From positions 387 through 64,386 of the forward strand of contig JBFIJM010000001.1 of the NCBI GenBank assembly GCA_041600715.1: a stretch of 64,000 bases of DNA. Direction: 5' to 3'. This DNA is from Candidatus Saccharimonadales bacterium. Lineage in GTDB: Bacteria > Patescibacteriota > Saccharimonadia > Saccharimonadales > 2-12-FULL-41-12. The stretch's first letter is position 1. Each line of letters begins with the position of its first letter. The notes under the pieces are model-generated. The model had not been told where the DNA came from, did no database searches, and saw only the letters and a list, made by a program, of their open reading frames with translations. The position numbers were made by a program, and so were the translations under genes. Positions 1-64,000 of this stretch are shown here, piece after piece.

Positions 1-1
1 C

Positions 2-3000
2 GGATTAACCTTTACCAGCGGTAACCTAGCTCTAGGCGGAGGCAATATAAGCGACGTTGGAACACTCGGTCTCTCCGGTGCCATCACCGGCGCAACAGCT
101 ACTAACACTATCAACGGCCTGATAATTAACTCGGGTGCCTTAAGTGGTATAACAGGCATAACCTTCACTAGTGGTGGTCTAAACCTAAACAGTGGAGGCA
201 TTACAAATGCTGGGGCTATAGCAGGGGCAACAACCATCTCTGCTTCTGGTTTGGTTACATCAGTTGGTCTCACCTCTGGTAGCGGGTTGATCCAAGGCAC
301 TGGTGGTCTAACTATTACTGGTGCCACAAACATCAATACAAGCGGTTCAACAGTAGTAAATATCGGTAATGCATCCACTCCGCTTACTATTACTTCAACA
401 GGCTTCAAAGTTACTTCTGGTGGTGCTATTACGGGAGTATCTACACTCGGTCTCTCCGGTGCCATCACCGGCGCAACAGCCACCAACACCATCAACGGTC
501 TAATAATTAACTCGGGTGCCTTAAGTGGTATAACAGGCATAACTTTCACTAGTGGCGCACTCAACCTAAACAGTGGTGGTATTACCAACACAGGCTCTAT
601 CGCTGGTGCCACTACACTTAACCTGTCCGGTGCCATAACGGGCGCAACAGCCACCAACACCATCAACGGTCTAATAATTAACTCGGGTGCCTTAAGTGGT
701 ATAACTGGTTATAGTCAGTCAAGCGGTAACTTCGCAATAAGCGGAACCGGAACATTCAGCACTGGTACCGGCGTGCTTACATTGAACGGGGCAACAAGTA
801 TAAGCGGATCTAATAACTTTAGTGTCGGCACTGGAACTGCAATATTCGGGGGGCGCATTAATGCTAATGCAGGAATCACAGTAGCTACCGGTCAAAGTCT
901 CACAGTCAACGGGGATGCGTTGACTGATTTAGTAGGTAACGGACTACAAAACACTGCAGGTGTACTTACTATCGATGCAACCACTGCTGGTACGGTAGCA
1001 GGTACCGGCTCAAACTCCGGTCTAGTGGTGTCAGCTGACGGGCTGAGTCTGCTCCGAGGTTGTGCCAATAACCAAATTCTTAAGTGGTCGACTACCGGAC
1101 CACAATGGAACTGCGCAGCAGATAATACGGGCGTATCTGATTCACGAGTTAAGAAAAATGTCGTAACTATTAATGATAATATTCTCGATACATTAAAAAA
1201 TATACGAGTTGTTGAGTTTGATTACATTTGTGAAAGTCCAGCGTTTGACACTCAGCATTGTGATATAGACCATCAGTTTGGAGTAATCGCTCAAGAGCTA
1301 CAGGCTCTCTTCCCTGAACTAGTGTTTGAAGACGCGAATGGTTATCTAAACGTTCGTTATGACATGCTTGGTATCTATAATCTCAAAGCAGTCACTAGAT
1401 TAGCTACACTGTTAAGCTATAACGGGGACGCTTGGTTAAACAATGTCAGTACGGGCAATACACTCCGCCTTACCAGCACCGGTCAGCTGCAAAACATCAC
1501 AGGACTCTCTATTACCTCAGGGGGTGCATCTATAGTGGGAGGTATAAACAACAATAACGGCGGTCTTACTAATACGGGGAGTATCGCGGGCGCTAGTACC
1601 ATAAACGCATCGGGGCTTATTACGACTACGGGTGGTCTTGTTACTTCTGGCGCAACAAGCAATATTAACGTTAGCTCTAACTTTGCAACGAATATTAATA
1701 CTGGCACTAGCACAGGAGCAATTAATATAGGTAATGGAACTGCTTCTAATACGGTCAATATAGGGAACGGTCTTACAGCTTTCTCATTGAATTCAACAGG
1801 GGTTGATATATCAAGTGCTGGTGTGATCAGTGGTATCACGGGATTATCCGCAAACGGCAACACTGGCAGTACTATCGCAACGTGTACAGCAGGTCAGTAT
1901 ATAGGTAATGGTGTGCGTGTAGATAATGGAATAATTACTGCAGGAACCTGTCGTAACGACGCGTCAGGTATCTCGGATGAGAGAGTTAAGAAAGATGTAG
2001 CCAGTGTAGGCTCTATTCTAGATAGGATAGCTGATATAAACGTCGTGAGCTTTAACTTCAAAGTATCTGAAATGCCACAACTTAATCTAGATCACGGCTT
2101 GCAGTACGGTGTTATTGCACAGCAACTAGAGCAGTTATTCCCAGAGCTTGTATCGCAACGTGAAGACGGATATAAAGAGGTGAACTTCCAAGGACTCAGC
2201 TTTTACAATCTCAAGGCGGTGAGTGAAATAGCTCAATACATAAATGCAGATGGTAGCGCGAGACTCCACAAGCTAAATGTTTCTGGAAACGTTAATGTAG
2301 CTGGCGTGCTGGAGGTTGGAACACTTCGGGTAGACAATATCGAAGGTCTTGATTATCTAGGCCGTATCGACGACCTGGAGAACCAGATCAATAGTAACGA
2401 AGCCCGCCTAACAGCGGTTGAGAATAACCAAAACCTTAATTTAGACCTAAATAACATTACATTAGGTAAGCTCACGGCAACTGCAGATACCTCTCTCCAG
2501 AAGCTAACCGTAAATCTTGATCTCATTGCGAAAGGTGCAATGGTTGTTAATGGCAATGCTACCTTCAAAGAAGCGGTACGATTCGAGAAAGATGTATTAT
2601 TTGAAGGGCAGATTAATGTTCTTGGCTACGCTAATGTACAGGGATTAACTGTAAATCTAGACCTTATTGTTAAGGGGTCAATGGTAGTCGAAGGCAATGC
2701 TACCTTCAAAGAAGCGGTACGATTCGAGAAAGATGCGCTTTTCGAAGGAGACGTTGCTGTGAAAGGTCAAACCACCTTCAATAACGATACTGCTGGTTTG
2801 GTCACCGTGAAGGCAGGGAGTACCACAACACAGGTCACCTTTGATAAAGAGAAGTCAAGGCCACCTATTATCGCTTTGACACTGGGCAATGGTAAGTTCG
2901 CTCAATACAGCTACCGTAATGTTACTAGCCAAGGGTTTGAAGTAGTGTTGGCGACTCCTGCGTTAGAAGACTTGACCTTCTCCTGGGTAGCTATTCAGAC

Positions 3001-3031
3001 TGAAGAAGTAGCCGGGGTAACAGCCCCTTGA
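2..3031 (+). CDS. Tail-fibre-like cell-surface protein (5' end outside window) with two internal peptidase-S74-type intramolecular chaperone domains and an H-type-lectin-like C-terminus
   Basis: The frame of track ORF 251..3031 stays open back to nt 2, so the track start is an internal TTG. G/T/S/N-rich fibre-like repeats. Two SD[SE]RVKK...GVIAQ[EQ]L..LFPELV...YNLKAV segments. Coiled-coil-like DDLENQINSNEARLTAVENN. Duplicated NATFKEAVRFEKD unit. C-terminal VTFDKEKSRPPII..NVTSQGFEVV..FSWVAIQ pattern. Confidence 0.8.
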   Translation, partial: GLTFTSGNLALGGGNISDVGTLGLSGAITGATATNTINGLIINSGALSGITGITFTSGGLNLNSGGITNAGAIAGATTISASGLVTSVGLTSGSGLIQGTGGLTITGATNINTSGSTVVNIGNASTPLTITSTGFKVTSGGAITGVSTLGLSGAITGATATNTINGLIINSGALSGITGITFTSGALNLNSGGITNTGSIAGATTLNLSGAITGATATNTINGLIINSGALSGITGYSQSSGNFAISGTGTFSTGTGVLTLNGATSISGSNNFSVGTGTAIFGGRINANAGITVATGQSLTVNGDALTDLVGNGLQNTAGVLTIDATTAGTVAGTGSNSGLVVSADGLSLLRGCANNQILKWSTTGPQWNCAADNTGVSDSRVKKNVVTINDNILDTLKNIRVVEFDYICESPAFDTQHCDIDHQFGVIAQELQALFPELVFEDANGYLNVRYDMLGIYNLKAVTRLATLLSYNGDAWLNNVSTGNTLRLTSTGQLQNITGLSITSGGASIVGGINNNNGGLTNTGSIAGASTINASGLITTTGGLVTSGATSNINVSSNFATNINTGTSTGAINIGNGTASNTVNIGNGLTAFSLNSTGVDISSAGVISGITGLSANGNTGSTIATCTAGQYIGNGVRVDNGIITAGTCRNDASGISDERVKKDVASVGSILDRIADINVVSFNFKVSEMPQLNLDHGLQYGVIAQQLEQLFPELVSQREDGYKEVNFQGLSFYNLKAVSEIAQYINADGSARLHKLNVSGNVNVAGVLEVGTLRVDNIEGLDYLGRIDDLENQINSNEARLTAVENNQNLNLDLNNITLGKLTATADTSLQKLTVNLDLIAKGAMVVNGNATFKEAVRFEKDVLFEGQINVLGYANVQGLTVNLDLIVKGSMVVEGNATFKEAVRFEKDALFEGDVAVKGQTTFNNDTAGLVTVKAGSTTTQVTFDKEKSRPPIIALTLGNGKFAQYSYRNVTSQGFEVVLATPALEDLTFSWVAIQTEEVAGVTAP
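62..235 (+). repeat. Intragenic 174-nt (58-aa) repeat, dispersed copy A
   Basis: TLGLSGAITGATATNTINGLIINSGALSGITGITFTSGGLNLNSGGITN.G.IAGATT. It is nearly identical at nucleotide level to 443..616. Confidence 0.85.
443..709 (+). repeat. Intragenic tandem repeat, copies B and C (partial), period 171-174 nt
   Basis: Copy B is 443..616 and partial copy C is 617..709. They share long identical nucleotide runs, for example caccaacaccatcaacggtctaataattaactcgggtgccttaagtggtataac. Confidence 0.85.
1136..1414 (+). other. Peptidase S74 / endosialidase-chaperone-like domain, copy 1
   Basis: SDSRVKKNVVTINDNILDTLKNIRVVEFDY...HQFGVIAQELQALFPELVFEDANGYLNVRYDMLGIYNLKAVTRLA. Ser and the Lys five residues later (the catalytic dyad spacing of the family) are present. 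Preceded by C..ILKW....W.C..D. Confidence 0.75.
1973..2233 (+). other. Peptidase S74 / endosialidase-chaperone-like domain, copy 2
   Basis: SDERVKKDVASVGSILDRIADINVVSFNF...LQYGVIAQQLEQLFPELVSQREDGYKEVNFQGLSFYNLKAVSEIA. The Ser/Lys(+5) dyad is present and a Cys pair precedes it. Confidence 0.75.
2504..2749 (+). repeat. Two 141-nt-period coding repeats (LTVNLDLI.KG.MVV.GNATFKEAVRFEKD.LFEG)
   Basis: Units start at 2504 and 2645. An identical 43-nt core ggcaatgctaccttcaaagaagcggtacgattcgagaaagatg occurs at 2552-2594 and 2693-2735. Confidence 0.85.
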
Positions 3032-3094
3032 TTGTTAAGAATAGATTAGCTATGCTGTTAAGCATAAGAGATTAATATAAGAGGGAGTGCCGTA

Positions 3095-3556
3095 GTGGCT
3101 AAATCTGATTCTTCGACTAAAGTAGAAAAGACAACTAAGAAAAGTAAATTCAATAAAACATATGCAATTATTGTGGTGTTAGTACTGTTAATCGCAGGCG
3201 GAAGCTATGTTGCATATAATAAGTATGACGATCTAAAGCAAGAGAATCAGCGACTTTCTGATCCACAAGAAGCAGCAAAGTCAGAGACACAACGTATAAA
3301 AAATGAAATTGCTAAGCTCATCGAAGTCCCGACCGATGAAGAACCTACTATCGCAACAGTTGTAGACCCTAAAAAACTAGGCGATCAAGCATTCTTCACT
3401 AACGCTCAAAAGGATGACCGTGTTGTTATCTACGCTCAAGCCAAAAAAGCAATACTGTATCGACCCAGTACTAAGCGTATTATAGAAGTTGCACCACTTA
3501 ACATTGGTGATAATCAGACTACAAACAAGCAACCAGCTTCAACAGAAGCAAGATAG
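3095..3556 (+). CDS. Hypothetical membrane-anchored protein (single N-terminal TM)
   Basis: GTG start with GAGGGAG 7 nt upstream. Basic N-terminus followed by YAIIVVLVLLIAGGSYVAY. No family recognised. Confidence 0.6.
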   Translation: MAKSDSSTKVEKTTKKSKFNKTYAIIVVLVLLIAGGSYVAYNKYDDLKQENQRLSDPQEAAKSETQRIKNEIAKLIEVPTDEEPTIATVVDPKKLGDQAFFTNAQKDDRVVIYAQAKKAILYRPSTKRIIEVAPLNIGDNQTTNKQPASTEAR

Positions 3557-3620
3557 AAACAAGCTTAAGTGTTTGACATGCGACCACTAGTGTGCTATTA
3601 TTAGCCTAGTTTCGTTCAAA

Positions 3621-3660
3621 AAGAGGGTTCTTCTGAGAAATCAGAAGGCCCTCTTTGTAT
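3621..3660 (+). terminator. Stem-loop after the 3095..3556 gene
   Basis: AAGAGGG-tt-CTTCTGA GAAA TCAGAAG-g-CCCTCTT, two 7-bp helices. The downstream T-tract is weak. Confidence 0.55.
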
Positions 3661-3702
3661 TACGACTCTATATAAGACTTATATAATAAGGAGTGTCACA
3701 CT

Positions 3703-3903
3703 ATGGCAGGTACAAAATTAGGCGGTAAAGCGGCTGCTTCAACAAACAAGAACAAGTATGGTTCTGACTTCTATGCACGTATTGGTGCAATGGGCGGTAA
3801 AAAAGGTAAAACCGGTGGATTCTTTGCCAACCGAGAACTTGCACGTGCTGCTGGTGCTAAAGGTGGCCGAATTAGCCGACGCACTAAAAAAGTAGAAGCC
3901 TAA
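3703..3903 (+). CDS. KGG-repeat general-stress-type small protein (YciG/GsiB-like)
   Basis: AAGGAG SD. The sequence GGKKGKTGGFFANRELARAAGAKGGRIS fits the GG..GGF...A..AG.KGG stress-induced repeat pattern. Confidence 0.6.
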   Translation: MAGTKLGGKAAASTNKNKYGSDFYARIGAMGGKKGKTGGFFANRELARAAGAKGGRISRRTKKVEA

Positions 3904-3922
3904 ATTTAAGTTAGGTTAACTA

Positions 3923-3954
3923 ACAAAGACACCCGGCTAACTGGGTGTCTTTGT
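3923..3954. terminator. Shared hairpin between convergent genes (bidirectional terminator candidate)
   Basis: ACAAAGACACCC-ggctaact-GGGTGTCTTTGT, a 12-bp perfect stem followed by ATTTATT. It overlaps the last codons of the minus-strand gene. Confidence 0.65.
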
Positions 3955-4401
3955 ATTTATTCTGTAGGATCTGCAGAATCTTGATTTGCTTACCCTCCAC
4001 TGCTGACCACAGTTGACGCATATATATGTGGAGTTATCTGTCTGTAGCCCCGTTTGCGAACATCTCGTGCAGGAACTACGTTTGTGTAACCAGTCTCTAT
4101 AACTATCAAGACAGTCTTCTATGTAGTCGTTTTCAATGGTTATATTATAATTCTTGGAAAGCTGTTTGGCATAAGTCCATGCCTCAGACTCCATTTTTAG
4201 AAGCTCTAGATCGTTTTTATATGTACTATGGCCTGCCTGCATATGCCCAATTTCATGCAGTACAGACCAGAGTATGTTTGGTTGCTCGAGATTATAGAAA
4301 ATCTGTTTTGATTTAGGATCCCATCTTGATTTGTTTGACGCTACAAACTTAACGTCTCTGTAATCTATCCTTATTTGTTGTAATATTTGCTTGTCTGTCA
4401 T
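3937..4401 (-). CDS. Putative zinc metallopeptidase (HExxH) with C-terminal CxxC...CxxC zinc ribbon (SprT/ImmA-like)
   Basis: VLHEIGHMQAGH motif. C-terminal CTRCSQTG...YICVNCGQQW. Confidence 0.5.
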   Translation of the reverse strand: MTDKQILQQIRIDYRDVKFVASNKSRWDPKSKQIFYNLEQPNILWSVLHEIGHMQAGHSTYKNDLELLKMESEAWTYAKQLSKNYNITIENDYIEDCLDSYRDWLHKRSSCTRCSQTGLQTDNSTYICVNCGQQWRVSKSRFCRSYRINTKTPS

Positions 4402-4637
4402 GGTAGCTATTGATCAGATTAAAATTTGTTCACTGATACTATTGATAAGTGTAACACGCATGCCCTAACTCTTTACATATGGGCGTTTAACAGATATCTC
4501 TCCGAGATATCGTCCGGTACTCGGTAAATCAAAGCAAGACTTTGATTTACCTCTGTTACTCTGATATAATATCTTTTAAGTCTGAACGGAGTACCAATCT
4601 ACGGATTGCCGCAGAAAATAAGGAGGCATGTAACAAC

Positions 4638-5699
4638 ATGTCAAAAGCAGTAACTATGGATGATCTACTTGCAGGTAGTGATATCCAACAATTAAAAACA
4701 GGAGATGTAATCGACGGAACGATTACGTCTGTTAAAAAACACGAGGTATGGGTAGATCTTGGCCCACATGGCGTTGGTGTTGTAATGCGACGCGAAATCG
4801 GTCATGGCCAAAGTCTCGAAGTTGGCCAGAGTGTCACTACTAGTGTTGTAGACCCAGAAATGGACGAGGGCTACTCTCTACTCAGTGTTCGACGCGCAGC
4901 GAAGGACCGAGGCTGGGACGAGCTTCAACGCGTATTCGAATCCGGCGAAGCAATCGAAGTTTCACCTTACGATGCAAACCGCGGGGGGTTATTAGTAGAA
5001 CTAGAAGGCATCAGGGGCTTTTTGCCAGTTTCCCAACTAGCAGCAGGTAACTATCCTCGAGTTTCAGGGGCTGATAAAGATGAAATTCTTCAGAAACTCA
5101 ACTCACTAGTTAACAAGCAAATAAAAGTTCGTATCCTTGATGTAAGCCGTAAGGACAACAAGCTGATCTTCTCTGAAAAAGAAGCTGTAAAGGACGATAC
5201 TCAGGCTCTTTTCTCTAAGCTTGCAGTAGGTGATATGGTGAAGGGTCTTGTAACAGGCGTTATTGACTTCGGTGCGTTCGTAAATGTTGACGGTATCGAA
5301 GGTTTAATCCATATATCTGAAATTTCATGGGAACGTGTAGAGAACCCGCGTGACTATATAAAGAATGGTGACCAAGTTGACGCCAAGATCATCGCCATCG
5401 ATAAAGATCGGCTTAGCCTTAGTCTTAAGCAGACAAAAGAAGATCCTTGGCTCAACGAAGTGAAAGCCTTTAAAAAAGGTGACACAGTAGAAGGCAAAAT
5501 CACTCGAATTACCCCATTTGGTGCATTTGTACAGCTTAGCGCTAGCGTTGAAGCCTTAGTACATGTTTCAGAAATGAGCAGTGACGATTCTGTTGACCCT
5601 GAAAAAGTGTTCCAGTTGAACGAGAAAAAAGAGTTTAAGGTGCTTGATATCGATACCGAATCACGCAAGATTGCTCTAAGTCTCAAAGAATCAAAATAA
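4638..5699 (+). CDS. rpsA: 30S ribosomal protein S1 (short, four S1 domains)
   Basis: Repeated S1/OB units (G.V..G.V..V...G.FV.L. .G..H.SE). The ATG at 4638 is preceded by AGGAGG (4621-4626), so the track start at 4542 is judged an upstream extension. Confidence 0.9.
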   Translation: MSKAVTMDDLLAGSDIQQLKTGDVIDGTITSVKKHEVWVDLGPHGVGVVMRREIGHGQSLEVGQSVTTSVVDPEMDEGYSLLSVRRAAKDRGWDELQRVFESGEAIEVSPYDANRGGLLVELEGIRGFLPVSQLAAGNYPRVSGADKDEILQKLNSLVNKQIKVRILDVSRKDNKLIFSEKEAVKDDTQALFSKLAVGDMVKGLVTGVIDFGAFVNVDGIEGLIHISEISWERVENPRDYIKNGDQVDAKIIAIDKDRLSLSLKQTKEDPWLNEVKAFKKGDTVEGKITRITPFGAFVQLSASVEALVHVSEMSSDDSVDPEKVFQLNEKKEFKVLDIDTESRKIALSLKESK

Positions 5700-5730
5700 G
5701 TACGTAAATGAAAGGTAAGGGAGCATACAT

Positions 5731-7488
5731 ATGTCTCGAACAATCCAAATCGAAGACGGCATCACTGTCGGCGCCCTTGCCGATAAGTTAGAAATACCTG
5801 TAACCACACTAATTGGTGAGCTATTTAAGAACGGTATAATGGCTACTGTTAACGAACGAATAGATTTCGATACGGCAACTATTATTGTCGAAGAACTCGA
5901 TGTACAAGACGTGACTTTAGAGAGGCAAGTTGTCGAGTCCACTCCGCTACATAAGAAAGAAAAGAATCTTACTGGCGATACCCGACCACCTGTTGTTGCT
6001 GTAATGGGTCATGTTGACCACGGCAAAACATCATTACTAGATGCAATTTGCGGGAGCAAGGTAGCTAGTGGTGAAGCAGGTGGAATTACTCAACATATAT
6101 CTGCTTATCAAGTCAAACGAGGCGACCGTAGTATTACTTTCCTTGATACCCCAGGTCACGAGGCGTTCGCTGCCATCCGCGAACACGGCGCTCATCTAAC
6201 CGATGTAGTGGTTATCGTTGTCGCTGGAGACGACGGCATTAAACCACAAACTGTCGAAGCAATACGATTCGCCACCAAAGCTGGCGCTAAGATTGTGGTT
6301 GCTATCAACAAAATGGACAAAGAAGGCGCGGATGCAAATCGTGTTAAACAACAGCTTAGTGAGCACAACCTACTTATTGAGGAGTGGGGTGGTGACACAG
6401 TAGTGGTAGAGGTATCTGCTCATACTAAAGATGGAATCGACAAACTTCTAGACATGATTCTACTCGTATCTGATGTAGAGGAGCTAAAAGCTGACGTAGA
6501 CGTTCCCGCTAAGGGCTTAATCATCGAGGCTCACATGGAACAGGGCAGAGGTCCTGTTGCAGTCGCTTTAGTGGAATCTGGAACCCTTAAAAAAGGCGAT
6601 TTTATAGTTGCCGGCAGTACGTATGCAAAGCTTCGTAACCTAGAGTCAACAAAAGGTGAGCCACTAGTTCATGCACTGCCTTCCACTCCAGTTAAAGTTA
6701 CTGGCTTTAAATCATTACCAGAATTCGGTAATGAATTCCAAGTAGTTGCCACAGAAAAGGCAGCTCGCGCTCTCGCTGAACAACAGGAACAATCAAGCGC
6801 AACCTCACATACAGGAAACGACATAAGCAGTAGCGAACTAATCCGTAAGATTAACCGCTCTAAAGAATTAAATGAACGCAATATTATTATTAAAGCAGAC
6901 GTCCAAGGCTCTCTTACCTCTGTGATCGACAGTCTTAAAACACTTAATACTGATGAAGTGGCTACTAGGGTCGTAGGTTCTGGAGTGGGAGTTATTACTG
7001 AAAAGGATCTACATTTAGCATCAACCAGTGACGCAATCATTTATGGTTTCAGCGTGGAAGTCCCGACTAGTATTCGCCAGCTTGCCGCCCGCGATAAAGT
7101 ATCTCTCCGTATGTTTAGTGTTATCTATGAGCTTATTGATGATGTTCGTAGTGAACTAACAAAATTACTACCCCCTGAGATTATTCGCACCGAATTCGGA
7201 CGACTCATTGTTCGAGGTGTATTTAAGATTACCAAAACAGATGTGATCTGTGGCGGTGAAGTAACTAAGGGTAAGCTTGTAGTCCCGGCTCGTGCTAGTG
7301 TGGTTCGGGATGGAGAGACTATCGCAGATGTTGAGATTACTAGTCTAAAACGGGGCCCTCAAGAAGCTAAAGAAGTTCAGACTAACGAAATGTGTGGAGT
7401 GAGCTTCAAATCAGAGTCGCGAGTTGACATAAAAGAAGGTGACCAGCTCGAATTTTACAGCATAGAAACGAAAGAACGAACTCTCTAA
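5731..7488 (+). CDS. infB: Translation initiation factor IF-2 (short N-terminus)
   Basis: GHVDHGKTSLLD, DTPGHEAF and NKMD G-motifs. AAGGGAG SD. Confidence 0.95.
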   Translation: MSRTIQIEDGITVGALADKLEIPVTTLIGELFKNGIMATVNERIDFDTATIIVEELDVQDVTLERQVVESTPLHKKEKNLTGDTRPPVVAVMGHVDHGKTSLLDAICGSKVASGEAGGITQHISAYQVKRGDRSITFLDTPGHEAFAAIREHGAHLTDVVVIVVAGDDGIKPQTVEAIRFATKAGAKIVVAINKMDKEGADANRVKQQLSEHNLLIEEWGGDTVVVEVSAHTKDGIDKLLDMILLVSDVEELKADVDVPAKGLIIEAHMEQGRGPVAVALVESGTLKKGDFIVAGSTYAKLRNLESTKGEPLVHALPSTPVKVTGFKSLPEFGNEFQVVATEKAARALAEQQEQSSATSHTGNDISSSELIRKINRSKELNERNIIIKADVQGSLTSVIDSLKTLNTDEVATRVVGSGVGVITEKDLHLASTSDAIIYGFSVEVPTSIRQLAARDKVSLRMFSVIYELIDDVRSELTKLLPPEIIRTEFGRLIVRGVFKITKTDVICGGEVTKGKLVVPARASVVRDGETIADVEITSLKRGPQEAKEVQTNEMCGVSFKSESRVDIKEGDQLEFYSIETKERTL

Positions 7489-7503
7489 GAGCTTAGGTTT
7501 CTT

Positions 7504-8940
7504 ATGAATCACGATCAAACCCCTCGGTGGGATGGAGATCAAAACGAGGAGAACAACTCTTACGACGTTTCGTCAGCTGACGAATCAGCTCAGGAATCTA
7601 CTCAATCGTGGTTATATGAATCTCATGATGACGACGAGGAAGCAGAATCAGCAGACGGTACCAAGAAGAAGAAAAGGTTTCGTAAACTTTTTAAGCGCTT
7701 ATTTCCAGCCATTGCATCTAAAGAAGAGGGGGAGCCACTTGCCAGATCACGATTTGAAAATTTCTTTTCCCCTCAAAAAGAACCAGAAACTACGCCGACC
7801 AACGTTACTGGTCTACGATCTGAGGCCGAACAACATAATGAGCCTTCCGGTGACAATGAGCAGACCAGTACAACATACGAAGCAGAGGGTGCTACTGGTG
7901 AAGCCTATAATGTGCAAGACAATGAATACGAATATAAAACAAAACCCGAGCCAATAGAACAGTCAGCTGATGTACTTCCCGAGCTGAACGTCCCTATAAT
8001 TGATCAAGCCAATTATTCAAACGATGCGCCCCCATCGCCACCACCTATATTCGATCAGACAATCTATACGAATGAAAAAAACCCTAAGTCTACCATGATA
8101 GATAAAATAAAAGCGCCATTAGCTTTAGTGACCTCTGGGGCGATATTAGCGGGAGAATACTTTGGTCGTAGGCGCGAACGAAAGCTAAGAAAAAGAGCAA
8201 AAAATCTGGAGAAACAATCGCTTGCACAGAAAAAAGAGCTGTTAACTCAAAAGAAAAAAGAGGAAGAACTGACAGAAAAAATCAATCGACAAGATAAAAA
8301 GATAGATCAACTTGAGAGTATATCTAAACACCCAGTAAAAGTGGAAGAAAAACCAGTCCTAGTTACGGAATACATCACTCCTGCAATAAGCCGTCTCGAG
8401 GCGCCTGATATTGAGGCCATACCTACTGAAAAAGAAAATAGACAGATAGACGATAGCCAAGAACAAGTTAATCAACCACATGCAAAGGAAGCTATAGAAG
8501 CTATAAAAATCAAGGAGCTAGAGGCTGACGAACATGTGCCTGACGAACCTCTTGAATTTATCGAAAAGAAGAAGGAAAAAGAACAGAACAAAAAAGAAAC
8601 CCACAGTATTATTCCTGAGCAGAAATATGTTCCGAGGGAACCCGTAGAAAAACGTAAAGAGATAGACTTTAGCAGGCACGAATTCAGGGATGAGCCCACA
8701 AAGGGTGCATCCTCGTTACGTACAGGCAGTTCTGGCCAATTCGGTCCAGCCGTAGCAATAGGGTCGGTACTTGCAGAAAAGAATATTCCTAAGCCACCAA
8801 ACAACGATGTTATATTTGAAACAACCAGAACTATGACGCCAAACAAACCTCCCACGTCGATATATCAGCAATCTATTAGCGCAGGAATGGCATTAGGCGT
8901 GATTATAACAGCCGTTATTGCTTTATATACTCTGTTATAA
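7504..8940 (+). CDS. Hypothetical acidic, K/E-rich low-complexity membrane protein (internal TM plus C-terminal tail anchor)
   Basis: D/E-rich N-terminus, PPSPPP, the hydrophobic segment APLALVTSGAILAGEYFG, a K/E coiled-coil-like stretch, and a terminal GMALGVIITAVIALYTLL. Confidence 0.55.
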   Translation: MNHDQTPRWDGDQNEENNSYDVSSADESAQESTQSWLYESHDDDEEAESADGTKKKKRFRKLFKRLFPAIASKEEGEPLARSRFENFFSPQKEPETTPTNVTGLRSEAEQHNEPSGDNEQTSTTYEAEGATGEAYNVQDNEYEYKTKPEPIEQSADVLPELNVPIIDQANYSNDAPPSPPPIFDQTIYTNEKNPKSTMIDKIKAPLALVTSGAILAGEYFGRRRERKLRKRAKNLEKQSLAQKKELLTQKKKEEELTEKINRQDKKIDQLESISKHPVKVEEKPVLVTEYITPAISRLEAPDIEAIPTEKENRQIDDSQEQVNQPHAKEAIEAIKIKELEADEHVPDEPLEFIEKKKEKEQNKKETHSIIPEQKYVPREPVEKRKEIDFSRHEFRDEPTKGASSLRTGSSGQFGPAVAIGSVLAEKNIPKPPNNDVIFETTRTMTPNKPPTSIYQQSISAGMALGVIITAVIALYTLL

Positions 8941-8973
8941 AATTGCTATTTATCCAACAATAGGTCAATATAG

Positions 8974-9002
8974 TTGACTTTTAGTGTTAAAAATGCTAAT
9001 AT
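8974..9002 (+). promoter_or_regulatory. Sigma-70-type promoter for the 9053 gene
   Basis: TTGACT (8974-8979), a 17-nt spacer, then TGcTAATAT (-10 hexamer at 8997-9002). An AAGGAA SD lies before the ATG at 9053. Confidence 0.6.
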
Positions 9003-9052
9003 TTAAACATAACCATATAAAAACCGTACACTTTTAGCAAGGAACTAACATA

Positions 9053-10414
9053 ATGAATAACCAGCCTCGCACAAATTACCAGGAAATTGATGACTTAATA
9101 AAAATCGGGTCTAATCCTGATAGCGTGACTTATCATAGGCCAGATGGTAAGTTTGTCTCAAATTATGAGCGTGACTTAGTTTACGAACATCAAGACATGA
9201 TTAGAGGTAATACTACTAAAACATCTGTTGACGAGCTCGATTCCTCGGTCTTTTCTAATCCTAATATTGTCCCAGATCTTGCTATGAGCCGGTTAAATGC
9301 TCTTAAGGCGATAGACACACCTGATGATATCCTTGAGGCGTTACCTGCCAGCTACTTTTATAGCCCAGAAACCGAAGGTTCAACAAGCGAAGAAATTCCT
9401 TCAGAACTCGCAGTCTGGCTCACTCAAGACCCCTCAAGAATAGATCGACTCGACCAGATCCTAAATCCTGTAAACGAGCAGGCTCATGATCCAGAAAAAG
9501 CTAAAGAGCTAATCGAAGGACTTGGCTTCAACGTTGGTGGACCCATATTGGTTCGAGTAGAGGGTAAAACTGACAACTCGCTAACTATAAAAGATGCATA
9601 CGTATCTAACGGTACGCCAATTTTCGTGCTAGAGCGAAAAATGGTTGATGCAGATGGTAATGAAAGCTTAGCTATAATCGAAACTAACACCCCTAAGCTA
9701 CTTAAATTTACAGAGTCCACAGATAAGTACATGGTATCCTTGCGTAGAAAACGCGATAAATCCGAAGCAGGACACGCTGATTTTCTATATGAAGAAGGTG
9801 CCCGATTGAGAAATGAATTACGCCGAAATCAGAATTCAGATCAGAAACAACGTGTTCCAATATCTGCTCGATTTGGCGCTTGGGTAAGTACTAAATGGTT
9901 ATCTAGTAAAGAAAAGTGGGCTAATCAAGGCAGAGCAGGGAAAATAGCGACTGTCGGTAGCGCAGTTGTGGCCATGGTGGCTACTGCGTACACTGCTAAT
10001 AAGTATGGATTATCAATGGTCGATAATACTCCGAGCGCAGAAGCTAGTGGTGCAGGTAGTCCTAATAAAGGCGGAATTTTCGATCAACTAACCGACCAGA
10101 TATCAGAAGTAAGCGATAAGTTTTCCCATCAGTCGGGTCCAGAACCTACAACACCAATCATAGAAGGCCGTTCATTTAATGTAGCTAAAAACGAAGGTTT
10201 TACTCAGTTATTTGAAAGACTGGCTGTTAACAGGGGTTATCACCCGTCTCCTGATCAGCTATATGAAATTTACCAGCAACTTCCTAACTTAGATACGCTC
10301 GACGGCACATATGTTCTGCCTAACGGTGACCTCGGAATAGACAGCAAAACCATTCGGCTCAATAGGGAACAGATGGAAGTATTTGAAAAGTTGTTAAAAG
10401 AAACCCGACAATAG
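9053..10414 (+). CDS. Hypothetical protein with one central TM segment
   Basis: Long ORF with its own promoter. Central IATVGSAVVAMVATAYTA. No family recognised. Confidence 0.6.
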   Translation: MNNQPRTNYQEIDDLIKIGSNPDSVTYHRPDGKFVSNYERDLVYEHQDMIRGNTTKTSVDELDSSVFSNPNIVPDLAMSRLNALKAIDTPDDILEALPASYFYSPETEGSTSEEIPSELAVWLTQDPSRIDRLDQILNPVNEQAHDPEKAKELIEGLGFNVGGPILVRVEGKTDNSLTIKDAYVSNGTPIFVLERKMVDADGNESLAIIETNTPKLLKFTESTDKYMVSLRRKRDKSEAGHADFLYEEGARLRNELRRNQNSDQKQRVPISARFGAWVSTKWLSSKEKWANQGRAGKIATVGSAVVAMVATAYTANKYGLSMVDNTPSAEASGAGSPNKGGIFDQLTDQISEVSDKFSHQSGPEPTTPIIEGRSFNVAKNEGFTQLFERLAVNRGYHPSPDQLYEIYQQLPNLDTLDGTYVLPNGDLGIDSKTIRLNREQMEVFEKLLKETRQ

Positions 10415-10447
10415 TTTGCTACAATAACGGTATAAGAAGGATAAAAT

Positions 10448-10774
10448 ATGTTCCAAATAGACGACAAATTTTTAGAATCACTAGGCCTTAGTTCGCTACC
10501 TCAAGAAGATAAAGAAAAAATGAAAGCTCACATTTACGAGACGTTAGAGATGCGTGTTGGTATGCGACTTGCTAGCGGAATGAGTGATGAGCAGTTGAGC
10601 GAGTTCGAGGGCTTGATGAATAATAACGATGAAGCTGGAGCGCTCAAGTGGCTTGAGACTAACTTTCCTGACTATAAAAAAGTCGTTGCAGATGAGCTCG
10701 AAAAACTTAAAAACGAGATTAAGGTAGCGGCACCACATATTATTGCCGAGGCAACAGGTCAACCTAACTCCTAA
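10448..10774 (+). CDS. Hypothetical small acidic protein
   Basis: 108-aa ORF with AAGAAGGA upstream of the ATG. No motif recognised. Confidence 0.5.
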   Translation: MFQIDDKFLESLGLSSLPQEDKEKMKAHIYETLEMRVGMRLASGMSDEQLSEFEGLMNNNDEAGALKWLETNFPDYKKVVADELEKLKNEIKVAAPHIIAEATGQPNS

Positions 10775-10778
10775 CTAC

Positions 10779-11681
10779 TTACAATTTGTAACCTAAAAGA
10801 AATGCCTGAATGGGCATTTCTTTTTTCCCTGCTGGTTTTAGTGAATCGATACTTAGTGATCCTGACCCACACTTTATTGAAAGAGTGTTGACATTCACCT
10901 GCACATCGCCAGGTTTTAAGCTGTTGTTGCCAGCCTGAATAACGTGAGCTTTGGTGATAATAACATCTTTCCCAGCCAGCTGAGTTCGGCTTTTTGGCCA
11001 CTCTATAAAAGCTCTGATTTCTCGTTCGATTTGATCAGCTGGTTTAATCCAGTCAATCACCCCGTCATCTTTACTGAGCTTGCGCGAATAAGTAGGGACG
11101 GGATCGATATTATGTAGTCCAGCATTAGCTTCCTGTGAAATTGGTATGATTTGATCAGCTGAGTAAAGGGGGATAGATTCCCTCAACAAACCATCACTGA
11201 GGTCTATTAGTTGAGACGTGAGTTCAGGTCCTGTTTGTGAGCTGATATCTATGGATCCAGAACTGAGGATCATACCTTCGTCCATTCCTGCAGAAAGTAA
11301 CATGAGACTTACGCCAGTTTCTTTCTGTCCACTTAATAGCGAAAAACTTATAGGGTCAGCTCCTCGCCACTGCGGTAAAAGACTAAAGTGGCTATTAATA
11401 ATCCCCTTAGGAAAGTAATCTATAGTTTTTTGGCTGACGATGATTCCAAAGTCTATCAATACGCCTAAGCGACTCGTAAATTTTTTTTCTTCGATTAGGT
11501 TTTCAAGCTCTTGCTTGGTTGCAACCGTATAGGTTGTGGCTCCAGGACAGGCTGTTTCCATCATTGATTTGGTGGTAGATTTTGTGATGATAGCTTCGAT
11601 ATCGCAGTGCTCTCTCAAAAGCTTGAGAGAAGCTGAGGCGACTGGTCCGCTACCAAAAAATATTACTCGTTCTCTGGCCAT
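10779..11681 (-). CDS. fmt: Methionyl-tRNA formyltransferase
   Basis: N-terminal RVIFFGSG, plus HFSLLPQWRGADPI (the HxSLLPxxRG motif). Lies downstream of def. Confidence 0.9.
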   Translation of the reverse strand: MARERVIFFGSGPVASASLKLLREHCDIEAIITKSTTKSMMETACPGATTYTVATKQELENLIEEKKFTSRLGVLIDFGIIVSQKTIDYFPKGIINSHFSLLPQWRGADPISFSLLSGQKETGVSLMLLSAGMDEGMILSSGSIDISSQTGPELTSQLIDLSDGLLRESIPLYSADQIIPISQEANAGLHNIDPVPTYSRKLSKDDGVIDWIKPADQIEREIRAFIEWPKSRTQLAGKDVIITKAHVIQAGNNSLKPGDVQVNVNTLSIKCGSGSLSIDSLKPAGKKEMPIQAFLLGYKL

Positions 11682-12241
11682 AATGTAGTACTATTTTCGA
11701 TATCTTTTTTATAGTCTAGGGGCTCTAGCTTACCTGATTCTGTTAGGGTAAAGAAAGCATCTTTCTCGGATTTAATGTGGTCGATGAACATTATGCCGTT
11801 GGTGTGATCTATCTCGTGTTGGAATACACGTGCCAAAAAACCTTCGGCTTTAATTCGTACTTCTTGCCCATGAATATTTAGGGCTTTTACACGCACTTTG
11901 GTATGACGAGGCACTAACCCATATACGTCCTTAATACTTAGGCACCCTTCATAGTCCTCTTCGATCACTCCTTCTAGCTTTGTAATCTCGGGGTTAATAA
12001 ATACCTGAAAACTACGGTCTGACTTGTTATCGAAGTTATTTCGAACTACGACCGCCCGCTGAAGGGAGTCAATCTGCACCGCAGCCAATGCTACTCCAAC
12101 CTCGTGCTCTCGGCCATCTTCCCATTCGAGGGTTGCTTTTTCCATGTCAGCGATGAGGGACCTGACAGCATCGGTCACGGTATTAATACGTTTTGATCGT
12201 TGTCTTAAGTGAGGGTTAGGTAGGGTTATTAATTTAGGCAT
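11663..12241 (-). CDS. def: Peptide deformylase
   Basis: GVALAAVQI, EGCLS and QHEIDHTNG motifs. Confidence 0.95.
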   Translation of the reverse strand: MPKLITLPNPHLRQRSKRINTVTDAVRSLIADMEKATLEWEDGREHEVGVALAAVQIDSLQRAVVVRNNFDNKSDRSFQVFINPEITKLEGVIEEDYEGCLSIKDVYGLVPRHTKVRVKALNIHGQEVRIKAEGFLARVFQHEIDHTNGIMFIDHIKSEKDAFFTLTESGKLEPLDYKKDIENSTTLWPENE

Positions 12242-12261
12242 GATAACAGTATAGCGTATCT

Positions 12262-14196
12262 CTATAGGAGGGTAGAAGGATCTAGGTCAGTCGTAGCTGT
12301 TTTTGGAACATGCTCGAGTAGAGCTATTAGGCTGGCGCGTTTTTTACTCTTGGCTACAACCTGCCAATGCCATTTGCCGGCTCTCTTCGAAAAGAATGAT
12401 GGTGAAGGGTCTAGAATCTCAACATCATCAGAACATTGACCAAGGAGTTGCTTGTGGAGCTGACGAGACGCTTTTTCTGCAGATGCTTCAGAAGCACGCG
12501 ATAGTTCTATCTTCATAAGATACCTGAAAGGTGGAAAACCGTACTTCTGCCGTGCGATAAGCTCTCTCTTGTAAAATGTTTCCCAACTATTTTTTTGTTC
12601 GCTTAATAAGGACAGTTCTTTAGCATTTCCATAGGACTGTAAAATTATTGTTCCAGAGCCGTGGCCTCGACCTACTCGACCCGACACTTGATGAAGTAAT
12701 TGGAATGATTTCTCCTCAGAGCTAAAATCTGGAAACTTTAAGGCATCCTCTGCAAGCAGTATGCTGACCAAACTGAGCTTGGGTAGATCATGGCCCTTAA
12801 CTACAAGTTGAGTGCCTATTAAAATATCGACTTTACCACTATGTATTTGCTCGTAGTTTTCCTGAAAAGTATCGCCCGTCTTGTTGTCTTTATCATAACG
12901 TCCGATTCTAGCAGTTGGAAAAAGCTTTCTTAAAGACGACTCAATCTGCTTTGTTCCGGGACTTTTAAAGATGATGTCAGAAGACTTACATTCGGCGCAG
13001 TTATTTGGCGCTCCTGTACTTTCCCCGCACGTATGGCAAACTAAAGAATGAGAATCTTCATGATATGTGTAGTTAATGTTACATCTGTCGCATATTGCCG
13101 ACCATCCACATTTTTGGCATAAGAGCTTGCGGGAGGTCCCTCGTTTGTTAAGAAAGAGAAGGCATTGTTTATTATCATCTAAGGTGTTTCGGACGGACTG
13201 AATAAGTGTTTTGGACAGTAAAGGATGGCTACTTTTTTCACTGGCATCACTTAGATCTACAACAACCGTTGTAGTAGTAAAAGTACTTGTTACTGCTTTT
13301 TCAGTTAATCGATGCACCTTTGCACCCTTTGAAACTGCATAAAAAAAGTCTTCAACGGGGGGTGTAGCAGAGCCAAGAATTAACCGTGCTCCATGTGAAC
13401 GAGATAAAGACGCAGAAACTCGCACTGCATTGTACCTTGGCGCCTGCTGTTGCTTATATGAACTATCATGAAACTCATCAACTACTATTAAGCCTATGTT
13501 TGGTATCGGATAGAAAAGTGCAGAGCGGGGACCAATAAGTACATGGGGCTGGTTGCTTCGAACAGAATTCCAAATTTTAGTGCGCTGTGCTGGTGTAATT
13601 TTGGAGTGCACTACGTGAACCATCGAGAAGCTCTTTTGGAGCGTGGCTAAAAGTTGAGGCGTTAAGTTAATCTCTGGGGTTAGAATAATGGCCGATTTGC
13701 CATCTGTTATACATTGCTTCATCAACTCTATGTATAGGCGTGTCTTACCCGTGCCTGTATCACCATGTACTATGTGTGTTCGCGTGTTACTGGATTGTAT
13801 ATCGGCTAATACTTTAGCTTGTTCCATTGTTAATGTCGGCAAGTTGGCATCGAGATATTCTGCAGGACTAGCAGATACTTTCTCTTCAGAGATTGTAGTA
13901 GTTGGAGGAAGCATTAAGCTCGCCACCGAAGATACTGGTACAGCGTAATATTGACTGATCCAATCGATGAACTTAAGGGACTCTTTAGAGAGCTGACTAT
14001 TTGTAACTACTTTATAGACTGGTTTAACATTAAATGTCGGCATATTAACCTTTTTAGTAACTACGGCTTTAATCTTTTTTGTACGAAGCATTACAACAAT
14101 TATCTGGCCTGACTTAAGCTGAAGGTCAGATGAATAGGTCAGACTACCAGAGCCTTTATAAGATCTGTCTGCAGGTATCACCTCATAGTAGTACAT
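12262..14196 (-). CDS. priA: Primosomal protein N' (replication restart helicase)
   Basis: GDTGTGKT Walker A, VVDEFH, Cys-rich zinc module CQKCGW..CDRC..CHTCG..CAEC, and the C-terminal helicase lobe. Confidence 0.9.
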   Translation of the reverse strand: MYYYEVIPADRSYKGSGSLTYSSDLQLKSGQIIVVMLRTKKIKAVVTKKVNMPTFNVKPVYKVVTNSQLSKESLKFIDWISQYYAVPVSSVASLMLPPTTTISEEKVSASPAEYLDANLPTLTMEQAKVLADIQSSNTRTHIVHGDTGTGKTRLYIELMKQCITDGKSAIILTPEINLTPQLLATLQKSFSMVHVVHSKITPAQRTKIWNSVRSNQPHVLIGPRSALFYPIPNIGLIVVDEFHDSSYKQQQAPRYNAVRVSASLSRSHGARLILGSATPPVEDFFYAVSKGAKVHRLTEKAVTSTFTTTTVVVDLSDASEKSSHPLLSKTLIQSVRNTLDDNKQCLLFLNKRGTSRKLLCQKCGWSAICDRCNINYTYHEDSHSLVCHTCGESTGAPNNCAECKSSDIIFKSPGTKQIESSLRKLFPTARIGRYDKDNKTGDTFQENYEQIHSGKVDILIGTQLVVKGHDLPKLSLVSILLAEDALKFPDFSSEEKSFQLLHQVSGRVGRGHGSGTIILQSYGNAKELSLLSEQKNSWETFYKRELIARQKYGFPPFRYLMKIELSRASEASAEKASRQLHKQLLGQCSDDVEILDPSPSFFSKRAGKWHWQVVAKSKKRASLIALLEHVPKTATTDLDPSTLL

Positions 14197-14250
14197 AGTA
14201 GTTAACAGTATACAACGCTAAGCCATAATAAGGTTTTTTATGAAAAAATG

Positions 14251-14279
14251 TTGAAATGATAGCGAGGACGGTCTATACT
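14251..14279 (+). promoter_or_regulatory. Promoter for the wHTH gene
   Basis: TTGAAA (14251-14256), 17-nt spacer, TATACT (14274-14279). Confidence 0.55.
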
Positions 14280-14311
14280 ACCCGTTGTTACAACAACATC
14301 GGAAAGAGCTT

Positions 14312-14596
14312 ATGTTAGACGTATTTATTACATCAAGGGTGAGACGCAAAATTATTGTGGTCTATGCTAAGTACCCAGACTTTAAAACACACGTTCGCGG
14401 TCTTGCTAAACTAATAAAAGAAGATGCAGGTAATATTCAGCGTGAACTCAAGCGTTTAGAGAAGATTGGCTTCTTGATGAGTGAGAAACAAGCGAATACC
14501 AAGATCTACTACACTAACAAGCAGTTTCCTATTTTTAAAGAGCTACAAAGCATTGTTCTGAAGTCGCAACGTGCTACTCAGAAAAAGCAACAGTAA
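14312..14596 (+). CDS. Small winged-helix (ArsR/MarR-like) DNA-binding protein, putative
   Basis: GLAKLIKEDAGNIQRELKRLEKIGFL resembles a wHTH recognition helix plus wing. The ATG at 14312 follows GGAAAGAG. The track start (TTG 14285) lies only 5 nt after the -10 box. Confidence 0.45.
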   Translation: MLDVFITSRVRRKIIVVYAKYPDFKTHVRGLAKLIKEDAGNIQRELKRLEKIGFLMSEKQANTKIYYTNKQFPIFKELQSIVLKSQRATQKKQQ

Positions 14597-14599
14597 CTC

Positions 14600-14628
14600 T
14601 TGTAATATATAAGTTTATCAGATACAAT
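14600..14628 (+). promoter_or_regulatory. Promoter of rpsU (near-leaderless)
   Basis: TTGTAA (14600-14605), 17-nt spacer, TACAAT (14623-14628). The ATG follows 8 nt later with no SD. Confidence 0.55.
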
Positions 14629-14636
14629 AATTCGCG

Positions 14637-14846
14637 ATGATACAAGTTACAAGAAAAGACTCTAAGGAGTCGACAGAAAATTTATTACGACGTTTTACTC
14701 GTAAGGTTCAGCAATCTGGAGTGATTGCCGAAGCAAAGTCTATTCAAAGATTTGAAAAGCCAATGAGCAAGCGAGACCGACGCCAAAAGGCGATTGTTCG
14801 TCGTGAGCGTAAAGCACTGAAGGTCAAAAAACTTAAGCTATCTTAA
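14637..14846 (+). CDS. rpsU: 30S ribosomal protein S21
   Basis: ESTENLLRRFTRKVQQSGVIAEAK..FEKPS-like..KRDRRQKA pattern typical of S21. Confidence 0.85.
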   Translation: MIQVTRKDSKESTENLLRRFTRKVQQSGVIAEAKSIQRFEKPMSKRDRRQKAIVRRERKALKVKKLKLS

Positions 14847-14855
14847 GTATCCTTC

Positions 14856-15308
14856 ATGATAAAGCAGACAATAGAATCTGACATAAAAAATGCAATGCTT
14901 GCTGGCGACAAGCAACTAGTATCTACGCTCCGAACAATTAAGAGCGTTATTCTTGATGCCGAAATAAGAGAAGGCGCAAGGGATAAAGGCTTGCCAGAAG
15001 AAGTAGTAGTGGCTTTGCTTCAAAAAGAAGCAAAGAAACGGTCAGAAGCTTCAGAACTTTATGCTAATGCAAACGACCAAGAGAGAGCCGACAAGGAACT
15101 TTACGAAAAAGACGTACTTCAAAAGTACTTGCCAGAGCAACTAGACGAAACTGCGATTACTGGTGTAGTTAATGAAGTGTTAGCCTCTATGGACAATCCA
15201 AATATTCAGATGATGGGGCAGGTCATAGGTGCTGTTAAGGCACGAACAGGTGCCTCTGCTGATGGAGCGGTAATAGCCAGAATTGTAAAAGAACGACTAG
15301 CAAAGTAA
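14856..15308 (+). CDS. yqeY: GatB/YqeY domain protein
   Basis: IKNAMLAGDK..V.TLR.IKS....EI and a C-terminal MGQVIGAVKARTGASADGAVIARIVKE pattern. Confidence 0.8.
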   Translation: MIKQTIESDIKNAMLAGDKQLVSTLRTIKSVILDAEIREGARDKGLPEEVVVALLQKEAKKRSEASELYANANDQERADKELYEKDVLQKYLPEQLDETAITGVVNEVLASMDNPNIQMMGQVIGAVKARTGASADGAVIARIVKERLAK

Positions 15309-15319
15309 GGGAAGAGTAA

Positions 15320-15853
15320 ATGATTGTTTTTATGGGTGTTGCAGGGGCTGGGAAGAGTGTGCAAGGTACATTGCTTGCTAAGGATATTGGGTATAAGTGG
15401 CTGTCGACTGGCGAGCATTTACGTGCAAGTATAAGTGGTGAGCGAAAAGCAGAAATGTTAAAGGGCAAGCTCCTTGATGACCAGGAAATAATCGATATAC
15501 TGATAGATTTTTTTAACAGTATTGAAGATACTGATCACTGCATTTTAGATGGATTCCCCAGGACGTTGCGTCAAGCAGAGTGGCTTTACGAGCAACATGA
15601 AAAAGGCGCTATAAAAGTGTCTGATGTTATATATCTTGATGCCTCACTAGAGGTTGTCGAGAAACGATTGTTAGCCCGAGGGCGACCTGATGATACAGAA
15701 GAAGTTATACACCGTCGTTTTGATGAGTATGAGAAGGCTACTTTGCCTATTATCGATTGGTTTAAGCAGAAGGGCATGCGTGTTCACGAAGTAAATGCAG
15801 AGAGAACTGTCGAAGAAATACATGCAGACATAATGGAACGGCTTCAGAGGTAG
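15320..15853 (+). CDS. adk: Adenylate kinase (short-lid type)
   Basis: P-loop GVAGAGKS, LDGFPRT, and RGRPDD as a short LID. Followed by map, as in spc-operon ends. Confidence 0.75.
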   Translation: MIVFMGVAGAGKSVQGTLLAKDIGYKWLSTGEHLRASISGERKAEMLKGKLLDDQEIIDILIDFFNSIEDTDHCILDGFPRTLRQAEWLYEQHEKGAIKVSDVIYLDASLEVVEKRLLARGRPDDTEEVIHRRFDEYEKATLPIIDWFKQKGMRVHEVNAERTVEEIHADIMERLQR

Positions 15854-15857
15854 AGAA

Positions 15858-16619
15858 GTGTTTACACGCATAAAGACAGAAGAAGAGCTGGATAACATGC
15901 GTCGTGCTGGAGGGATACTGGCATCTATTCACAGAACTCTAAAGAGCAATTTAGAGCCGGGTATTAGTACTAAAGAACTAGCAGACATAGCGCGAAAAGA
16001 ACTAAAGTCGCTGGGAGGTGTGCCGGCATTTTTAAACTATGGTCCAGCCAGCAATCCGTTTCCTGATGTTGTGTGTATATCGGTGAACGATGAAGTAGTA
16101 CATGGTGTTCCAAAGAAGAGTAAGATCGTACAGGAAGGCGATCTCGTTAGCTTCGACCTAGGTGTTAGTGTTAATGGCATGATTACTGACGCAGCAATCA
16201 CAGTTCCTTGTGGCACTGCCACACCCGAGCATTTAGAGTTTTTGGCTCATACTAAAAAATCATTAGATGCTGGGCTTAAAGTGCTCAAACACGGTTGTAA
16301 GGTAGGCGATATCGCTTTTGCTGTGCAGAAGTCCCTCGAAAAACATAACTACGGAATTGTGCGAGATCTTGTTGGGCATGGAGTAGGGCACTATGTACAT
16401 GAAGATCCGAATATTCCTAACTACGGTAGAAAAGGTACCGGACAACAGCTTGTAGCTGGTATGACCGTAGCAATCGAACCTATGGCAACGCTCGGTAATT
16501 ATGCAATTCACACAGACGATGACGGCTGGACAATAAAAACAAATGACGGGTCTTGGTCGGCTCACTTTGAACATACTGTTTTGATCACTGATAAGGGTTG
16601 TGAAATATTAACTGTGTGA
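15858..16619 (+). CDS. map: Methionine aminopeptidase, type I
   Basis: GTG start. The N-terminus IKTEEELDNMRRAGG, plus VVHG.P, D..V..NG...D, GHGVG...HE.P, and EHT at the C-terminus. TGA stop. Confidence 0.95.
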   Translation: MFTRIKTEEELDNMRRAGGILASIHRTLKSNLEPGISTKELADIARKELKSLGGVPAFLNYGPASNPFPDVVCISVNDEVVHGVPKKSKIVQEGDLVSFDLGVSVNGMITDAAITVPCGTATPEHLEFLAHTKKSLDAGLKVLKHGCKVGDIAFAVQKSLEKHNYGIVRDLVGHGVGHYVHEDPNIPNYGRKGTGQQLVAGMTVAIEPMATLGNYAIHTDDDGWTIKTNDGSWSAHFEHTVLITDKGCEILTV

Positions 16620-16673
16620 TCAGATAGTCTCACAGGCTTTTATCTTTTACGTTTACGCTTTATACTGATGATT

Positions 16674-17912
16674 ATGAGCGAACAACAGCCCACCTATTTC
16701 TTTGGGCTAGATATCGGTACAAGCGCAGTCCGTTGCGTAGTAGGCAGTCTCCATCTTACGAGCGAGGAGCCTCGTGTTTCTGTATTGGGCCACGGCGAAG
16801 CGCCAAACATGGGAATGAGAAAAGGACTCATCGTACACATCGATGAAGTAACTAGTGCTGTTAACCAAGCAGTGAGTGAGGCAGAACGTATTGCTGGAGT
16901 TCCAATCAGGAATGCCACAGTTAATATTAACGGTGCGCATATTGCGGGCGTAGACTCTCGGGGTGTAATTGCAATTAGTACCGCCAACAAAGAGATATCC
17001 TTGGAAGATAAGATTCGTGCCGAAGACGCAGCCACAATCATGCAAATACCGGCAAACCGCGAAATCATACAAGTATTCCCTAAGAATTACAGAGTAGACG
17101 GCCATGACAGTATTAAAGACCCTGTTGGGATGAGCGGAGTTCGCTTGGAGGTTGATACTCATATCGTCACCGTAGCCACTCCGAATATTCGCAGTCTAGA
17201 CGCAGTACTCGAAAAAGCCCACATCGAGGCTTCTCACCATACTGTTTCTGGGCTCGCTTCAGCCGAAGCTGTACTTAGCAGACAGCAAAAAGAGGCTGGA
17301 ACATTGGTCCTTGATATTGGTGCGGGAACAACCAATATGGCAATTATTGAAGACGGAGAAGTTCAGCATGTCGCTGTAATCCCGTTAGGTGGAATTAGCA
17401 TAACAAACGATTTAGCAATTGGTCTTAAGACAGAACTAGAAGTAGCCGAAGGAGTTAAGGTAAAACATTCGGCACTTGCTGACGCGGTCAAGGATGGTAA
17501 GGTGAGTTTTGAGTATGAACGACGGAATCATGTGTTTAATGCCAGTGAAGTTAACATGATAATTGAAGCGCGAGTTGAAGAGATATTTGAGTTTGTAGAC
17601 AAGGAACTTCGTAAGATTCACAAATCCCGAAAGCTCCCAGGAGGAGTTGTTTTGGTAGGCGGAACTTCAAATATACCAGGAATCGCTGAGTTCGCTCGTG
17701 AAAAACTTCAACTACCTGCTCGGCTTGGAAAACTAATTAATGTAGCTGGTATCACTGATAACGTGGAGAAGCCCGAATATGTGACTTCTGTGGGTCTTAT
17801 GCAACTGGATATGCTATTTGCTGAGCAAATGCTAGACAGCAAGCCTGCCAGAGCTGCTGTTAGAGGTTCTATAGTGGAAAACATCGGTAATTTACTCAGC
17901 AAATTTAAATAA
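16674..17912 (+). CDS. ftsA: Cell division protein FtsA
   Basis: Actin-fold motifs GLDIGTS, DIGAGTT and LVGGTSNIPG. The ATG at 16674 lies 7 nt after TATACT (16661-16666), whereas the track ATG at 16668 is only 1 nt after the box. Confidence 0.9.
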   Translation: MSEQQPTYFFGLDIGTSAVRCVVGSLHLTSEEPRVSVLGHGEAPNMGMRKGLIVHIDEVTSAVNQAVSEAERIAGVPIRNATVNINGAHIAGVDSRGVIAISTANKEISLEDKIRAEDAATIMQIPANREIIQVFPKNYRVDGHDSIKDPVGMSGVRLEVDTHIVTVATPNIRSLDAVLEKAHIEASHHTVSGLASAEAVLSRQQKEAGTLVLDIGAGTTNMAIIEDGEVQHVAVIPLGGISITNDLAIGLKTELEVAEGVKVKHSALADAVKDGKVSFEYERRNHVFNASEVNMIIEARVEEIFEFVDKELRKIHKSRKLPGGVVLVGGTSNIPGIAEFAREKLQLPARLGKLINVAGITDNVEKPEYVTSVGLMQLDMLFAEQMLDSKPARAAVRGSIVENIGNLLSKFK

Positions 17913-18018
17913 GTATGCAGATAATGTTGTTAATAGAAGATATACGTTTGAACCATAACTGTAGCTGCGCTATACTGCCAGGTACAGTTATAGACGAGCG
18001 AGAAGGAGATTCGTTGTT

Positions 18019-19329
18019 ATGCCTCAGGTTTCACCGGCTATAGAAACATTTGCACGTATTAAAGTTGTTGGCGTGGGCGGCGCTGGTGGTGCAGCCATTA
18101 ATCGCATGGTAGAAGCAGGCGTAGAGGGTGTAGAATTCATTGCAGTCAACACCGACGCCCAAGCGCTTCATCATTCTAAAGCAACTACTAAAATTCATAT
18201 CGGTCACGAATCTACTCGCGGACTCGGCGCGGGTGCTGATCCAAGCGTTGGTCAGCAAGCAGCAGAAGAGTCGTATGATGACATAAAAGCTGCCTTAGAG
18301 GGCGCAGACATGGTATTTATTACTATAGGCGCTGGTGGTGGCACAGGAAGTGGCGCTGGTCATATAGTAGCTAAGATAGCGCAAGACCTAAACTCTTTAG
18401 TTGTTGGTTTTGCAACTCGCCCCTTCGCGTTCGAAGGCGAGAAAAGAAAAGCTAATGCCGAAATAGCAATTTTAAACTTACGACACTGCGTGGATACGCT
18501 TATTATTGTTCCAAACGACAGATTGCTACAAACAATCGATCGTTCAACCCCGATCATGCAAGCCTTCAAGGTAGCAGACGATGTACTGCGCCAAGGGGTT
18601 CAAGGAATATCAGATCTTATTACAGTTCACGGTCTTATTAACTTGGACTTTGCAGATGTTAAGGCTGTCATGAGTAAAGCTGGTTCAGCGCTTATGGGTA
18701 TTGGCCGAGCGTCAGGAGATAACCGGGCAGTAGAGGCAGCTCAACAAGCAGTAGAATCTCCACTACTAGAAGTTTCAATTGATGGAGCAAGAGGCATCCT
18801 CTTTAACGTTATTGGCGGAAATGATATGTCTATGCACGAAATTAATACGGTTGCCGAAACAATCACAGCTTCTGCTGATCGTGATGCTAACATTATTTTT
18901 GGAGCTACCATCAACCCAGAATTAGACGGTGAGTTGATAGTAACTGTTGTAGCCACTGGGTTTGATGAATCATATTTTGCAAAAGGTAGTACAGGTAGTT
19001 CAGACACTGTCGTTAGTTCTTATACTCCACCCCGAAAAGAAGAACCAGCAACTACCTCTCAGGATGTTCCAGACGACATTAATATGGACCTGGACGAAAC
19101 AAAAGGCAAAGATGTATCCGATGATTTTCATGGCGAAAACAAAGTTCCTAATATCTGGTCACACATTGATTCCGAAGACGAGAAAGATAGCGGAACAGAT
19201 GCCGACAACGACACTGATAATAAGAGCACAAAAAATGTATACAACGACGAAGAGCTTGATAAGCCCTCATTTTTACGTCGGTTAACCCGCCGTAGTACAG
19301 ATAAAAAAGACGCCGAAGACGATAATTAA
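18019..19329 (+). CDS. ftsZ: Cell division GTPase FtsZ with long acidic C-terminal linker
   Basis: GVGGAGGAAINRM, GGGTGSGAG (tubulin signature), NDRLL, and the C-terminal peptide DKPSFLRRL. GAAGGAG SD. Confidence 0.97.
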   Translation: MPQVSPAIETFARIKVVGVGGAGGAAINRMVEAGVEGVEFIAVNTDAQALHHSKATTKIHIGHESTRGLGAGADPSVGQQAAEESYDDIKAALEGADMVFITIGAGGGTGSGAGHIVAKIAQDLNSLVVGFATRPFAFEGEKRKANAEIAILNLRHCVDTLIIVPNDRLLQTIDRSTPIMQAFKVADDVLRQGVQGISDLITVHGLINLDFADVKAVMSKAGSALMGIGRASGDNRAVEAAQQAVESPLLEVSIDGARGILFNVIGGNDMSMHEINTVAETITASADRDANIIFGATINPELDGELIVTVVATGFDESYFAKGSTGSSDTVVSSYTPPRKEEPATTSQDVPDDINMDLDETKGKDVSDDFHGENKVPNIWSHIDSEDEKDSGTDADNDTDNKSTKNVYNDEELDKPSFLRRLTRRSTDKKDAEDDN

Positions 19330-19358
19330 CTTACTGTAATTAATACAGCGGAAAATGC

Positions 19359-19387
19359 TTGCATTACGCTAGCTATGGGGCTATGAT
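19359..19387 (+). promoter_or_regulatory. Promoter of nrdR
   Basis: TTGCAT (19359-19364), 17-nt spacer, TATGAT (19382-19387). Confidence 0.5.
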
Positions 19388-19396
19388 CAATAGTAT

Positions 19397-19426
19397 ACAC
19401 GCTATATGTAGTAAAAAAGTATAGCG
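19397..19426 (+). promoter_or_regulatory. Candidate NrdR operator at the nrdR transcription start
   Basis: ACACGCTATATGTAGT resembles the 16-bp NrdR box (acaCwAtATaTwGtgt) in about 11 of 16 positions. Inverted repeat CGCTATA-N13-TATAGCG. Confidence 0.3.
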
Positions 19427-19471
19427 ATCGTACGTTGAAATTGAATAACTAAGGTGTGCAAGGAGGACGTA

Positions 19472-19945
19472 TTGAATTGCAATCGTTGCCATGCAGCCGA
19501 TACAAAGGTAATTGAGTCCCGCGAGGTGACAAACGGCAAAGCTATCCGCAGACGAAGAGTCTGCAGTAGCTGTCAGTACCGGTTTACAACCTACGAGCGA
19601 ATTGAACAGCCTCAGCTTATTGTTATAAAGAACAACAACGTTAGAGAGCTCTTCAATAGGGAAAAGTTAATTGCTGGTCTGTATCGAGCATGCGAAAAAA
19701 CACCCGTCACAAGTCTGCAGTTAGAACAACTTGTGTCTGACGTAGAGCAACAGCTTTACGAATGTGGTGAGAATGAAGTTCCTTCAACCAAAATCGGTGA
19801 GCTTGTCATGGACAATCTTTCCGCACTGGATGAAGTTGCATATGTACGTTTCGCAAGTGTCTATCGTCGATTCAAAGATATCGCTAGCTTTGAACGAGAG
19901 TTATCAGACATACGTAAACGTAAACGAGAGCTTATCGAAACGTAG
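19472..19945 (+). CDS. nrdR: Transcriptional repressor NrdR
   Basis: Zinc ribbon CNRC...CSSC followed by an ATP-cone. TTG at 19472 sits 5 nt after AGGAGG (19461-19466) and gives the canonical M.C..C N-terminus. The track GTG at 19454 is an extension. Confidence 0.9.
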   Translation: MNCNRCHAADTKVIESREVTNGKAIRRRRVCSSCQYRFTTYERIEQPQLIVIKNNNVRELFNREKLIAGLYRACEKTPVTSLQLEQLVSDVEQQLYECGENEVPSTKIGELVMDNLSALDEVAYVRFASVYRRFKDIASFERELSDIRKRKRELIET

Positions 19946-20015
19946 GCAATCTACGAGAAATTTCGATAGTTTTCCTCAACATTCAAATCAGGTGAATGGT
20001 GCGGAGAGCTGAATT

Positions 20016-20044
20016 ACATCTATATCCTAGAGACGTATAGATGT
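20016..20044 (+). promoter_or_regulatory. Inverted repeat upstream of the nrdJ promoter (candidate NrdR operator)
   Basis: ACATCTATA-N11-TATAGATGT. It ends about 4 nt before a TGACTC/18 nt/TATAAT (20072-20077) promoter and shares the CTATA..TATAG core with 19400-19426. Confidence 0.3.
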
Positions 20045-20095
20045 GAATGACTCTAACAAAAACCTAAAAAATATAATCTAAAAAGTGAGGGTATT

Positions 20096-22861
20096 ATGGG
20101 ACAAGCTACTAACTTAAGCGTAAGTAGGCTCTTTACTGAGCCGAAGACAAAAGGCTATGACAGCCTAAATTGGGTGTCGACTGATTCGGTCATTGCAAAC
20201 CCGATGACAGGTAAGAATGTGTTTGAGCAACGAGGCGTGGAATTTCCAGATTCGTGGTCTCAGAATGCGATTAATATCGTGGCACAAAAGTACTTTACCG
20301 GTACTCCTGGCACAAAAGAACGCGAAAGCTCGTTAAAAGACCTTATTAATAGGGTAGTAGACACCATAACTCGTCAAGGAATTCAGGAGAATTACTTTGA
20401 TAGCGAAAAAGAAGCTGAAGATTTTAAGGAAGAATTAAAGTACATTCTTGCGACTCAGCGTGCCGCATTTAATTCACCAGTTTGGTTTAACATAGGCGCA
20501 CCAGACCGAGCCCAGCAGGCAAGTGCATGCTTTATCTTAGGTATCGAAGACACTATGCCAGCAATCCTTAACTGGTATAAAGAAGAGGGGATGGTATTTA
20601 AGGGTGGTTCAGGCGCTGGGATTAATCTGAGCGTTATTCGTTCTTCCGTGGAATCACTAGGTAAAAGTGCCGGAACAGCTTCTGGACCTCTGAGTTTTAT
20701 GCGCGGTGCTGATGCTTCTGCTGGCGCGATCAAAAGTGGCGGAAAAACTCGTAGAGCAGCGAAGATGGTTATTCTTAACGCAGACCATCCCGACATAGAA
20801 GAATTTATTTGGTGCAAATCTCGAGAAGAAGAAAAAGCTCGCGTACTTCAGGCTAATGGCTTTGATATGAGTCTCGACGGCAAAGACATTCATTCTGTTC
20901 AATACCAGAACGCCAATAACTCGGTGCGTGTTACTGATGAGTTCATGCAGGCTGTAGAAGATGACGCAGACTGGGAGCTTAAGGCAGTGAAAGACGGCAA
21001 GACTGTGCGTACAGTTCGTGCCCGCGAATTATTCAGGCAGTTTGCAGACGCAGCATGGCGTTGTGCTGACCCAGGTATGCAATTCGACACTACAATCAAC
21101 CATTGGCACACAACCCCGAACGCAGGTAGGATCAATGGCTCAAACCCTTGTAGTGAGTATATGCACTTAGATAACTCTGCGTGTAATCTTGCCTCAATTA
21201 ATCTTCTTAAATATCTTAATGATGACGCAAGCTTCGATGTAGAAGGCTTTAAACACACAGTAGAAATGATTTTCACAGCTCAAGAAATTTTAGTTGGTTA
21301 TTCAGAATATCCAACAGAAAGCATTGGCAAGAACGCACGTGCTTATCGTGAGCTTGGACTTGGATATGCTAACTTGGGCGCGTTACTTATGGCTCAAGGT
21401 TTGCCTTATGATTCAGAAGAAGGTCGTGCGCAAGCTGCAGCTATTACAGCAATCATGACCGGACATGCTTATGCTACTAGTGCAAAAATTGCTCGCAAGA
21501 TAGGACCATTTGCTGGTTTCCATAAAGATCGAGAAGGTATGATTCGCGTGCTTAAGCAACACCGAGAAGCGGTAGACTCTATTAATCCATCGCTAGTATC
21601 CGAGAAGTTACTTAGTGCTGCTACTACTGCGTGGGACGACGCGGTAGAGCTGTCAGAGCTTTATGGTGTGCGAAACTCCCAGGCTTCAGTGCTCGCTCCA
21701 ACAGGAACGATCGGCCTTATGATGGACTGTGATACAACAGGTATTGAACCAGATCTTGGTCTTGTTAAGGTCAAGAAGCTTGTGGGCGGTGGAACGATGC
21801 ATATCGTTAACCAAACTGTCCCTCGCGCCCTAAAGGCTTTAGGTTATGACGCTCAGCAGATAGCTAAAATTGTAGAGTATATAGATATCGAAAAGACAAT
21901 TCTTGGTGCTCCAGCACTTAAGAAAGAACATGAGAATGTCTTTGCTTGTTCTATGGGCGACAACTCAATTCATTATCTAGGTCACGTGAAGATGATGTCA
22001 GCGGTGCAACCGTTCCTTTCTGGAGCGATAAGCAAAACCGTGAATATGCCAGAAGAAGCAACTATAGAAGATGTAGAAAAACTACATATCGACGCTTGGA
22101 AGATGGGCCTAAAAGCCGTAGCAATCTACCGCGACAACTGCAAGGTAGCTCAGCCTTTATCTATGGCTAAAAAAGAAGGCGCACAAGAGGCCAAGGAAAC
22201 ACCTGTTGATTCTGTTAACAATCAATATATTGTTAGGGGTGTGGTCCGCCGAGAGATGCCTAAATTCCGGAATGCTAAAACGTTCTCATTCGAGGTAGCA
22301 GGCAGTAAGGGTTACGTAACAGTTGGCGAATTTGAAGATGGCACTCCAGGTGAAGTATTTATGAAGATCGCTAAGCAAGGCTCTACCTTAGGTGGCGTAA
22401 TGGAAGCCTTGGCAGTATCTGTAAGTTATGGCTTGCAGTACGGTGTGCCTCTAAAGAGCTATGTTCACGCACTTACAAGCATGACATTTGCACCGTCAGG
22501 TATTACGGATGACGCAGAAATCCGTACGGCCACATCACTTGTCGACTATATCTTTAAGCGACTAGCTCTTAATTATCTATCATTTGATGATCTCTTAGAG
22601 TTGGGACTCGCGTCAATCGAGGATATGCCCGAAGCTCAGACTAGTTTACTAGTTGAAGCTCCGATAAAGAACGAGCCGATTCAGGCAGACACCGTGGCAG
22701 AAGCTCCAAAGCCTGTGGAGCAAAAGCCAGCAGAAACCTCTCGTCCTAAGGCAAAAAAAGACGATACGGCTCCAATGTGCTTTAACTGCGGTAATCAGAC
22801 ACAGCGTTCTGGTAGCTGTTATGTCTGCACATCGTGTGGTTCCACTACCGGCTGCAGCTAG
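20096..22861 (+). CDS. nrdJ: Ribonucleotide reductase, class II (adenosylcobalamin-dependent)
   Basis: Monomeric or dimeric class II architecture: ..NPCSEY.. active-site loop, SACNLASINL, APTGTIG, and a C-terminal CFNCG...CYVCTSCG zinc tail. Adjacent to nrdR. Confidence 0.9.
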   Translation: MGQATNLSVSRLFTEPKTKGYDSLNWVSTDSVIANPMTGKNVFEQRGVEFPDSWSQNAINIVAQKYFTGTPGTKERESSLKDLINRVVDTITRQGIQENYFDSEKEAEDFKEELKYILATQRAAFNSPVWFNIGAPDRAQQASACFILGIEDTMPAILNWYKEEGMVFKGGSGAGINLSVIRSSVESLGKSAGTASGPLSFMRGADASAGAIKSGGKTRRAAKMVILNADHPDIEEFIWCKSREEEKARVLQANGFDMSLDGKDIHSVQYQNANNSVRVTDEFMQAVEDDADWELKAVKDGKTVRTVRARELFRQFADAAWRCADPGMQFDTTINHWHTTPNAGRINGSNPCSEYMHLDNSACNLASINLLKYLNDDASFDVEGFKHTVEMIFTAQEILVGYSEYPTESIGKNARAYRELGLGYANLGALLMAQGLPYDSEEGRAQAAAITAIMTGHAYATSAKIARKIGPFAGFHKDREGMIRVLKQHREAVDSINPSLVSEKLLSAATTAWDDAVELSELYGVRNSQASVLAPTGTIGLMMDCDTTGIEPDLGLVKVKKLVGGGTMHIVNQTVPRALKALGYDAQQIAKIVEYIDIEKTILGAPALKKEHENVFACSMGDNSIHYLGHVKMMSAVQPFLSGAISKTVNMPEEATIEDVEKLHIDAWKMGLKAVAIYRDNCKVAQPLSMAKKEGAQEAKETPVDSVNNQYIVRGVVRREMPKFRNAKTFSFEVAGSKGYVTVGEFEDGTPGEVFMKIAKQGSTLGGVMEALAVSVSYGLQYGVPLKSYVHALTSMTFAPSGITDDAEIRTATSLVDYIFKRLALNYLSFDDLLELGLASIEDMPEAQTSLLVEAPIKNEPIQADTVAEAPKPVEQKPAETSRPKAKKDDTAPMCFNCGNQTQRSGSCYVCTSCGSTTGCS

Positions 22862-22875
22862 AAATCCACGCACAG

Positions 22876-22920
22876 CCCGGTCTGAACTCTGGCAAAGCCA
22901 GAAGTTCTGCCGGGATTTTG
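22876..22920 (+). terminator. Rho-independent terminator of nrdJ
   Basis: About 15-bp imperfect hairpin CCCGGtCtGAACTCTGG-caaag-CCAGAaGTTCtGCCGGG, followed by ATTTTG..TATTTTG. Confidence 0.7.
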
Positions 22921-23107
22921 GTGTATTTTGAATTTTTTATCTGCAGTGCTCAGGCGCGGTACCGTATGTACCGCTTCTTGCGCGCTTCGCTAAGAAAATC
23001 CAAACTACACTCAAGCGTGGACTTCTAGCTCGTCTCGGGAGCTTGAGGCTCAACTAATTCTTATTTCCTAATTCCCAGTTCCTATGAATTCCTATATACT
23101 AGTTCTT

Positions 23108-23422
23108 ATGAAAGTGGTGGTGCTTTATAGGCCAAACTCAGAGCACGGAAGAACGGTAGAATCATATGTCCGGGATCTAGAACGTGCTCATTACGGATGC
23201 AAGGTAGAAATGGTGAGTTTAGACACTAGAGATGGTGCGTCTACTGCCAGCCTTTATGACGTTATGCAATATCCAGCAATCCTTGCCTTGCAAGATAATG
23301 GACAACTACTAAAGAACTGGCAGGGTGAAAACCTGCCACTTATGAATGAAGTAGCCTACTATGCCAGTGGTGTTGGCAGTGGTATAATAGGCAATAGAAG
23401 CGCTTTGTCGGTCTTTGGCTAG
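23108..23422 (+). CDS. Hypothetical small protein (thioredoxin-fold-like, no CxxC)
   Basis: The ATG at 23108 lies 7 nt after TATACT (23095-23100). The beta-alpha-beta-like start MKVVVLYRP is only a weak resemblance. Confidence 0.45.
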   Translation: MKVVVLYRPNSEHGRTVESYVRDLERAHYGCKVEMVSLDTRDGASTASLYDVMQYPAILALQDNGQLLKNWQGENLPLMNEVAYYASGVGSGIIGNRSALSVFG

Positions 23423-23430
23423 ACAAATAA

Positions 23431-23600
23431 GTGGCTATCAACCACGAATGCCGAGGAAAGAAAAGTAAAATCTTAGTAGACTCCTCCGGGTAAGCCCGTC
23501 ATAGCAGTAAATAAGTGCCGGTAAGAACAAGCTCTTACTCTGGAAACTGGATGGTATCTCCCGAAAGGGATCCAGTAGCTAGAATAAGAGCTTTTTATTT
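23431..23600 (+). promoter_or_regulatory. T-box-like leader (Ile specifier) with antiterminator-type bulged helix and terminator
   Basis: Hairpin GTGG-CTATCAA-CCAC with AUC-A in the loop (23435-23441). CTGGA[TGGTATC]TCCC-GAAA-GGGA-TCCAG (23547-23575). Outer 9-bp helix AAGCTCTTA/TAAGAGCTT (23529-37/23585-93) followed by a T-tract. TGGTATAAT box at 23380-23388. Confidence 0.55.
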
Positions 23601-23616
23601 GGAAAGGAAAGCAAGG

Positions 23617-26475
23617 ATGAAATACCAAAAGGGAACCCGCAGGAGAGCGATCGAGTACGAGAAAGATCTGGTTAAATACTGGAAAGAAAATAAAATATTC
23701 GAAAAATCAATTGAGCAACGTCCGGCTGACAATGCCTTCGTATTTTATGATGGTCCACCGTTTATATCAGGCGCGCCACATCACGGAACACTGCTCTCCA
23801 GTATCGTAAAAGACGCTGTGCCTCGTTATCAAACAATGAAGGGTAAACGGGTAGAGCGTGTTTGGGGTTGGGACTGTCATGGTTTGCCGGCTGAGCGCTT
23901 CACCGAAAAGAAGCTGGGTATTCATTCTAGACAAGAGGTACTGGAGTATGGAATCGAAAAGTACATCAATGCGACTCGCGAGAATATGGTTCAAACTAGC
24001 GGTTTATGGGAAGAGTATGTTGATCGTATTGGTCGATGGGTGGACTTTAAGGGTGCCTACAAAACCATGGATAAAGACTACATGGAGTCCATTTGGTGGG
24101 CTTTCAAAACTCTTTATGAAAAAGGCAAGATCTACGAGGGTGAGAAAGTGCTCATGTACTGTACGCTCGACGGAACGCCGTTATCAAAAGCCGAAGTTAC
24201 TATGGACGCCGGGGCTTATCAGGACGTTACCGACCCAAGTGTTTATATAAAATTCAAACTTCAAGATGGCAGGTATTTGCTTGCTTGGACGACAACCCCT
24301 TGGACATTACCGGCCAACACTGCCGTTGCAGTTAATCGTGATGTAGATTATGTAGAGGTTCAGATTGATGGTCAGTCATTAATCCTTGCTAAAGACCTGG
24401 TCGAAAAAGTTATGACAGATGAGAAGCACCAACCTCTAGACTATAAAGTTGTTAATGAATTTAGGGGAGAAGATCTAGTGGGGCAAACATATGAGCCCCT
24501 TTTTGTGGATAGGGGTGAGAACGCTCACAAAGTTTGGCATGCTGACTACGTTGAGATCGAAGCCGGTACTGGTATTGTGCACTTAGCGCCAATTTACGGC
24601 GAAGAAGACTTTGAGCTTGCAAAACATGAAGGCTTCCCAGCGGTGCATGTTCTAGACCAGAATGGATTTTATACTGAGGGTGAATGGGAGGGTCAAAATG
24701 TTTGGGAGGTTAACAAACCGATAGCTAAAGAGCTGAAAGAGCGGGGTATTGTTTGGAAAATTGAGTATTACAGGCATAGTTACCCTCACTGCCATAGGTG
24801 CGGTACGAAGCTTATGTATCGAGCACACCCAAGTTGGTTTATGGACATCGATAGCCAGCGTGAAAAAATGCTAGAAGGTAACGAATCCATAAATTGGTTC
24901 CCTAAACACTTAAAATACGGCCGATTTGCAAAGACAATTGAACAAGCTCCAGATTGGAATATTTCTCGTGATCGGTTTTGGGCAACGGCAATGCCAGTAT
25001 GGAAAACAGAGTCAGGCAAGACGAGAGTTGTTGGAAGCTACGCCGAATTAAAAGAACTTTCTGGAGTTGAGCTAGAAGACTATCATCGCCCATGGGTAGA
25101 CGATGTAACCTTCGAGATCGACGGGGAGCTGTATACTCGCATAGATAAAGTTATGGACAGTTGGTTTGAGGCTGGATCTATGCCTTTCGCGCAACTCCAT
25201 TATCCGTTCGAAAATAAAGAAAAGTTTGAGGCAAATTTCCCTGGCGATTTCATTGTTGAGTACATCGCTCAAACAAGAGCGTGGTTCTACTATATGCATG
25301 CTGTCAATATTGCTTTGTTTGACACGTTCTCTTTTAAGAACGTAATTACTACAGGTACACTTGCCGGGAATGACGGTCGTAAGATGAGTAAAAGTCTTAA
25401 TAATTTTACTGATCCAAATGAACTAATGGACAAGTACTCGGCCGATGCTGAGAGGTTTTTGCTACTCTCTTGCCCAGTCTTAAATGGTGAGGACTATTCA
25501 TTGCAAGACAAGGAAGTTGGTGACGTTGCTCGTAAACTCTCCATGATATGGAACATGTACGACTTCTTCACGATGTATGCCGAAGTAGATGGCTGGGAGT
25601 TTACTGGTGATTTATCAGATCCATCTGAGAAGCTTACAAACCTTTTGGATATATGGATAGTTAGCAGGGTTCATCAACTGACAGGTCACATTGAAAAATA
25701 CATGGACGTGTATGATATACCGAATGCCCTAGAGCCAGTTTTGCCGTTCCTGGACGATGCGAGTAACTGGTACGTTAGAAGAAGCCGTCGGCGATTTTGG
25801 AAGTCAGAAGATGATGGTGACAAGAATGATGCATATAAGACTCTCCACTACGTATTAGTGAGACTTTCGCTTGTACTAGCCCCATTTACGCCATTCTTAG
25901 CAGAGGAGCTTTACAGGAAGCTTACAAACGGCGAGTCAGTACACTTAAATAACTGGCCAGAAATAGGCGCGATAGACGATCAACTGGTAGACCGAATGAG
26001 CGCAGTGCGTAATGTTGTGACAACTGGTCTTGCATGGAGAGCAAAACAAAACCTTAAAGTGAGACAGCCTCTTAGTTCGGTTTTTGTTCAACCGGAAGTT
26101 TTTGATCTTGTTAGTAGTTTTGAAGAGATAGTTTTAGAAGAATTAAACGTTAAGAGACTCGAGCAAGACTCTTCTTTGCCCGATGATCAAGTTGTTTTGG
26201 ACGCTGTGATTACAAAAGAGCTTAAAGCTGAGGGTTATATGCGTGAGATTGTGCGACATATTCAAAATGCCCGAAAAGAGGCTGGGCTGGAAGTAGATGA
26301 CAGAATAATAGTCTCGCTCGAATCGAACCACCCTGAACTTGCCGAGGCAATCATAACACACCTATCTGTTATCCACTCAGAAACGCTTGGTACCGCCGGG
26401 AAAGTTGTAAATGGTCATAGCGTAGTGGCTGTTGTAGACGGACAGGAACTTAAGATTGGTCTTGAGAAGGCTTAG
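23617..26475 (+). CDS. ileS: Isoleucyl-tRNA synthetase, type 2 (eukaryote-like)
   Basis: PPFISGAPHHGTLL (HIGH region of type-2 style), KMSKS, and the CP1 editing region. The ATG at 23617 follows GGAAAGGAAAGCAAGG. The track GTG at 23515 runs through the leader RNA. Confidence 0.93.
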   Translation: MKYQKGTRRRAIEYEKDLVKYWKENKIFEKSIEQRPADNAFVFYDGPPFISGAPHHGTLLSSIVKDAVPRYQTMKGKRVERVWGWDCHGLPAERFTEKKLGIHSRQEVLEYGIEKYINATRENMVQTSGLWEEYVDRIGRWVDFKGAYKTMDKDYMESIWWAFKTLYEKGKIYEGEKVLMYCTLDGTPLSKAEVTMDAGAYQDVTDPSVYIKFKLQDGRYLLAWTTTPWTLPANTAVAVNRDVDYVEVQIDGQSLILAKDLVEKVMTDEKHQPLDYKVVNEFRGEDLVGQTYEPLFVDRGENAHKVWHADYVEIEAGTGIVHLAPIYGEEDFELAKHEGFPAVHVLDQNGFYTEGEWEGQNVWEVNKPIAKELKERGIVWKIEYYRHSYPHCHRCGTKLMYRAHPSWFMDIDSQREKMLEGNESINWFPKHLKYGRFAKTIEQAPDWNISRDRFWATAMPVWKTESGKTRVVGSYAELKELSGVELEDYHRPWVDDVTFEIDGELYTRIDKVMDSWFEAGSMPFAQLHYPFENKEKFEANFPGDFIVEYIAQTRAWFYYMHAVNIALFDTFSFKNVITTGTLAGNDGRKMSKSLNNFTDPNELMDKYSADAERFLLLSCPVLNGEDYSLQDKEVGDVARKLSMIWNMYDFFTMYAEVDGWEFTGDLSDPSEKLTNLLDIWIVSRVHQLTGHIEKYMDVYDIPNALEPVLPFLDDASNWYVRRSRRRFWKSEDDGDKNDAYKTLHYVLVRLSLVLAPFTPFLAEELYRKLTNGESVHLNNWPEIGAIDDQLVDRMSAVRNVVTTGLAWRAKQNLKVRQPLSSVFVQPEVFDLVSSFEEIVLEELNVKRLEQDSSLPDDQVVLDAVITKELKAEGYMREIVRHIQNARKEAGLEVDDRIIVSLESNHPELAEAIITHLSVIHSETLGTAGKVVNGHSVVAVVDGQELKIGLEKA

Positions 26476-26499
26476 CAGTCTGTAGGGTTTACAGACTGC
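26475..26499 (+). terminator. Hairpin immediately after ileS
   Basis: GCAGTCTGTA-gggtt-TACAGACTGC, a perfect 10-bp stem with no clear U-tract. Confidence 0.45.
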
Positions 26500-26575
26500 T
26501 CCTAATCTGTTAATATCAACTAAGTCTATATAAAAATCTAGTATGTCATAATATGGCAACAACGTAAGGAATATA

Positions 26576-26884
26576 ATGAAAAAAGCAGTTATCGCCACCG
26601 GCGGAAAGCAGTATCTTGTCTCAGAAGGTGAAACTATCAAGGTTGAGCTCATTAAAGATGCAAAGTCTAAAATTAGTTTTGACGCACTTCTGGTTATCGA
26701 CGGTGAAAAAGCTACTGTTGGAACCCCGTTAGTTAAAGATATTAAAGTGAATACCACTGTTATTGATGAAAACTCACAACAAGACAAGGTTACGTCTATT
26801 CGCTACAAGGCGAAGAAGCGTGTTCGAACTGTGCGAGGCCACAGACAGCGGTTAATGACACTCAAAGTCGATACTATAAAGTAA
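26576..26884 (+). CDS. rplU: 50S ribosomal protein L21
   Basis: MKKAVIATGGKQYLVSEGETIKVE... and ..KKRVRTVRGHRQ, typical of L21. Confidence 0.93.
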   Translation: MKKAVIATGGKQYLVSEGETIKVELIKDAKSKISFDALLVIDGEKATVGTPLVKDIKVNTTVIDENSQQDKVTSIRYKAKKRVRTVRGHRQRLMTLKVDTIK

Positions 26885-26908
26885 GTATTTCTAATCAGTG
26901 CGAATACT

Positions 26909-26934
26909 ACCACCCACAATGGGTGGTTTTATTT
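26909..26934 (+). terminator. Rho-independent terminator of rplU
   Basis: ACCACCCA-caa-TGGGTGGT followed by TTTTATTT. Confidence 0.85.
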
Positions 26935-27035
26935 AATCAAGTTAACCCACCCTAAATAGCTAGTACTATACGGTTAGATAACACTTTATTTATGGTGTGC
27001 TTGTTATGGGCACATGGTGTACAATAACCTGTATC

Positions 27036-27875
27036 ATGGAGATCATAAGCAAGTTCAGGTGCCGTTTTGTTCGAATTAGTTTACTGTTGGCAATGGCTAC
27101 TTTTGTTGTGTTCCCTGCTGTAAATGAAGCCGCCACCCTGTCTACCAATTTTTCCGCAGGCGGAGAACTTGTTCAGGGTAATATAGTTAGTCTGGATAAA
27201 GATGGGCGTACGGTTATTAGGGCTAATCGCGATAATATCGCGAATCTACACGGTGTTGTTGTTAATTCAAGTGATGTGTCATTCTCGCAGAACAATGATA
27301 ATGGAGTCTCTGTCGCTAGTACGGGTGTTATTGAGACACTTGTTAGTGACGTTAATGGTGAAATTAACAGCGGTGACCCGATAACAGTGAATCTCATAGA
27401 AGGTATAGGTGAAAAAGCCTTAGGAGTAGGTAAGGTTATTGGTGTAGCACAAGGTTCATTTGATGGTACGAATGGCACAAGCTATACCTACACACAAGAC
27501 GGAGAAAGCAAAACAATAAAAATAGGCACAATTCCGGTCAAAGTTGAGGTAAGTAACTACGGCGGAAAACAGGGAAGTGCAAGTGCTCAGGATTCAAACC
27601 TTAATCGAAGTAAGATTTTACAAGTAGCCGATGGCCTTGCTGGAAAGCAGGTTAAGGCCATAGCTTTGATAATTGGTTTTCTGTTCGTTCTAATCGGCGG
27701 GTTTGTCGCTACATTCCTTATAACTTCATCAGGTTATGCGTCTATGATTTCTGTTGGGCGTAATCCTCTATCTGAAAAAAAGGTATTAAAGGCACTCGCT
27801 CGAGTCCTGCTGATTGCGATAGGAGTGTTCTTAACTGGGCTCTCCTTAGCTTACGTCACAATAAAACTTGTATAA
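27036..27875 (+). CDS. Secreted or membrane protein (signal peptide, beta-rich ectodomain, C-terminal TM pair), hypothetical
   Basis: The ATG at 27036 lies 10 nt after TACAAT (27020-27025). Signal-like RISLLLAMATFVVFPAVNEA. C-terminal AIALIIGFLFVLIGGFVATFLI and VLLIAIGVFLTGLSLAYV. Confidence 0.6.
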   Translation: MEIISKFRCRFVRISLLLAMATFVVFPAVNEAATLSTNFSAGGELVQGNIVSLDKDGRTVIRANRDNIANLHGVVVNSSDVSFSQNNDNGVSVASTGVIETLVSDVNGEINSGDPITVNLIEGIGEKALGVGKVIGVAQGSFDGTNGTSYTYTQDGESKTIKIGTIPVKVEVSNYGGKQGSASAQDSNLNRSKILQVADGLAGKQVKAIALIIGFLFVLIGGFVATFLITSSGYASMISVGRNPLSEKKVLKALARVLLIAIGVFLTGLSLAYVTIKLV

Positions 27876-27968
27876 AACTATTTACAAGTTCTAGGGTTGT
27901 GATTATAGTTATGGTTAGGTGATAAAAAATAAAAATACACCAAAAATAAAAACAAAGAAATTGTCCAG

Positions 27969-30900
27969 ATGGACGAACACCAAAAACAAACACCAATGAC
28001 AGATATTACCCCAGGCGTAAGGCGGGAGGGGTTTGCTGTAATTGATAGGAAGATAAGCGTCAAGAAAGCTCCAGTGAGACTATCTGTTGATGAAAGAGGT
28101 AGTGTACCAGCCTCTGGTGAGATAGATGCAACTTCAGAAGATTTATCGTTAGGCTCCAGCTCTACAGCGACAGTTGTAGTGCCAAACCCTGTAGCCTCAA
28201 ACGTACCTACACCTCAGGCGATGTACGACGGGCATAATTTTGCAGGCAAGGGATCTAAGAAAAGAATTATTTTAACCATTAGTGCGTGGATGGGTGTGTT
28301 TGTACTCATCTCAGCAATTATTTTTGCCGTTGTTTCATCTAGAAGTAATGACGAAAATGCAGAAAACAAAGTTCAACCAATAACTTCAATACCTAAAGAA
28401 GATCTGCTTAGTGCATCACAAAAAGACTTTGGAACACGTAGCGAAGTAACTATAAATGGTCCTCTCCAGGTAAAGAATAAATTTACAATCAGTCCGTCCG
28501 AAAAGCCATTGAATCCACAAGCAGGTCAGATATATTTTGATGGTAAAACAAAACAATTTGTATTTTATGATGGAGAAGGTTACCAAACTCTCATAACTAA
28601 TCAGCTGTCTGATCAGTTCGGTTCATTGAGTCGGGCAGGACCGGGGACGGGGTTGTCACTTAGTGGCACTCAACTTAATAATAGCGGAGTTTTAAGCATT
28701 CAAGGACAATCGGGTAACCTGACAATAACAGGTGGGCCCGGTTTAGTCGTTAACGGCCTACAACTAGCCAATACCGGCGTGCTGTCTGTTCAAGGAACGG
28801 CCGGTAATGTTGTATTTAGCGGTGGAGCAGGTATTGCAGTAAACGGAACACAGATTAGCAATACAGGCGTCTTGTCAGTCGTCGGTACCGCTAACCAGGT
28901 TAGTGTTAGCACGGCAGGTGGAGTAGTGACCGTTTCACTGCCGCAGAACATCTCGACTAATTCATCGCCACTATTCAATGGGCTCAACTTAACCAATGCT
29001 TTATCGGTAGCAAACGGTGGCACAGGATCAAGTGCTATCAACTTTGTTGCAAACGGTTCAGTATATTACGACGGAACACGACTTGTTTCTACTTCTGCAC
29101 CAGCTAGTGCTGGCCTTTGTCTGATTAGCACCGCTGGCGCCCCAGCGTTTGGCACATGTCCTGGCTCCAGTGCGAGTATAGGTGGTTCGGGAACGCCTGG
29201 TGCTATCCCCTACTTTGACTCTGCCAACACAATCGCTGATTCAATAATGGTACAATCCGGATCGACAGTAACAGTTGCCGGAACCTTAGATGCTACATTT
29301 CTAGTGGGAGATGGCTCCAGTGTCACTAATGTTGATGCAACAGCTTTGAGTGGTCAGGGTTCTGCATATTATAGAAACGCATCCAATATAAATAGCGGTA
29401 TACTCGCCACTGCTTACGGCGGCACAGGCTTGGCAACGACCCCTGCTAACGGACAATTATTAATTGGTAACGGATCTGGCTATAGCCTTGGTACAATCGG
29501 TAATGGTGGCGGATTAACTGTAACTAACGGAGTCGGTACTATCAGTGTTGCGGTAAATTATGGTTCAACCGCCAACACCTCGGCAGAAGGTGATAAACAG
29601 ATAACTGTAACTGCTGGAACTAACTTAACTGGTGGCGGTGTTGTGACAATTGGTGCTGGCGGAACACTGACACTGAATGTTGCGAGTAGTCCAACCTTCT
29701 CGGGTAATTTAAGTGTTCAGGGTGGGTCCGCTACACTTGGCACTGTGTCACAAGCAGGTTCATTAGTGCTAAATGACGGTGCAGGCAATATTGGGACTCT
29801 CCAGGTGGCTTCGCTTGGGCAAGGAACTATTTATACCTTGCCCGATCCAGGTGTAGCCACAGCGACCATTTGTCTAACGACCAACAACTGTGTTGGTCCT
29901 AATGGTGGTGGCGTTACTTCAACTGGAACAGCTAATAAACTAGTAATATTTAGCGGTGGCGCATATAGCCTAGCTGATTCAATCGTTACTCAGTCTTCCG
30001 GCCTTATTACAGTAGACGGTAATCTTTCTGCGACTGCCCTGCAGGGCAACGGAGCAGGATTAACTGACCTTGATGCCGGAAACATAACCACTGGTATATT
30101 ATCAATCGCACGAGGCGGTACTGGTATAAGTCTAACTCCGAACAATGGACAGCTTCTGATAGGTAATGGTACTGGTTATAGTCTAGCTACAATAACCAAT
30201 GCTGATGGCACGGTAGAAATAGTTACTGGCCCAGGTAGTATACAGATCTCGGTTCCAAGAGCTGACCAGTGTGCGACTTGTGCAGACTATACACTTAGCA
30301 ACTTAGCAGATGTAATAGCTATAAATAAATCTCTGCTACCTGCATCTGCAGGCAGTATCAGTCTCGGTGGCGCAGGATTGCCATATCAATATCTATACCT
30401 CTCAGGGGATGAAGTAGCCAATCCAGGGAGTAATTACTTTACTATTACCGGCGATGCTTCTGCTCAGCGAACAATTACCTTGCCGGATGCATCCGGTATA
30501 GTTTGTCTCGATAACGGTAACTGTGCAGGTGCGGGCGGCGGCATAGTCGGTAGTTCTGCAGGTACCACAGGGTATCTCCCAGTCTATACGGGTAGCTACA
30601 CTATAGCTGACAGTATTGTCAGTCAATCATTGGGGGTTCTGTCTGTCGGTGGAAATTTGAACGTAAGTGGTAACGTCTCAATAACTAATGGCTTGACAGT
30701 AACAAACAATATTTCTGCTGCATCATTTAATAACCTTACCCTAACCGCTCTAGCAGATGGCTTCAGCTTATTGGGTGGAACAACCTCTCGAACGCTAACT
30801 GTGCAAGGCAGTAACATTACACTTAATCAAAGCCTTCAGACAACAGACACCCCAAATTTCTCGGGCCTCACTCTTTCTAACTCCCTAGGTGTAGCCTATG

Positions 30901-33900
30901 GGGGTACTGGTATTCTCGGTGGGCCAACAGCCAACGGTCAACTGCTGATAGGATCTAGTACTGGTAACTATACACGCGCTACTTTGACAGCAGGTAGCGG
31001 AATTGTTATTACGAATTCAGCAGGCGGTATAACAGTTGCTGCGCCAACCGCGGGTACTTGTACTTCTGGTTGTGCCGACCAGTCATTGTCTAATCTTGCA
31101 GCAATAAACATCAACACAAGTTTGCTTCCTAACTCAGGCAATACAGTTAGTCTGGGTTCTCTTACTCGCCCATTCCAGAGCATTCGTCTTAATAGTACTG
31201 CTGGCGCTCAAGGATTTAATATTACAGGTACGAATGCCACCGGCACGGAGGTTACTATAGCCTTGCCAGTATTGAATGGTACCGTTGCTTTGGTGCAAAC
31301 CGCAGGTTCTAGCACTACTCAAAACGGGGATCTGAATATCGGTGGAAATATAATCGGCAATAGGTTGATTAGTGGTCTAGTCGGTACAGATGACGGTACT
31401 TCGTCTTCCAATGTAATGCTTAGAAGTGGCAATGCAAGCTCCGGGAATTCCGGCAATGTATCTATTGACTCAGGAAGCGCTAGTGGTACTGCTGGCACAA
31501 TATCCATAGCAACTGTTAATGCGAGCGGATTGACTCTTGGTCGAGCTGGAGTGCAAGTTTCTATTCCTGGCGGACTGAACACTCAAGGTAGCGATATTGT
31601 TAGCCAAAACGGTAACCTTAACCTAGGAACTGGGAGCATCACATCTGGTAATATCAATGGACAGACTATTAGTAGTAGTGCAAACTTCACTGGTACAGTT
31701 CTAATACAAGGAGCTGATGCTCTTACTTTAGGAACTTCTGGAGCCAACACAGGTGCGATCATTTTCCGTAACCTTAACGGTAGCAACAGTGTGAAGCTCA
31801 AGGCATCCGACCTTAACCCAGGATCCGATATAACATTTACTCTACCAAATGCGCTACCAGGAAGCACCGAGTGTGTGACGCTCAGCGCTACTGGCCAATT
31901 TGGATCACAAAACTGTAGCGGTGGCTTAACCGGTAGTGGTAGTGATGGCACATTCTCAATATTTACTTCAGGTGGTACTGCATTGACTGACTCTATACTG
32001 TCTCAGAGTAGCAATACCCTAACTATTCAAGGCTCAAGCAGTAATCTAGTCGTAAGTGGCGGAACATCTGGTGGATTGGGTAATAACTCCATATCACTAG
32101 GAACAGCATCGTCACGTACTGGTGGAATCAACTTTTATAATGAAAGTAACGCCAACGTAGCATCGATAGTAAGTGGAACATCTGCCAATAGTTACACGCT
32201 TATTCTGCCGACCGATCTAGATACAACCGGAAAGTGTCTAAACGTCGGCGCAGGTGGACAAATCGGCTACTTCTCATGTGTATCTAGCGGTGGCGGTGGT
32301 GGAACAGGAGTAACTGGAAGTGGTACGACTGACAGGTTAGTACGATGGACAGACGGCGGTTTATCTGTTGTAGGCGATTCAGTAGTTCGAGACAACGGAA
32401 CACGTGTCGGTATCGGTATTGCACCTGATGCAACTGCAGTGTTTGTAGTTGGAAGTAGTGGCGCATTCAAGGTAACAAATGCAGGCGCCTTGACCTCTGC
32501 CGGAATTACGAATAGTTCTGGAGGTATAGATAACAGCAGTAGTGGTATCACAAATACCGGAGCAATTTCTGGGGCTACAAGTGTCAGTGCCTCAGGCTTA
32601 ATCTCTACTAGCGCAAATAATCAGGCGCTTACACTCAGTGGTGCGCCGACTAATAGCGCAACGCAATCACTTCTACAGATTGGTAGTGCGATTGTGGGCG
32701 GTAATACATCGGCAAACGGTGGAACATACATAGGACTAAACGCGCCAAATAGTGGTGCTGGCTCTGTTGCAGATTTAATAAATCTTCAGAAGAACGGGGT
32801 CAGTCTCTTTAGGGTTGCAACAACCGGCGCCGTCACTGCAGGGACTTACAATAGTTTGTCATTACAAGCAAATGCCACAGGCTTTCAGGTTGCTGGCGGT
32901 ACGGCATCAAGACAGTTGACTGTAACAGCGAATGCTACGATTGATCAAAACTTGGCTGTAGGTAGTAACGTAAGTTTTGGTACGCTGACTCTAAGTACGG
33001 CATTAAGCCCAGCTAACGGTGGTACCGGAATCGCAGGTGGACCTACAGCTGATGGTCAACTACTCATTGGTTCTGCCGGAGGCACATATACACGGTCTAC
33101 CCTTACAGCTGGAAGCGGGATCAATATCTCTAATGCATCGGGCTCGATAACTATCAGTTCACCAAGTGCTGGATCTTGTTCTACATGTGCTGATAGACAG
33201 CTAAGCAATCTGACTGGAACCACAGCTATACCAGTAGATCTCTTGCCATCATCTGCAGGCACGATTAACATTGGCTCTGACACTGCTCCATTCAATAGTC
33301 TGTATGTAGGCACCGACGGTAACGCCTTCAGGATAACTGGCACAGCGACTTCAGATCAGACAGTGACTTTGTTTGATGCAGGCGGGCCAAGTGAAATATG
33401 TGTCAAATACAACGGCGGTGCCAACAGCAACTGTTCTGGTACCGGTGGTGGTATTACAGGTAGTGGAGCTGGCACATCGGGAACAATACCGGTGTATACT
33501 GGAAGTTATTCAATTGCTGATAGTATCTTGAGCCAGTCGGCCGGTGTAGTATCTGTAGCAGGTGGCTTAAGTGCTACTGGCGGTGTCAACTTCTCAAGTA
33601 CTCTTGCCGTAACCAATGCAGTTACAGGTGGAACTTTCAACGGGCTAACACTCACCTCAGCATCAGACGGATTCACCATAAATGGCGGTACTACTCCACG
33701 AACTCTGACAGTTCAAGGGGCAAATGTATCGATAAACCAGAGCTTACTGACATCTAGCAACGTCACATTTGCAGGAGTTACTGCATCTGGCAACCTGAGC
33801 ATTACAGGAACCAGCACACTCACTGGAGCAGTTACCGCATCGTCAATCGCTCCTCCAGCTTCAACAGCGTTTATTCTGGGTGCGAACGGTGCTGGACAGA

Positions 33901-35549
33901 CTACTAATCTTCAGGGTAGTACTATTACGTTCACTAACGGGGCTCGTACCTATGGATTCAATAGCGTTGCTTCTGGATCGCACACAATTTGTGATTCAAG
34001 TGGTAACTGCGCTAGCGCGGGCGGTGGTGTCACTACTGTCGGCGGTACTTTAAATAAATTAGCCAAGTTTAGTGGTTCGCAGACAATCGTAGACTCAGTA
34101 TTCAGTGATGATGGTACAAACGGTACAATCTCTGGGAGCTTGTCTATACAAGGAACAACCCTTTCAGGTAGCGGTGCACTGACGGTGGCTAGTACTGGTG
34201 GCGCCAACAACCTTACTCTTAACTCCGGTTCTGGCACTATTATCTTCGGTGCCAATACTTTCCAACGCACTGCAACCGGGGGTGTAACCTTCGACCTAGT
34301 TGATGTTAACCCGACTACGTTCACCGTAACAAATAGTCATGGTACTGGAGTTGCTAATCTGAGCGTGGAAGGCTCTGGCACTTTCGGTGCAGGAGTAACA
34401 TCAACTGGTGGAGTGGTAAATCTCAACGCCAGCTCAAACAACGCAACCAACATAAACACCGGTACTAGTACAGGAGCTGTCGCAATAGGTAATAGCGCTA
34501 CTTCAAGCCTGACCATCGAATCTGGCACGGGTACTACAAGTCTATTTAATGGAGCAACTGCTCACACTATAAACTTCGCTACTGGAGCGGCTTCTCAGAG
34601 TATAACAATAGGATCCATTAATACTACAAGTCTTACCAAGATCCAGGGTGGCGCAACAGGAAGTGTCAGCATCGGAGCGGTCCTGGCAGAGACTAACAGC
34701 TCAACAGTCAATATTGCAAACACGAGTAATGCAACAGGCACTCAGACGGTCAGGATTGGCTCAACCGCGAATTCTGCCAACTCCACTATTTTGCAGTCTG
34801 GATCAACCAACGGCGTTATCGTAAGGTCCGACGGCACCACTGGATTTAGAGTTCAAAATGCCAGCGGAAGTACGACTATATTTACCGTAGACAGCACCAA
34901 CTCCATAGTTACCATAGGTAGTGCCACAGGTTCACTTACAGGCAGAGACCTTGTAGTAGCAGATCTTGATGTTACAACTTCACTTCGTGTGGGTAATGGC
35001 ACAAACGGGGTGAGCTTCAATGATGCGACATCTGGTAAGTTCCGCCTCAGTGGTACAGCTCGTAACTCCAAGAAACTCTTGTTAACCGCAGAATATGCAG
35101 GCTTAGTTCTTGACCCAGACGGCAGTAACAACATAGGGTCTGCTACCAGTGCATTCGATGCAACCCAAAGGGAAAGCTACTATAACTGGAGTACAACTCA
35201 AGCGACAAATCAGGACTATGACTTTGTTGTTCAGGTGCCACTACCGAGCGATTTCGACGGACTTGATGGCAGTAATCCGATAACCATCGACCGCTGGACA
35301 AGCAATACTACTAACGGAACTATTACAGCCACACTTTTAGATACAGCTGGCTCAGCCGTAATTAACTGGAACTCATGTTCGCTTACCCCAGGTAGTTCAA
35401 GTACTTGGACAACTACAACTGGATGTTCGATATCAACAGGAACCTTCACTGCTGATGGAGTAATTACTCTACGGATAAAACTTCAGGCACCACAGAACGG
35501 CAACACAAGAATCGGTAATATAACAATAAATTACTTAAGTAAGTTCTAA
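27969..35549 (+). CDS. Giant (2526 aa) membrane-anchored surface protein built from concatenated tail-fibre-like modules
   Basis: Uninterrupted 7.6-kb ORF with an N-terminal TM (ILTISAWMGVFVLISAIIFAVV). Seven CysX5-13Cys plus Gly-rich junctions, each followed by a G..(N)KL..F(S/T)G....(A/V)DS.(V/L).Q motif. Four GGTG..NGQLLIG units. Three C..CAD..LSNL....LLP..G...(L/I)G units. A beta-sandwich-like C-terminus. Confidence 0.85.
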   Translation: MDEHQKQTPMTDITPGVRREGFAVIDRKISVKKAPVRLSVDERGSVPASGEIDATSEDLSLGSSSTATVVVPNPVASNVPTPQAMYDGHNFAGKGSKKRIILTISAWMGVFVLISAIIFAVVSSRSNDENAENKVQPITSIPKEDLLSASQKDFGTRSEVTINGPLQVKNKFTISPSEKPLNPQAGQIYFDGKTKQFVFYDGEGYQTLITNQLSDQFGSLSRAGPGTGLSLSGTQLNNSGVLSIQGQSGNLTITGGPGLVVNGLQLANTGVLSVQGTAGNVVFSGGAGIAVNGTQISNTGVLSVVGTANQVSVSTAGGVVTVSLPQNISTNSSPLFNGLNLTNALSVANGGTGSSAINFVANGSVYYDGTRLVSTSAPASAGLCLISTAGAPAFGTCPGSSASIGGSGTPGAIPYFDSANTIADSIMVQSGSTVTVAGTLDATFLVGDGSSVTNVDATALSGQGSAYYRNASNINSGILATAYGGTGLATTPANGQLLIGNGSGYSLGTIGNGGGLTVTNGVGTISVAVNYGSTANTSAEGDKQITVTAGTNLTGGGVVTIGAGGTLTLNVASSPTFSGNLSVQGGSATLGTVSQAGSLVLNDGAGNIGTLQVASLGQGTIYTLPDPGVATATICLTTNNCVGPNGGGVTSTGTANKLVIFSGGAYSLADSIVTQSSGLITVDGNLSATALQGNGAGLTDLDAGNITTGILSIARGGTGISLTPNNGQLLIGNGTGYSLATITNADGTVEIVTGPGSIQISVPRADQCATCADYTLSNLADVIAINKSLLPASAGSISLGGAGLPYQYLYLSGDEVANPGSNYFTITGDASAQRTITLPDASGIVCLDNGNCAGAGGGIVGSSAGTTGYLPVYTGSYTIADSIVSQSLGVLSVGGNLNVSGNVSITNGLTVTNNISAASFNNLTLTALADGFSLLGGTTSRTLTVQGSNITLNQSLQTTDTPNFSGLTLSNSLGVAYGGTGILGGPTANGQLLIGSSTGNYTRATLTAGSGIVITNSAGGITVAAPTAGTCTSGCADQSLSNLAAININTSLLPNSGNTVSLGSLTRPFQSIRLNSTAGAQGFNITGTNATGTEVTIALPVLNGTVALVQTAGSSTTQNGDLNIGGNIIGNRLISGLVGTDDGTSSSNVMLRSGNASSGNSGNVSIDSGSASGTAGTISIATVNASGLTLGRAGVQVSIPGGLNTQGSDIVSQNGNLNLGTGSITSGNINGQTISSSANFTGTVLIQGADALTLGTSGANTGAIIFRNLNGSNSVKLKASDLNPGSDITFTLPNALPGSTECVTLSATGQFGSQNCSGGLTGSGSDGTFSIFTSGGTALTDSILSQSSNTLTIQGSSSNLVVSGGTSGGLGNNSISLGTASSRTGGINFYNESNANVASIVSGTSANSYTLILPTDLDTTGKCLNVGAGGQIGYFSCVSSGGGGGTGVTGSGTTDRLVRWTDGGLSVVGDSVVRDNGTRVGIGIAPDATAVFVVGSSGAFKVTNAGALTSAGITNSSGGIDNSSSGITNTGAISGATSVSASGLISTSANNQALTLSGAPTNSATQSLLQIGSAIVGGNTSANGGTYIGLNAPNSGAGSVADLINLQKNGVSLFRVATTGAVTAGTYNSLSLQANATGFQVAGGTASRQLTVTANATIDQNLAVGSNVSFGTLTLSTALSPANGGTGIAGGPTADGQLLIGSAGGTYTRSTLTAGSGINISNASGSITISSPSAGSCSTCADRQLSNLTGTTAIPVDLLPSSAGTINIGSDTAPFNSLYVGTDGNAFRITGTATSDQTVTLFDAGGPSEICVKYNGGANSNCSGTGGGITGSGAGTSGTIPVYTGSYSIADSILSQSAGVVSVAGGLSATGGVNFSSTLAVTNAVTGGTFNGLTLTSASDGFTINGGTTPRTLTVQGANVSINQSLLTSSNVTFAGVTASGNLSITGTSTLTGAVTASSIAPPASTAFILGANGAGQTTNLQGSTITFTNGARTYGFNSVASGSHTICDSSGNCASAGGGVTTVGGTLNKLAKFSGSQTIVDSVFSDDGTNGTISGSLSIQGTTLSGSGALTVASTGGANNLTLNSGSGTIIFGANTFQRTATGGVTFDLVDVNPTTFTVTNSHGTGVANLSVEGSGTFGAGVTSTGGVVNLNASSNNATNINTGTSTGAVAIGNSATSSLTIESGTGTTSLFNGATAHTINFATGAASQSITIGSINTTSLTKIQGGATGSVSIGAVLAETNSSTVNIANTSNATGTQTVRIGSTANSANSTILQSGSTNGVIVRSDGTTGFRVQNASGSTTIFTVDSTNSIVTIGSATGSLTGRDLVVADLDVTTSLRVGNGTNGVSFNDATSGKFRLSGTARNSKKLLLTAEYAGLVLDPDGSNNIGSATSAFDATQRESYYNWSTTQATNQDYDFVVQVPLPSDFDGLDGSNPITIDRWTSNTTNGTITATLLDTAGSAVINWNSCSLTPGSSSTWTTTTGCSISTGTFTADGVITLRIKLQAPQNGNTRIGNITINYLSKF

Positions 35550-35551
35550 TC

Positions 35552-38500
35552 ATGAGCGAGCGTGAATACGAACTGATTAAACGAACTATACTCATCGAGA
35601 AACGAACGTTCTTGAATAATTCTAATAACGTCCAGAAATTTGTAAATAATAATAGAGTTAACAAAGTGTTTAGTCATATTTTGAGTCGTCATCCTCGACC
35701 ATTTATGTATTTATCACTTTGCTTGTTGCTACTATTTCAATCTGTTGGCATGGCTCTACTGCCTTCGCTAGCTAACCCTGACAAACTCTACAACCTCTCT
35801 GATGAGACCCAACAATTGACAGGCAAGACCAACGATACTTTATCCAAGAGACTAACCTACGACCCAGAAAAGAAGATCTACCAGTACAACAAAGAAGCCG
35901 CTCCAGCCGGAAACCCAGGTAGTCCAGAAGAAGCAATGGCTTCTGCTCAGCAAAGCCAAAAGGTAGGCGGAGGAGCTGACAACTACACTGTAGACTTATC
36001 CGTTGACCCAACCAAAGGCGTCACTGTCCGCGATGCTACCGATACTTCTGGCTCACTAGCCATCAGTATGGTTCCTCAGTTTGGAGCCCGAGAAGGTAAA
36101 CAAAAAGACGGACGTATAATCTATCCACTAAAAGGTAAGAAAGGTCACCTAGTCTACAGTGTTAAAGCCAATGGTCTCAAAGAAGATATTGTCCTAAGCG
36201 AAGAACAAGGCAATGACCTAGACTTTAGCTACAAACTAAACCTCCCAGAAAGCCTAGAAGCTAAACTACTAGATAACGGCAGTATTGGTATATACTCTGC
36301 CGACACCACACTGTTTGGTAACATCTCCTTTGGCTCAGACCAAGACAGAGATAGGGTAGAGAAAGCCAGAAAGAACGCCGAGAAGAACAACCTAGTCTTC
36401 AATATACCCGCACCAGTAGTAGTCCAAGCCAACAAAGATAACCAAACAAACAGCAAAGATAACCAACAAGACACCAACGAAACCAAGAAAGACAACACAG
36501 TAAAGTCTAAGTTTGAACTAAACGGAGACACCCTAACCGTCAAAACAACCGGACTAAAGAACGCTAACTACCCACTAAGCATAGACCCATCCGTAGCCGT
36601 AACCAGTGCCAGTGACTTCGCTAAAGGCAACCTAGAAGACGGCATAGAGATAGACACCACCAACAACCAGATAAAGAGAGCAGGACTGACTGGGGGGAGT
36701 GTGGGGTCGTGGACGACGGATGGCGGAACAAGCTTTAGTGGTACAAGAACATACGCCGGAACGGTGGCATATAACGGCTATCTTTATCTAATTGGCGGAT
36801 CAGGATCTGGAGGTTATCGGACAGATACTCAATACGCCCCCATAGATCCAAGTGGAGAGATAGGAGCTTGGACTACCAGCGCGTACTCTTTCACAACTGG
36901 TAGAGATAGATTTATGGCTGTGACATACAATGGCTACATTTACATCATGGGTGGCTTTGCTTCCAGTACTTACTACAGGGATGTGCAATACTCAAAAATA
37001 CAGTCAGATGGCTCAATAGGAGCTTGGTCGTCTCTTGCTAGTTTCAATACTCCAGCGCGGTTTGGACACGCAGGCTTTGCATACAACGGCTATATCTATA
37101 TTACTGGCGGGTGTACAGCTGATAACATCATATCTTGTACTGCCTGGACTACGAATGTCCAGTATGCTTCCATCAATGCGGACGGAACACTTGGAGCTTG
37201 GACAAATAACCCCAACAGTTTTCTCAGCGCTAGGTATGGTCACTCAGCCACCGTCTACAACGGTTATATGTACATCATGGGGGGAAATATACAGGGAGGA
37301 AACGCAAACATCATTCAGTACGCATCTATAAATGCTGACGGTAGCGTAGGTACGTTCGCTGTTAGTGCTAACAACTACACGACTAACAGGCAGGAGCACA
37401 CCACTATAGCACTAGCTGGATATCTATACGTCATGGGGGGGAACAACGGTGGTTCATTCCTTAATACTGTTCAGTATGCACCGATTAATGCGGACGGAAG
37501 TATCGGAGTCTGGTCGACATCCACAAATTTCACTACAGCACGCTTCGGTCATGCAAGCATCGCATATAATAACAAGTTGTATATCATTGGAGGTTGTAAT
37601 GCTGGAGCATGCAGTAGCTGGCTTGGAGACGTACAGTATACGTCGATTGATCCGGCGGGCGTTACCAGCACCTACTCTACAACTACATCTTTATCGTCCA
37701 CTAGGTTCGGACACGCATCGGTAACTTACAACGGATACTTATACGTCGTAGGGGGGAATGTAGGCGGTTCATTCAGCGGTAATATCTCCTATGCTCCAAT
37801 AAATTCTAACGGAACTGTTGGCGCTTGGGCTACCGCAGGAACATTTACCACAGCCAGATATCTTTTGACTGCCGTAGCCTATAACGGCCACATGTATATT
37901 ATGGGTGGAACAGACGGAACATACAGGAACATCACACAGTATGCACCCATAAACTCGAACGGCACTCTAGGTACCATAAATAGCACCACGACAACGTTTG
38001 CGGGTGTAAGATCTACTTTTGCATCGGTAGCATACAATGGATATATGTACGTTACTGGTGGCTATAATGGCACAACAAGCATAAGCAGTATCCAATATGC
38101 GCCTATAGATAGCAACGGTAATATAACAACAACTTGGACTGCAGGCACAAACATGTCTGCAAACATCAACGGTCACGCAGTCGTAGCATTTAACAACAAG
38201 CTATATCGCCTAGGAGGAAACAACAACGCGACCGTAGAATACCTTACTATTAATAGCGACGGATCTCTTAGCGCCAGTTGGACTGCTACGACAAGTTTTA
38301 CAACCGGTCGCACACAGTTCTCGGCTACGTTCGACAAGGGTTATATGTATATCTTTGGCGGAGGTAACAACAGTGGCACTTACTATAATGATGTTCAATA
38401 TGCCCTGGTAAATGCTGACGGTACTATCAGCGCTGGTGCATGGAAAACAACACAGAGCATTACCACGGCCCGAGATTTGATGGGGGCTGTGATCCACGGC

Positions 38501-40033
38501 GGTACAGCCTATATTACAGGAGGACGTCATGCCACTACTGATACTGCATGCCATGGTAGTTCAAGCCAATTTTGCTCTGACGTACAGTATGCTCGAGTAA
38601 ATAACGGAGGTACTGGCAGAATTGGAACCACGACAGAAGTTAGTAATTTTTCTAATGAGAGAGGAAGATCCGCGACCGTGGCCTATAACGGTTATCTGTA
38701 TGTGATAGGGGGGTTTCATACCCAAGCACCAGCAGGGGTATTGTCCGATGCACAGTATGCCCCAATCTTATCCGATGGGTCACTCGGAAGCTGGCAATCT
38801 GCGGGCACCGGTGGAACATTGGCGAGTAGCGTCCAGTGGGCTAAAGCACAAGCAAGAAATGGCTATATATATCTTTCGGGAGGCGTATCAAATTCTGGAG
38901 TGTTCCAGGGGGTTAACTACGCTCTAGTTTGCACAGGCGAGAATAACGGAGTACAGGGATGTAACTCAACGCCCGGCACTCTTGGTACATGGACTTCTGC
39001 CGAGGCCGGGGGCTCAATACCTGTTAAATCGTCTGGGAGTGCCATTGCTTTGGTTGACGACTATATATATGTGATGGGGGGCTGTACCAGTTATTCTGGC
39101 ACTAACTGCATATCATTATCTCAATCAGTATATTTCGCTCGTTTCAACTCTAATGGAACCTTGGGGGCTTGGCAATCTACAAATGCATATGGTAACTCAC
39201 GACATTATTACTCTACCTTCGCGTCAAATGGATATATATATCTAAGTGGCGGATGTAATATAGATTGTTCAACTAAGTACGCCGATGTTCAATATTCTAA
39301 AATCCAATCTGACGGGAGTCTAGCGGTTTGGCAAACAACCACAAGATTACCTGAAGCGTCAATATACGCTTCAGGCTCTTCGGCAAACGGGTATGCCTAC
39401 ATTGTGGGAGGTCAGAATTCTTCTGTTAGGTTAGCTTCGGTTTATTTTGCAACAATAAATTCTAACGGAACCATTGGCGACTGGTTTAAAGTGAGCACAA
39501 CTTTTGCCGGTGGTACAGGACTGGACCAAAGTGATGTAGCAAATTATAACGGTTATTTATATGCAACTGGAGGCATATATGACACAGGTAGCACTAATGA
39601 TGTCCATAAAATAGGTCTAAACTCAATTGACCGCAAAGGTTCGTATTCGTACTTGGTTGATCTGGCAGGAGACGGCGTATTAACCAAAATATTAGCACAA
39701 GGCTTAGCCACAAAAGGCTCGAAGATACATTTTGGAGGCAGGAACTCACTGGTTTCTAGTACTTCGTTTGGTGCGACTTCTTTTAACCTAGGTTTTTTAC
39801 CAGGCTCTTTAGTTACTATTCCCGCTACAGAGAGTCGATATAGACAGCTTAAATTTGTTTTAGATGATACTCAAAGCTCAGCATTCCCAGACATTATGAG
39901 CCCCCAGTCTACTCTAGATGATTTTGAGGCGTACTTCAGGGCAGCAACTGATGGTTCAGGCTCTAAACGCCTGAGAGGTGGTAAGACCTTCACCACAGAA
40001 CAGCAACGCTCCCTAGACGCTCAACCACAATAA
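35552..40033 (+). CDS. Large (1493 aa) membrane-anchored protein with about 18 Kelch-like beta-propeller blades
   Basis: The ATG lies 2 nt after the stop of the giant gene. TM FMYLSLCLLLLFQSVGMALL. The unit YNGY.Y..GG....(~15 aa)..QYA.I..DG..G.W......T.R.GH occurs 18 times. Confidence 0.85.
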   Translation: MSEREYELIKRTILIEKRTFLNNSNNVQKFVNNNRVNKVFSHILSRHPRPFMYLSLCLLLLFQSVGMALLPSLANPDKLYNLSDETQQLTGKTNDTLSKRLTYDPEKKIYQYNKEAAPAGNPGSPEEAMASAQQSQKVGGGADNYTVDLSVDPTKGVTVRDATDTSGSLAISMVPQFGAREGKQKDGRIIYPLKGKKGHLVYSVKANGLKEDIVLSEEQGNDLDFSYKLNLPESLEAKLLDNGSIGIYSADTTLFGNISFGSDQDRDRVEKARKNAEKNNLVFNIPAPVVVQANKDNQTNSKDNQQDTNETKKDNTVKSKFELNGDTLTVKTTGLKNANYPLSIDPSVAVTSASDFAKGNLEDGIEIDTTNNQIKRAGLTGGSVGSWTTDGGTSFSGTRTYAGTVAYNGYLYLIGGSGSGGYRTDTQYAPIDPSGEIGAWTTSAYSFTTGRDRFMAVTYNGYIYIMGGFASSTYYRDVQYSKIQSDGSIGAWSSLASFNTPARFGHAGFAYNGYIYITGGCTADNIISCTAWTTNVQYASINADGTLGAWTNNPNSFLSARYGHSATVYNGYMYIMGGNIQGGNANIIQYASINADGSVGTFAVSANNYTTNRQEHTTIALAGYLYVMGGNNGGSFLNTVQYAPINADGSIGVWSTSTNFTTARFGHASIAYNNKLYIIGGCNAGACSSWLGDVQYTSIDPAGVTSTYSTTTSLSSTRFGHASVTYNGYLYVVGGNVGGSFSGNISYAPINSNGTVGAWATAGTFTTARYLLTAVAYNGHMYIMGGTDGTYRNITQYAPINSNGTLGTINSTTTTFAGVRSTFASVAYNGYMYVTGGYNGTTSISSIQYAPIDSNGNITTTWTAGTNMSANINGHAVVAFNNKLYRLGGNNNATVEYLTINSDGSLSASWTATTSFTTGRTQFSATFDKGYMYIFGGGNNSGTYYNDVQYALVNADGTISAGAWKTTQSITTARDLMGAVIHGGTAYITGGRHATTDTACHGSSSQFCSDVQYARVNNGGTGRIGTTTEVSNFSNERGRSATVAYNGYLYVIGGFHTQAPAGVLSDAQYAPILSDGSLGSWQSAGTGGTLASSVQWAKAQARNGYIYLSGGVSNSGVFQGVNYALVCTGENNGVQGCNSTPGTLGTWTSAEAGGSIPVKSSGSAIALVDDYIYVMGGCTSYSGTNCISLSQSVYFARFNSNGTLGAWQSTNAYGNSRHYYSTFASNGYIYLSGGCNIDCSTKYADVQYSKIQSDGSLAVWQTTTRLPEASIYASGSSANGYAYIVGGQNSSVRLASVYFATINSNGTIGDWFKVSTTFAGGTGLDQSDVANYNGYLYATGGIYDTGSTNDVHKIGLNSIDRKGSYSYLVDLAGDGVLTKILAQGLATKGSKIHFGGRNSLVSSTSFGATSFNLGFLPGSLVTIPATESRYRQLKFVLDDTQSSAFPDIMSPQSTLDDFEAYFRAATDGSGSKRLRGGKTFTTEQQRSLDAQPQ
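36698..39622 (+). repeat. Array of about 18 Kelch-type repeats (period about 50-60 aa) within the 1493-aa protein
   Basis: I counted 18 occurrences of [YKHT].[YA][ILVRA].[GS]GG blade cores, from YLYLIGGS to YLYATGGI. Confidence 0.8.
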
Positions 40034-40117
40034 ACATCACCTTTGCAGGATTCGTTCTCGCAAAGACAAGGTGTGTGAAAATGTGTTATGCTAATGGTAT
40101 ATTTTCACGAGGGTGTT

Positions 40118-40888
40118 ATGAAACAAATAGTCGCAGTATTAAATCAGAAAGGTGGAGTAGGTAAGACAACTACTACACTAAACCTTGGTGCATATTTAGC
40201 AAAGATGGGCAATACGGTGTTGGTCGTAGATGCTGATCCTCAAGGTAATGCAACGAGCGGTTTGGGAGTCGACAAAACCAGGCTAGATGTAACATTGTGC
40301 GACGTGCTAGTTTCCGGTATCGACATGAACTCTGCTGTCATTCAGACTTCAACAAAAAATGTAAAATTATTACCAACCGATGCTCGTCTTGCTAGTACAG
40401 AGTTAGATATTGCAGATAACACTGACAGAGAGTTGAAATTAAAAAAAGCTTTGGTTGGACAAGATTACGATTATGTACTAATAGACTGTCCACCGTCACT
40501 GAGTCTTTTGACGATTAATGCATTAACAGCATCAGATCTAGTTCTTATTCCTGTGCAATCAGAGTATTATGCCTTAGAGGGGCTCAGTCAGCTACTGCAA
40601 GTTATGCAACAAGTACAACGTAGCCATAATCCTGATCTGGAGCTTTTAGGCGTGGTGATGACCATGTACGATAAGCGTACCGCACTAAGCCAGCAAGTGT
40701 ATGATGAGGTAGGTAAACATTTTGGCGATAAACTATTGAACACAATAATCCCCCGAAACATCAGGCTAGCAGAAGCACCAAGTCACGGCACGCCGATAAG
40801 TGAATACGATAAATGGAGTAAGGGCGCACGTGCGTATAAAAATCTTGCTAAGGAAATACATAGCCGAGTACAAGGAGGGCATAAGTAA
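40118..40888 (+). CDS. parA: Chromosome partitioning ATPase ParA/Soj
   Basis: Deviant Walker A NQKGGVGKTTT, and DCPPSL. The ATG at 40118 follows GAGGG; the track start at 40088 adds 10 non-conserved residues. Confidence 0.92.
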   Translation: MKQIVAVLNQKGGVGKTTTTLNLGAYLAKMGNTVLVVDADPQGNATSGLGVDKTRLDVTLCDVLVSGIDMNSAVIQTSTKNVKLLPTDARLASTELDIADNTDRELKLKKALVGQDYDYVLIDCPPSLSLLTINALTASDLVLIPVQSEYYALEGLSQLLQVMQQVQRSHNPDLELLGVVMTMYDKRTALSQQVYDEVGKHFGDKLLNTIIPRNIRLAEAPSHGTPISEYDKWSKGARAYKNLAKEIHSRVQGGHK

Positions 40889-41733
40889 TGTGCGCTAGAG
40901 GATTAGGAAAAGGTTTTGGCAGTTTATTGCCGGAAGATTTTGATCAGTCGGTAATGCTCGGGAAAGATGAACGAGTCCACAAGATACTTATAGAGGATAT
41001 TAAACCTGATCCAAAACAGCCTAGGCGTAATTTTGACCAACAGGCAATTGATGAGCTTGCGTCGTCAATTGAGCGCTATGGTATTCTGCAACCAATTGTT
41101 GTTACCAAGATTAATGATCAATACGTAATTATTGCTGGTGAGCGTAGATGGCGAGCTGCCCAGAAAACTAAACTTACACACGTACCTGCATTAGTCCGTA
41201 GCATTGAGGAGTTAGAACGCCTTGAAATCGGTTTGATTGAGAACATGCAACGTGTAGATTTGTCGCCAATTGAACAAGCTGTATCAATAGCGCGACTTAC
41301 TGAACAATTTAACGTAAGCCTGCAAGATGTAGCTACTCGATTAGGCAAAGCTCATACAACCGTCGTAAACACCGTGCGATTATTACAGTTACCTGATTTT
41401 GCACGTCATGCCTTGGAGAATAGCAAAATAAGCGAAGGGCACGCTAGAGCAGTGTTAGCGCTAAAAGACAACACCTCTGCTCAAAAAAAACTCGTTGATT
41501 CTATAGTAGAAAATAAATGGTCTGTCCGCCAAGCAGAAGCATACGTTACGCGTCTAAAAGAAGTTAAAACCATACCGTCGAAGGTCGTTAATAATCCTCA
41601 CAAATCAGAGCAAATACTTAGTGATAAATACGGTGGTATCGTGCGAATACGTACTGGAAAGAACGGTGGTGAAGTATCTTTCAAATTTAAAACGAACAAA
41701 GAGTTTACTCAGTTTTTACAGAGGTTAAACTAA
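40888..41733 (+). CDS. parB: Chromosome partitioning protein ParB/Spo0J
   Basis: GLGKGFGSLLP, P.QPRR.FD, GERRWRAA and an HTH region. The start overlaps the parA stop (TAATG). Confidence 0.92.
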   Translation: MCARGLGKGFGSLLPEDFDQSVMLGKDERVHKILIEDIKPDPKQPRRNFDQQAIDELASSIERYGILQPIVVTKINDQYVIIAGERRWRAAQKTKLTHVPALVRSIEELERLEIGLIENMQRVDLSPIEQAVSIARLTEQFNVSLQDVATRLGKAHTTVVNTVRLLQLPDFARHALENSKISEGHARAVLALKDNTSAQKKLVDSIVENKWSVRQAEAYVTRLKEVKTIPSKVVNNPHKSEQILSDKYGGIVRIRTGKNGGEVSFKFKTNKEFTQFLQRLN

Positions 41734-41735
41734 AA

Positions 41736-42419
41736 TTAAAACGTTTCCCACTTTTCAAAAGGAAAAATTCTAACTAATAGCTTCCCGACAATGTCTTGAG
41801 CTCTTACAGTACCAAGCCCACGTGAATCAAGTGAGTTAACTCTATTGTCTCCCATTACGAATATTTCATCTTCACCGACAAGTTCATCTACATTCCCGGT
41901 GGTCTCTGATATCACAGAAGCTTCAGGTCCCAGCTGGTCAACCAGAAACCCTTGCGGATGCTCGTCGTTATATATTGTCACAAGACTATTCTTTACTACG
42001 ACTCGATCACCAGGAAGCCCTATAACTCTTTTAATGAGTTGTTTTTCTTGGCTGTCATCACCGCCAAATCCACCCTTATGTGTAAATACAATAATGTCAT
42101 AACGATCTGGCAGGTATGGTTTGCCAGTAAATGATGACCATGTTTTTGGCAACTTATTAATAATTAACCTATCTTCGTTTTGAAGAGTTGTCTCCATGCT
42201 AGGTCCATCTACTTGATAAGTTCGAAAAACAAAGTTGATAATTAGGATGGCAAGTAGTGGCGCTGCTAGTAATATGAAAACAGTCGAAAGGTGCTCTTTT
42301 AGCTGTGAGTTTAAGCGGGGTGTGTGGTTAGACTCACCGCTGTCAGGATTAGTTTGCTCATTCATACTATATAAGAGCTTATCATAACTTAAACGTTTTG
42401 GGTTTACGAAACTAGCCAA
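41736..42419 (-). CDS. lepB: Signal peptidase I
   Basis: GPSMETTL (catalytic Ser), KRVIGLPGDRV (Lys) and GDNRVNSLDSR. The start is uncertain: TTG at 42419, or ATG at 42365 (MNEQT...). Confidence 0.88.
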   Translation of the reverse strand: MASFVNPKRLSYDKLLYSMNEQTNPDSGESNHTPRLNSQLKEHLSTVFILLAAPLLAILIINFVFRTYQVDGPSMETTLQNEDRLIINKLPKTWSSFTGKPYLPDRYDIIVFTHKGGFGGDDSQEKQLIKRVIGLPGDRVVVKNSLVTIYNDEHPQGFLVDQLGPEASVISETTGNVDELVGEDEIFVMGDNRVNSLDSRGLGTVRAQDIVGKLLVRIFPFEKWETF

Positions 42420-42456
42420 AAGCAGTTATACTTAATTGTCTTGGACTTTGTAATAT

Positions 42457-44112
42457 ATGGATAATTTTTCAAACAAACAACCAAACGGGCGACGCCCTTC
42501 AATTGATGGAGTTAGTAGTAAACCTAGAGTTCGCTTTAATCAGGGGCCTAGCGTCACACCTCGTTTTGGAGATGCTCCAAAACATTCTCGACCAGAAAAT
42601 CGTCAAGGTTCGCTCAATGATTTTTCCCGCGGGGAAGGATTCCACTCGACTAAACAGCGACAGATTGGCCCAAAGCCTGATTACCACGATCAACCGCTAT
42701 TTATCGAGAGAAAACCTGCTAGAAACCACTCGAAGTTATTGTTTTGGAAACGGGGCGGTGCTAAAAAAGAATTGACCAAGCGTGAAAAAATTAAAAGAGG
42801 CGTACTGGTTGTGGGCGCAAGCGGTACTTTGATATTCGGCGGACTATTAGCTATGGGTTATATTAACTTGCGTAAAGTCTTGCAAGGCGGTGGCGGTGCT
42901 GCGGCACTACAGCAGAACGTTGACCCATCTAAACTTAAAGGCGAAGGCGACGGTAGAGTTAATATTCTACTACTTGGTCGAGGTGGAGAGGGCCATGAAG
43001 GTGCTGATTTAACAGATACTATAATACTTGCGAGTATCGACCCGATAGCGAAGGAGGCTGCCCTAGTTAGTATTCCTCGGGATTTATACGTACCGGTTGT
43101 AGATAATGGATCAATGAAAATTAATGCTGTATTTTCTACTGGAAAACAGCTTTACCTTAATAATTTATCTAGAGAAACTAATCAAACGTATCGTCAGTCA
43201 GAAGACGCAGGCTTCAAATTACTAGAGGACACGCTCCAAGAATCATTAGGGGTGCCAATTCATTATCATGCAATGGTAGATTTCGCTGGGTTTGAAGAAG
43301 CTATTAATACCGTTGGGGGCGTTACAATTAATGCACCGAGCGCTGTGCAAGAAAGTCTTTATATAAATGGTCGGAATTATAATCTTGATGTGCAACCTGG
43401 CACTAGAAGTATGGACGGATTTGAAGCACTGGCATACTCTCGGTCGCGCTATACGAGCGCACGTGGTGACTTCGATCGCTCTGAGCGCCAACGTATTGTC
43501 TTGACCGCACTTAAGGACAAGATTATGTCTGCTGGCACTTTCGGTAATCCGCAGAAAATGACAGAGCTTGTAGGTAACTTCGGGAACCATGTATCCACTA
43601 ACTTTAGTGTTGAGGATCTGCAAAGGCTGTATCAGCTCAGCCAAGAAATTAACTCAAGTAAGATAAGCTCGATTGGGTTTGCCGATCCTCCAAATAGTTT
43701 TGTGACAACGTCTAATATTGGTGGGCAGTCTGTTGTTGTGCCAACCGCTGGTGAGGGGAACTTTAAAGACCTTCAGTCATATCTTCGAAATGTGCTACTT
43801 GATAGTTATCTAAAAAGTGAAAATGCAAGCGTGTTGGTACTTAACGGAACTAATGTGCCAGGACTAGCAAATGCTAAAGCCGAGGAGTTGAAATCTTTCG
43901 GATATAGAGTAGAAAGAGTTGAGAACGCACCAACAAAAGGTTATGAAAAGTCGGTTGTAGTTGACATGAGAGGTGGGGATAAGAAGTATACCAGGAACTA
44001 TCTAGAAAAAAGGTTTAGCGTACCTGCTGTTAACACTCTACCCGATAATACTATCCAGCCAGGTTCAGCTGACTTTGTTATAATTATCGGTAATGATAAC
44101 TCAAGTAACTAA
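42457..44112 (+). CDS. LytR-CpsA-Psr (LCP) family cell-envelope phosphotransferase with C-terminal LytR_C-like domain
   Basis: N-terminal TM, then NILLLGRGGEG...ADLTDTIILASIDP...SIPRDLYV and ..RSRY....GDFDRSERQ. Confidence 0.85.
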   Translation: MDNFSNKQPNGRRPSIDGVSSKPRVRFNQGPSVTPRFGDAPKHSRPENRQGSLNDFSRGEGFHSTKQRQIGPKPDYHDQPLFIERKPARNHSKLLFWKRGGAKKELTKREKIKRGVLVVGASGTLIFGGLLAMGYINLRKVLQGGGGAAALQQNVDPSKLKGEGDGRVNILLLGRGGEGHEGADLTDTIILASIDPIAKEAALVSIPRDLYVPVVDNGSMKINAVFSTGKQLYLNNLSRETNQTYRQSEDAGFKLLEDTLQESLGVPIHYHAMVDFAGFEEAINTVGGVTINAPSAVQESLYINGRNYNLDVQPGTRSMDGFEALAYSRSRYTSARGDFDRSERQRIVLTALKDKIMSAGTFGNPQKMTELVGNFGNHVSTNFSVEDLQRLYQLSQEINSSKISSIGFADPPNSFVTTSNIGGQSVVVPTAGEGNFKDLQSYLRNVLLDSYLKSENASVLVLNGTNVPGLANAKAEELKSFGYRVERVENAPTKGYEKSVVVDMRGGDKKYTRNYLEKRFSVPAVNTLPDNTIQPGSADFVIIIGNDNSSN

Positions 44113-44890
44113 AATCAAGCCTGGCAAAATATTGCCAAAGCTACCAGTACGTAAAATTAAACCAAAGCACGGGTTTGCTCACTTTTTTCACCTGAGCCTT
44201 GTTGCTATCATGCCTCCGGTAGTTTTCGTTTTCGTTAGACTAGAGTTCATTACTGTTGCAGTCGCAATCGTTCTGCTTAGTAAATGGCGAATGTTTGCCG
44301 TACAGCCTCGACATTGGATAGCACACATTCGCACCAACGCGGTCGATATTATCGTTAGTCTCTCCATCCTGAGTTTTATGATTAACTCTCATGATTCTAT
44401 GGCGATACAGTTACTATGGCTAGTGGTGTTCGAAGTATGGCTACTATATGTGAAGCCAGGAACGTCTACAGGGTTTATTGCAATCCAGGCGTTATTAGCA
44501 CAGTTTGCAGGAATGGTCGCAGTGTTTATAAGCTTCACGACGGCTCACTCATCTTTATATGTTTTTACTGCCGTATTAATAGCTTATTTTTCTGCTCGGC
44601 ATTTCTTTGGTGCATTTGAGGAAACGCATGTTATTCAGTATTCATGGCTCTGGGCTTTTTTTGCAACATCTCTTACTTGGATATTGTCACATTGGTTATT
44701 GTTTTATGGCGAGGTAGCACAGCCGGCACTGCTTCTTGGTATTATCGGTTACGGCTTAGCCGGACTTTATTATCTACATGATCGTGACAAACTAACGGCA
44801 ATAGTAAGACGTCAAATCATGTTTGTAGTTATAGCGTTAGTATTTGTGATTATTGCGCTTTCTAACTGGGGTGACGGTATTATCAAGTAG
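44093..44890 (+). CDS. Hypothetical polytopic membrane protein
   Basis: 265-aa ORF with about 7 hydrophobic segments. It overlaps the LCP stop by 20 nt. Confidence 0.55.
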   Translation: MITQVTKIKPGKILPKLPVRKIKPKHGFAHFFHLSLVAIMPPVVFVFVRLEFITVAVAIVLLSKWRMFAVQPRHWIAHIRTNAVDIIVSLSILSFMINSHDSMAIQLLWLVVFEVWLLYVKPGTSTGFIAIQALLAQFAGMVAVFISFTTAHSSLYVFTAVLIAYFSARHFFGAFEETHVIQYSWLWAFFATSLTWILSHWLLFYGEVAQPALLLGIIGYGLAGLYYLHDRDKLTAIVRRQIMFVVIALVFVIIALSNWGDGIIK

Positions 44891-44925
44891 TGTCTTAGCA
44901 GAATACTCTTTGCTATACTATAAAC

Positions 44926-46146
44926 ATGAAAAACGAAGTTAACGGCGAAGAAACATCTTTAAAAGAAATTACAGAACATAGCATTTCTAAGGAGCCAGTA
45001 GGTGCGTCAAAAGACCGTATCTTAGCGGTAATATTCTTATTGGTAGGTAGTGTAAGTGCTGGTTTTGTGGGTGGATATTTTGGTGCAGAACAATCTAATA
45101 ATCCATACAATTCATCCCATAATCAAAGTCAGCAAATAATTAGCAGTGAGGCAGAACTGATCACCAAGATTGCAAACGATGTAGGTGAAAGTGTAGTATC
45201 AATCGATGTCACAGAGCGACAGACTCAGCAATCGATATTCGGAGGAAGTAGATCTATAACACAGGCTAGTGCCGGAACGGGGATTATTATTAGTGAAAAC
45301 GGCACTATACTTACTAACAGACATGTAATACCGAAAGAGGCGACCTCAGTTAGTGTTACTCTGTCTGATGGTACAATTCTTGATGATGTAGAGGTTGTAG
45401 GAAGGACAAATGATGGCGACACGCTTGATATTGCTTTTTTAAAGATTAAAGACACCAAGGGCAAAAAGCTTAAACCAGCAAAAATAGGCGACTCTGCTAG
45501 TATGCAGGTAGGAGACAAGGTGATAGCAATAGGCAATGCTCTCGGCCAATTCCAGAACACTGTAACCAGTGGAATTATATCTGGATATGGTCGCGACGTA
45601 GAAGCAGGTGACGATCAAAGCAGTGAAGCTCTTCAAAATTTATTCCAAACTGACGCGGCCATTAACCAGGGAAATTCTGGCGGTCCTTTGGTAAATATTA
45701 ACGGTGAAATTATTGGACTTAACACGGCTGTAGCTGGAGGTGAAGCCCAGAATATCGGCTTTGCTATACCTATAGATGATGTAAAAGGACTAATCAAAAG
45801 CGTACTAGATAAAGGCCAGCTACTTAGGCCGTATCTAGGGGTTAGATATGTAATGCTCACTGATGATTATGCATTTGAATACAATCTCGATATAAAACGT
45901 GGTGCTTATATAGCACCTAGCCTAAGGGGTCAGAAGTCAATCTTAGAGAACAGTCCCGCTAGCAAAGCCGGTCTTAAAGAAAAAGACATTATTATTAAGG
46001 TAAACGATCGTCCAATAGACGAAAAGAACAGCCTTATATCTGTACTAGGTAGATTTAGTGTTGGAGACAAAGTAACGTTGACTATAATGAGGGACGGCAA
46101 AGAGCAAAAAGTGGATGTTAATTTAGAGGCTGCACCACAAAATTAG
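44926..46146 (+). CDS. htrA: HtrA/DegP-family serine protease with PDZ domain
   Basis: N-terminal TM, trypsin-like TNRHV / D..DIAFLK / GNSGGPLVN triad, and a C-terminal PDZ (GLKEKDIIIKVN). Confidence 0.9.
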   Translation: MKNEVNGEETSLKEITEHSISKEPVGASKDRILAVIFLLVGSVSAGFVGGYFGAEQSNNPYNSSHNQSQQIISSEAELITKIANDVGESVVSIDVTERQTQQSIFGGSRSITQASAGTGIIISENGTILTNRHVIPKEATSVSVTLSDGTILDDVEVVGRTNDGDTLDIAFLKIKDTKGKKLKPAKIGDSASMQVGDKVIAIGNALGQFQNTVTSGIISGYGRDVEAGDDQSSEALQNLFQTDAAINQGNSGGPLVNINGEIIGLNTAVAGGEAQNIGFAIPIDDVKGLIKSVLDKGQLLRPYLGVRYVMLTDDYAFEYNLDIKRGAYIAPSLRGQKSILENSPASKAGLKEKDIIIKVNDRPIDEKNSLISVLGRFSVGDKVTLTIMRDGKEQKVDVNLEAAPQN

Positions 46147-46946
46147 ATTCGTCGATAGTGCTGTGTCAGTATTTCGGTCTTTTCTAATCTATATCCTGCT
46201 TGTTCTGCAAGGTGTTGCATTGATGTATGTTGAGACTCGAGAGATTCTGTAATAACGTGGTGAGGCTTATTACCTGTGGTGCTAATTTGCGCCCAAAAAC
46301 TTTGATATAAATTCATACCATTTTCTCCTGCGAACAAGGCTATACGGGGTTCGGCCTCAATCTCGGGACTTGTAACGAGATGATCAGGCACATAGGGTAG
46401 GTTAGCTACTACTAAGTCGGCAATCTTTTTATCTAACAGACCTTCTAGTAAAAAGGTTTCATGCAGATCAATACTGACAGAATGCTTGTAGGCATTGGCT
46501 CTGGCTACTTCTAGAGCATCATGACTGACGTCTGTGGCTGTCACATGACAGCTTGGTAGCTCCAGAGCACAGCTGATTGCCAAACAGCCACTACCTGTAC
46601 CTACATCAATAATTGTTTGTGGATTAATCTGTTTAACAAAATCGATAATATTCTCGGATTCTGGCCTAGGTATGAGTACGTGTGGATTGACTATAAAAAA
46701 CCGCCCATAAAACCAAGCTTTCCCGCGGATATATGCCAGTGGTTCTCTCTTAACACGACGCTGTACGAGTTCATCCAAATGGCTTAGTTCATCATGGGTT
46801 AATATATGATCGTGATGGGCAAGCACCCAGGGGCGGTCTTTTTTTATTAAATCTTCCAGCAATACAAGAGCGTCACGTCGTGGCGAATCAACTCCAGCAG
46901 AGCCAAGCTCCTGCATTACCTTAAATAACCAAGTTGAAATAGTCAT
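46143..46946 (-). CDS. prmC: Release-factor glutamine N5-methyltransferase PrmC/HemK
   Basis: DVGTGSGCLAI SAM motif and VANLPYV (an NPPY variant). Immediately downstream of prfA. Confidence 0.85.
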   Translation of the reverse strand: MTISTWLFKVMQELGSAGVDSPRRDALVLLEDLIKKDRPWVLAHHDHILTHDELSHLDELVQRRVKREPLAYIRGKAWFYGRFFIVNPHVLIPRPESENIIDFVKQINPQTIIDVGTGSGCLAISCALELPSCHVTATDVSHDALEVARANAYKHSVSIDLHETFLLEGLLDKKIADLVVANLPYVPDHLVTSPEIEAEPRIALFAGENGMNLYQSFWAQISTTGNKPHHVITESLESQHTSMQHLAEQAGYRLEKTEILTQHYRRI

Positions 46947-46971
46947 TATAAAGCTCAGAATACCAGAAATA

Positions 46972-48024
46972 TTATTCTTTGCTAATCAATTCTCTTTCAT
47001 AAGCGTGGAGTTGTTCTATTAGATCATCTATGTCACCAGCCAGCGCACCTGGTATATTACTGCGAGAATATCCAATACGATGATCTGTTATGCGGTCCTG
47101 AGGAAAATTATATGTACGAATTTTTTCTGATCGATCTCCACTCCCAATCAGTTTTTTGCGTGCATCAGAAAGTTCCTTGGCTTCTGTGTCAATCTTGTGC
47201 TGAAGTAGCCGTGAACGGAGTACGCTCATGGCCTTCTCTTTATTTTTTATTTGAGACTTTTCGTCTTGATTAGATACGACCAATCCTGATGGTAAGTGGG
47301 TAATACGAACAGCTGAATCAGTAGTGTTAACGCTTTGACCGCCATGTCCACCTGCTCGGTAAACATCAATCCTTAAATCCTGCGCACGAATTTCTATGTC
47401 TGTTTCTTCTGCTTCTGGCATGACTGCAACTGTTGCTGTAGAGGTGTGAACGCGACCCTGGCTCTCTGTAACTGGGACACGTTGAACACGGTGCACACCA
47501 GCTTCGAACTTGAGGTACTTGTAGGCTTCATCGCCACGAACTGCGAAACTTACTTCCTTAAATCCGCCACTGTCGTTAGCACTCTCGCCAAAATGTTCTA
47601 CCTTGTAGTTATGGTTCTCTGCCCAACGCACGTACATCCGATATAGCTCACCTGCGAATAAGCTAGACTCATCACCACCCGCTGCAGCGCGAATTTCGAC
47701 GATGACATCGCGATCGTTATTTGGGTCTTTAGGGGTTAGCAACTCTTCGAGTAGTTCAGTTGTATGAGCTTTTTTTGTTTCTAGGGCAGGGAGTTCAAGT
47801 TCAGCGAGCTCGGCCAGCTCGCCTCCACCACCAATCATTTCTTTAGAAGCATCTAGCTCGCTGTTGAGTCTATGTAGTTCATTAAAAAGGACTAGCGTAT
47901 CTTCTAGCTGTTTCTGACGCTTGGCAAGTTTTGGATATTTAGGATCAGAATAAATAGAGGGATCTTCTAATTGTTTCTGTAGCTTTTCATGCTCATCCCG
48001 TAAGGCCTTCTCTTTTTCTTGCAT
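46972..48024 (-). CDS. prfA: Peptide chain release factor 1
   Basis: GGQSVN (GGQ) and the PVT tripeptide in [14 protein letters not shown]. The ATG lies 6 nt after TGgTATACT on the minus strand. Confidence 0.93.
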
Positions 48025-48117
48025 GATATCAGTATACCACCTCTGTTATGGAATGTCAGATTAACCATAAAATTGAACTGAAGGCGCTTGCTTAAATAAT
48101 TGTGATAACATGTGAAT

Positions 48118-49308
48118 ATGAGAAGGAGACAACAGATAGGCGTAGCTCATGAGACTGCATTGCAAGAACAACTTGCACCGTTTCACGAAGCAATGAAACA
48201 AAAGCATGAACGTCCTGATGGAGATGATGTTCGTATTAGGGCTTTTGCCGAGGGTGTTGGAGCGCTTATTAAGGAAGACAGACACATTGCTCAGTCGATT
48301 GTTGAGTATACAGGAATACGTCACAGGCTATCTCCCAATGTTCAGGTTAACTTACTGTTAAGAGCTCTATCTAAGCAATTTCTAAAAGATCCAGAAGGTT
48401 ATGGCGGGTATCCAGAAAAATATGACGATCCTAGAATGTGGTACAAGGGTGCCAATCGTGTAATGTACGAAAATAAAAATTCGATATCAACCGATAACTT
48501 CTACTTTGATTTATGGGCGCGTAACATTCAGAGTAACAAGTCAGAGCGATATAAAGTCTTGCCCTTGTTGAACGAAATCTATGCCGACCGATTCGCTGAT
48601 AGAAAAGTAAGTATTCTTGATGTTGGCGCAAGCCAGAACCAAGGGCTTAAACAGCTTAGGCAGTCGCAGAAGTTCCCTTTTAGCAGAGTGCGAACATATA
48701 CCGATACTGAATATAAGACCGATCCGCAAAAAAAGGTAATATGCGAAATAGTTAACAATGCAATATCAAAGGGTATAAATTTAGGAATGACGGTTGGTTC
48801 TGATATTGTTCCACCAAATGACCCTGAGGTTATAGAATGGACTAAAAGCTGTTCATTCTATCCTTCTGAGTTAATGGACAAAGAAAAAACTTCACGTTAT
48901 GATGCGCTTTCACGCGATGTTGAGGATGTAGATTTTGTATGTGCAGATGCAACCGAACCAGATCGGTTGCGCAGTGTTATTGATAAGGACAAATTTACGA
49001 TTACCTTTATATGTACAATGCTATATATGCTGGATAATAACCAGCGCAAAGAGGTAATTAAGGCAGGTGATAACTGCACAGAAGAAGATGGACTTGTAGT
49101 AGTGCAAGATTTTGCTCGCCCTGATCCCGAAGACCCAAGTAAGCTAATGTTTTATGATACTTGGACGCCGTGGCGATACAACACGATGATTTTAGATAAA
49201 ACAAAACCTGACCTGGGGTTCCAAGAAATAATCAACTGGAAAAATGGCCGTTGTGATGAATTGATGATCAAATTAGGTTCAAAAGCTACAGAGCTATTCT
49301 TTCGCTAG
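48118..49308 (+). CDS. Hypothetical protein, possibly Rossmann-fold SAM-methyltransferase-like
   Basis: VSILDVGASQNQG resembles motif I and VDFVCADATEP resembles an acidic loop; the resemblance is weak. The start may be ATG 48118 or GTG 48112. Confidence 0.35.
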   Translation: MRRRQQIGVAHETALQEQLAPFHEAMKQKHERPDGDDVRIRAFAEGVGALIKEDRHIAQSIVEYTGIRHRLSPNVQVNLLLRALSKQFLKDPEGYGGYPEKYDDPRMWYKGANRVMYENKNSISTDNFYFDLWARNIQSNKSERYKVLPLLNEIYADRFADRKVSILDVGASQNQGLKQLRQSQKFPFSRVRTYTDTEYKTDPQKKVICEIVNNAISKGINLGMTVGSDIVPPNDPEVIEWTKSCSFYPSELMDKEKTSRYDALSRDVEDVDFVCADATEPDRLRSVIDKDKFTITFICTMLYMLDNNQRKEVIKAGDNCTEEDGLVVVQDFARPDPEDPSKLMFYDTWTPWRYNTMILDKTKPDLGFQEIINWKNGRCDELMIKLGSKATELFFR

Positions 49309-49854
49309 CTAACTGATAGTTTTAGAGACCACTTCTGTGTATTTTTCCATGAACTTGTTATGGCTTGAGCCAACAGATTGTTTTGGTTGATAGTAGCTAA
49401 ATATAAGTGCTCCGGTGAGTTTATTATTTTTCCATGGGAAAACATAACTGCAGTCTATTCCTGCGCCCTTCTGATTGGTTCTTGCTTGTTGGTCAGCAAG
49501 AACTGGCGTAAATAATGTAGCCCAATCCTCCGTAGACTGAGTATCACCAGACTTAATGGCCTCCGCGATTGAATTGTCTTTTGCGTCGACGGGAATTTGA
49601 ATTTTATCAAAAGGAACCACTGATGCCATTAAAGCGCCTTTTGCTGAGTCGGTCTCCGAAAGCGCAATCCGATCAATGGTTTTATTTCTTTTGATAAGTA
49701 GTACTACTACGCCAAGGTCCAGCATAGTGGCAGCGAGGTTAAATTTAAAGGGAGCGTTTACAATTGTTTTGTAACGTGAAGATTTGGTTTTCTCAGACAA
49801 AATCATCTGCTCAAGAACTGTGTAGTCAAAATCAGGCAGATTAGAGTATGGCAT
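49309..49854 (-). CDS. Hypothetical protein
   Basis: 181-aa ORF convergent with, and abutting, the previous gene (stops form TAGCTA). No motif recognised. Confidence 0.5.
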   Translation of the reverse strand: MPYSNLPDFDYTVLEQMILSEKTKSSRYKTIVNAPFKFNLAATMLDLGVVVLLIKRNKTIDRIALSETDSAKGALMASVVPFDKIQIPVDAKDNSIAEAIKSGDTQSTEDWATLFTPVLADQQARTNQKGAGIDCSYVFPWKNNKLTGALIFSYYQPKQSVGSSHNKFMEKYTEVVSKTIS

Positions 49855-49902
49855 TAGCGTATATTACCAATTAATATCTCGGTAATAAATACCAATCTTA
49901 TT

Positions 49903-50229
49903 TTATTTGCCAAGTTTCTGGGATTCTGCTTTTCGAAGCTTATCAGCTTTTTTACCGGAGGCTTGCTTTGCTTCTCGCGCCTTTGCAGCCGCTTCTGATC
50001 GAGCCTTAAACTTATCTACTCGTCCCTCAATATCAACTAACTTTTCCTGACCAGTAAAGAACGGATGAGACGCGCTACTAATATGAACCTTCACGAGAGG
50101 GTAGTCAACACCATCAAGCTTAATAGTTTCTTCTGCTTTAACAGTAGATTTAGTTAAAAACGTACTATTATTGCTGAGGTCTTGGAACACTACGTGGCGG
50201 TAGTTGCTCGGATGGATATCTTTTTTCAT
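49903..50229 (-). CDS. rpmE: 50S ribosomal protein L31, type B (no zinc-binding cysteines) with K/A-rich C-terminal tail
   Basis: [29 protein letters not shown]...HPFFTG. The CxxC motifs are absent. Confidence 0.88.
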
Positions 50230-50325
50230 TATTATCTCCAGCTTATTATTTATCCGGTCGGTTAGCAGAATAAGCCACTGTCTGCAGTCGAAATTACCCG
50301 GCTTTATGATTATCTTCTTTGCACG

Positions 50326-50375
50326 ATTATAACTTAGAAAGAGCTATTGATCAATAGTCTGTAATCTGTTACACT
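50326..50375. promoter_or_regulatory. Back-to-back divergent promoters (rpmE and rpsB) sharing a palindromic -35
   Basis: The perfect palindrome CTATTGATCAATAG (50344-50357) reads TTGATC on both strands. 17 nt away on the plus strand is TACACT (50370-50375). 17 nt away on the minus strand is TATAAT (complement of 50326-50331). Confidence 0.45.
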
Positions 50376-50479
50376 AATCTCACTAACAACTAAGCAATCT
50401 TTAGATCCATTCCTCCAATGAGGTTTCCGTGCAGGAACTCGGCGGTACTAAAGACGAAGAACAAGGAAAGAAGGAAATT

Positions 50480-51211
50480 ATGGCATCAGTAGATGTTGAT
50501 ATTAAAAAATTACTAGAAGCTGGGTCGCATTTTGGGCACAAATCAAGTCGTTGGCACCCTAAGATGGCACAGTACATACATAGTAAGCGGGCAGGTAGCC
50601 ACGTTATTGATCTAACAAAAACTGTAGAGAATCTTGAAACAGCGCTTAGTTTCTTAGATAAGACCGCCAGTAGTGGCAAACAAGTTTTACTTGTTGGTAC
50701 AAAAAGACAGAGCAAAGATATTATAAAAAAAGCAGCTGATGATACTGGCATGCCATATGTTGTAGAGCGCTGGATCGGCGGTATGCTAACAAATACCACG
50801 ACAATAAATGGTCGTATCAAGCACTTAAAAGATCTTGAGGTCCGAATGGATAGTGGCGCTCTAGAAGTAAAATATAATAAGCTAGAGGTGCAACGTTTTC
50901 AGGAAGAAATTGACCACATGAACCACCAGTACGGTGGAATTAAGCATATGGCTAATCGCCCTGGGGCATTGTTTGTGGCTGACGTAAATAACGAAATGAA
51001 TGCCATTAAAGAAGCGCGTAAACTTAATATCCCAATAGTCGCTATTGTAGACACAAATGCCGATCCGAGCCTAGTCGACTACCCGATTCCTGCTAACGAT
51101 GATGCTATCAAATCTGTTCAGTTGATTACGGATTACGTGGTTTCTGCAATAAATGCGGGCAAATCCAAGATAAAGTCATCTGACAAAGACGAAACAGAAA
51201 AGAAGGACTAG
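50480..51211 (+). CDS. rpsB: 30S ribosomal protein S2
   Basis: LLEAGSHFGH...RWHPKM, VLLVGTKRQ and the D.N.DP....YPIP.NDD patterns. The ATG at 50480 follows AAGGAAAGAAGGA. Confidence 0.93.
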   Translation: MASVDVDIKKLLEAGSHFGHKSSRWHPKMAQYIHSKRAGSHVIDLTKTVENLETALSFLDKTASSGKQVLLVGTKRQSKDIIKKAADDTGMPYVVERWIGGMLTNTTTINGRIKHLKDLEVRMDSGALEVKYNKLEVQRFQEEIDHMNHQYGGIKHMANRPGALFVADVNNEMNAIKEARKLNIPIVAIVDTNADPSLVDYPIPANDDAIKSVQLITDYVVSAINAGKSKIKSSDKDETEKKD

Positions 51212-51322
51212 AAAGTGACATGTAGCGCTTGATTAGCACTACTAACAACGAGAGTGCGAGATAAATCGCACACAGCTATTCTTGATCGTAGCGAACGGAC
51301 AACTAAAATTAAGGAGAATATT

Positions 51323-51913
51323 ATGGACATTGAATCAATAAAGCGACTTCGTGAACTCACAGGTGTGGGAATCACAGATGCTAAGAAAGCGCTTGTAGAC
51401 GCTAATGGTGATTTTGATGTTGCACTTTCAGAAATGCGTAAGAAAGGCATGACCAAAGCAGAGAAACGAGGCGAAAAAGAAGCGCGGGAAGGTGTTATTG
51501 GTACCTATAGCCATGACGGGCGTATCGGCGTGTTGGTAGAAGTTAACTGTGAGACTGACTTTGTTGCTCGTGGAGAGATTTTTGCGGAACTAGTGAAAGA
51601 CTTAACAATGCATATCGCTGCTATTTCACCGCTTTATGTCAGTGCAGACCAAGTGCCAGCTGAAGAACGCGATAAAGTACGTGCAGAATTTTTAGACAAG
51701 GCGAAGGGCGAAGGGAAGCCGGAAAACATGATTGAACAAATTGTTGAAGGGATGCTAAAAAAGTATTTTGCTGAGCGTTGTCTTATGGATCAGCCTTTTG
51801 TTAAAAATCCGGATATTACTGTCGCACAGCATGTAAAAGAGAATGCAGCTCGAATGAATGAGAACGTTGTCGTTAGACGTTTTAGCCGTTTAGCACTAGG
51901 AGAAGTAGAATAA
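51323..51913 (+). CDS. tsf: Elongation factor Ts (short form)
   Basis: IKRLRELTGVGITDAKKAL (UBA-like) and VEVNCETDFVAR. The ATG at 51323 follows AAGGAG. Confidence 0.92.
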   Translation: MDIESIKRLRELTGVGITDAKKALVDANGDFDVALSEMRKKGMTKAEKRGEKEAREGVIGTYSHDGRIGVLVEVNCETDFVARGEIFAELVKDLTMHIAAISPLYVSADQVPAEERDKVRAEFLDKAKGEGKPENMIEQIVEGMLKKYFAERCLMDQPFVKNPDITVAQHVKENAARMNENVVVRRFSRLALGEVE

Positions 51914-51916
51914 TAC

Positions 51917-51946
51917 TTGACAGAACAGCATAAACTGTAGTATAAT
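51917..51946 (+). promoter_or_regulatory. Promoter giving a leaderless transcript for the 51953 gene
   Basis: TTGACA (51917-51922), 18-nt spacer, TATAAT (51941-51946). The ATG begins 7 nt after the hexamer. Confidence 0.65.
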
Positions 51947-51952
51947 AGTAAG

Positions 51953-52372
51953 ATGTCAAAAGAGCATTTACAGCTTATTGAAGGTGGCGGTACAACTAGT
52001 CCCGTAACACCTATTGAAGAAGTTGAGAGAATACTAACAACCCACTCAGAGATTGCTAGACGAAGTCTAAATGATGCGTTTGAAGAAGTAGGCCATGCGC
52101 ATAAGGGCTACAAAGATGGTCATTTGGACTGCGAAGAAGCCAGAGACATTATGGAGCGTAATGCCCGATACTTTAAGAGAAACGCAGGTCTTGCTAAAGT
52201 TGCCGGATTAACTTCTGATAATTTGTATAATTCAGGAGGAGTGATATATATTCACCCAACAGTAGCTAAGGAATATGATCGACAAAACGAACAGCTTAAA
52301 AAAGAGCCTCAGAAAGTACATAGGTCGCTGTTTTCTACTGCCTTAAATTTAGTAATGCGCCGTGAACGATAA
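51953..52372 (+). CDS. Hypothetical protein (occupies the position where pyrH usually sits)
   Basis: 139-aa ORF with a strong dedicated promoter. No kinase motifs. Confidence 0.55.
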   Translation: MSKEHLQLIEGGGTTSPVTPIEEVERILTTHSEIARRSLNDAFEEVGHAHKGYKDGHLDCEEARDIMERNARYFKRNAGLAKVAGLTSDNLYNSGGVIYIHPTVAKEYDRQNEQLKKEPQKVHRSLFSTALNLVMRRER

Positions 52373-52586
52373 AGAACCTATCGACATCGCTAAGGAGGCT
52401 TACCAGACACTCGATAGTCATTACAGATCATTGCCACTAGACCAAATACCAGCGGATGACTTCTCAAGCATGATGGACGCACTTAATCATCGAATTCATA
52501 CTCATGACGAAGGTGATATTAATAAATCTTCTGGAATCAAAGATAGGGTTTCGAATTTTTTGGGACGAGTTGTTAGTAGACCATAA
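52362..52586 (+). CDS. Hypothetical small protein
   Basis: 74-aa ORF with a GTG start overlapping the previous stop by 11 nt. Confidence 0.4.
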   Translation: MNDKEPIDIAKEAYQTLDSHYRSLPLDQIPADDFSSMMDALNHRIHTHDEGDINKSSGIKDRVSNFLGRVVSRP

Positions 52587-52601
52587 GGTATACTTAATTA
52601 C

Positions 52602-53165
52602 ATGAATCCACAACAACTTATATCGCAAACTGATACAAAACTTAAGTCAGCCGTCGAGCACTTTGAGGGAGAGCTAAAAAAGCTTCGCACAGGTCGTGCC
52701 CACCCGAATATGCTGGAAGGGGTTATAGTCGAGGCTTACGGTACGCCAATGCCACTTAACCAGCTGGCTACCATTACAACTCCTGAAGCTCAGCTTATAC
52801 AAATATCTCCCTTTGACCCAAGCAATCTACAGGCGATAGCCAATGCTATACGTGATAACCACAGTCTAGGAATGAACCCTATGGACGATGGAAATGTAGT
52901 TAGAGTTCCTATACCTCCACTCACAGAAGAGAGACGACGGCAAATAGTAAAACAACTTAGTGAAAAAATTGAAGATTGTATGATTGTACAGCGTGGTATA
53001 CGCCGAGATGTGATAACGGAATTTGATTCAGCTAAAAAAGACAAGGACATTGGCGAAGACGAGCATAAGCGTCTAGTTAAACAAGTCGATGATCTTATGA
53101 CGCAATACAAAAACAAAGTCGATATTATAGCAAAAGCCAAAGAAACCGAAATTATGACCGTGTAA
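52602..53165 (+). CDS. frr: Ribosome recycling factor
   Basis: L.K.RTGRA.P..L..V.V.AYG...PL.Q.A.I, and the ..IPPLTEERRR...K pattern. Confidence 0.95.
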   Translation: MNPQQLISQTDTKLKSAVEHFEGELKKLRTGRAHPNMLEGVIVEAYGTPMPLNQLATITTPEAQLIQISPFDPSNLQAIANAIRDNHSLGMNPMDDGNVVRVPIPPLTEERRRQIVKQLSEKIEDCMIVQRGIRRDVITEFDSAKKDKDIGEDEHKRLVKQVDDLMTQYKNKVDIIAKAKETEIMTV

Positions 53166-53214
53166 TTTTGTTATTGACGTTAAGTGCCTGAGTTATGCAT
53201 AATGCTACATAAGT

Positions 53215-53787
53215 ATGAAGGGTATGCACGGCAATCAATTGCTTGTAGTAGAGGCAAACACCCAATCAGATTTTTCTGATCCTCTCATTCTGTTTAGAGA
53301 CCATCTTGAGAGTGCAGATACGCCATATGAAGGCGCCGTTAGCTATAGTCAAGTTGCGATCGATGGCCTGAACAGAGCGAGACACTCTGGTGAATTTGAT
53401 TCCGCGATGGCTTGTGTTCTTAATCCAGAAATTGCCACTCAGATACACAGAATAGACGATGATTATAGACCTGAAAAAATGCCTCGGATTATCGGACAAG
53501 ACCTCGGTAATCGGATTGCTAGAGAAGTACTAAATTTTGCAGATAATGTACCTTCAGATCCACGGGGGGGCTTGGAGAGTTGGGCCAAGCGTCGAAAAGA
53601 GTTTGTGAATGGTTCAAAAATCAGAGAGTTTGATATGAAGATTTTCCACAGTTCAATGAAAGTTATTTTTAGAAATGAACTTCTTGTTATCAAGCAGTCA
53701 GGTGCTGATATATTATCGCCGAGAGCACGTGTTGCAACTGATGCGGTGAGCGTGCTTAACATGGGGAAGTTTATTAAACGTTCATAG
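53215..53787 (+). CDS. Hypothetical protein (occupies the uppS/cdsA/dxr position)
   Basis: 190-aa ORF. Upstream are TTGACG (53174-53179), an 18-nt spacer and CATAAT (53198-53203). Confidence 0.5.
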   Translation: MKGMHGNQLLVVEANTQSDFSDPLILFRDHLESADTPYEGAVSYSQVAIDGLNRARHSGEFDSAMACVLNPEIATQIHRIDDDYRPEKMPRIIGQDLGNRIAREVLNFADNVPSDPRGGLESWAKRRKEFVNGSKIREFDMKIFHSSMKVIFRNELLVIKQSGADILSPRARVATDAVSVLNMGKFIKRS

Positions 53788-53870
53788 ATTCTTGGATAGA
53801 AGTGTTAATAACGCCAGAACATGAAATAATGCGAATGCAATGATCCCTGTTGTGGTAAAATAAGGTTCGA

Positions 53871-54998
53871 ATGTCGGGACTTTATCTTTTTATAGCGTTT
53901 GTATTATTTGTGGGCCTGGTGGTCGTACACGAGTGGGGGCATTATATTGCTGCGCGCAGAGGCGGTGTAGATGTAGAAGAATTTGGTATCGGATTTCCAC
54001 CAAAAATATGGGGCAAACAAGTTTCCACTAAAAATGGCAGTAAATTTTTGTTTAGCATCAACCTATTACCGCTCGGTGGGTTTGTACGCTTAAAGGGAGA
54101 AAACGATGCGGATAAACGGCCAGGTAGCTTTGGAGCATCTAATCTAAGCACAAAAGTTAAAGTGATGCTAGCTGGTGTAACCATGAATTTAATAGTTTCT
54201 TTTGGATTGTTTACAATACTGGCACTTATTGGAATGCCTAAGCTAGTCGATAATCAATTTACAGTTCAGAGCGATACAAAATTAGCTCAAGAAATTAAGA
54301 ATCCAGGGTTAGTACTTATCGACAGCGTGGGCGACAATACCCCTGCCTCCAAGATTGGTCTAGAAAAAGGCGATAGAATAGTGAGTATAGCTGGAGAGAA
54401 GGTTACTAATGTCTCTGGTGTTGGTGAAACAACTCGTCAGAATTCTGGTAAGACCATCCCTATTACAATAGAACGATCGGATCAGACTTTTACTTATAGT
54501 GTCACGCTGAATGCAGAGAATAACGGCGAAGGCTATCTAGGAGTAACAAGTCGTTCTGGAGAAGAGGGTCGAGAAGTTCGAAGGTCTACATGGTCAGCAC
54601 CGATAGTAGCTGGAGGAATTACAGTTCAGTTTACTCAGCTGACTCTCAAAGGTCTAGGAACTGCGATTGGTAGCTTGGTTCAGGGCGATACAGAAAAAGC
54701 CAAGGAACAAGTCGCTGGTCCAGTTGGTATTGCTTATATACTCAACGAAGTAAGTAAAGTTGGATTCAACTTTGTGCTTATGGTTATTGCTATCATCTCT
54801 CTGACGCTGGCGATAATTAACGCCCTTCCAATCCCAGCACTCGACGGGGGGCGACTATTCGTACTATTACTCTTTAGGGCACTTAAAAAACCTCTTACAA
54901 AAGAGCGTGAAGAAATTATTCATGGAAGTGGTTTCTTGGCGCTAATGGGATTATTTGTACTAATTACCATCGTTGATGTTAATAGATTTATACGTTAA
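53871..54998 (+). CDS. rseP: Site-2 (M50) intramembrane zinc metalloprotease RseP/RasP with PDZ
   Basis: VVHEWGHYIAARR (HExxH in TM1), a PDZ (GLEKGDRIVSIAG), and NALPIPALDGG. Confidence 0.92.
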   Translation: MSGLYLFIAFVLFVGLVVVHEWGHYIAARRGGVDVEEFGIGFPPKIWGKQVSTKNGSKFLFSINLLPLGGFVRLKGENDADKRPGSFGASNLSTKVKVMLAGVTMNLIVSFGLFTILALIGMPKLVDNQFTVQSDTKLAQEIKNPGLVLIDSVGDNTPASKIGLEKGDRIVSIAGEKVTNVSGVGETTRQNSGKTIPITIERSDQTFTYSVTLNAENNGEGYLGVTSRSGEEGREVRRSTWSAPIVAGGITVQFTQLTLKGLGTAIGSLVQGDTEKAKEQVAGPVGIAYILNEVSKVGFNFVLMVIAIISLTLAIINALPIPALDGGRLFVLLLFRALKKPLTKEREEIIHGSGFLALMGLFVLITIVDVNRFIR

Positions 54999-55811
54999 AT
55001 GGATGATCCATTAAAACTTTTCGAGCCTGACGCAAAAAAAAGAATGTATTTTTACTCCCCTAAAAAGTCTAAGATTAAAGGCTATGGCCCTGTGTCTGCA
55101 ATTTTGGTGGTTATCTTGGCCTATTTTGGCTCGCAAATTGTAGCGGGAATACTCATAGGTTTAGTAGGTTCAATTTTTGGGCAAAATGTGGAGACTACCC
55201 TAAAGAGTTTAGAGGATTCTGCACTCATGCAATTTAGCTATATTGCAATTATTGAAGTCGTTAGCCTCTCCATATTGTGGAATTTTATGAGGCAACGTTC
55301 AATAAGTTTTTCAGACATCGGTCTTGGTCGAAAACCATTAAAAAAAGATCTCAGTCCAGCTTTTGTGACTTTTGTAGTCTACTTCACAGCATTAATTGTT
55401 GTTACTGCGATAGTTTCTAAGTTGATTCCTGGACTTGATTTAGACCAAGAACAACAGCTTGGATTTGATACTATCACATCAAACACTGATCTGGTTTTTG
55501 TATTTATTAGCTTGGTGATATTGCCCCCAATTGTTGAAGAAATCATGGTTAGAGGATTCTTATACACCGGTCTCAGGAAAAAGTTTAAAAAAATTTCCTC
55601 TGCCATAATCGCGAGCTTAATTTTCGGATTTGCACATTTGCAACTAGGTTCTGGAGTTGCGCCATTATGGATTGCTGCTATAGACACGGCACTGTTATCT
55701 CTGTTTCTTATTTATTTACGCGAGAAAACAGGAGCCCTATGGGCGCCAATGATGGTGCATGCTATAAAGAATGGGTTAGCTTTCTTTTTGCTTTTTCTTA
55801 TAAAAGTATAG
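54999..55811 (+). CDS. CPBP-family (CAAX/Abi) intramembrane glutamic protease
   Basis: PPIVEEIMVRGFLY (EExxxR), FGFAH and HAIKN motifs in a polytopic protein. Confidence 0.85.
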   Translation: MDDPLKLFEPDAKKRMYFYSPKKSKIKGYGPVSAILVVILAYFGSQIVAGILIGLVGSIFGQNVETTLKSLEDSALMQFSYIAIIEVVSLSILWNFMRQRSISFSDIGLGRKPLKKDLSPAFVTFVVYFTALIVVTAIVSKLIPGLDLDQEQQLGFDTITSNTDLVFVFISLVILPPIVEEIMVRGFLYTGLRKKFKKISSAIIASLIFGFAHLQLGSGVAPLWIAAIDTALLSLFLIYLREKTGALWAPMMVHAIKNGLAFFLLFLIKV

Positions 55812-55836
55812 TGGTTACTAGGTTACAATATAAAAC

Positions 55837-57093
55837 ATGACTGGAATAAGACTATCTCAACTCTTTACTAAAACATCTAAGACCCACCCTGCAGACGAAA
55901 CTTCACGTAATGCCCAATTGCTTATACAAGCAGGCTATGTATACAAAGTTATGGCAGGAGTGTACGCTTACACGCCCTTAGGGCTAAGAGTAGTAGAAAA
56001 TATCAAAAAGATAGTTCGGGAAGAAATGAACGCAATTGGTAGCCATGAACTTATCATGTCTAGCCTCCAAACGCCCGAGCCTTGGCAGACAACAAATAGA
56101 TGGGATGATGAAACTGTAGACGTTTGGTTCAAGTCGAAGCTCAAAGACGGTAGTGATGTCGGATTCGGCTGGTCACATGAAGAGGCAATTATGCAGATGA
56201 TGCGCCAGTACATCCATAGTTATAGAGATCTTCCTGCAAGTATGTATCAATTTCAGACGAAACTGCGAAACGAACTAAGAGCTAAGAGCGGTATTATGCG
56301 AGGTCGTGAATTTGTGATGAAAGACATGTACTCGCTACATGCGTCGCAGGAAGACATGGACCAATATTATGAAAAAGCGATCGAAGCATACAAAAAAGTG
56401 TTTAAACGGATGGGAATAGGCGATAGTACGTTTGTAACATTTGCAAGCGGTGGGGCTTTTACAAAGTTCAGTCATGAATTTCAGACTATCTGTGATGCAG
56501 GGGAAGATGTTTTATACATTAACCAGGATCAGACGGTTGCTGTTAATGAAGAGGTTCTAGAAGATGCGACTTCGGAATTAGGGGTTGATAAAAGTACTTT
56601 ATCGCCAATCAAAACAGCGGAAGTCGGTAATATATTTAAGTTTGGTACAGAAAAATCTGAGCAGATGAACATATATTTTACAGATGTTGATGGTAGTCAA
56701 AAGCCGGTATACTTAGCCTCCTACGGGATTGGTATCACGAGAGTAATGGGCGTACTAGCCGAAAAACTCTCCGATGATAAAGGCTTAGTTTGGCCAAAAA
56801 GTATTGCACCGGCTCAAGTTTACATAGCGCGACTTGGCGATGAGCCAGAAGTTATAAAAACTGCAGATGCACTGTATAGCACTTTGCAAGCCGTTGGTAC
56901 TGATGTACTATATGACGATCGTGACGTACGGCCCGGGCAGAAATTCGGTGACGCGGATCTTTTAGGGATACCGTACCGTGTTGTGATAAGTAAAAAAACA
57001 ACCGAAAGAGGCATTCTTGAACTCAAGGAACGTATAAATTACGAATCTAGTGAAGTATCAGAATCAGAACTACTAAAAATTATTAAATCATAG
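55837..57093 (+). CDS. proS: Prolyl-tRNA synthetase, bacterial type but lacking the INS editing domain
   Basis: The N-terminus RLSQLFTKTSKTHPADETSRNAQLLIQAGY, class II motifs (REF.MKD.YS, GYGIG.TR) and an anticodon-binding C-terminus. It is only 418 aa, with about 25 aa where INS normally lies. Confidence 0.9.
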   Translation: MTGIRLSQLFTKTSKTHPADETSRNAQLLIQAGYVYKVMAGVYAYTPLGLRVVENIKKIVREEMNAIGSHELIMSSLQTPEPWQTTNRWDDETVDVWFKSKLKDGSDVGFGWSHEEAIMQMMRQYIHSYRDLPASMYQFQTKLRNELRAKSGIMRGREFVMKDMYSLHASQEDMDQYYEKAIEAYKKVFKRMGIGDSTFVTFASGGAFTKFSHEFQTICDAGEDVLYINQDQTVAVNEEVLEDATSELGVDKSTLSPIKTAEVGNIFKFGTEKSEQMNIYFTDVDGSQKPVYLASYGIGITRVMGVLAEKLSDDKGLVWPKSIAPAQVYIARLGDEPEVIKTADALYSTLQAVGTDVLYDDRDVRPGQKFGDADLLGIPYRVVISKKTTERGILELKERINYESSEVSESELLKIIKS

Positions 57094-57181
57094 GCAAGAC
57101 ACTGCACTCATCTGGTATAATCGAAGTGTCGAATTAATACAAAGATCATTCGATCCGCCTTAAAGACTAGGAGACTATATT

Positions 57182-57643
57182 ATGAAAAAACAATTCCGAT
57201 TGACCCAAGAAGGCGTTAACGAATTAAAGACCGAACTAAAAGGTTTAATTGGTCGACGCAGTGAAATCGCCGACTCCATAAAAACAGCCCGAGAGCAGGG
57301 TGATTTATCAGAAAACGCAGAGTACCACGCAGCTAAAGATGATCATGAGCGAAACGAGAGTCGTATTGGAGAGATAGAAGCAATCCTGGCTAGTGTCGAG
57401 ATTATCAAAAAGCCAAAGGGAGAAGGTAAGGTTCTTCTAGGAAGCACTGTAACTCTTAAAAATGAAGCAGGGAAAACAAAAGAATTCCAGGTTGTGGGCA
57501 CAGTAGAAGCAGACCCACTTGAAGGCAAGATATCTGACGAGTCGCCAATTGGACAGGCACTGCTAGGCAAAAAAGAAGGCGAAGAAGTTGAGATTGTAAC
57601 TCCTGCTGAAACAGCAACGTATAAAGTTGCTCATATAAGCTAA
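57182..57643 (+). CDS. greA: Transcription elongation factor GreA
   Basis: LT.EG...L..EL..L......I...I..AR..GDLSENAEY.AAK. An AGGAG SD, and a TGGTATAAT promoter at 57113-57121. Confidence 0.93.
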   Translation: MKKQFRLTQEGVNELKTELKGLIGRRSEIADSIKTAREQGDLSENAEYHAAKDDHERNESRIGEIEAILASVEIIKKPKGEGKVLLGSTVTLKNEAGKTKEFQVVGTVEADPLEGKISDESPIGQALLGKKEGEEVEIVTPAETATYKVAHIS

Positions 57644-57667
57644 ATAGTATAATCAGGAGCATCATTG

Positions 57668-58375
57668 ATGATCCAACCGCATACATTACTACCACACGAG
57701 ATACTGCCACATACTCCAGAACTTGAGAAGGCTATGCCCGAAGCTTCAGATGTAGGGCACTCGTTTGTTGCCAACGGTATCGGTTCCTTGGCTTTAGAAG
57801 CCATGGTTCATGAGGCTAATAGTTTGAGTATGGAAGAAGGTGACCACATAGCTAGCCCTATATATGCAGGTACAAAGAAAGAAATTCGGCAACTACATGA
57901 TCGTTCTTATCATGCCATTGGCGATGATGAAGTGCCTTTTGCGACCAAAGTAACCAGGCAGTTAGCGGTGCATGTTAGACAACTTTCTAGGGTATATCCT
58001 GAACTCAAAGAATGGATGGCAACAGAGGCTGGCTACCAGCTCTACAAGAATGACCCAGAACATGATTATCATATTTCTAGACACAGAGACCGCAGAAACG
58101 ATCACTTACTCTCGGCAACGATAACCGTAACTGGCAGTGCATTAGTAAAGATGTATGAACCGATAAATGATCCTGACGACTATACAGATGAAAACATGTG
58201 TCAGATAGATGAACACATTACTCTTCCTGGAGATATTATGTTCCTTCGGGCACCCGGGTTGAATACCGGTGTTCAGACTATCCACGAAGTGCTACCCCCG
58301 CGAGGAAATGACGATCGTCTGATTCTAAATCTGCGAATGCGTGATGATATCCTTCCTGCACCTGAAGAAGTTTAA
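57668..58375 (+). CDS. Hypothetical protein, possible 2OG-Fe(II)-oxygenase-like (HxD...H...R)
   Basis: ISRHRD (HxD), then about 70 aa later TIHEV, then RLILNLR. An AGGAG lies 8 nt before the ATG at 57668. Confidence 0.35.
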   Translation: MIQPHTLLPHEILPHTPELEKAMPEASDVGHSFVANGIGSLALEAMVHEANSLSMEEGDHIASPIYAGTKKEIRQLHDRSYHAIGDDEVPFATKVTRQLAVHVRQLSRVYPELKEWMATEAGYQLYKNDPEHDYHISRHRDRRNDHLLSATITVTGSALVKMYEPINDPDDYTDENMCQIDEHITLPGDIMFLRAPGLNTGVQTIHEVLPPRGNDDRLILNLRMRDDILPAPEEV

Positions 58376-58403
58376 AACCAATCTGGTATAATACCGGTCA
58401 TAT

Positions 58404-59927
58404 ATGGCTACACTAAAAGACTATCGTGATGAGCGGTTGAGAAAATTAGCCGAGCTTAAAGAGCTCGGCTTTAACCCATACCCAGCAAAAGTCCATAGAA
58501 CGCATGTGATAGATGAGATAATAACTCAATTTGAAAACCTACAAAATCAGTCAGTAACCATAACAGGGCGAATTGTCAGTATTCGTAAATTTGGCAAGAT
58601 CGCATTTATTGTAATTAAGGATGCTAGCGGGCAAGTGCAACTTTTCCTTCGTAGTGGAGAAGTATCAGTAACAAATGGCTCTCAAAACTTGGTCGGTATT
58701 GAGAATCTGCCATTGCTAGACACCGGTGATTTTCTAGAAGCAAGAGGTACTGTCATAAAGACTCAAACTGGTGAGATTAGTATTGGTACCAGCGAGATGC
58801 GTTTGTTAGTAAAATCTCTTCGTCCACTCCCGAACGAACAAGAAGGGTTCACTAACAAAGAAGAACGTATGCGTCGAAGATATGTCGACACAAATGTGAA
58901 TAAAAATGTGTATGAGCGTTACTTACGTCGTAGCAAGTTTTGGCAGTCTGCGCGTGAGTTCATGATAAATCAAGGCTTCATAGAAATGAGCATTCCTGTT
59001 CTAGAAAATACTGCAGGAGGTGCTGATGCCAATCCGTTTGTGACACATATGGACGCTCTAGACCAAGATTTTTATCTACGAATAAGTCACGAACTTCCCC
59101 TAAAGAGACTACTTGGCGCTGGTTATGAAAAGGTATTTGATATTGGGCCACGTTTCCGCAACGAGAACTACAGCGATGAACACCTGCCAGAGCACGTTGC
59201 TATGGAGTGGTATTGGGCGTATGCAGATTGGAATGATGGAATGTCATTAACTCAAGACTTTATACGCTATATTGCTGACAATACATGGGGTACTAGACAA
59301 TTTACTCTAGCTAATGGAATGGAAATTGATCTTGGGGTAGACGGTCAAGACTGGCCAAAAATAAGCTTTGTTGACTTGATAAAAGATCGTTATGGAATTG
59401 ATGTGTTTGAAACCAGCTTGGATCATGTGCAGTCAGTTGTGAAGCAAAATGGAATAGAAGTAGAGAATGCAGATAATGTTAATCGATGTATAGATAAGTT
59501 ATGGAAAAAAATTCGGGTAGAGATTACAGGACCCGCCTTTCTAGTCGACGTGCCAGTGTTTTTACAGCCACTTGCAAAAGTCCAGGCCACTGATCCTCGC
59601 CTGAGTGAACAGTTTAATCTACTGCTTGCAGGAACAGAAGCGTGCAAAGCATATAGCGAACTTAATGATCCAATAGATCAGCTTGAAAGGTTTGTTGAAC
59701 AGCAACAAATGCGTGATGCTGGAGATGACGAAGCAATGATGCTGGATATAGATTTTGTAGAAATGCTCGAGTACGGCATGCCACCAGCCTGTGGCTACGG
59801 TCACAGCGAGCGTATCTTCTGGCTACTTGAAGGAGTTACGGCACGTGAAGGTGTGCCTTTCCCTCAGCTTCGTCGTGAAATTGACGAAACAACCAAGAAA
59901 ATATATCCTGATCTGCACTTAGATTGA
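58404..59927 (+). CDS. lysS: Lysyl-tRNA synthetase, class II
   Basis: N-terminal OB anticodon domain, class II motifs (FRNE..D..H.PE, GYGHSERI) and ELNDP. Confidence 0.93.
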   Translation: MATLKDYRDERLRKLAELKELGFNPYPAKVHRTHVIDEIITQFENLQNQSVTITGRIVSIRKFGKIAFIVIKDASGQVQLFLRSGEVSVTNGSQNLVGIENLPLLDTGDFLEARGTVIKTQTGEISIGTSEMRLLVKSLRPLPNEQEGFTNKEERMRRRYVDTNVNKNVYERYLRRSKFWQSAREFMINQGFIEMSIPVLENTAGGADANPFVTHMDALDQDFYLRISHELPLKRLLGAGYEKVFDIGPRFRNENYSDEHLPEHVAMEWYWAYADWNDGMSLTQDFIRYIADNTWGTRQFTLANGMEIDLGVDGQDWPKISFVDLIKDRYGIDVFETSLDHVQSVVKQNGIEVENADNVNRCIDKLWKKIRVEITGPAFLVDVPVFLQPLAKVQATDPRLSEQFNLLLAGTEACKAYSELNDPIDQLERFVEQQQMRDAGDDEAMMLDIDFVEMLEYGMPPACGYGHSERIFWLLEGVTAREGVPFPQLRREIDETTKKIYPDLHLD

Positions 59928-60112
59928 CTCCTTACAAATATATTAAATTAGTTCTTCATCAGGTAGCACTTATCCAAGTAGTGATAAACTACTATTGTAA
60001 ATAACCTCCAAAAGATTAGGTGAATAATGAACGCATTAGAAACCGAACAAGATTTACATAAGAAATCTATGATTAGGGCACAATATAGTATCCTGCCAGG
60101 GACAGAACTGTA

Positions 60113-60601
60113 ATGGCATTACAGAAGGCAACATTGGGTGCAGGTTGTTTCTGGGGCGTACAATATTATTTCGATCAAATCCCAGGAGTTATCAAATCTA
60201 CTGTAGGGTACACCGGAGGTACCACAGAAAATCCAACCTATGAACAAGTTTGTAGTCATAAAACAGGTCATGCAGAAGCGGTAGAATTAGAATATGACCC
60301 TGATCTAGTTAACTTCGACACGATTCTAAAGCATTTTTTTCATATGCACGATCCTACACAGCTAAATAGACAAGGTCCAGACGTGGGCGATCAGTATCGT
60401 TCGGCAATTTTTTACCATGACGAACCGCAGAAAATCGTCGCCGAAATTGTTATAAAGAATGTATCTAAAGATTTTAAGAAACCAATCGTAACTACTTTAG
60501 AGCCAGCAACAATTTTTTATCCTGCAGAGAAAGAGCATCAGAAGTATACAGAAAACACTGGACACGGAATGTGCCACATAGAATACAAGAGCCTGTATTA
60601 A
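60113..60601 (+). CDS. msrA: Peptide methionine-S-sulfoxide reductase MsrA
   Basis: GAGCFWGVQ active site, GYTGG....PTYE.V, and HAE.V.. .YDP. Confidence 0.93.
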   Translation: MALQKATLGAGCFWGVQYYFDQIPGVIKSTVGYTGGTTENPTYEQVCSHKTGHAEAVELEYDPDLVNFDTILKHFFHMHDPTQLNRQGPDVGDQYRSAIFYHDEPQKIVAEIVIKNVSKDFKKPIVTTLEPATIFYPAEKEHQKYTENTGHGMCHIEYKSLY

Positions 60602-60663
60602 CCCAGCTAGCTAAGGTATGTTATAGTGTTGGCATACGAATCTAACAGGGAGATTAAGGGATT

Positions 60664-61611
60664 ATGGCCACAAAAGCCAAGAAACCAGCCGTCAAAAAAA
60701 CGGCTAAAAAGCCAGCTACAAAGTCTGTCGCTAAAACTAGTAAGACTGTAGTAAGTAGAAAAGTTGCCAAAAAATCAGCACCGAAGAAATCTAAATCTAA
60801 GCCAAGCGTAGCAGTGACAACCAAGGTTACTAGATCAAAAGTTGTTTTGACGCCTCTAGAACGGATACGAAGCACACATCTTTCCGTCGCAATTACGAGT
60901 GTCTTTTTTGCTGTTATGACAGCATTCTTTGTTGGATCTGCAAGCTCGGAAATAATGCTTGCTTCACAAGCACGCGACGCTTTTACTAACACAGAGTCAG
61001 TAGTACTTAGTTCTGCCAGCGAAGTTTTATTTAGTCTAGAATATAAGTATATTCTGATTGCTATCCTAGCTTTTAGCGCAGTCGGTTCATTATTACTCGC
61101 TACTAAATTACGAACTAGATATGAATTATCAGTTAAATCTGGTGTATCAGGATTTAGGTGGCTTCTAGTAGGGTTAACGGCTGGGCTAACTCTACAGCTA
61201 GTAAGCTTTATTGGTGGCGTCCAAGATCTGATGACTCTTAAACTGATTGGTGCTCTAATTGTGGCTACAGTATTGCTGGGATGGGTTGCAGACAGAGATA
61301 ATGCTACGAGTAAAAAACCAAAATGGTTAGCTTTTATCGCTAGTCTTTACACTGGTGCATTAGCTTGGTTTCCACTTGTAGGCTCAATGATCGGTACAAC
61401 CGTATATGGTAGTGAAAGATTTGGATGGCATGTTTATGCCCTCGCAGGTGTTGCACTTGCTGGTTTTACAGGCTTCGCCGTAACTCAGTATTTATCAATC
61501 AAGAACAAGAATTCCTTAGAATATACAGTTTATGAACAACGTTATCTACGAATCGATCAACTTACTAAGTTTTTGGTAGTCGTTATTGTATTCAGTGCCT
61601 TTGCTAAATAA
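60664..61611 (+). CDS. Heliorhodopsin-family 7-TM protein with lysine-rich (H1-like) N-terminal extension
   Basis: Seven hydrophobic segments. Landmarks shared with the reference heliorhodopsin (recalled from memory): RI...HL, RY....FRW, LLGW, TQYL.IK.K and E.RY, then eight residues later a TM7 lysine (K302). The N-terminal 62 aa are AKKPAVKKTAKKPATK... type. Confidence 0.65.
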   Translation: MATKAKKPAVKKTAKKPATKSVAKTSKTVVSRKVAKKSAPKKSKSKPSVAVTTKVTRSKVVLTPLERIRSTHLSVAITSVFFAVMTAFFVGSASSEIMLASQARDAFTNTESVVLSSASEVLFSLEYKYILIAILAFSAVGSLLLATKLRTRYELSVKSGVSGFRWLLVGLTAGLTLQLVSFIGGVQDLMTLKLIGALIVATVLLGWVADRDNATSKKPKWLAFIASLYTGALAWFPLVGSMIGTTVYGSERFGWHVYALAGVALAGFTGFAVTQYLSIKNKNSLEYTVYEQRYLRIDQLTKFLVVVIVFSAFAK

Positions 61612-62876
61612 TGCCAAAGGCCCCAGAACTTCTTAAGGTAACAATAGACAAGCTCGTCCATGGCGGGCAAGGAATCGGTACGCTTGAAAACGGGAAAAAA
61701 GCCTTAGTTTGGGGCGTACTACCGGGGGAGAAAGTCACTTTTTACGCTACTAAAGTTCGCAGGGATTTTGTGGAAGGCGTAGTGAAAGATGTTGTAAAAG
61801 CATCAAGCCATCGCATAGACCCTAGGGACGATTTATATATAAGCACAAGTCCTTGGCAAATTATGCCTTATGATCTCGAAAATGATACTAAGAAGCAAAT
61901 TCTTGCCGATACTTTAGCTAGAGCCGGTATTAATTATGATAAGCCTCTAACGTTCCACTTTAACGCCGAACAATGGAATTATCGAAATAAGATGGAGTAC
62001 AGTTTTTACGGAGATGACGACGGACTTCACCTTGCATTATTTAACCGTGGTAGCCACCGGAAACAAGCTGTCGATGGAAGTAGCCTGGCTAGACCTGAGA
62101 TAGATATTGTAGCTAACAAGATCTGTAAGATCTTAGACAAAAACAAAATCCGGGCAAGTGATTTGAAGAGCGTAGTCATTCGTTGCGATCAAAAGGGCGC
62201 ATGTGTAGTAGCAGTATACGTGCGTAATCAAGAATTCAAGGAAATAGCCGGGCTAAACAATGTGGCTAAGGGTATTGTTGTAACTTACTCTAATCCTAAA
62301 AGCCCAGCAAGTGTTAGAACTCAAGACTTATATAAATTTGGAGATATATCCTTAACCGATACACTGCTGGTTAAGCCAGTATCATACGATGTTTTTTCTT
62401 TCTTCCAGGGTAACTTACCGATATTTCAGAAGACTTTAAAAGATATCTCTGATGAAGTAAATGAAAGCCCAGCTATAGATATGTTTAGTGGGGTAGGGGC
62501 TATCGGTTTATCATTACCTAGCGTTAGTATTCTCGTAGAAAGTGATGCGAATAACGTGGTCTGGGCTCGCAAGAATACCGGCTTAGAACGTTCTGCAGAA
62601 GTAATACACGCGACTAGCGAACGAGCTCTCGAGTATATCGATAGTATGCATGTATTGATCGTTGACCCGCCACGTTCTGGTTTACATAAAGACCTAACAG
62701 ACCAGATATTAAATGCCGAACCTCCCAAAGTTTTATATTTGAGTTGTAACCCAAGTACGCAGGCAAGAGATCTTTCTATTCTTCAAGAAAGATATGCTAT
62801 CAAGCAAATAACTGGCTATAATTATTTTCCACGCACCCCACACATCGAATCTTTAGCTATACTAGAACTAAGATGA
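61611..62876 (+). CDS. TRAM-domain RNA (uracil-C5)-methyltransferase, RlmD/TrmA family
   Basis: N-terminal TRAM (KLVHGGQGIG...), then DMFSGVGAIG, DPPRSGL and a YLSCNP catalytic Cys region. No Fe-S cysteine cluster. The start overlaps the upstream stop (TAATG). Confidence 0.8.
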   Translation: MPKAPELLKVTIDKLVHGGQGIGTLENGKKALVWGVLPGEKVTFYATKVRRDFVEGVVKDVVKASSHRIDPRDDLYISTSPWQIMPYDLENDTKKQILADTLARAGINYDKPLTFHFNAEQWNYRNKMEYSFYGDDDGLHLALFNRGSHRKQAVDGSSLARPEIDIVANKICKILDKNKIRASDLKSVVIRCDQKGACVVAVYVRNQEFKEIAGLNNVAKGIVVTYSNPKSPASVRTQDLYKFGDISLTDTLLVKPVSYDVFSFFQGNLPIFQKTLKDISDEVNESPAIDMFSGVGAIGLSLPSVSILVESDANNVVWARKNTGLERSAEVIHATSERALEYIDSMHVLIVDPPRSGLHKDLTDQILNAEPPKVLYLSCNPSTQARDLSILQERYAIKQITGYNYFPRTPHIESLAILELR

Positions 62877-63556
62877 GAATACATAGATTTTACGTAGGGA
62901 ATGAAGTAAGCCTGAAAAAAGATTTTTGGCTCCATGGTGAAGCTCTTTTATGGCAATGGAACAAGGTCTTAAGATTTCAAGAAGGACAGCAGGTCATTCT
63001 GTTTGACACTAATCTTACTGAGAGACTCTATAATATTGAGAAGCTTTCCAAAACCGAAGCCCACTTATTAATGATCACTGAGTATGAACCCAGGCTACCG
63101 TCTAAGCATGTTTATTTATTCTGGAGCTTACTAAAACGGGATAACAACGAACTAATTTTGCAGAAAGCAACCGAGTTAGGGGTATCAAACTTCATACCAC
63201 TCATTACTGATCGAACAATCAAGAAAGATTTTAATTTTGAGAGAGCAAAAAAGATTATTATAGAAGCATCAGAACAATGCGGTAGAACATCTATCCCTCA
63301 CGTTCGCGAGCCTATCCATCTTCAAAAAGCGTTACCTGAATATAGTGATAAGTTCCCGATATATGTATGTCAGCAAGGCCATGACAGGGTAGATGTAAAA
63401 GAGAAAAAACTCGGACTACTTATCGGCCCAGAAGGTGGCTGGTCAGCGAATGAACTTGCATTCTTTTCAGATAATAACTATCAGCACCTGAGCATTAGCG
63501 ACTTTGTACTACGTGGCGAAACCGCCTCAATAGTAGCGACATCGAAAGTCCTATAA
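62873..63556 (+). CDS. rsmE: 16S rRNA (uracil1498-N3)-methyltransferase RsmE
   Basis: MRIHRFYV start, and LLIGPEGGWS near the C-terminus. The start overlaps the upstream stop (ATGA). Confidence 0.85.
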   Translation: MRIHRFYVGNEVSLKKDFWLHGEALLWQWNKVLRFQEGQQVILFDTNLTERLYNIEKLSKTEAHLLMITEYEPRLPSKHVYLFWSLLKRDNNELILQKATELGVSNFIPLITDRTIKKDFNFERAKKIIIEASEQCGRTSIPHVREPIHLQKALPEYSDKFPIYVCQQGHDRVDVKEKKLGLLIGPEGGWSANELAFFSDNNYQHLSISDFVLRGETASIVATSKVL

Positions 63557-63574
63557 CTGTTACAATATAAATCA

Positions 63575-64000
63575 ATGAGTTACCGTAGTACCTATACACA
63601 ACCCTATAAACCAGGACAAAACACACCGTTTAAGGTGAGCCGTACTAAAATTGAGGATTTTCGCACATGCCCAAGGTGTTTTTGGCTAGACCGTAGGTTA
63701 AAGATTACTCGGCCGAGTACTCCGCCTTTTAATATCAATAAAGCGATCGACGAACTATTCAAAAAAGAGTTCGATAGCTTTCGTGAAAAGGGTGAACAGC
63801 ACCCACTTCAGAAACAGTTTAAGATTAATGCTAAGCCTTTTGCTCATAAAGATCTCGATACATGGAGAGAAAATTTTACCGGAGTACAGGCTTTGCATGA
63901 ACCGACAAACTTGCTTGTTTTTGGGGCGGTTGATGATGTTTGGGTTAATGATAAAGACGAGTTGATAGTGGTGGATTATAAAGCGACCGCCAAGGATAAA
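63575..64000 (+). CDS. PD-(D/E)XK (Cas4/RecB-like) nuclease family protein, 3' end outside window
   Basis: Not in the ORF track because it has no stop. This frame is open from ATG 63575 to nt 64000 (142 codons). It contains CPRCFWL, and D(D)VW...DELIVVDYK (the D...(D/E)xK motif). TACAAT lies 8 nt upstream. Confidence 0.6.
   Translation, partial: MSYRSTYTQPYKPGQNTPFKVSRTKIEDFRTCPRCFWLDRRLKITRPSTPPFNINKAIDELFKKEFDSFREKGEQHPLQKQFKINAKPFAHKDLDTWRENFTGVQALHEPTNLLVFGAVDDVWVNDKDELIVVDYKATAKDK

Follow-up and report, generated by a model that had tools for sequence, protein, structure and literature searches.

The 64,000-nt window, by which we mean the whole stretch of DNA analysed, opens inside a long gene on the forward strand that ends with a stop codon at positions 3029-3031 (Table 1). 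The open reading frame is truncated at its 5' end, so that the N-terminus lies outside the window, and all protein coordinates given here count from the visible 1009 aa of the product, hereafter referred to as the fibre protein. The gene is cellular, given that its neighbours are housekeeping genes (S1, IF-2, Fmt, Def, PriA, RNR and a class I aminoacyl-tRNA synthetase) and that metagenome-assembled genomes of Saccharimonadales/Patescibacteria are the source of its relatives. These observations bear out the non-phage context that had been proposed in an initial annotation, and no other phage-like ORF with an S74 domain was found within the 64 kb window. A second gene follows the fibre gene and encodes a 153-aa protein with no match in Pfam, and its counterparts immediately follow the fibre gene at two related loci, L001 (55% identity) and L002 (56%). 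This synteny suggests that the two genes may possibly be functionally linked.

Table 1. Features of the fibre gene and the gene that follows it (positions in the window; aa, residues of the visible protein)
Feature	Positions	Strand	Description	Basis
Fibre gene, 3' part	2..3031	+	Frame 2 open from window edge to stop codon	1009 codons plus stop
Shaft repeats	62..786	+	Gly/Thr/Asn-rich units such as GLSGAITGATATNTINGLIINSGALSGITG	DNA direct-repeat family D1
Neck A	1061..1114	+	Cys pair C354...C371 (CANNQILKWSTTGPQWNC), C-x16-C	Sequence; conserved in relatives
S74/ICA domain 1	1136..1429	+	aa 379-476	PF13884, 53.8 bits, E 2.4e-14
Fibre segment 2	1430..1882	+	Opens with restart motif NNVSTGNTLRLTSTGQLQNITGLSITSGGASIVGGINNNNGG	Motif after S74 in relatives
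Neck B	1883..1951	+	Cys pair C628...C650, C-x21-C	Sequence; identity to relatives' necks
S74/ICA domain 2	1973..2257	+	aa 658-752	PF13884, 55.7 bits, E 6e-15
Short heptad (coiled-coil-like) helix	2366..2425	+	aa 789-808 (IDDLENQINSNEARLTAVEN)	Predicted helix, model residues 45-64
Duplicated 47-aa beta-rich unit	2504..2785	+	aa 835-881 and 882-928	33/47 residues identical
H-type-lectin-like six-stranded beta-sandwich	2792..2995	+	aa 931-998	PF09458 (sub-threshold), fold, relatives
Possible partner gene	3095..3556	+	153-aa protein with one N-terminal TM helix	Synteny

The Pfam search revealed Peptidase_S74 (PF13884) twice in the fibre protein (whole-protein E-value 2.9e-29), and the two copies, scanned separately, scored far above the gathering score of 22 (Table 1). 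The envelopes set by a family-specific HMM start exactly at positions 1136 and 1973, where the two domains had been placed by reading the sequence. Both copies begin with S-D-S/E-R-V-K-K and carry the Ser-Lys dyad at the S-D-x-x-x-K spacing, as SDSRVK in copy 1 (Ser379, codon 1136-1138; Lys384, codon 1151-1153) and SDERVK in copy 2 (Ser658, codon 1973-1975; Lys663, codon 1988-1990). They also share the GVIAQxL..LFPELV and YNLKAV core, and both are internal, with 533 and 257 aa downstream of copies 1 and 2, respectively. The initial annotation's central claim, namely two internal and apparently catalytically intact S74 domains that start with S-D-x-R-x-K and share this core, thus stands, and the predicted folds agree with it. 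In the AF2 models, which are monomers of moderate confidence (mean pLDDT 61 and 69; shaft segments < 50), the S74 cores reached pLDDT 70-83 (domain 1) and 72-86 (domain 2) with an identical order of secondary structure. The best PDB fold match of the modelled S74 region was the MyRF ICA domain 7dc3 (E 6e-4, 28% identity, TMt 0.55), followed by endoNF 3gw6 and GA-1 3gud, and domain 2 additionally matched the S74 region of 6f45_A (E 2.7e-6). At this moderate model confidence, the two domains are predicted to adopt the S74/ICA alpha/beta fold with its terminal trimerising helix. The ICA domains of endoNF and MyRF are roughly 130-150 aa long; those of the fibre protein are short (~95 aa), with a terminal helix of ~2.5 heptads. 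The ICA of T5 pb1 comprises 133 aa (PMC4690869).

Between them, the two S74 copies share 42% identity, against 66% and 79% with copies from other proteins. By these identities they are not a local duplication, and the two-S74 architecture arose by module shuffling. Copy 1 further contains a Cys pair (C410/C420, nt 1229-1261) that has no equivalent in copy 2. Each S74 domain is preceded by another Cys pair, as the initial annotation had noted; these were located at C354/C371 in neck A and C628/C650 in neck B, with the second Cys of each pair 8 residues before the S74 Ser. Neck A is conserved ahead of S74 in the relatives P0002, P0007, P0013, P0027, L002p and L014p, and the necks of P0004 and P0024 share 84-86% identity with neck B. 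In phage ICA domains, cleavage depends on an Arg 'folding sensor' located upstream; we looked for one in the necks of the fibre protein and did not identify it. No Cys occurs in the visible 1009 aa beyond the three local pairs, and no 19-residue window exceeds 1.4 on the Kyte-Doolittle scale in this part of the protein, including the regions after either S74.

Upstream of neck A, the shaft region matches PHROG tail-fibre families and consists of direct repeats at the DNA level (copies at 62-234, 443-615 and 614-786). The restart motif that opens fibre segment 2 follows S74 in many relatives, including behind the last S74 of proteins with the other tail type. A coiled-coil-like stretch downstream of the second S74 had also been described; a heptad helix with the a/d pattern I-L-I-N-L-V, read from the sequence, is indeed present there, but it extends over just ~20 aa. 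The duplication of the 47-aa unit was confirmed in the DNA as well, where a direct repeat (2505-2607/2646-2748) is 83% identical at a spacing of 141 nt; none of the features of the fibre protein, the S74 domains, motifs, Cys pairs, duplication and lectin-like tail among them, is attributable to chance.

We further compared the C-terminal tail with known lectins. The H-type lectin family PF09458 scored below threshold on the full fibre protein (16.2 bits, E 0.012) and narrowly missed its cut-off of 24 on the tail alone (22.0 bits), whereas 38 of the 48 homologous tails matched it at E <= 0.01 (best E-value 6.9e-8; P0091 tail, 25.2 bits). The six strands of the tip were modelled at pLDDT 82-98, and Foldseek ranked 2ce6, 2ccv, 4q56, 2cgy, 2vme, 2vm9 and 3wmp first to seventh (E-values 5e-4 to 8e-3); the best folds were H-type lectins (Helix pomatia agglutinin, discoidin II and SLL-2), which fill all of ranks 1-5. 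The model therefore suggests a six-stranded beta-sandwich like that of Helix pomatia agglutinin or discoidin II, and the lectin-like C-terminus of the initial annotation is upheld by the family matches and the fold search, its own PF09458 score being sub-threshold. Known H-type lectins share this sandwich of ~70-100 aa and act as trimers, which fits a trimeric fibre; the sequence identity to the tip is 14-22%, and glycan binding of the tip is a prediction. Tail matches were found in 1213 clusters, nearly always at the extreme C-terminus, and 59 of the 84 tail-matching clusters of at least 800 aa lack S74. This distribution of sequence matches indicates that the tail is an independent tip module.

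The relatives of the fibre protein are Saccharimonadales/Patescibacteria proteins of 1200-2850 aa, in which 81 of 84 S74 copies are separated from the C-terminus by 140-615 aa. Nine relatives, from independent samples, carry two S74 copies, with the neck orders A+B, B+B and A+A. The same tail may directly follow an S74 domain with neck A (L002p, P0088) or one with neck B (P0086), and tip types are exchanged among relatives. The double internal arrangement had been called atypical, which holds for phage proteins but not for the fibre's own family; C-terminal placement of S74 is a mark of phage usage rather than of the domain family, as MYRF also has an internal copy. The identity among the family's S74 copies drops to about 42-47%, and nevertheless all 84 copies retain Ser1, Asp2 and Lys6, with Arg4 kept in 73 of them. 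This is the pattern expected if catalysis, and not just the fold, has been selected, and on such sequence grounds the invariant Ser and Lys favour cleavage. In the full-length relatives, among them L002p (2853 aa), P0086 (2636 aa) and L014p (2024 aa), a basic stretch, a single hydrophobic helix and '..RVYAA' open the sequence and lead into a conserved domain of ~150 aa.

Based on these data, we propose, with a probability of roughly 55%, that the visible sequence makes up the C-terminal third of a very large homotrimeric fibre (~2,500 aa) that is Sec-exported to the surface of a Saccharibacterium, a tiny parasitic bacterium. The fibre would be built from phage-tail-fibre-like modules with self-cleaving S74 domains and would most likely act as an adhesin to the glycans of another cell; the length of about 2,500 aa is itself probable. 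The protein would comprise an N-terminal signal/anchor and N-domain as in the full-length relatives, a long Gly/Thr/Asn-rich shaft, the Cys-knot neck A with ICA-1, a short shaft, the Cys-knot neck B with ICA-2, the heptad helix, the beta-rich repeat and a trimeric H-type-lectin tip. Export out of the cytoplasm is expected, as all six Cys form local pairs and the relatives have an N-terminal export signal. Each ICA domain would trimerise via its own helices, and the ICA trimer would then set, in the manner of endosialidase, T5 pb1 and MyRF, the register in which the beta-helical segment ahead of it folds. In the trimeric state, the Ser-Lys dyad would cut the chain immediately before Ser379 and Ser658, giving three trimeric products: a cell-proximal shaft ending at neck A, an ICA-1/fibre-2 piece (279 aa, 28.5 kDa) and an ICA-2/lectin piece (352 aa, 38.3 kDa), which may or may not stay joined. 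Both aspects of such processing have precedents, as S74 has been shown to cleave itself in Bdellovibrio Bd3182, a trimeric adhesin of cellular origin (PMC10769870), and self-cleavage of an ICA in an internal position was demonstrated in MyRF (PMC8326128).

The initial annotation had set out two alternatives, three cleavage products or permanent trimerisation nodes, and these are the right ones to weigh. The fate of the pieces is a puzzle for this proposal. Separation after cleavage, as for the phage and MyRF products, would sever a conserved, diversifying tip from the cell-bound fibre, which is hard to square with a simple adhesin role. The short ICA domains, the Arg sensor not identified in the necks, the sub-threshold lectin score and the moderate confidence of the monomer models also count against the proposal. 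The S74 domains may alternatively act as permanent in-line trimerisation nodes that either do not cut or cut without separation, leaving a continuous anchored fibre with the lectin tip at its distal end. We consider this possible though rather unlikely. In its favour, the restart motif right behind S74 in many relatives and the tip after it are conserved, the tip makes most sense if attached, the same tip is covalently terminal on S74-less fibres, and the S74 domains fall short of the released phage chaperones in length. Moreover, the C-terminal end of the T5 chaperone is fibre-distal (PMC4690869), so that a coaxial in-line continuation of the fibre would be geometrically plausible. However, an invariant Ser and Lys are not required for a purely structural role, and all S74/ICA domains tested to date (endoNF, T5, MyRF and Bd3182) cleave once trimeric. 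The S74 domains could also be programmed break points of a fibre that leaves the cell as a single chain, folds into a trimer and only then cuts itself, which would leave a cell-bound shaft and release one or two trimeric modules, including a free ICA-lectin trimer, to act off-cell; shed modules could mark or prime host cells, serve as decoys or permit detachment after contact. We regard this as doubtful.

Processing at a single site (ICA-1 or ICA-2), with two products and the other domain as a pure folding node, appears quite unlikely. The two copies do differ, in that copy 1 combines a disulfide-type Cys pair in a variable hairpin with neck A while copy 2 has no such pair and follows neck B, and single-S74 relatives show either type standing alone before the tail. 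Both copies nevertheless retain the full S-D-x-R-x-K with equal PF13884 scores, and no sequence feature tells an active from an inactive copy. A tail-fibre gene or remnant of a phage, prophage or tailocin, or an assembly chimera as the source of the double S74, is highly improbable. The S74 regions match PHROG tail-fibre families and phage S16 gp37, with 30-39% identity to phage fibres over S74, but the housekeeping surroundings of the gene are not a virion or tail module, and ParA/ParB and a signal peptidase are encoded at the loci of the relatives. The relatives also have an N-terminal export signal and no virion-attachment domain, the tail had no match in 50,697 phage records, and the single IMG/VR locus recovered matches the S74 part only. 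Nine double-S74 relatives, independent of one another and found in different samples, further speak against a chimera.

The closest analogue of the proposed surface fibre is most likely the mosaic adhesive trimer (MAT) fibres of Bdellovibrio bacteriovorus (Caulton et al. 2024, PMC10769870), here likened by description. MATs are cellular proteins that carry a signal peptide and a conserved N-terminal domain, to which the signal/anchor and conserved domain of the full-length relatives may correspond. Like the proposed fibre, they form a long trimeric phage-like fibre that ends in mosaic, swappable tips including lectin folds. A MAT subgroup shares the SDxxxK S74 domain, with self-cleavage of Bd3182 at S782 (PMC10769870), and Bdellovibrio lives by attaching to other bacteria (PMC10769870), a likeness to Saccharibacteria. 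In MATs, however, S74 ends the protein as an alternative to the adhesive tip, and a beta-sandwich 'substitutes for the S74 chaperone' (PMC10769870), whereas the S74 of the fibre is internal and doubled with the tip behind it in the same chain, so that an either-S74-or-tip rule does not apply. MATs are also smaller (~1000 aa vs 1200-2850 aa in the fibre family), and the text of the MAT paper's supplementary files, Table S3 included, makes no mention of Saccharibacteria (PMC10769870). The phage chaperones (K1F endosialidase CIMCD 3GW6, T5 pb1 4UW8 and S16 gp37 6F45) have the Pfam family and catalytic motif in common with the fibre and likewise sit right behind a fibre tip; unlike the fibre's tandem S74, which is internal, has further fibre and a lectin behind it, and is encoded outside phages, they are single, C-terminal and discarded after cleavage, and their removal unmasks the receptor-binding site (PMC4690869).

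The layout of two internal S74 domains and a predicted sugar-binding tip is unusual for phages, recurrent in its own bacterial family and without description in the literature searched. How Saccharibacteria and other Patescibacteria recognise and attach to their host bacteria is largely obscure, and the fibre family bears on this question; adhesins were essential in the one species studied by Tn-seq, yet are uncharacterised (PMC10633639). If the proposed fibre is correct, such fibres with swappable tips, resembling phage receptor-binding proteins, would be concrete host-range candidates in parallel to Bdellovibrio MATs. In phages and MATs, S74 has so far been known as a disposable chaperone at the end of the protein, and in MYRF as a switch for release; a mid-fibre S74, sometimes present twice, would extend these uses by an in-line assembly node or break point that is repeated along the chain.

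MYRF, a eukaryotic membrane-bound transcription factor (MyRF ICA, PDB 7DC3), resembles the fibre in its internal ICA with substantial downstream polypeptide and in the S-x4-K spacing of its Ser-Lys dyad, and its cleavage needs ICA trimerisation only (PMC8326128). It differs in that its one ICA lies between an Ndt80-type DNA-binding domain and a TM helix that follows, and in its cytoplasmic/ER-facing location, whereas the fibre has no hydrophobic segment after S74 and would be extracytoplasmic. A MYRF-type membrane-bound transcription factor was therefore rejected for the fibre protein, which has no TM helix past the ICA and whose closest full-length relatives bear an N-terminal signal/anchor and not a DNA-binding domain. 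In five more distantly related Patescibacteria proteins (P0053, P0096, P0098, P0103 and P0121), the S74-plus-lectin end is borne on a single-pass membrane protein and lies outside, and two MerR-type DNA-binding domains form the end in the cytoplasm. With such an arrangement, a fibre might conceivably sense contact and pass the signal on to transcription.

On the forward strand, frame 2 runs uninterrupted from the window's first base to the stop codon at 3029-3031, and the window covers the last 1009 codons of the fibre gene, the start of which lies upstream. Pfam matched Peptidase_S74 (PF13884) twice in the visible protein, together with a sub-threshold H_lectin domain at its C-terminus, and both copies scored well above the gathering score of 22 when the two segments were scanned separately. 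Both begin with S-D-x-R-V-K-K and carry GVIAQxL..LFPELV and YNLKAV, and a family-specific HMM started them exactly where the initial annotation had placed them (1136 and 1973). Against PDB sequences, the S74 region matched the chaperone part of phage S16 gp37 (6f45_A, E = 2.7e-6), and PHROG tail-fibre families were matched as well. An AF2 monomer model of aa 335-800 was of moderate confidence (mean pLDDT 61), with both S74 cores at pLDDT 70-86 and alike in helix and strand order; the alignment behind the model was shallow for copy 1, as MAFFT aligned all single-S74 relatives to copy 2. The best PDB fold match of this model was the ICA domain of the eukaryotic membrane-bound transcription factor MyRF (7dc3, E = 6e-4, 28% identity, TMt 0.55), followed by the endoNF chaperone (3gw6) and the GA-1 chaperone (3gud). 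The S74 assignment of the two domains therefore holds on the Pfam, sequence and fold matches.

Features of the visible part of the fibre protein, with amino acid (aa) and window (nt) positions
Feature	aa	nt	Score	Remark
Cys pair (neck A)	C354/C371			second Cys 8 residues before copy 1 Ser
S74 copy 1	379-476	1136-1429 (+)	53.8 bits, E 2.4e-14	family-specific HMM envelope
Cys pair	C410/C420			inside S74 copy 1
Cys pair (neck B)	C628/C650			second Cys 8 residues before copy 2 Ser
S74 copy 2	658-752	1973-2257 (+)	55.7 bits, E 6e-15	family-specific HMM envelope
Heptad helix, ~20 residues	789-808			downstream of copy 2; from structure model
Duplicated 47-aa unit	835-881 and 882-928			33/47 identical
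DNA direct repeat under 47-aa unit		2505-2607 / 2646-2748		83% identity
C-terminal beta-sandwich				end of fibre protein

All six cysteines of the visible 1009 aa fall into local pairs. The direct repeats were detected by a direct-repeat search but not by Tandem Repeats Finder, which reported no repeats in the sequence because they are too diverged or too far apart; BLAST of the protein against itself likewise returned the identity match only. Two antisense ORFs inside the gene, 1483-1863 (-) (126 aa) and 2353-2568 (-) (71 aa), have low-complexity Pro/Val/Leu-rich translations and most likely do not represent genes but follow from the repetitive Gly/Thr/Asn composition of the coding strand.

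We further examined the C-terminal tail, which the initial annotation had likened to H-type lectins. Alone, it scored 22.0 bits for H_lectin, just below the Pfam cut-off of 24, and 38 of 48 homologous tails matched PF09458 (E <= 0.01; best 6.9e-8). Since a profile search against PDB sequences gave only a weak match to discoidin II (E = 0.42), the predicted fold was compared. The model of aa 745-1009 contained six strands (pLDDT 82-98), and Foldseek ranked Helix pomatia agglutinin, H. aspersa agglutinin, discoidin II and SLL-2, the solved H-type lectins, above the C-terminal beta-sandwiches of phage tailspikes and pyocin fibres. Family matches and predicted fold thus agree that the tail is H-type-lectin-like, and the tip may bind glycans. 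In an exhaustive search of representatives the tail matched 1213 clusters, nearly all of them with the match at the very C-terminal end, in proteins of up to 3515 aa; a word-indexed homologue search had returned only 3 proteins for the tail and 9 for the double-S74 region. Among tail-bearing proteins of at least 800 aa, an upstream S74 was present in 25 and absent from 59 (confirmed by Pfam in five of the latter); the tail is an independent, widespread tip module. We also noted a domain of ~130 aa (GDVVxxD..G...VGVV...AxAGxVxVKVSxExGxIxxGDxLTSSxxPGVAMKA) that separates the lectin tail from S74, or from the shaft, in P0018, P0034, P0085 and many S74-less tail proteins (e.g., P0100, P0106 and P0109), for which Pfam gave no match.

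The full-length architecture was inferred from relatives (loci L002, L014 and L015, and proteins P0086-88). Complete relatives span 1200-2850 aa and start with a basic stretch, a single hydrophobic helix and '..YTRAG..RVYAA', followed by a conserved domain of ~150 aa (LNFQARL...). This N-terminus amounts to an export signal or anchor, and the fibre protein itself is presumably exported and trimeric. Across 84 S74 copies gathered from relatives, Ser1, Asp2 and Lys6 were invariant (84/84) and Arg4 was present in 73; 81 copies lay 140-615 aa away from the C-terminus, and the remaining three look truncated. Internal S74 is therefore the norm in this family, and the arrangement that had been called atypical is so relative to phage proteins. 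Two S74 domains per chain were also found in P0005, P0008, P0009, P0011, P0012, P0020, P0229 and P0230, and in a complete 2024-aa gene at L014, with the neck combinations A+B, B+B and A+A. A restart motif, VSTGGxLRLTxxGxLQNIxGLxxxSGGASxVGGxNNNxGG, follows copy 1 of the fibre protein and recurs after the last S74 of relatives with a different tip ('CRLQY...LQLR').

The two S74 copies of the fibre protein are only 42% identical to each other, whereas copy 1 shares 66% identity with the single S74 of the L002 fibre protein (2853 aa; neck A and S74 before the same lectin tail) and copy 2 shares 79% with that of P0086 (2636 aa; neck B and S74 before the same tail). Since each copy is closer to S74 domains of other proteins than to its sister, local tandem duplication was rejected, and sequence comparison indicates module shuffling: the protein resembles a [shaft, neck A, S74] block fused to a [short shaft, neck B, S74, tail] block. 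An assembly chimera was rejected in view of the nine independent double-S74 relatives. A prophage or tailocin fibre was likewise rejected, as the neighbours are housekeeping genes: ribosomal protein S1, IF-2, Fmt, Def and PriA follow the fibre gene, with RNR and a class I aminoacyl-tRNA synthetase further downstream, and the 64 kb window holds no second S74-bearing ORF. Named relatives are mostly Candidatus Saccharimonadales, Saccharibacteria or Patescibacteria, and their loci encode ParA/ParB and signal peptidase. Among 50,697 phage records, the S74 part was matched at 30-39% identity and the tail not at all, and an IMG/VR scan returned one locus with an S74 match only. The neighbours and relatives thus bear out the cellular, non-phage setting initially proposed.

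Previously studied S74/ICA domains form trimers, serve as a template for the beta-helix upstream of them and finally cleave the chain ahead of Ser via a Ser-Lys dyad. In T5 pb1, release of the chaperone exposes the receptor-binding domain (PMC4690869); in MyRF, where ICA is internal, trimerisation via its own C-terminal helix suffices to trigger cleavage (PMC8326128); and in the cellular fibre Bd3182 of Bdellovibrio, cleavage at S782 was directly demonstrated (PMC10769870). Given this analogy and the invariance of Ser and Lys, we think that both sites of the fibre protein would be cut upon trimer formation, before Ser379 and before Ser658, to yield the N-terminal shaft and pieces of aa 379-657 (28.5 kDa) and aa 658-1009 (38.3 kDa; predicted masses). 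If the pieces came apart, the cell-bound shaft would lose its conserved, diversifying tip, an odd outcome for an adhesin. Alternatively, the S74 domains are permanent nodes, either uncut or cut with the pieces held together; against the dyad conservation and the known precedents, we consider this less likely. All structural inferences draw on monomer models of moderate confidence. MYRF-like membrane release was rejected, because no hydrophobic segment was found after either S74 of the fibre protein. Cleavage at both sites remains our preferred reading.

Among published cellular systems, the mosaic adhesive trimer (MAT) fibres of Bdellovibrio (PMC10769870) come closest; their S74 is terminal and an alternative to the adhesive tip, whereas here it is internal, doubled and combined with a tip. 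Saccharibacteria do not appear in the text of the supplementary files of that paper, among them the table listing MAT-like proteins of other organisms. MYRF shares the internal ICA but has only one copy, together with a DNA-binding domain and a TM helix downstream of the ICA. In the literature searched, no account of S74 or tail-fibre-like proteins in Saccharibacteria was found, nor any of S74 domains in tandem or in an internal position outside MYRF. We rate the family as belonging with phage-derived trimeric adhesin fibres with ICA domains; in-line, repeated S74 would represent a new use of the ICA domain, and these fibres are testable candidates for host recognition in an epibiotic lineage. 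Twelve giant Patescibacteria proteins sharing the lectin tail (P0053, P0093, P0096, P0098, P0100, P0101, P0103, P0109, P0121, P0133, P0138 and P0148) carry, from the N-terminus, two MerR-type HTH domains, one TM helix and a fibre of 1700-3500 aa, with internal S74 in five. This set of parts (DNA-binding domain, TM helix and ICA) is reminiscent of MYRF, although arranged differently, and hints that such proteins may be regulators tethered to the membrane and bearing a fibre outside the cell.

Several neighbouring genes were also recorded. A 153-aa protein at 3095-3556 (+), with one N-terminal TM helix and no Pfam match, may be a partner of the fibre, because in two relatives a counterpart immediately follows the fibre gene (L001, 55% identity; L002, 56%). 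Another giant protein, of 2526 aa and with a TM helix near aa 100, is encoded at 27969-35549 (+); it has shaft repeats common to the fibre family, with neither a Pfam match nor S74, and is directly followed by a 1493-aa Kelch-repeat protein (35552-40033 (+)). A 2023-aa Kelch protein is encoded just upstream of the S74 fibre gene in L011 and L012. In L002 (CAWIAU010000001.1, a 720-kb MAG contig), a very long ORF with weak fibre similarity (14120-21826 (+)) begins ~2 kb downstream of the 2853-aa fibre gene and extends past the fetched locus.

Follow-up and report, generated by a model that had tools for sequence, protein, structure and literature searches.

In a 64-kb stretch of Saccharibacteria DNA (64,000 nucleotides, the window in what follows), the gene for isoleucyl-tRNA synthetase (ileS) is directly preceded by a leader of about 200 nt (23400-23600). 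A first-pass annotation, made from the sequence alone, had read this leader as a T-box-like riboswitch for tRNA-Ile, had remarked that its antiterminator-like element sits on top of the terminator helix, and had suspected a non-canonical switching logic. T-boxes are the textbook case of an mRNA that reads a tRNA, and in the accepted scheme a terminator or sequestrator would unwind helix A1 unless uncharged tRNA stabilises this helix. The locus raises the question of whether the leader senses tRNA-Ile and, if so, with what a terminator that keeps A1 paired could compete. Comparative analysis of related leaders supports the suspicion of an unusual logic: the leader, which has almost all the hallmarks of a T-box, is probably a T-box riboswitch for tRNA-Ile that controls ileS by transcription attenuation, the terminator taking a strand from Stem III in a predicted strand exchange.

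The ileS locus and the conservation of its leader

The regulated gene, its start region and the promoter-like site lie at the following positions.

23617..26475, plus strand: ileS, type-2 isoleucyl-tRNA synthetase, the regulated gene in the model (Pfam tRNA-synt_1, Anticodon_1 and DUF5915; PDB matches)
23604..23619, plus strand: Shine-Dalgarno AAGGA (23604-08) and ileS start codon ATG (23617), neither predicted to be sequestered in the ON or the OFF state
23361..23388, plus strand: promoter-like site from a promoter scan, with ATGCCA, a 16-nt spacer and an extended -10 box TGGTATAAT at 23380-88

The ileS product finds its best PDB matches in 8c8u, 1ile and eukaryotic cytoplasmic IleRS (600-686 bits), whereas 1ffy scores 296 bits and 8c9e/8c9f score 282-289 bits; we take the top matches to be type-2 and 1ffy and 8c9e/8c9f to be type-1 enzymes, and with these labels the scores support the earlier assignment of the window IleRS to type 2. 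Its start codon is ATG 23617, and the relatives all begin with MKF or MKY at the aligned ATG. Two other readings of the region, GTG 23515 as the ileS start with an N-terminal extension and a leader-peptide attenuator, were rejected on the grounds of this conserved start and the Shine-Dalgarno before it. The promoter scan found TATAAT with an upstream TG (10/12 matches) and predicted a transcription start at about 23396; TATAAT-like boxes were seen by eye in relatives at a similar distance 5' of the leader. The fold of the whole leader has a z-score of -3.3, and all the elements listed in the first-pass annotation were recovered where it had placed them (TGGTATAAT at 23380-23388, the specifier hairpin, the hairpin at 23487-23498, the two-helix element at 23547-23575 and the 9-bp helix 23529-37/23585-93). 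It had also set the ileS leader against proS and lysS, described as essentially leaderless. The lack of a leader holds for both genes, lysS (58404-59927) beginning 28 nt and the other (55837-57093) 25 nt after its upstream ORF, whereas the identity of the latter was seen only as far as a class-II aminoacyl-tRNA synthetase. Neither of the two gave a T-box-like match with the covariance model built here.

This covariance model, built from 44 leaders, has a single match in the window (134.9 bits, E = 2e-33). Among 80 related Saccharibacteria loci, 75 have one match upstream of ileS, a recurrence well above chance, and a further 549 kb from contigs with a TM7 16S signature gave none. The linkage of the leader to ileS is strict in the 75 loci despite varied upstream genes, and one or two other genes lie between leader and ileS in about 20 relatives. 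The Rfam T-box model RF00230 gave no match at the gathering threshold in the window or in 16 relatives, and no T-box match was obtained from Rfam at E <= 10 with two isolated leaders; the sole low-score matches, to microRNA and lncRNA models, come from the long hairpin and were taken as chance. The Rfam T-box model fails on account of the ultrashort Stem I, which the actinobacterial ileS T-boxes also have; for the Ile T-boxes of Actinobacteria, the authors of TBDB too required a dedicated model. The leader reveals a gap in what the Rfam T-box model can detect. A low covariance-model score together with an absence of covariation in relatives had been named in the first-pass annotation as speaking against a T-box; only the first half of this combination occurred, covariation being abundant.

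Proposed decoding module, discriminator and cognate tRNA

The 5' half of the leader would form the decoding module (K-turn-type Stem I, S-turn Stem II and IIA/B) and bind the GAU anticodon.

23400..23451, plus strand: whole Stem I, with a 3-bp base helix GCG 23400-02 / UGC 23449-51
23404-09/23422-27, plus strand: inserted hairpin of Stem I, sitting where relatives have a 3-4-nt bulge
UAA 23428-30 opposite GA 23446-47, plus strand: K-turn-like motif of Stem I, the putative K-turn being read from published T-box anatomy
23431-34/23442-45, plus strand: upper helix of Stem I with loop 23435-41 (GUGG-CUAUCAA-CCAC at 23431-23445)
23437..23440, plus strand: specifier codon AUC (Ile) 23437-39 and 3' purine A 23440, in the apical 7-nt loop
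23453..23486, plus strand: Stem II, with lower helix GAGGA 23453-57 / UCCUC 23482-86 (register from the model alignment)
within 23453..23486, plus strand: internal loop of Stem II, AAGAAA opposite UAGUAGAC, a loop-E/S-turn type motif (GAA/AGUA), with a short top
23487..23505, plus strand: Stem IIA CGG 23487-89 / CCG 23496-98 and pseudoknot IIB GC 23494-95 / GC 23504-05, with an F-box-like CCCGU

The AUC specifier proposed in the first-pass annotation is found in a 7-nt loop in 76/76 leaders, followed by A in 71, G in 4 and C in 1, and this loop is closed by a covarying stem, the upper helix of Stem I being 100% paired in the leader alignment with three of its four pairs covarying. The base triplets of Stem I covary by eye in 15 insert-free relatives (GAC/GUC, UCC/GGA, GCC/GGC, GGC/GCC, AAC/GUU), and the remaining relatives have an inserted hairpin in Stem I. 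A fixed-offset test picks up the base helix in just the 15 of 71 leaders that have no insert, and both this helix and the K-turn therefore remain by-eye readings. In Stem II the lower helix reaches 97% pairing, with double changes in 5/5 pairs, and GAA and A.UAGA of the loop E are invariant columns. Stem IIA, which in the window is part of a CGGG-UAAG-CCCG hairpin at 23487-23498, is 96% paired in the leader alignment. Pseudoknot IIB covaries by eye in relatives (UCGA/UCGA, UCGG/CCGA, UCAG/CUGA, CCAG/CUGG, CGCU/AGCG), and only 61% of its cells are paired in one fixed register because two registers, or length classes, exist; the IIB of the window is weaker, with just 2 bp.

The 3' half would be the discriminator (RAG, Stem III, AA, A1, UGGU bulge and A2), pairing with the free ACCA of uncharged tRNA-Ile.

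23513..23517, plus strand: RAG linker AAGUG, which fits the RRRxG motif 5' of Stem III
23518..23543, plus strand: Stem III (ON-state helix), CCGGUAAGA 23518-26 / UCUUAC..CUGG 23533-43, loop 23527-32
23544..23545, plus strand: AA linker between Stem III and A1 (G-A-A invariant in the alignments; a published motif)
23546..23576, plus strand: T-box core, with A1 23546-51/23571-76, bulge UGGUAUC 23552-58, A2 23559-62/23567-70 and a GAAA loop

The RRRxG or RAG motif and its part in sensing the tRNA 3' end are known from published T-box work; here A, A, G and G of the linker are invariant or near-invariant columns, with AAG in 67/76 and GAG in 8/76 leaders. The pairing of GUAAGA (23521-26) with UCUUAC (23533-38), given as an alternative in the first-pass annotation, proved to be a conserved and covarying Stem III, flanked by RAG...G on one side and AA on the other. 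Stem III was predicted at the same place in 60/60 leaders folded, and among all 76 about 8 have none or a weak one. It is 100% and 90.7% paired, with double changes in 7/8 pairs; taken alone, the Stem III of the window is weak (-7.4 kcal/mol, z = -1.2).

The T-box core of the window reads CUGGA[UGGUAUC]UCCC-GAAA-GGGA-UCCAG at 23547-23575, and its A1 can be read as 6 bp. Across the leaders A1 is 99.7% paired, with 4/6 pairs covarying and the two bulge-adjacent pairs invariant, and A2 is 95% paired with covariation. The A2 pair next to the bulge, which in T-boxes is a G.U wobble acting as a steric sieve, is here G.U in 29, U-A in 15, A-U in 8 and G-C in 7 among 60 leaders, the window having U-A and not G.U. 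A UGGNACC-like bulge is present in 76/76 leaders, as UGGUACC (66/76), UGGUAUC (3/76) or other variants (UGGAACC, UGGUAAC, UGGCACC). Within it U, G, G, A and the last C are invariant, as is the G of RAG. In the M. tuberculosis ileS T-box, the RAG G pairs with the last bulge C and the bulge A stacks; the invariant positions correspond to these published contacts.

The matching tRNA is present in the phylum. The specifier AUC is complementary to the GAU anticodon of the tRNA-Ile of the phylum, and the bulge UGGU to its 3' ACCA; the N of UGGN is U in 71/76 leaders, and A or C, unlike the A73-matching U, in 5/76. On rRNA-operon contigs that we take to be TM7 from their match to a 16S probe sequence, 26/26 tRNA-Ile(GAU) genes end in A73-CCA (ACCA), which confirms the identity of base 73 at the level of the phylum and from other genomes. 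No tRNA gene was found in the window or in 60 ileS loci; the L076 locus has tRNA-Thr and tRNA-Tyr only, and no contig carrying both tRNA-Ile and a T-box leader was found.

The predicted terminator and the strand it shares with Stem III

Downstream of the RAG linker, a second structure can be drawn with part of the same sequence.

23529..23593, plus strand: predicted terminator hairpin (OFF state), with P0 23529-37/23585-93 (9 bp) and P1 23539-43/23579-83 (5 bp), enclosing an intact A1-bulge-A2
23592..23600, plus strand: U-tract TTTTTATTT, with tail UUUAUUU if two U are counted in the helix

The 5-bp P1 bridges the 9-bp P0 and A1, and P0 and P1 together make a 14-bp base. The hairpin 23529-23593 has a predicted energy of -31.9 kcal/mol (z = -6.2, with 0/200 shuffles as stable), and a run of at least four U directly follows the helix in 75/76 leaders. 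P0 is 88.7% and P1 85.4% paired, with double changes in 9/10 pairs (0/500 shuffles reach the observed values; slid controls, 27-52%). The element on top of it, described as antiterminator-like in the first-pass annotation, is indeed retained inside the hairpin, and its A1, bulge and A2 covary. When the two structures are considered as wholes, the ON structure has 93.1% of cells paired against 72% in shuffles, with double changes in 31/38 pairs (0/500 shuffles reach the observed values; slid controls, 31-48%), and the OFF structure 92.9% against 73%, with double changes in 18/21 pairs (0/500 shuffles match).

Since one strand is common to Stem III and P0/P1 and each of these helices covaries with it, both are selected and the two are mutually exclusive. 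Both alternative helices are under selection, alongside conserved T-box elements and a U-tract. The shared strand consists of the Stem III loop and 3' strand, which double as the 5' strand of the terminator base, and the downstream P0/P1 strand mimics the Stem III 5' strand. Because the 14-bp helix takes the Stem III 3' strand and leaves A1, bulge and A2 intact, the predicted terminator would compete with Stem III and not with A1. The same Stem III/terminator arrangement as in the window is found in about 66/76 leaders, and about 10/76 use other arrangements; in Stem-III-less variants the terminator strand begins at or beside the RAG linker, and the canonical overlap of terminator and A1 is seen in a single leader (L074) among the 76. 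Intrinsic termination by the host is assumed, because simple hairpin-plus-U terminators are not clearly enriched in the window (21 against 14.5 +/- 4.3 and 17 against 14.4 +/- 4.1, not significant).

The leader could also be a T-box without a contest between Stem III and terminator, tRNA bound to the bulge blocking termination in some other way and Stem III being merely structural. For example, the bulky tRNA may hinder hairpin formation or entry into the RNA exit channel or, alternatively, may slow the closing of P1 and P0 kinetically. The presence of A1, bulge and A2 in both states fits this possibility, as do the roughly 8 relatives without a clear Stem III, which still have the terminator base round the T-box core, so that some mechanism independent of the Stem III hairpin must work there. 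However, the terminator 5' strand corresponds exactly to the Stem III loop and 3' strand in the large majority of leaders (about 66/76), the covariation of both helices with a shared strand is the signature of a strand-exchange switch, and the place of the terminator strand in Stem-III-less variants points to competition on the RAG-to-AA segment, not to steric bulk. We consider an attenuator without such a contest unlikely.

Even less probable is a translational (or dual) regulation similar to that of the actinobacterial ileS T-boxes, in which the U-tract would be incidental. The ultrashort-Stem-I T-boxes described to date do act on translation, and one leader (L057) lacks the U-run and has a Shine-Dalgarno that can pair with the T-box 5' half. 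Against this stand the run of at least four U straight after the helix in the window and in 75/76 leaders, and the position of AAGGA 23604-08 and the ATG downstream of the hairpin, unpaired in the predicted OFF state. Moreover, the approximately 20 relatives with one or two genes between leader and ileS fit a control of operon transcription, not a masking of the ileS ribosome binding site. Finally, it is very improbable that the leader is no tRNA sensor at all (an upstream-gene terminator next to an unrelated structured leader, or a leader to which IleRS or some other protein binds), a reading to which the failure of the Rfam T-box model and an upstream ORF (23084-23422) without its own terminator would lend themselves but against which speak the conservation of AUC, UGGN bulge, RAG, AA, loop E and pseudoknot in canonical order, the strict ileS linkage in 75 loci with varied upstream genes and the promoter-like site directly 5' of the leader.

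A model of the switch and its relation to known T-boxes

In the strand-exchange model that we prefer, Stem III and the T-box core would fold first during transcription. With uncharged tRNA-Ile bound, Stem III would stack on A1, with the purines of RAG and AA docked, the invading strand would be blocked at the Stem III/A1 junction, and RNA polymerase would pass the U-tract (ON). With charged tRNA, or none, Stem III would be undocked and displaced, P1 and P0 would extend A1 coaxially as far as the U-tract, and transcription would stop (OFF). We infer tRNA binding, termination and the step of docking versus invasion from the pattern of conservation. When uncharged tRNA is bound to the M. tuberculosis T-box, Stem III forms a coaxial stack with the bottom antisequestrator helix, whereas in the presence of a charged-tRNA mimic Stem III shifts away and the GAG linker is undocked; this published behaviour, in which Stem III stacks only when the tRNA is uncharged, makes the exchange physically plausible. 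The argument that tRNA would favour ON over OFF is that binding of the 3' end, according to published work, requires Stem III and the RAG linker.

The T-box bulge is exposed in the OFF hairpin too, and why tRNA would not stabilise this state is not self-evident.

On balance, we lean towards the view that Saccharibacteria carry a distinct class of T-box, which combines an ultrashort Stem I with an intrinsic terminator and in which strand exchange would take place on Stem III (on the RAG linker in Stem-III-less variants) and A1 would never be unwound. Docking of Stem III and RAG, not stabilisation of A1, would then decide the outcome, and the elbow platform would not be generally required for a co-transcriptional switch.

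To our knowledge, very little is known of gene regulation in Patescibacteria. A literature search for T-boxes in Saccharibacteria, Patescibacteria or CPR found no report, which is absence of evidence only, and the wiring of Stem III to a terminator does not appear to have been described for the T-box family. The family is conserved throughout an entire phylum of ultrasmall episymbionts, with A1 kept in both states and Stem III traded for the terminator base. If confirmed, it would allow the recent single-molecule result, docking of Stem III and RAG with uncharged tRNA only, to be tested on a natural system, would indicate that a co-transcriptional decision is possible with an ultrashort Stem I, and would extend T-box regulation to Patescibacteria. 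It would also offer a compact native regulatory part of about 200 nt for a group whose genetic tools are only beginning.

The closest known systems are the ultrashort-Stem-I ileS T-boxes of Actinobacteria (Mycobacterium tuberculosis, M. smegmatis and Nocardia farcinica; PDB 6UFG, 6UFM), which precede the same gene, a type-2 ileS. Like them, the Saccharibacteria leader has a short Stem I with a (here putative) K-turn, no elbow platform and AUC in the apical loop, and both share the S-turn of Stem II, the IIA/B pseudoknot, the RAG linker (GAG/AAG), Stem III, A1, the UGGNACC bulge and A2. The Stem I register of the insert-free relatives is that of N. farcinica (C14, A19), the loop starting at position 14 and the post-codon purine lying at position 19. 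The hosts differ (Saccharibacteria, within Patescibacteria/CPR, versus Actinobacteria), as does the output. The actinobacterial RNAs control translation through a sequestrator that masks the Shine-Dalgarno and whose formation breaks the antisequestrator, whereas the predicted OFF structure of Saccharibacteria is followed by a U-tract, leaves the ribosome binding site free and A1/A2 intact, and consumes Stem III.

The transcriptional T-boxes of Firmicutes (B. subtilis tyrS, glyQS; RF00230) share with the leader a codon-like specifier and UGGN bulge, the Stem III/A1/A2 discriminator and an intrinsic terminator, predicted in our case, before an aminoacyl-tRNA synthetase gene. Transcriptional T-boxes are generally said to need a long Stem I with an elbow-binding platform (the distal double T-loop). 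This platform of the Firmicutes Stem I is absent here, Stem I consisting of a 4-bp helix and a 7-nt loop with a K-turn-like motif below. In addition, the bulge-adjacent pair of A1 is A-U in 60/60 leaders, in contrast to the G-C of the canonical AGGGUGGNACCGCG consensus. In the canonical terminator the 3' halves of A1 and A2 pair with downstream sequence, so that tRNA acts by stabilising A1; in the Saccharibacteria leaders, unlike canonical T-boxes, the predicted terminator base would use the Stem III strand for its pairing and leave A1 unbroken throughout.

The ileS leader and the genes around it

The first-pass annotation had read the region upstream of ileS as a tRNA-Ile-sensing T-box-like attenuator, and all the elements it had listed were found at the following positions when the sequence was re-read.

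Leader elements in the window, as read from the sequence
23380-23388, + strand: extended -10 box, TGGTATAAT
23431-23445, + strand: hairpin GUGG-CUAUCAA-CCAC
23487-23498, + strand: CGGG-UAAG-CCCG
23547-23575, + strand: two-helix element with the 7-nt bulge UGGUAUC
23529-23537/23585-23593, + strand: 9-bp helix, followed by a T-tract

A promoter scan returned ATGCCA, a 16-nt spacer and TATAAT (10/12 matches), with TG upstream. The minimum-energy fold contains, besides the 9-bp helix (P0), an extra 5-bp helix at 23539-23543/23579-23583 (P1), and 23529-23593 folds into one long, imperfect hairpin (-31.9 kcal/mol, z = -6.2), a stability reached by none of 200 shuffles. The window shows no clear excess of intrinsic terminators.

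The ORF downstream of the leader is an isoleucyl-tRNA synthetase (Pfam). It scores 600 to 686 bits against the PDB entries 8c8u and 1ile and cytoplasmic IleRS, 296 bits against 1ffy and 282 to 289 bits against 8c9e/8c9f; judging from these comparisons, and with the type-1/type-2 assignment that we assume for 8c8u, 1ile, 1ffy and 8c9e/8c9f, it is a type-2, eukaryote-like IleRS. The gene starts at ATG 23617, the position to which every relative's MKF start aligns, and not at the in-frame GTG 23515. Immediately before the ileS region lie genes for the NrdR repressor and then a class II (B12-dependent) ribonucleotide reductase with a TSCPD domain (19454-22861, +). A 112-aa ORF without Pfam match (23084-23422, +) crosses the predicted leader promoter into the first hairpin of the leader; its tail may be fortuitous read-on, because the homologous ORF of locus L044 ends about 20 codons earlier. 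Downstream of ileS and rplU are two very large ORFs (27969-35549 and 35552-40033, +), one of 2526 aa without Pfam match and the other of 1493 aa with many Kelch repeats. Finally, a 926-aa ORF at 251-3031 (+) carries a Peptidase_S74 domain, the intramolecular chaperone of endosialidase/tail-fibre proteins, which we take to be typical of phage tail fibres.

Sensing parts and distribution among relatives

An IleRS protein search with one genome per species gave 589 relatives, of which the best 80 (60-81% identity) were used; these are mostly Saccharibacteria (TM7, Patescibacteria) assemblies, the remainder being labelled just Patescibacteria or "bacterium". The same leader was visible by reading in most of the 80 upstream regions. 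From 44 full-length leaders a covariance model (R1) was built. It gave a single match in the 64-kb window (23428-23597, 134.9 bits, E = 2e-33) with no second one up to E = 10. Of the 80 loci, 75 have exactly one match each, always on the same strand and upstream of ileS, and 549 kb of unrelated DNA, taken from contigs with a TM7 16S signature, gave none. In about 20 loci (e.g. L073 2465-3001, L006 2651-3001, L014 2389-2985 and L030 1376-3001) one or two genes lie between leader and ileS, so the leader heads an operon. They code for a GNAT acetyltransferase (by Pfam in L073 and by sequence similarity in at least eight loci), a weak cupin match, a CAP/SCP-family protein, a GDSL lipase and small acidic ORFs of 43-72 aa, and would be co-regulated by tRNA-Ile charging.

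The decoding half is strongly conserved. AUC lies in a 7-nt apical loop in all 76 leaders and is followed by A in 71, G in four and C in one; the helix closing this loop covaries, one pair for example being U-A in 22 leaders and C-G in 20. Stem I has, by eye, a 3-bp base helix and a GA/GA K-turn-like motif, at whose bulge site the window carries a hairpin UUUGUC...GACAAA (23404-23427, +). Most relatives have a hairpin of varied sequence there; the insert-free ones have a 3-4-nt bulge, with the Stem I loop starting at position 14 and the post-codon purine at position 19. Stem II shows compensatory changes in all five pairs of its lower helix and an invariant internal loop GAA / A.UAGA, the loop-E/S-turn signature. 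The small hairpin IIA pairs with a sequence 5 nt downstream to give the pseudoknot IIB, which covaries across relatives (UCGA/UCGA, UCGG/CCGA, UCAG/CUGA, CCAG/CUGG, CGCU/AGCG); a single-register count gives only 61% pairing because two length registers exist. Next come an invariant AAG/GAG-N-G (the RAG linker), a covarying hairpin (Stem III) and an invariant AA, then helices A1 and A2 with the bulge UGGNACC between them, which reads UGGUACC in 66 of 76 leaders. Within the bulge, U, G, G, A and the final C are invariant, as is the G of RAG; these correspond to residues with specific roles in the M. tuberculosis structure, where the RAG G pairs with the last bulge C and the bulge A stacks.

RNAalifold recovered Stems I, II, IIA, III, A1 and A2 from a plain MAFFT alignment, with compensatory changes in 27 of 34 pairs. 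Over the ON structure with the pseudoknot, 93.1% of cells are paired vs 72% in shuffles, none of 500 shuffles reaching the observed value and slid controls giving 31-48%. The Rfam T-box model, on the other hand, gave no match at the gathering threshold in the window and 16 relatives, nor did leaders scanned in isolation give one at E <= 10, and no Rfam family covers the element. The proposal of a T-box drew abundant covariation and no match to the Rfam model, the latter because the decoding half is of the "ultrashort Stem I" type of Actinobacteria, for which the TBDB authors required a separate model. Feature by feature, from the AUC loop and Stem II through IIA/B and RAG-Stem III-AA to A1-bulge-A2, the T-box reading holds, and comparative analysis shows the sensing parts of the leader to be those of a bona fide T-box.

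The matching tRNA and the expression platform

No tRNA gene is present in the window or in 60 ileS loci of relatives; in L076 (Candidatus Nanogingivalis gingivitcus) only tRNA-Thr(UGU) and tRNA-Tyr(GUA) genes (2523-2701) occur, directly upstream of the T-box leader. The tRNA was therefore sampled from metagenomic contigs carrying a TM7-specific 16S signature (presumably the TM7-905 probe sequence), 29 of which were scanned. A tRNA-Ile(GAU) gene adjoins tRNA-Ala downstream of 16S in 26 of them, and, as the first-pass annotation had anticipated, the discriminator is A73 (A73-C-C-A end) in 26/26 genes, a phylum-level result from genomes other than that of the window. In 71 of 76 leaders the bulge begins with UGGU, the complement of this end, and the GAU anticodon is complementary to the AUC specifier. 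The fourth bulge base is A in L016, L043 and L055 and C in L049 and L067; for these UGGA and UGGC leaders one would expect either U73 or G73 in the tRNA-Ile or tolerance of a mismatch. The usual bacterial order after 16S is Ile-Ala; among these contigs (L081-L160, e.g. L081 5305-5631 and L123 5459-5816) it varies, and is often Ala(UGC)-Ile(GAU) or Ala-Val(UAC)-Ile.

Canonical T-boxes build the terminator or sequestrator with the 3' halves of both A1 and A2, and in them uncharged tRNA acts by stabilising A1, whereas here the helix ending at the U-tract leaves A1 and A2 untouched. Its 5' strand (23529-23543) is the loop and 3' strand of Stem III, and its 3' strand (23579-23593) resembles the 5' strand of Stem III. 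The three strands covary in relatives (CUAAAAGAA / UUCUUUUGG / CCAAAAGAA; CUUUUGAG / CUCAAAGG / CCUUUGAG), the window version being CCGGUAAGA / UCUUAC..CUGG / CUAGA.UAAGA. The OFF structure (P0, P1, A1 and A2; 60 terminator hairpins aligned) is 92.9% paired vs 73% in shuffles, with no match among 500 shuffles and 27-52% in slid controls; 18 of 21 pairs are compensated, nine of these within the ten P0 and P1 pairs. Stem III, whose stability by itself is not unusual in the window, is 91-100% paired, with 7/8 pairs compensated. Since Stem III and P0/P1 have one strand in common and each covaries with it, both must form, at different times, which agrees with the earlier suggestion of a non-canonical switching logic. 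Of the 76 leaders, 75 have at least four U after the OFF helix, and the Shine-Dalgarno and ATG of ileS are unpaired in the fold predicted with that helix formed, so that the readout would most simply be transcription termination.

This arrangement of Stem III vs terminator base occurs in about 66 of the 76 leaders, including the window. About eight have no Stem III or a weak one (L003, L017, L024, L043, L055, L058, L061 and L075); the 5' strand of their terminator begins at or next to RAG and stops before the AA-A1 junction, and their OFF state would therefore sequester the RAG linker itself. L074 (2761-2974) follows the canonical plan, its terminator using the 3' strands of both A2 and A1. 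L057 (2784-3001) is without U-run and may act on translation, since the 5' half of its T-box can pair with the Shine-Dalgarno region.

Proposed switching and comparison with known T-boxes

The analysis points to docking versus invasion on Stem III as the most likely mechanism. Single-molecule work on the M. tuberculosis ileS T-box found Stem III coaxially stacked on A1 and the RAG linker docked when uncharged tRNA is bound; with a charged-tRNA mimic, the linker undocks and Stem III moves off. Here, Stem III and the T-box core would emerge from the polymerase and fold first, and the first nucleotides of the invading strand (P1, 23579-23583) would have to displace the base of Stem III exactly at the Stem III/A1 junction. 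If docked, Stem III would withstand invasion until the polymerase is beyond the U-tract; if undocked, it would be displaced, P1 and P0 extending A1 down to the U-tract. The Stem-III-less variants would fit the same principle because of their sequestered linker. Weak points, besides the ordinary stability of Stem III and the lack of a clear terminator enrichment, are that the bulge stays exposed in the OFF hairpin, and that, according to the literature, transcriptional T-boxes generally need an elbow-binding platform, which this leader is without.

No paper tying T-boxes to Saccharibacteria, Patescibacteria or the candidate phyla radiation was found in a literature coverage that is incomplete, so an earlier description is possible. 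With respect to known systems, we rate as new the apparent joining of an actinobacterial-type decoding module to a terminator, with switching that would act on Stem III and not on A1.

What the first reader, a model, noticed from the sequence alone, without database searches (positions are those of the whole stretch)
27036..40033. 13-kb same-strand surface-protein module inserted between rplU and parAB: candidate attachment apparatus
Seen: three consecutive plus-strand genes occupy 12,998 nt, about 20 percent of the window. They are a signal-peptide/TM protein (27036-27875), the 2526-aa fibre concatemer, and the 1493-aa Kelch protein. A strong rplU terminator (26909-26934) lies on the left and parA on the right. 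Between gene 1 and gene 2 there is only a weak AT-rich hairpin with no U-tract (27864-27889), and genes 2 and 3 are 2 nt apart. All three have membrane anchors. The motif NINTGTSTGA(I/V).IGN is shared between the giant protein (about 34450) and the fibre protein at the window start (about 1690), which indicates a paralogous family. Inference: in an organism with the reduced gene set seen here (probably dependent on a host cell), such a large investment in anchored fibre, propeller and lectin-like proteins suggests a dedicated cell-cell attachment or host-recognition system built from phage receptor-binding-protein parts. There is no phage structural, lysis or integration gene nearby.
Basis: inference. 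Interest (0 to 1): 0.6.

Follow-up and report, generated by a model that had tools for sequence, protein, structure and literature searches.

The report
Saccharibacterial giant fibre–Kelch surface module
Three adjacent genes in a Saccharibacteria (TM7) chromosome encode a giant membrane-anchored fibre, an 18-blade Kelch propeller protein that recurs as its partner in related genomes, and a small membrane protein whose relatives usually head an unusual ATPase operon, so together they look like a cell-surface attachment system, though no function has been tested.

Summary
g1 (27036-27875), g2 (27969-35549, 2526 aa) and g3 (35552-40033, 1493 aa) lie on the plus strand between rplU and parAB. Each has predicted membrane segments, and the neighbours are housekeeping genes, not phage genes. 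The organism is a Candidatus Saccharibacteria bacterium.

The "surface attachment module" reading is partly supported, with three changes.

1. This is not a one-off insertion. The gap between rplU and parA holds large surface-protein genes in other Saccharibacteria too, with different cargo.
2. g2 and g3 form a recurrent cassette. In 5 of 5 loci where the upstream gene is visible, g3-type Kelch genes follow a large protein ending in the same ~190-aa C-terminal domain as g2. Some relatives fuse fibre and Kelch parts into one protein.
3. g1 is not a generic anchor. Its ectodomain folds like phage capsid-decoration or head-fibre-base proteins. Its two-helix hairpin has an invariant GRNP loop, as in F-ATPase c subunits, but no carboxylate. 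In about 70 metagenomic loci, g1 relatives are the first gene of a divergent F1-like ATPase operon with no a or c subunit nearby.

Host attachment is inferred, not shown. I rate it a new variant of a known kind: giant adhesin-like proteins of Patescibacteria.

The parts
26909..26934 (+). rplU intrinsic terminator, the left boundary of the module
   Evidence: 8-bp stem with 5 GC pairs followed by TTTATTT; -15.8 kcal/mol, z -3.2.
27036..27875 (+). g1, 279 aa (alternative starts at 26997 GTG and 27006 ATG). It has a signal-like helix, a beta-rich ectodomain (aa ~33-175) and a C-terminal two-helix membrane hairpin (aa 208-278).
   Evidence: Hydropathy. AF2 model with mean pLDDT 88.6. The ectodomain matches phage cement/decoration and head-fibre-base proteins: PDB 8hdt_G E 3.6e-5 and 42 BFVD hits at E <= 1e-3. 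The family has 1,053 clusters at E <= 1e-30.
27756..27767 (+). Codons for the invariant GRNP loop (g1 aa 241-244) between the two membrane helices
   Evidence: Invariant in 37 of 37 aligned family members. It aligns with the GRNP/GRQP loop of F-ATPase c subunits.
27881..27909 (+). Promoter-like site in the g1-g2 gap. It overlaps the weak AT-rich hairpin at 27864-27889.
   Evidence: TTTACA-17-TATAGT, 10 of 12 matches, the best-scoring site in 26400-40300. The number of such sites is not above the shuffled expectation. The hairpin folds at -8.3 kcal/mol.
27969..35549 (+). g2, a 2526-aa giant Gly/Thr/Ser-rich fibre-like protein. It has a cytoplasmic N-terminus (aa 1-98), one TM (aa 99-127), a conserved anchor-proximal module (to ~aa 440), a mosaic repeated middle and a C-terminal domain.
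   Evidence: phrog_31660 tail fibre, E 2.9e-10, four stretches. 148 mosaic homologues of 1,400-4,400 aa, mostly Saccharimonadales. Segment-wise conservation.
34362..34544 (+). g2 aa 2132-2192, the module shared with the tail-fibre-like ORF at 251-3031. It contains the NINTGTSTGA motif.
   Evidence: 51% identity over 69 aa, E 8e-8 with composition-based statistics. Motif positions.
34983..35546 (+). g2 C-terminal domain (CTD), aa 2339-2526, ending ...NYLSKF
   Evidence: It lies at the extreme C-terminus of 24 of 119 giant homologues. It is also present on otherwise unrelated large proteins directly upstream of g3-type Kelch genes. No Pfam or PDB sequence match.
35552..40033 (+). g3, 1493 aa. 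It has a basic N-terminus, one TM or uncleaved signal (aa 50-75), a conserved N-domain (aa 76-390), 18 Kelch blades (aa ~395-1345) and a C-terminal domain (aa 1350-1493) with an RLRGG-containing tail.
   Evidence: Kelch Pfam families, E 3.6e-54. PDB Kelch hits. 18 Y..GG blade motifs. At least 698 homologues, many full-length at 31-43% identity. Family conservation profile. The N-domain AF2 model is beta-rich, with no significant structural neighbour.
40088..41733 (+). parA and parB, the right boundary. They begin a conserved block: parAB, signal peptidase (-), LytR-CpsA-Psr, a 265-aa protein, HtrA, PrmC (-) and RF1 (-).
   Evidence: Pfam. The same block follows the variable surface-protein genes in L002, L003, L088 and L091.

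Best explanation
The locus is a chromosomal cell-surface fibre module of a Saccharibacterium. It sits in a conserved variable site between rplU and parAB.

g2 and g3 are the core, and they recur as a two-gene cassette. g2 is a giant fibre anchored by an N-terminal transmembrane helix. Its middle is built from shuffled, phage-tail-fibre-like repeat modules, and it ends in a conserved ~190-aa C-terminal domain. g3 is a separately encoded 18-blade (three-propeller) Kelch protein. I infer that g3 associates with that C-terminal domain to form the distal ligand-binding part of the fibre. This would resemble a phage fibre gene followed by its tip-adhesin gene.

g1 has a phage head-fibre-base-like ectodomain on a c-subunit-like membrane hairpin. 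In this lineage it is co-located with the giant genes. It may serve as a membrane-embedded base or coupling element, but whether it belongs to the apparatus is uncertain.

The most likely role of the whole module is attachment to a host bacterium or its envelope glycans.

Shown: gene structure, domain content, synteny, cassette recurrence and fold similarities.
Inferred: g2-g3 physical association, surface exposure, ligand binding and the role in host attachment.
For: Gene structure and membrane segments.

Taxon: Ca. Saccharibacteria/Saccharimonadia.

Phage-like parts: g2 matches tail-fibre phrog_31660, and g2 homologues carry Peptidase_S74, Beta_helix/NosD, CBM_4_9 or YadA_head domains.

Cassette recurrence:
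- In 5 of 5 loci where the upstream gene is visible, the gene before a g3-type Kelch gene ends in the g2-type CTD, with gaps of 2-83 nt. These are the window, L007, L089/L090, L091 and L092/L093.
- This holds even where the rest of that protein is unrelated. In L091 it is an FG-GAP protein.
- A forward test from a CTD-bearing protein (P0181, L094) found a TM helix plus the start of a g3 N-domain downstream, cut by the contig end (E 3e-6).

Fusions: proteins that combine g2-like and Kelch parts exist, e.g. P0185 (4025 aa), P0189, P0232 and P0256.

Conserved site: IleRS-rplU-[variable large surface proteins]-parA-parB-SPase-LytR-HtrA-PrmC-RF1 in L091. The same downstream block occurs in L088, L002 and L003.

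g1 linkage: g1 lies next to g2-like giants in every locus of its close subgroup, namely the window, L002, L003/L005, L006 and the 8,847-bp contig length that the database lists for both P0002 and P0180.

Literature: adhesins are essential for epibiotic growth of a cultured Saccharibacterium, and very large surface proteins are standing candidates for host recognition in Patescibacteria (PMC10633639, PMC13059738).
Against: - There are no expression, localisation, binding or fitness data.
- The g2-g3 interaction rests on gene-neighbourhood evidence from only about six independent loci. Four of those were found by starting from Kelch homologues.
- Exceptions exist. In L002 and L003 a CTD-bearing giant is followed by g1 and a CTD-less giant, with no Kelch gene. 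In L054 a g3-type Kelch gene has no CTD protein upstream.
- The CTD and the g3 N-domain have no informative structural or sequence neighbours, so no binding activity can be assigned.
- Both g2 and g3 have their own N-terminal hydrophobic segment. If both stay anchored in the membrane, a tip-complex geometry is awkward.
- The dominant genomic context of the g1 family is an ATPase operon, not giant proteins. Only 3 of about 26 long ATPase-linked loci have a giant gene nearby.
- The neighbouring genes (LytR-CpsA-Psr, signal peptidase, HtrA) would fit a general envelope role equally well.
Confidence: 0.55

Rival explanations
1. Only g2 and g3 form a functional unit. g1 is a component of a divergent F1-like ATPase encoded elsewhere in the genome, acting as a c-subunit-like membrane ring. 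A lineage-specific rearrangement placed it next to the fibre genes.
For: In about 70 of 80 metagenomic loci, the g1-like gene is followed directly by b-like, delta-like, alpha, gamma, beta and epsilon genes. The GRNP loop is invariant in all 37 aligned family members, including the window's g1, which suggests the same partner is kept. A promoter-like site separates g1 from g2. L091 and L088 have the surface island but no g1.
Against: g1 lies next to a g2-like giant in all five loci of its subgroup. ATPase-linked g1-like genes also sometimes have a Kelch or giant gene directly upstream (L054, L071, L001). No F1-like genes occur in the 64-kb window, and the rest of the genome could not be examined.
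Confidence: 0.3
2. The proteins are structural envelope components, such as an S-layer-like coat, a spacer or a protective fibre layer. On this reading they serve cell integrity or division-site organisation and are not host-recognition adhesins.
For: The site is embedded in envelope-biogenesis and division genes: parAB, signal peptidase, LytR-CpsA-Psr, HtrA and ftsA/ftsZ. The g3 family is conserved in architecture across hundreds of genomes at 31-43% identity, so it is not hypervariable as receptor-binding proteins often are.
Against: The middle of g2 is mosaic and differs even between close relatives. The cargo of the site changes between genomes. This pattern is typical of interaction or recognition proteins under diversifying pressure. 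The domain repertoire of homologues (tail-fibre, YadA-head, CBM, beta-helix) is adhesin- or depolymerase-like.
Confidence: 0.15
3. The module is a glycan-processing or nutrient-acquisition device. Fibres would present carbohydrate-active or carbohydrate-binding domains, such as Kelch propellers acting as lectins or mutarotase-like units, to degrade or harvest host cell-wall polymers.
For: Sources annotate several g3 homologues as N-acetylneuraminic acid mutarotase, a Kelch enzyme. Many g2 homologues carry Beta_helix/NosD and CBM_4_9 domains. The weak best structural neighbours of the g3 N-domain are the beta-sandwich domains of glycoside hydrolases and mutarotases (E 0.02-0.1).
Against: g2 and g3 have no catalytic-domain hits in Pfam or NCBIfam. 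The Foldseek matches are not significant. The mutarotase label comes from the Kelch fold alone.
Confidence: 0.1
4. The module is a prophage or tailocin remnant whose fibre genes survive in the chromosome.
For: g2 matches a tail-fibre PHROG. The g1 ectodomain has a decoration / head-fibre-base fold. The ORF at 251-3031 has a Peptidase_S74 domain and tail-fibre PHROG matches.
Against: The 64-kb window has no capsid, portal, terminase, baseplate, lysis or integrase genes. All three proteins carry membrane anchors. The locus and its flanks are syntenic across distinct Saccharibacteria. The g1 and g3 families are large and chromosomal.
Confidence: 0.02

Closest known systems
Very large surface proteins of Patescibacteria/CPR proposed as host-recognition adhesins (e.g. 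Absconditicoccaceae; essential adhesins of Southlakia epibionticum)
   Same: They are giant proteins from a reduced-genome epibiont lineage. They carry a signal or TM anchor and adhesion-type repeat domains, and they are proposed to contact the host (PMC13059738, PMC10633639).
   Different: The named examples carry FN3, VCBS, dockerin, integrin or ConA domains. The combination seen here was not found in my literature searches. That combination is tail-fibre-like repeats, a conserved C-terminal domain paired with an 18-blade Kelch partner gene, and a g1-type neighbour.
Phage long-tail-fibre gene followed by its tip adhesin or assembly gene (T-even gp37/gp38; P2/Mu fibre plus Tfa). Recalled from general knowledge.
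   Same: A long modular fibre gene with a mosaic middle is followed directly by a second gene, and the partnership tracks the fibre's C-terminal domain. g2 also matches a tail-fibre PHROG.
   Different: There is no phage context. Both proteins here have N-terminal membrane segments. The partner is a 1,493-aa Kelch protein, not a small adhesin or chaperone. Physical association was not tested.
F-type ATPase subunit c (Pfam PF00137)
   Same: The g1 hairpin has two TM helices with both ends outside. Its cytoplasmic loop has an invariant R-N-P. It superposes on c subunits with TM-score 0.74-0.91 and rmsd 1.1-1.6 A. c subunits are the top two PDB sequence hits of the hairpin profile (E 0.043 and 0.1). 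Relatives sit directly before the b-like gene of an ATPase operon.
   Different: Helix 2 has no conserved carboxylate, and helix 1 has no GxGxGxG motif. A ~165-aa ectodomain and a signal peptide are fused at the N-terminus. The Pfam match is not significant. Helical hairpins in general, such as T4SS pilins, also hit c subunits structurally.
Phage capsid decoration/cement proteins and head-fibre base domains (lambda gpD-like, Pam3 cement, phi29 gp8.5 base)
   Same: The g1 ectodomain shares the fold: PDB E 3.6e-5 to 1e-3 and BFVD E down to 3e-8. Many BFVD hits are the N-terminal base of long viral fibre proteins.
   Different: Sequence similarity is marginal (profile E 0.14). In g1 the domain is tethered to a cell membrane, not to a capsid. 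The oligomeric state is unknown.
Mycoplasma F1-like X0 ATPases and the M. mobile gliding machinery (F1-like ATPase plus the giant surface proteins Gli123/349/521; PMC8406192, PMC11864180)
   Same: Both come from a reduced-genome, surface-dwelling bacterium. Both involve a divergent F1-like ATPase cluster without a proton-channel subunit in the operon, in a lineage that also has giant surface proteins.
   Different: The Saccharibacterial alpha and beta score below the MMOB1660/1670 and MSC_0618/0619 cut-offs. The operon keeps gamma, delta-like, epsilon and b-like genes. The ATPase genes are not in this window. No motility link has been shown.

Membership tests
Kelch-repeat beta-propeller proteins (g3) | Multiple Kelch motifs scoring above the Pfam gathering thresholds | tested here: met
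   PF24681 at 183.8 bits (cut-off 50) and PF01344 at 151 bits (cut-off 20.1). 84 PDB Kelch chains at E <= 1e-3. 18 blade motifs.
g3-type ~1,400-aa Saccharibacterial Kelch family | TM, conserved N-domain, ~18 blades and a C-terminal domain, matched along the full length | tested here: met
   Many hits cover 94-100% of the query at 31-43% identity. Conservation runs along the whole length in a 71-sequence alignment.
Phage tail fibre / receptor-binding protein (g2) | Significant match to tail-fibre protein families | tested here: met
   phrog_31660 'tail fiber protein', E 2.9e-10, four stretches. There is no Pfam, NCBIfam or PDB sequence match.
Phage tail fibre / receptor-binding protein (g2) | Encoded within a phage or tailocin gene cluster | tested here: not met
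   The neighbours are housekeeping genes, and the chromosomal site is syntenic in relatives.
Trimeric autotransporter adhesins (YadA-like) | YadA head/stalk repeats plus a C-terminal beta-barrel translocator anchor | tested here: not met
   The g2-like giants of L002 and L003 have YadA_head hits, but g2 has none. g2 is anchored by an N-terminal TM helix, and its C-terminus is a soluble conserved domain.
F-type ATPase subunit c (g1 hairpin) | Two-TM hairpin with a cytoplasmic R-(Q/N)-P loop | tested here: met
   The AF2 model has helices 208-242 and 244-278. GRNP is invariant in 37 of 37 sequences. The hairpin superposes on c subunits at rmsd 1.1-1.6 A.
F-type ATPase subunit c (g1 hairpin) | Conserved ion-binding carboxylate in helix 2 | tested here: not met
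   No conserved D or E occurs in helix 2 in alignments A1 and A6.
F-type ATPase subunit c (g1 hairpin) | Significant sequence match to PF00137 or to solved c subunits | tested here: inconclusive
   Pfam gives no hit at E <= 0.01 for g1, and 1 of 26 hairpins hits at E 0.22. The PDB profile search puts c subunits first, but only at E 0.043 and 0.1.
F-type ATPase subunit c (g1 hairpin) | Encoded in an ATPase operon next to the b subunit gene | tested here: not met
   This is met for distant relatives in about 70 loci. It is not met for the window's g1, because the window has no ATPase genes.
Phage capsid decoration / head-fibre base fold (g1 ectodomain) | Structural similarity to gpD-like/cement proteins | tested here: met
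   Foldseek PDB: 8hdt_G E 3.6e-5, 8pkh chains ~1e-4, 6qyy_B 8.5e-3. BFVD: 42 hits at E <= 1e-3. The sequence profile reaches only E 0.14.
Canonical F0F1 ATP synthase (operon of g1 relatives, e.g. L004) | Subunits reach the NCBIfam equivalog cut-offs, and a and c subunits are present | tested here: not met
   Scores against cut-offs: alpha 391 < 484, beta 453.9 < 462.85, gamma 82.7 < 194, delta 27.6 < 57.5, epsilon 40.6 < 67. No a- or c-like ORF lies within 10 kb on either side.
Mycoplasma F1-like X0 ATPases (types 2 and 3) | alpha and beta reach the MMOB1660/1670 or MSC_0618/0619 model cut-offs | tested here: not met
   alpha scores 327.8 < 600 and 274 < 520. beta scores 353.9 < 850 and 405.6 < 570.
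Prophage / integrated mobile element | Integrase, att repeats and phage morphogenesis genes | tested here: not met
   No such Pfam hits in the window. No long direct or inverted repeats flank the module.

The most novel reading that the evidence does not exclude
The g1 family may be the membrane rotor or anchor of a previously unrecognised F1-like ATPase of Saccharibacteria. This ATPase has no a subunit and no ion-binding c subunit. Instead of coupling to ion flow, its c-like ring carries phage head-fibre-base-like ectodomains on the outside of the cell. ATP hydrolysis would then be coupled mechanically to surface structures, such as the giant fibre and Kelch proteins that repeatedly lie next to g1-type genes (window, L002, L003, L054). 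That would be an ATP-driven surface or attachment machine, functionally analogous to the Mycoplasma mobile gliding apparatus but of independent origin.
Probability: 0.08. Interest if true: 0.92.

Novelty: new variant of a known kind. Interest (0 to 1): 0.62.

Why it matters
How ultrasmall Patescibacteria recognise and hold on to their host bacteria is largely unknown. Type IV pili and a few adhesins are the only tested factors.

This locus supplies concrete, testable parts:
- a recurrent cassette of a fibre C-terminal domain with a Kelch partner gene;
- a conserved chromosomal site between rplU and parAB where surface-protein cargo is exchanged between genomes;
- a very large uncharacterised protein family (g1 type, more than 1,000 clusters at 50% identity) that joins a phage decoration fold to a c-subunit-like hairpin, and that usually heads an F1-like ATPase operon with no a or c subunit nearby.

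The last point also bears on two open questions. One is why bacteria without respiration keep ATPase genes. The other is how rotary ATPases get re-used for other tasks.

Tried and rejected
- Exact-sequence look-ups of the window's own g3 and of the g1 database entry P0001 found no contig. The rest of the source genome could therefore not be read.
- The genome-contig scan with the full g1 alignment failed for lack of a conserved stretch. The narrower alignment returned only 2 loci.
- g2 has no Pfam, NCBIfam or PDB sequence hits.
- The g2 C-terminal domain profile has no Pfam or PDB match.
- The g3 N-domain profile has no PDB match. Its AF2 model has no significant Foldseek neighbour; the best E is 0.02, to glycoside hydrolase / mutarotase beta-sandwiches.
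- BLAST without composition correction gave spurious g2-g3 and long g2-f0 alignments. These vanished or shrank with correction, so I rejected whole-protein paralogy.
- I looked for long DNA repeats that could mark a diversity-generating retroelement or a mobile-element boundary. None were found except the diverged Kelch blades.
- I looked for canonical a and c subunits near the F1-like operons and found none. That screen was a crude regex and hydropathy filter.
- Literature searches for Saccharibacteria + Kelch and for F1-like + Patescibacteria returned nothing relevant.
- I rejected the prophage reading (see the rival explanations).

Full report
**1. Observation**

ORF listing and translation confirm three consecutive plus-strand genes:
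- g1: 27036-27875, with alternative starts at 26997 and 27006.
- g2: 27969-35549, 2526 aa.
- g3: 35552-40033, 1493 aa, starting 2 nt after g2.

On the left are IleRS (23515-26475) and rplU (26576-26884). On the right are parA, parB, a signal peptidase on the minus strand and a LytR-CpsA-Psr protein.

The rplU terminator is real: an 8-bp stem at 26909-26927 plus a T-tract, -15.8 kcal/mol, z -3.2. The g1/g2 hairpin is weak and has no U-tract. The best promoter-like match in the region (27881-27909) lies in the g1-g2 gap, so one three-gene transcript is not certain.

Hydropathy gives g1 a signal-like helix plus two C-terminal TM helices, g2 one TM at aa 99-127 and g3 one TM at aa 50-75.

The NINTGTSTGA motif is shared by g2 (aa 2161) and the ORF at 251-3031 (aa 481). 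With composition-corrected BLAST, however, the similarity is a local 69-aa module (E 8e-8), not whole-protein paralogy.

The rest of the window is housekeeping: rpsA, infB, priA, fmt, map, ftsA, ftsZ, nrdR, a class II RNR, rpsB, tsf, frr, tRNA synthetases and others. There are no phage genes.

**2. Organism**

Related loci and named homologues are from Candidatus Saccharibacteria / Saccharimonadia / Saccharimonadales. The database copies of g1, g2 and g3 sit on a 771-kb contig. Cultured Saccharibacteria are obligate epibionts that need pili and adhesins (PMC10633639).

**3. g3**

g3 has 18 Kelch blades, enough for three six-bladed propellers. A conserved ~315-aa N-domain precedes the blades and a ~145-aa C-terminal domain follows them.

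It belongs to a family with at least 698 homologues. Many are ~1,400 aa and align over the full length at 31-43% identity. An AF2 model of the N-domain (pLDDT 76) is beta-rich and has no significant structural neighbour.

**4. g2**

g2 is rich in Gly, Thr and Ser. It has internal duplications at 45-60% identity and matches a tail-fibre PHROG in four stretches.

Its 148 detected homologues are mosaic giants of 1,400-4,400 aa. They carry varied extra domains: Beta_helix/NosD, Peptidase_S74, CBM_4_9, LVIVD, YadA_head, Kelch, or an N-terminal MerR/HTH domain.

Conservation is segmental:
- The TM-proximal ~440 aa are shared with close relatives and with other giants at the same site.
- The middle is shuffled.
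- The last ~190 aa (CTD, ending ...YLSKF) recur at the extreme C-terminus of 24 of 119 homologues.

**5. The g2-g3 cassette**

I started from four g3 homologues on long contigs. In each case the gene directly upstream was a large protein ending in the g2-type CTD:
- L007: 3912 aa.
- L089/L090: 2009 aa, with a 2-nt gap as in the window.
- L092/L093: 2110 aa.
- L091: a 1593-aa FG-GAP protein otherwise unrelated to g2.

As a forward test I took the CTD-bearing protein P0181 (L094). About 180 nt downstream there is an ORF with a TM helix and the start of the g3 N-domain (profile E 3e-6), cut off by the contig end.

Giants without the CTD (L002_1599, L003_1945, both L088 giants, L094_3018) are not followed by a g3-type gene. 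Fusion proteins that combine g2-like and Kelch parts exist (P0185, P0189 and others).

There are exceptions. In L002 and L003 a CTD-bearing giant is followed by a g1 homologue and a CTD-less giant, with no Kelch gene. In L054 a g3-type gene has no CTD protein upstream.

I conclude that the CTD and the g3-type protein are functional partners. A physical interaction is my inference.

**6. The site**

L091 reads IleRS-rplU-[LamG 707 aa; FG-GAP+CTD 1593 aa; Kelch 1607 aa]-parA-parB-SPase-LytR-260 aa-HtrA-PrmC-RF1. These are the window's flanks with different cargo.

L088 has two Kelch-containing giants before the same parA block. L002 and L003 have giant-g1-giant before it.

The module is therefore one allele of a conserved variable surface-protein island, not a unique insertion.

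**7. g1**

The 37-sequence alignment has an invariant GRNP(L) loop between the two C-terminal helices. The AF2 model (pLDDT 88.6) shows two parts.

Ectodomain:
- It matches phage cement/decoration and head-fibre-base proteins: PDB E 3.6e-5 and BFVD E down to 3e-8.
- Many BFVD hits are the N-terminal base of long viral fibres.

Helical hairpin:
- It superposes on F-ATPase c subunits at rmsd 1.1-1.6 A.
- A hairpin-only profile ranks c subunits first and second in the whole PDB, but only at E 0.043 and 0.1.
- Pfam ATP-synt_C is not matched, and there is no helix-2 carboxylate.
- Hairpin similarity alone is weak evidence. T4SS pilins also hit c subunits structurally.

The decisive extra evidence is gene context. 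A metagenome scan found 434 relatives. In the 80 loci fetched, the g1-like gene is followed directly by b-like, delta-like, alpha, gamma, beta and epsilon genes wherever enough DNA is present, about 70 loci. No a- or c-like ORF lies within 10 kb.

All of these subunits score below the NCBIfam cut-offs for canonical, alternate (N-type) and Mycoplasma F1-like models.

A cultured Saccharibacterium has a normal AtpZ-a-c-b-delta-alpha operon. The g1-linked cluster is therefore a distinct, divergent F1-like system.

The family is large: 1,053 clusters at E <= 1e-30.

In the window's close subgroup, g1 sits beside g2-like giants in all five loci. The window itself has no F1-like genes. Whether the source genome has them elsewhere could not be tested.

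**8. Mechanism**

The best-supported reading (confidence 0.55) is a surface fibre system. g2 projects from the membrane. Its conserved C-terminal domain pairs with the Kelch protein g3 to form the distal binding part. The variable middle and the exchangeable cargo of the site reflect diversification of interaction specificity, most plausibly for host-cell attachment.

The role of g1 is open. It may be a membrane base for the fibre, consistent with its head-fibre-base fold and its linkage in this lineage. Or it may be a detached part of the F1-like ATPase.

The rival readings are a general envelope structure, glycan processing, and a phage remnant. They are weighed in the rival explanations. 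The phage-remnant reading is contradicted.

**9. Novelty**

Giant adhesin-like surface proteins as host-recognition candidates are already a known idea for Patescibacteria (PMC13059738, PMC10633639).

Three things did not turn up in my literature searches:
- the CTD-Kelch cassette;
- the rplU/parA island;
- the g1 family's architecture and its link to an F1-like ATPase operon with no a or c subunit nearby.

I therefore rate the finding a new variant of a known kind. A low-probability reading, ATP-driven surface machinery, would be categorically new if true.

Noticed in passing
L004:10001-15837 (also L001 and L008-L087; not in the window): A strictly conserved seven-gene operon occurs in about 70 metagenomic loci: g1-like, b-like, delta-like, alpha, gamma, beta, epsilon. 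No a or c subunit ORF lies within 10 kb. All subunits score below the NCBIfam cut-offs for canonical F0F1, N-type and Mycoplasma F1-like ATPases. It appears to be an undescribed F1-like ATPase type in Saccharibacteria.
   Followed up: partly
window 60664-61611 (+): A 315-aa protein matches Pfam Heliorhodopsin (PF18761, E 2.4e-23) in this reduced Saccharibacterial genome.
   Followed up: no
window 251-3031 (+): A second fibre-like gene of 926 aa has a Peptidase_S74 intramolecular-chaperone domain (E 2e-29), many tail-fibre PHROG hits and a weak H-type lectin match. No TM segment was detected by hydropathy. It lies next to rpsA and infB, not in a prophage, and it may start before the window.
   Followed up: partly
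window 39962-39988 (g3 aa ~1471-1479, 'KRLRGGKTF'): The C-terminal tail of the g3 family keeps a G..RLR.G motif in at least 70% of 71 aligned members. It resembles the ubiquitin C-terminal LRLRGG, which may be coincidence.
   Followed up: no
L007:19613-24365; proteins P0213, P0241, P0282: Some g2-like giant proteins begin with a MerR/HTH_17 (excisionase-like) DNA-binding domain. This implies a cytoplasmic DNA-binding head on a giant surface protein.
   Followed up: no
L001:9297-9953 and L092:106-753: IS200/IS605-type Y1 transposase genes lie next to giant surface-protein genes in two unrelated loci. This hints at how cargo at these sites is exchanged.
   Followed up: no
L054:4777-10747: A g3-type Kelch gene (1679 aa) lies 47 nt upstream of a g1-like gene that heads the F1-like ATPase operon. 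This is the one locus that joins all three themes.
   Followed up: partly
window 7504-8940, 9053-10414, 48112-49308, 44093-44890 (+): Four sizeable ORFs (478, 453, 398 and 265 aa) have no Pfam match. The 265-aa gene after LytR has same-position counterparts of 249-260 aa in L002, L088 and L091.
   Followed up: no
window 28001-40000: The module has a slightly higher G+C content (0.45-0.48) than its flanks (0.40-0.44). GC skew dips to negative across 34-38 kb. The Gly/Ala/Thr/Ser-rich coding content probably explains this.
   Followed up: no
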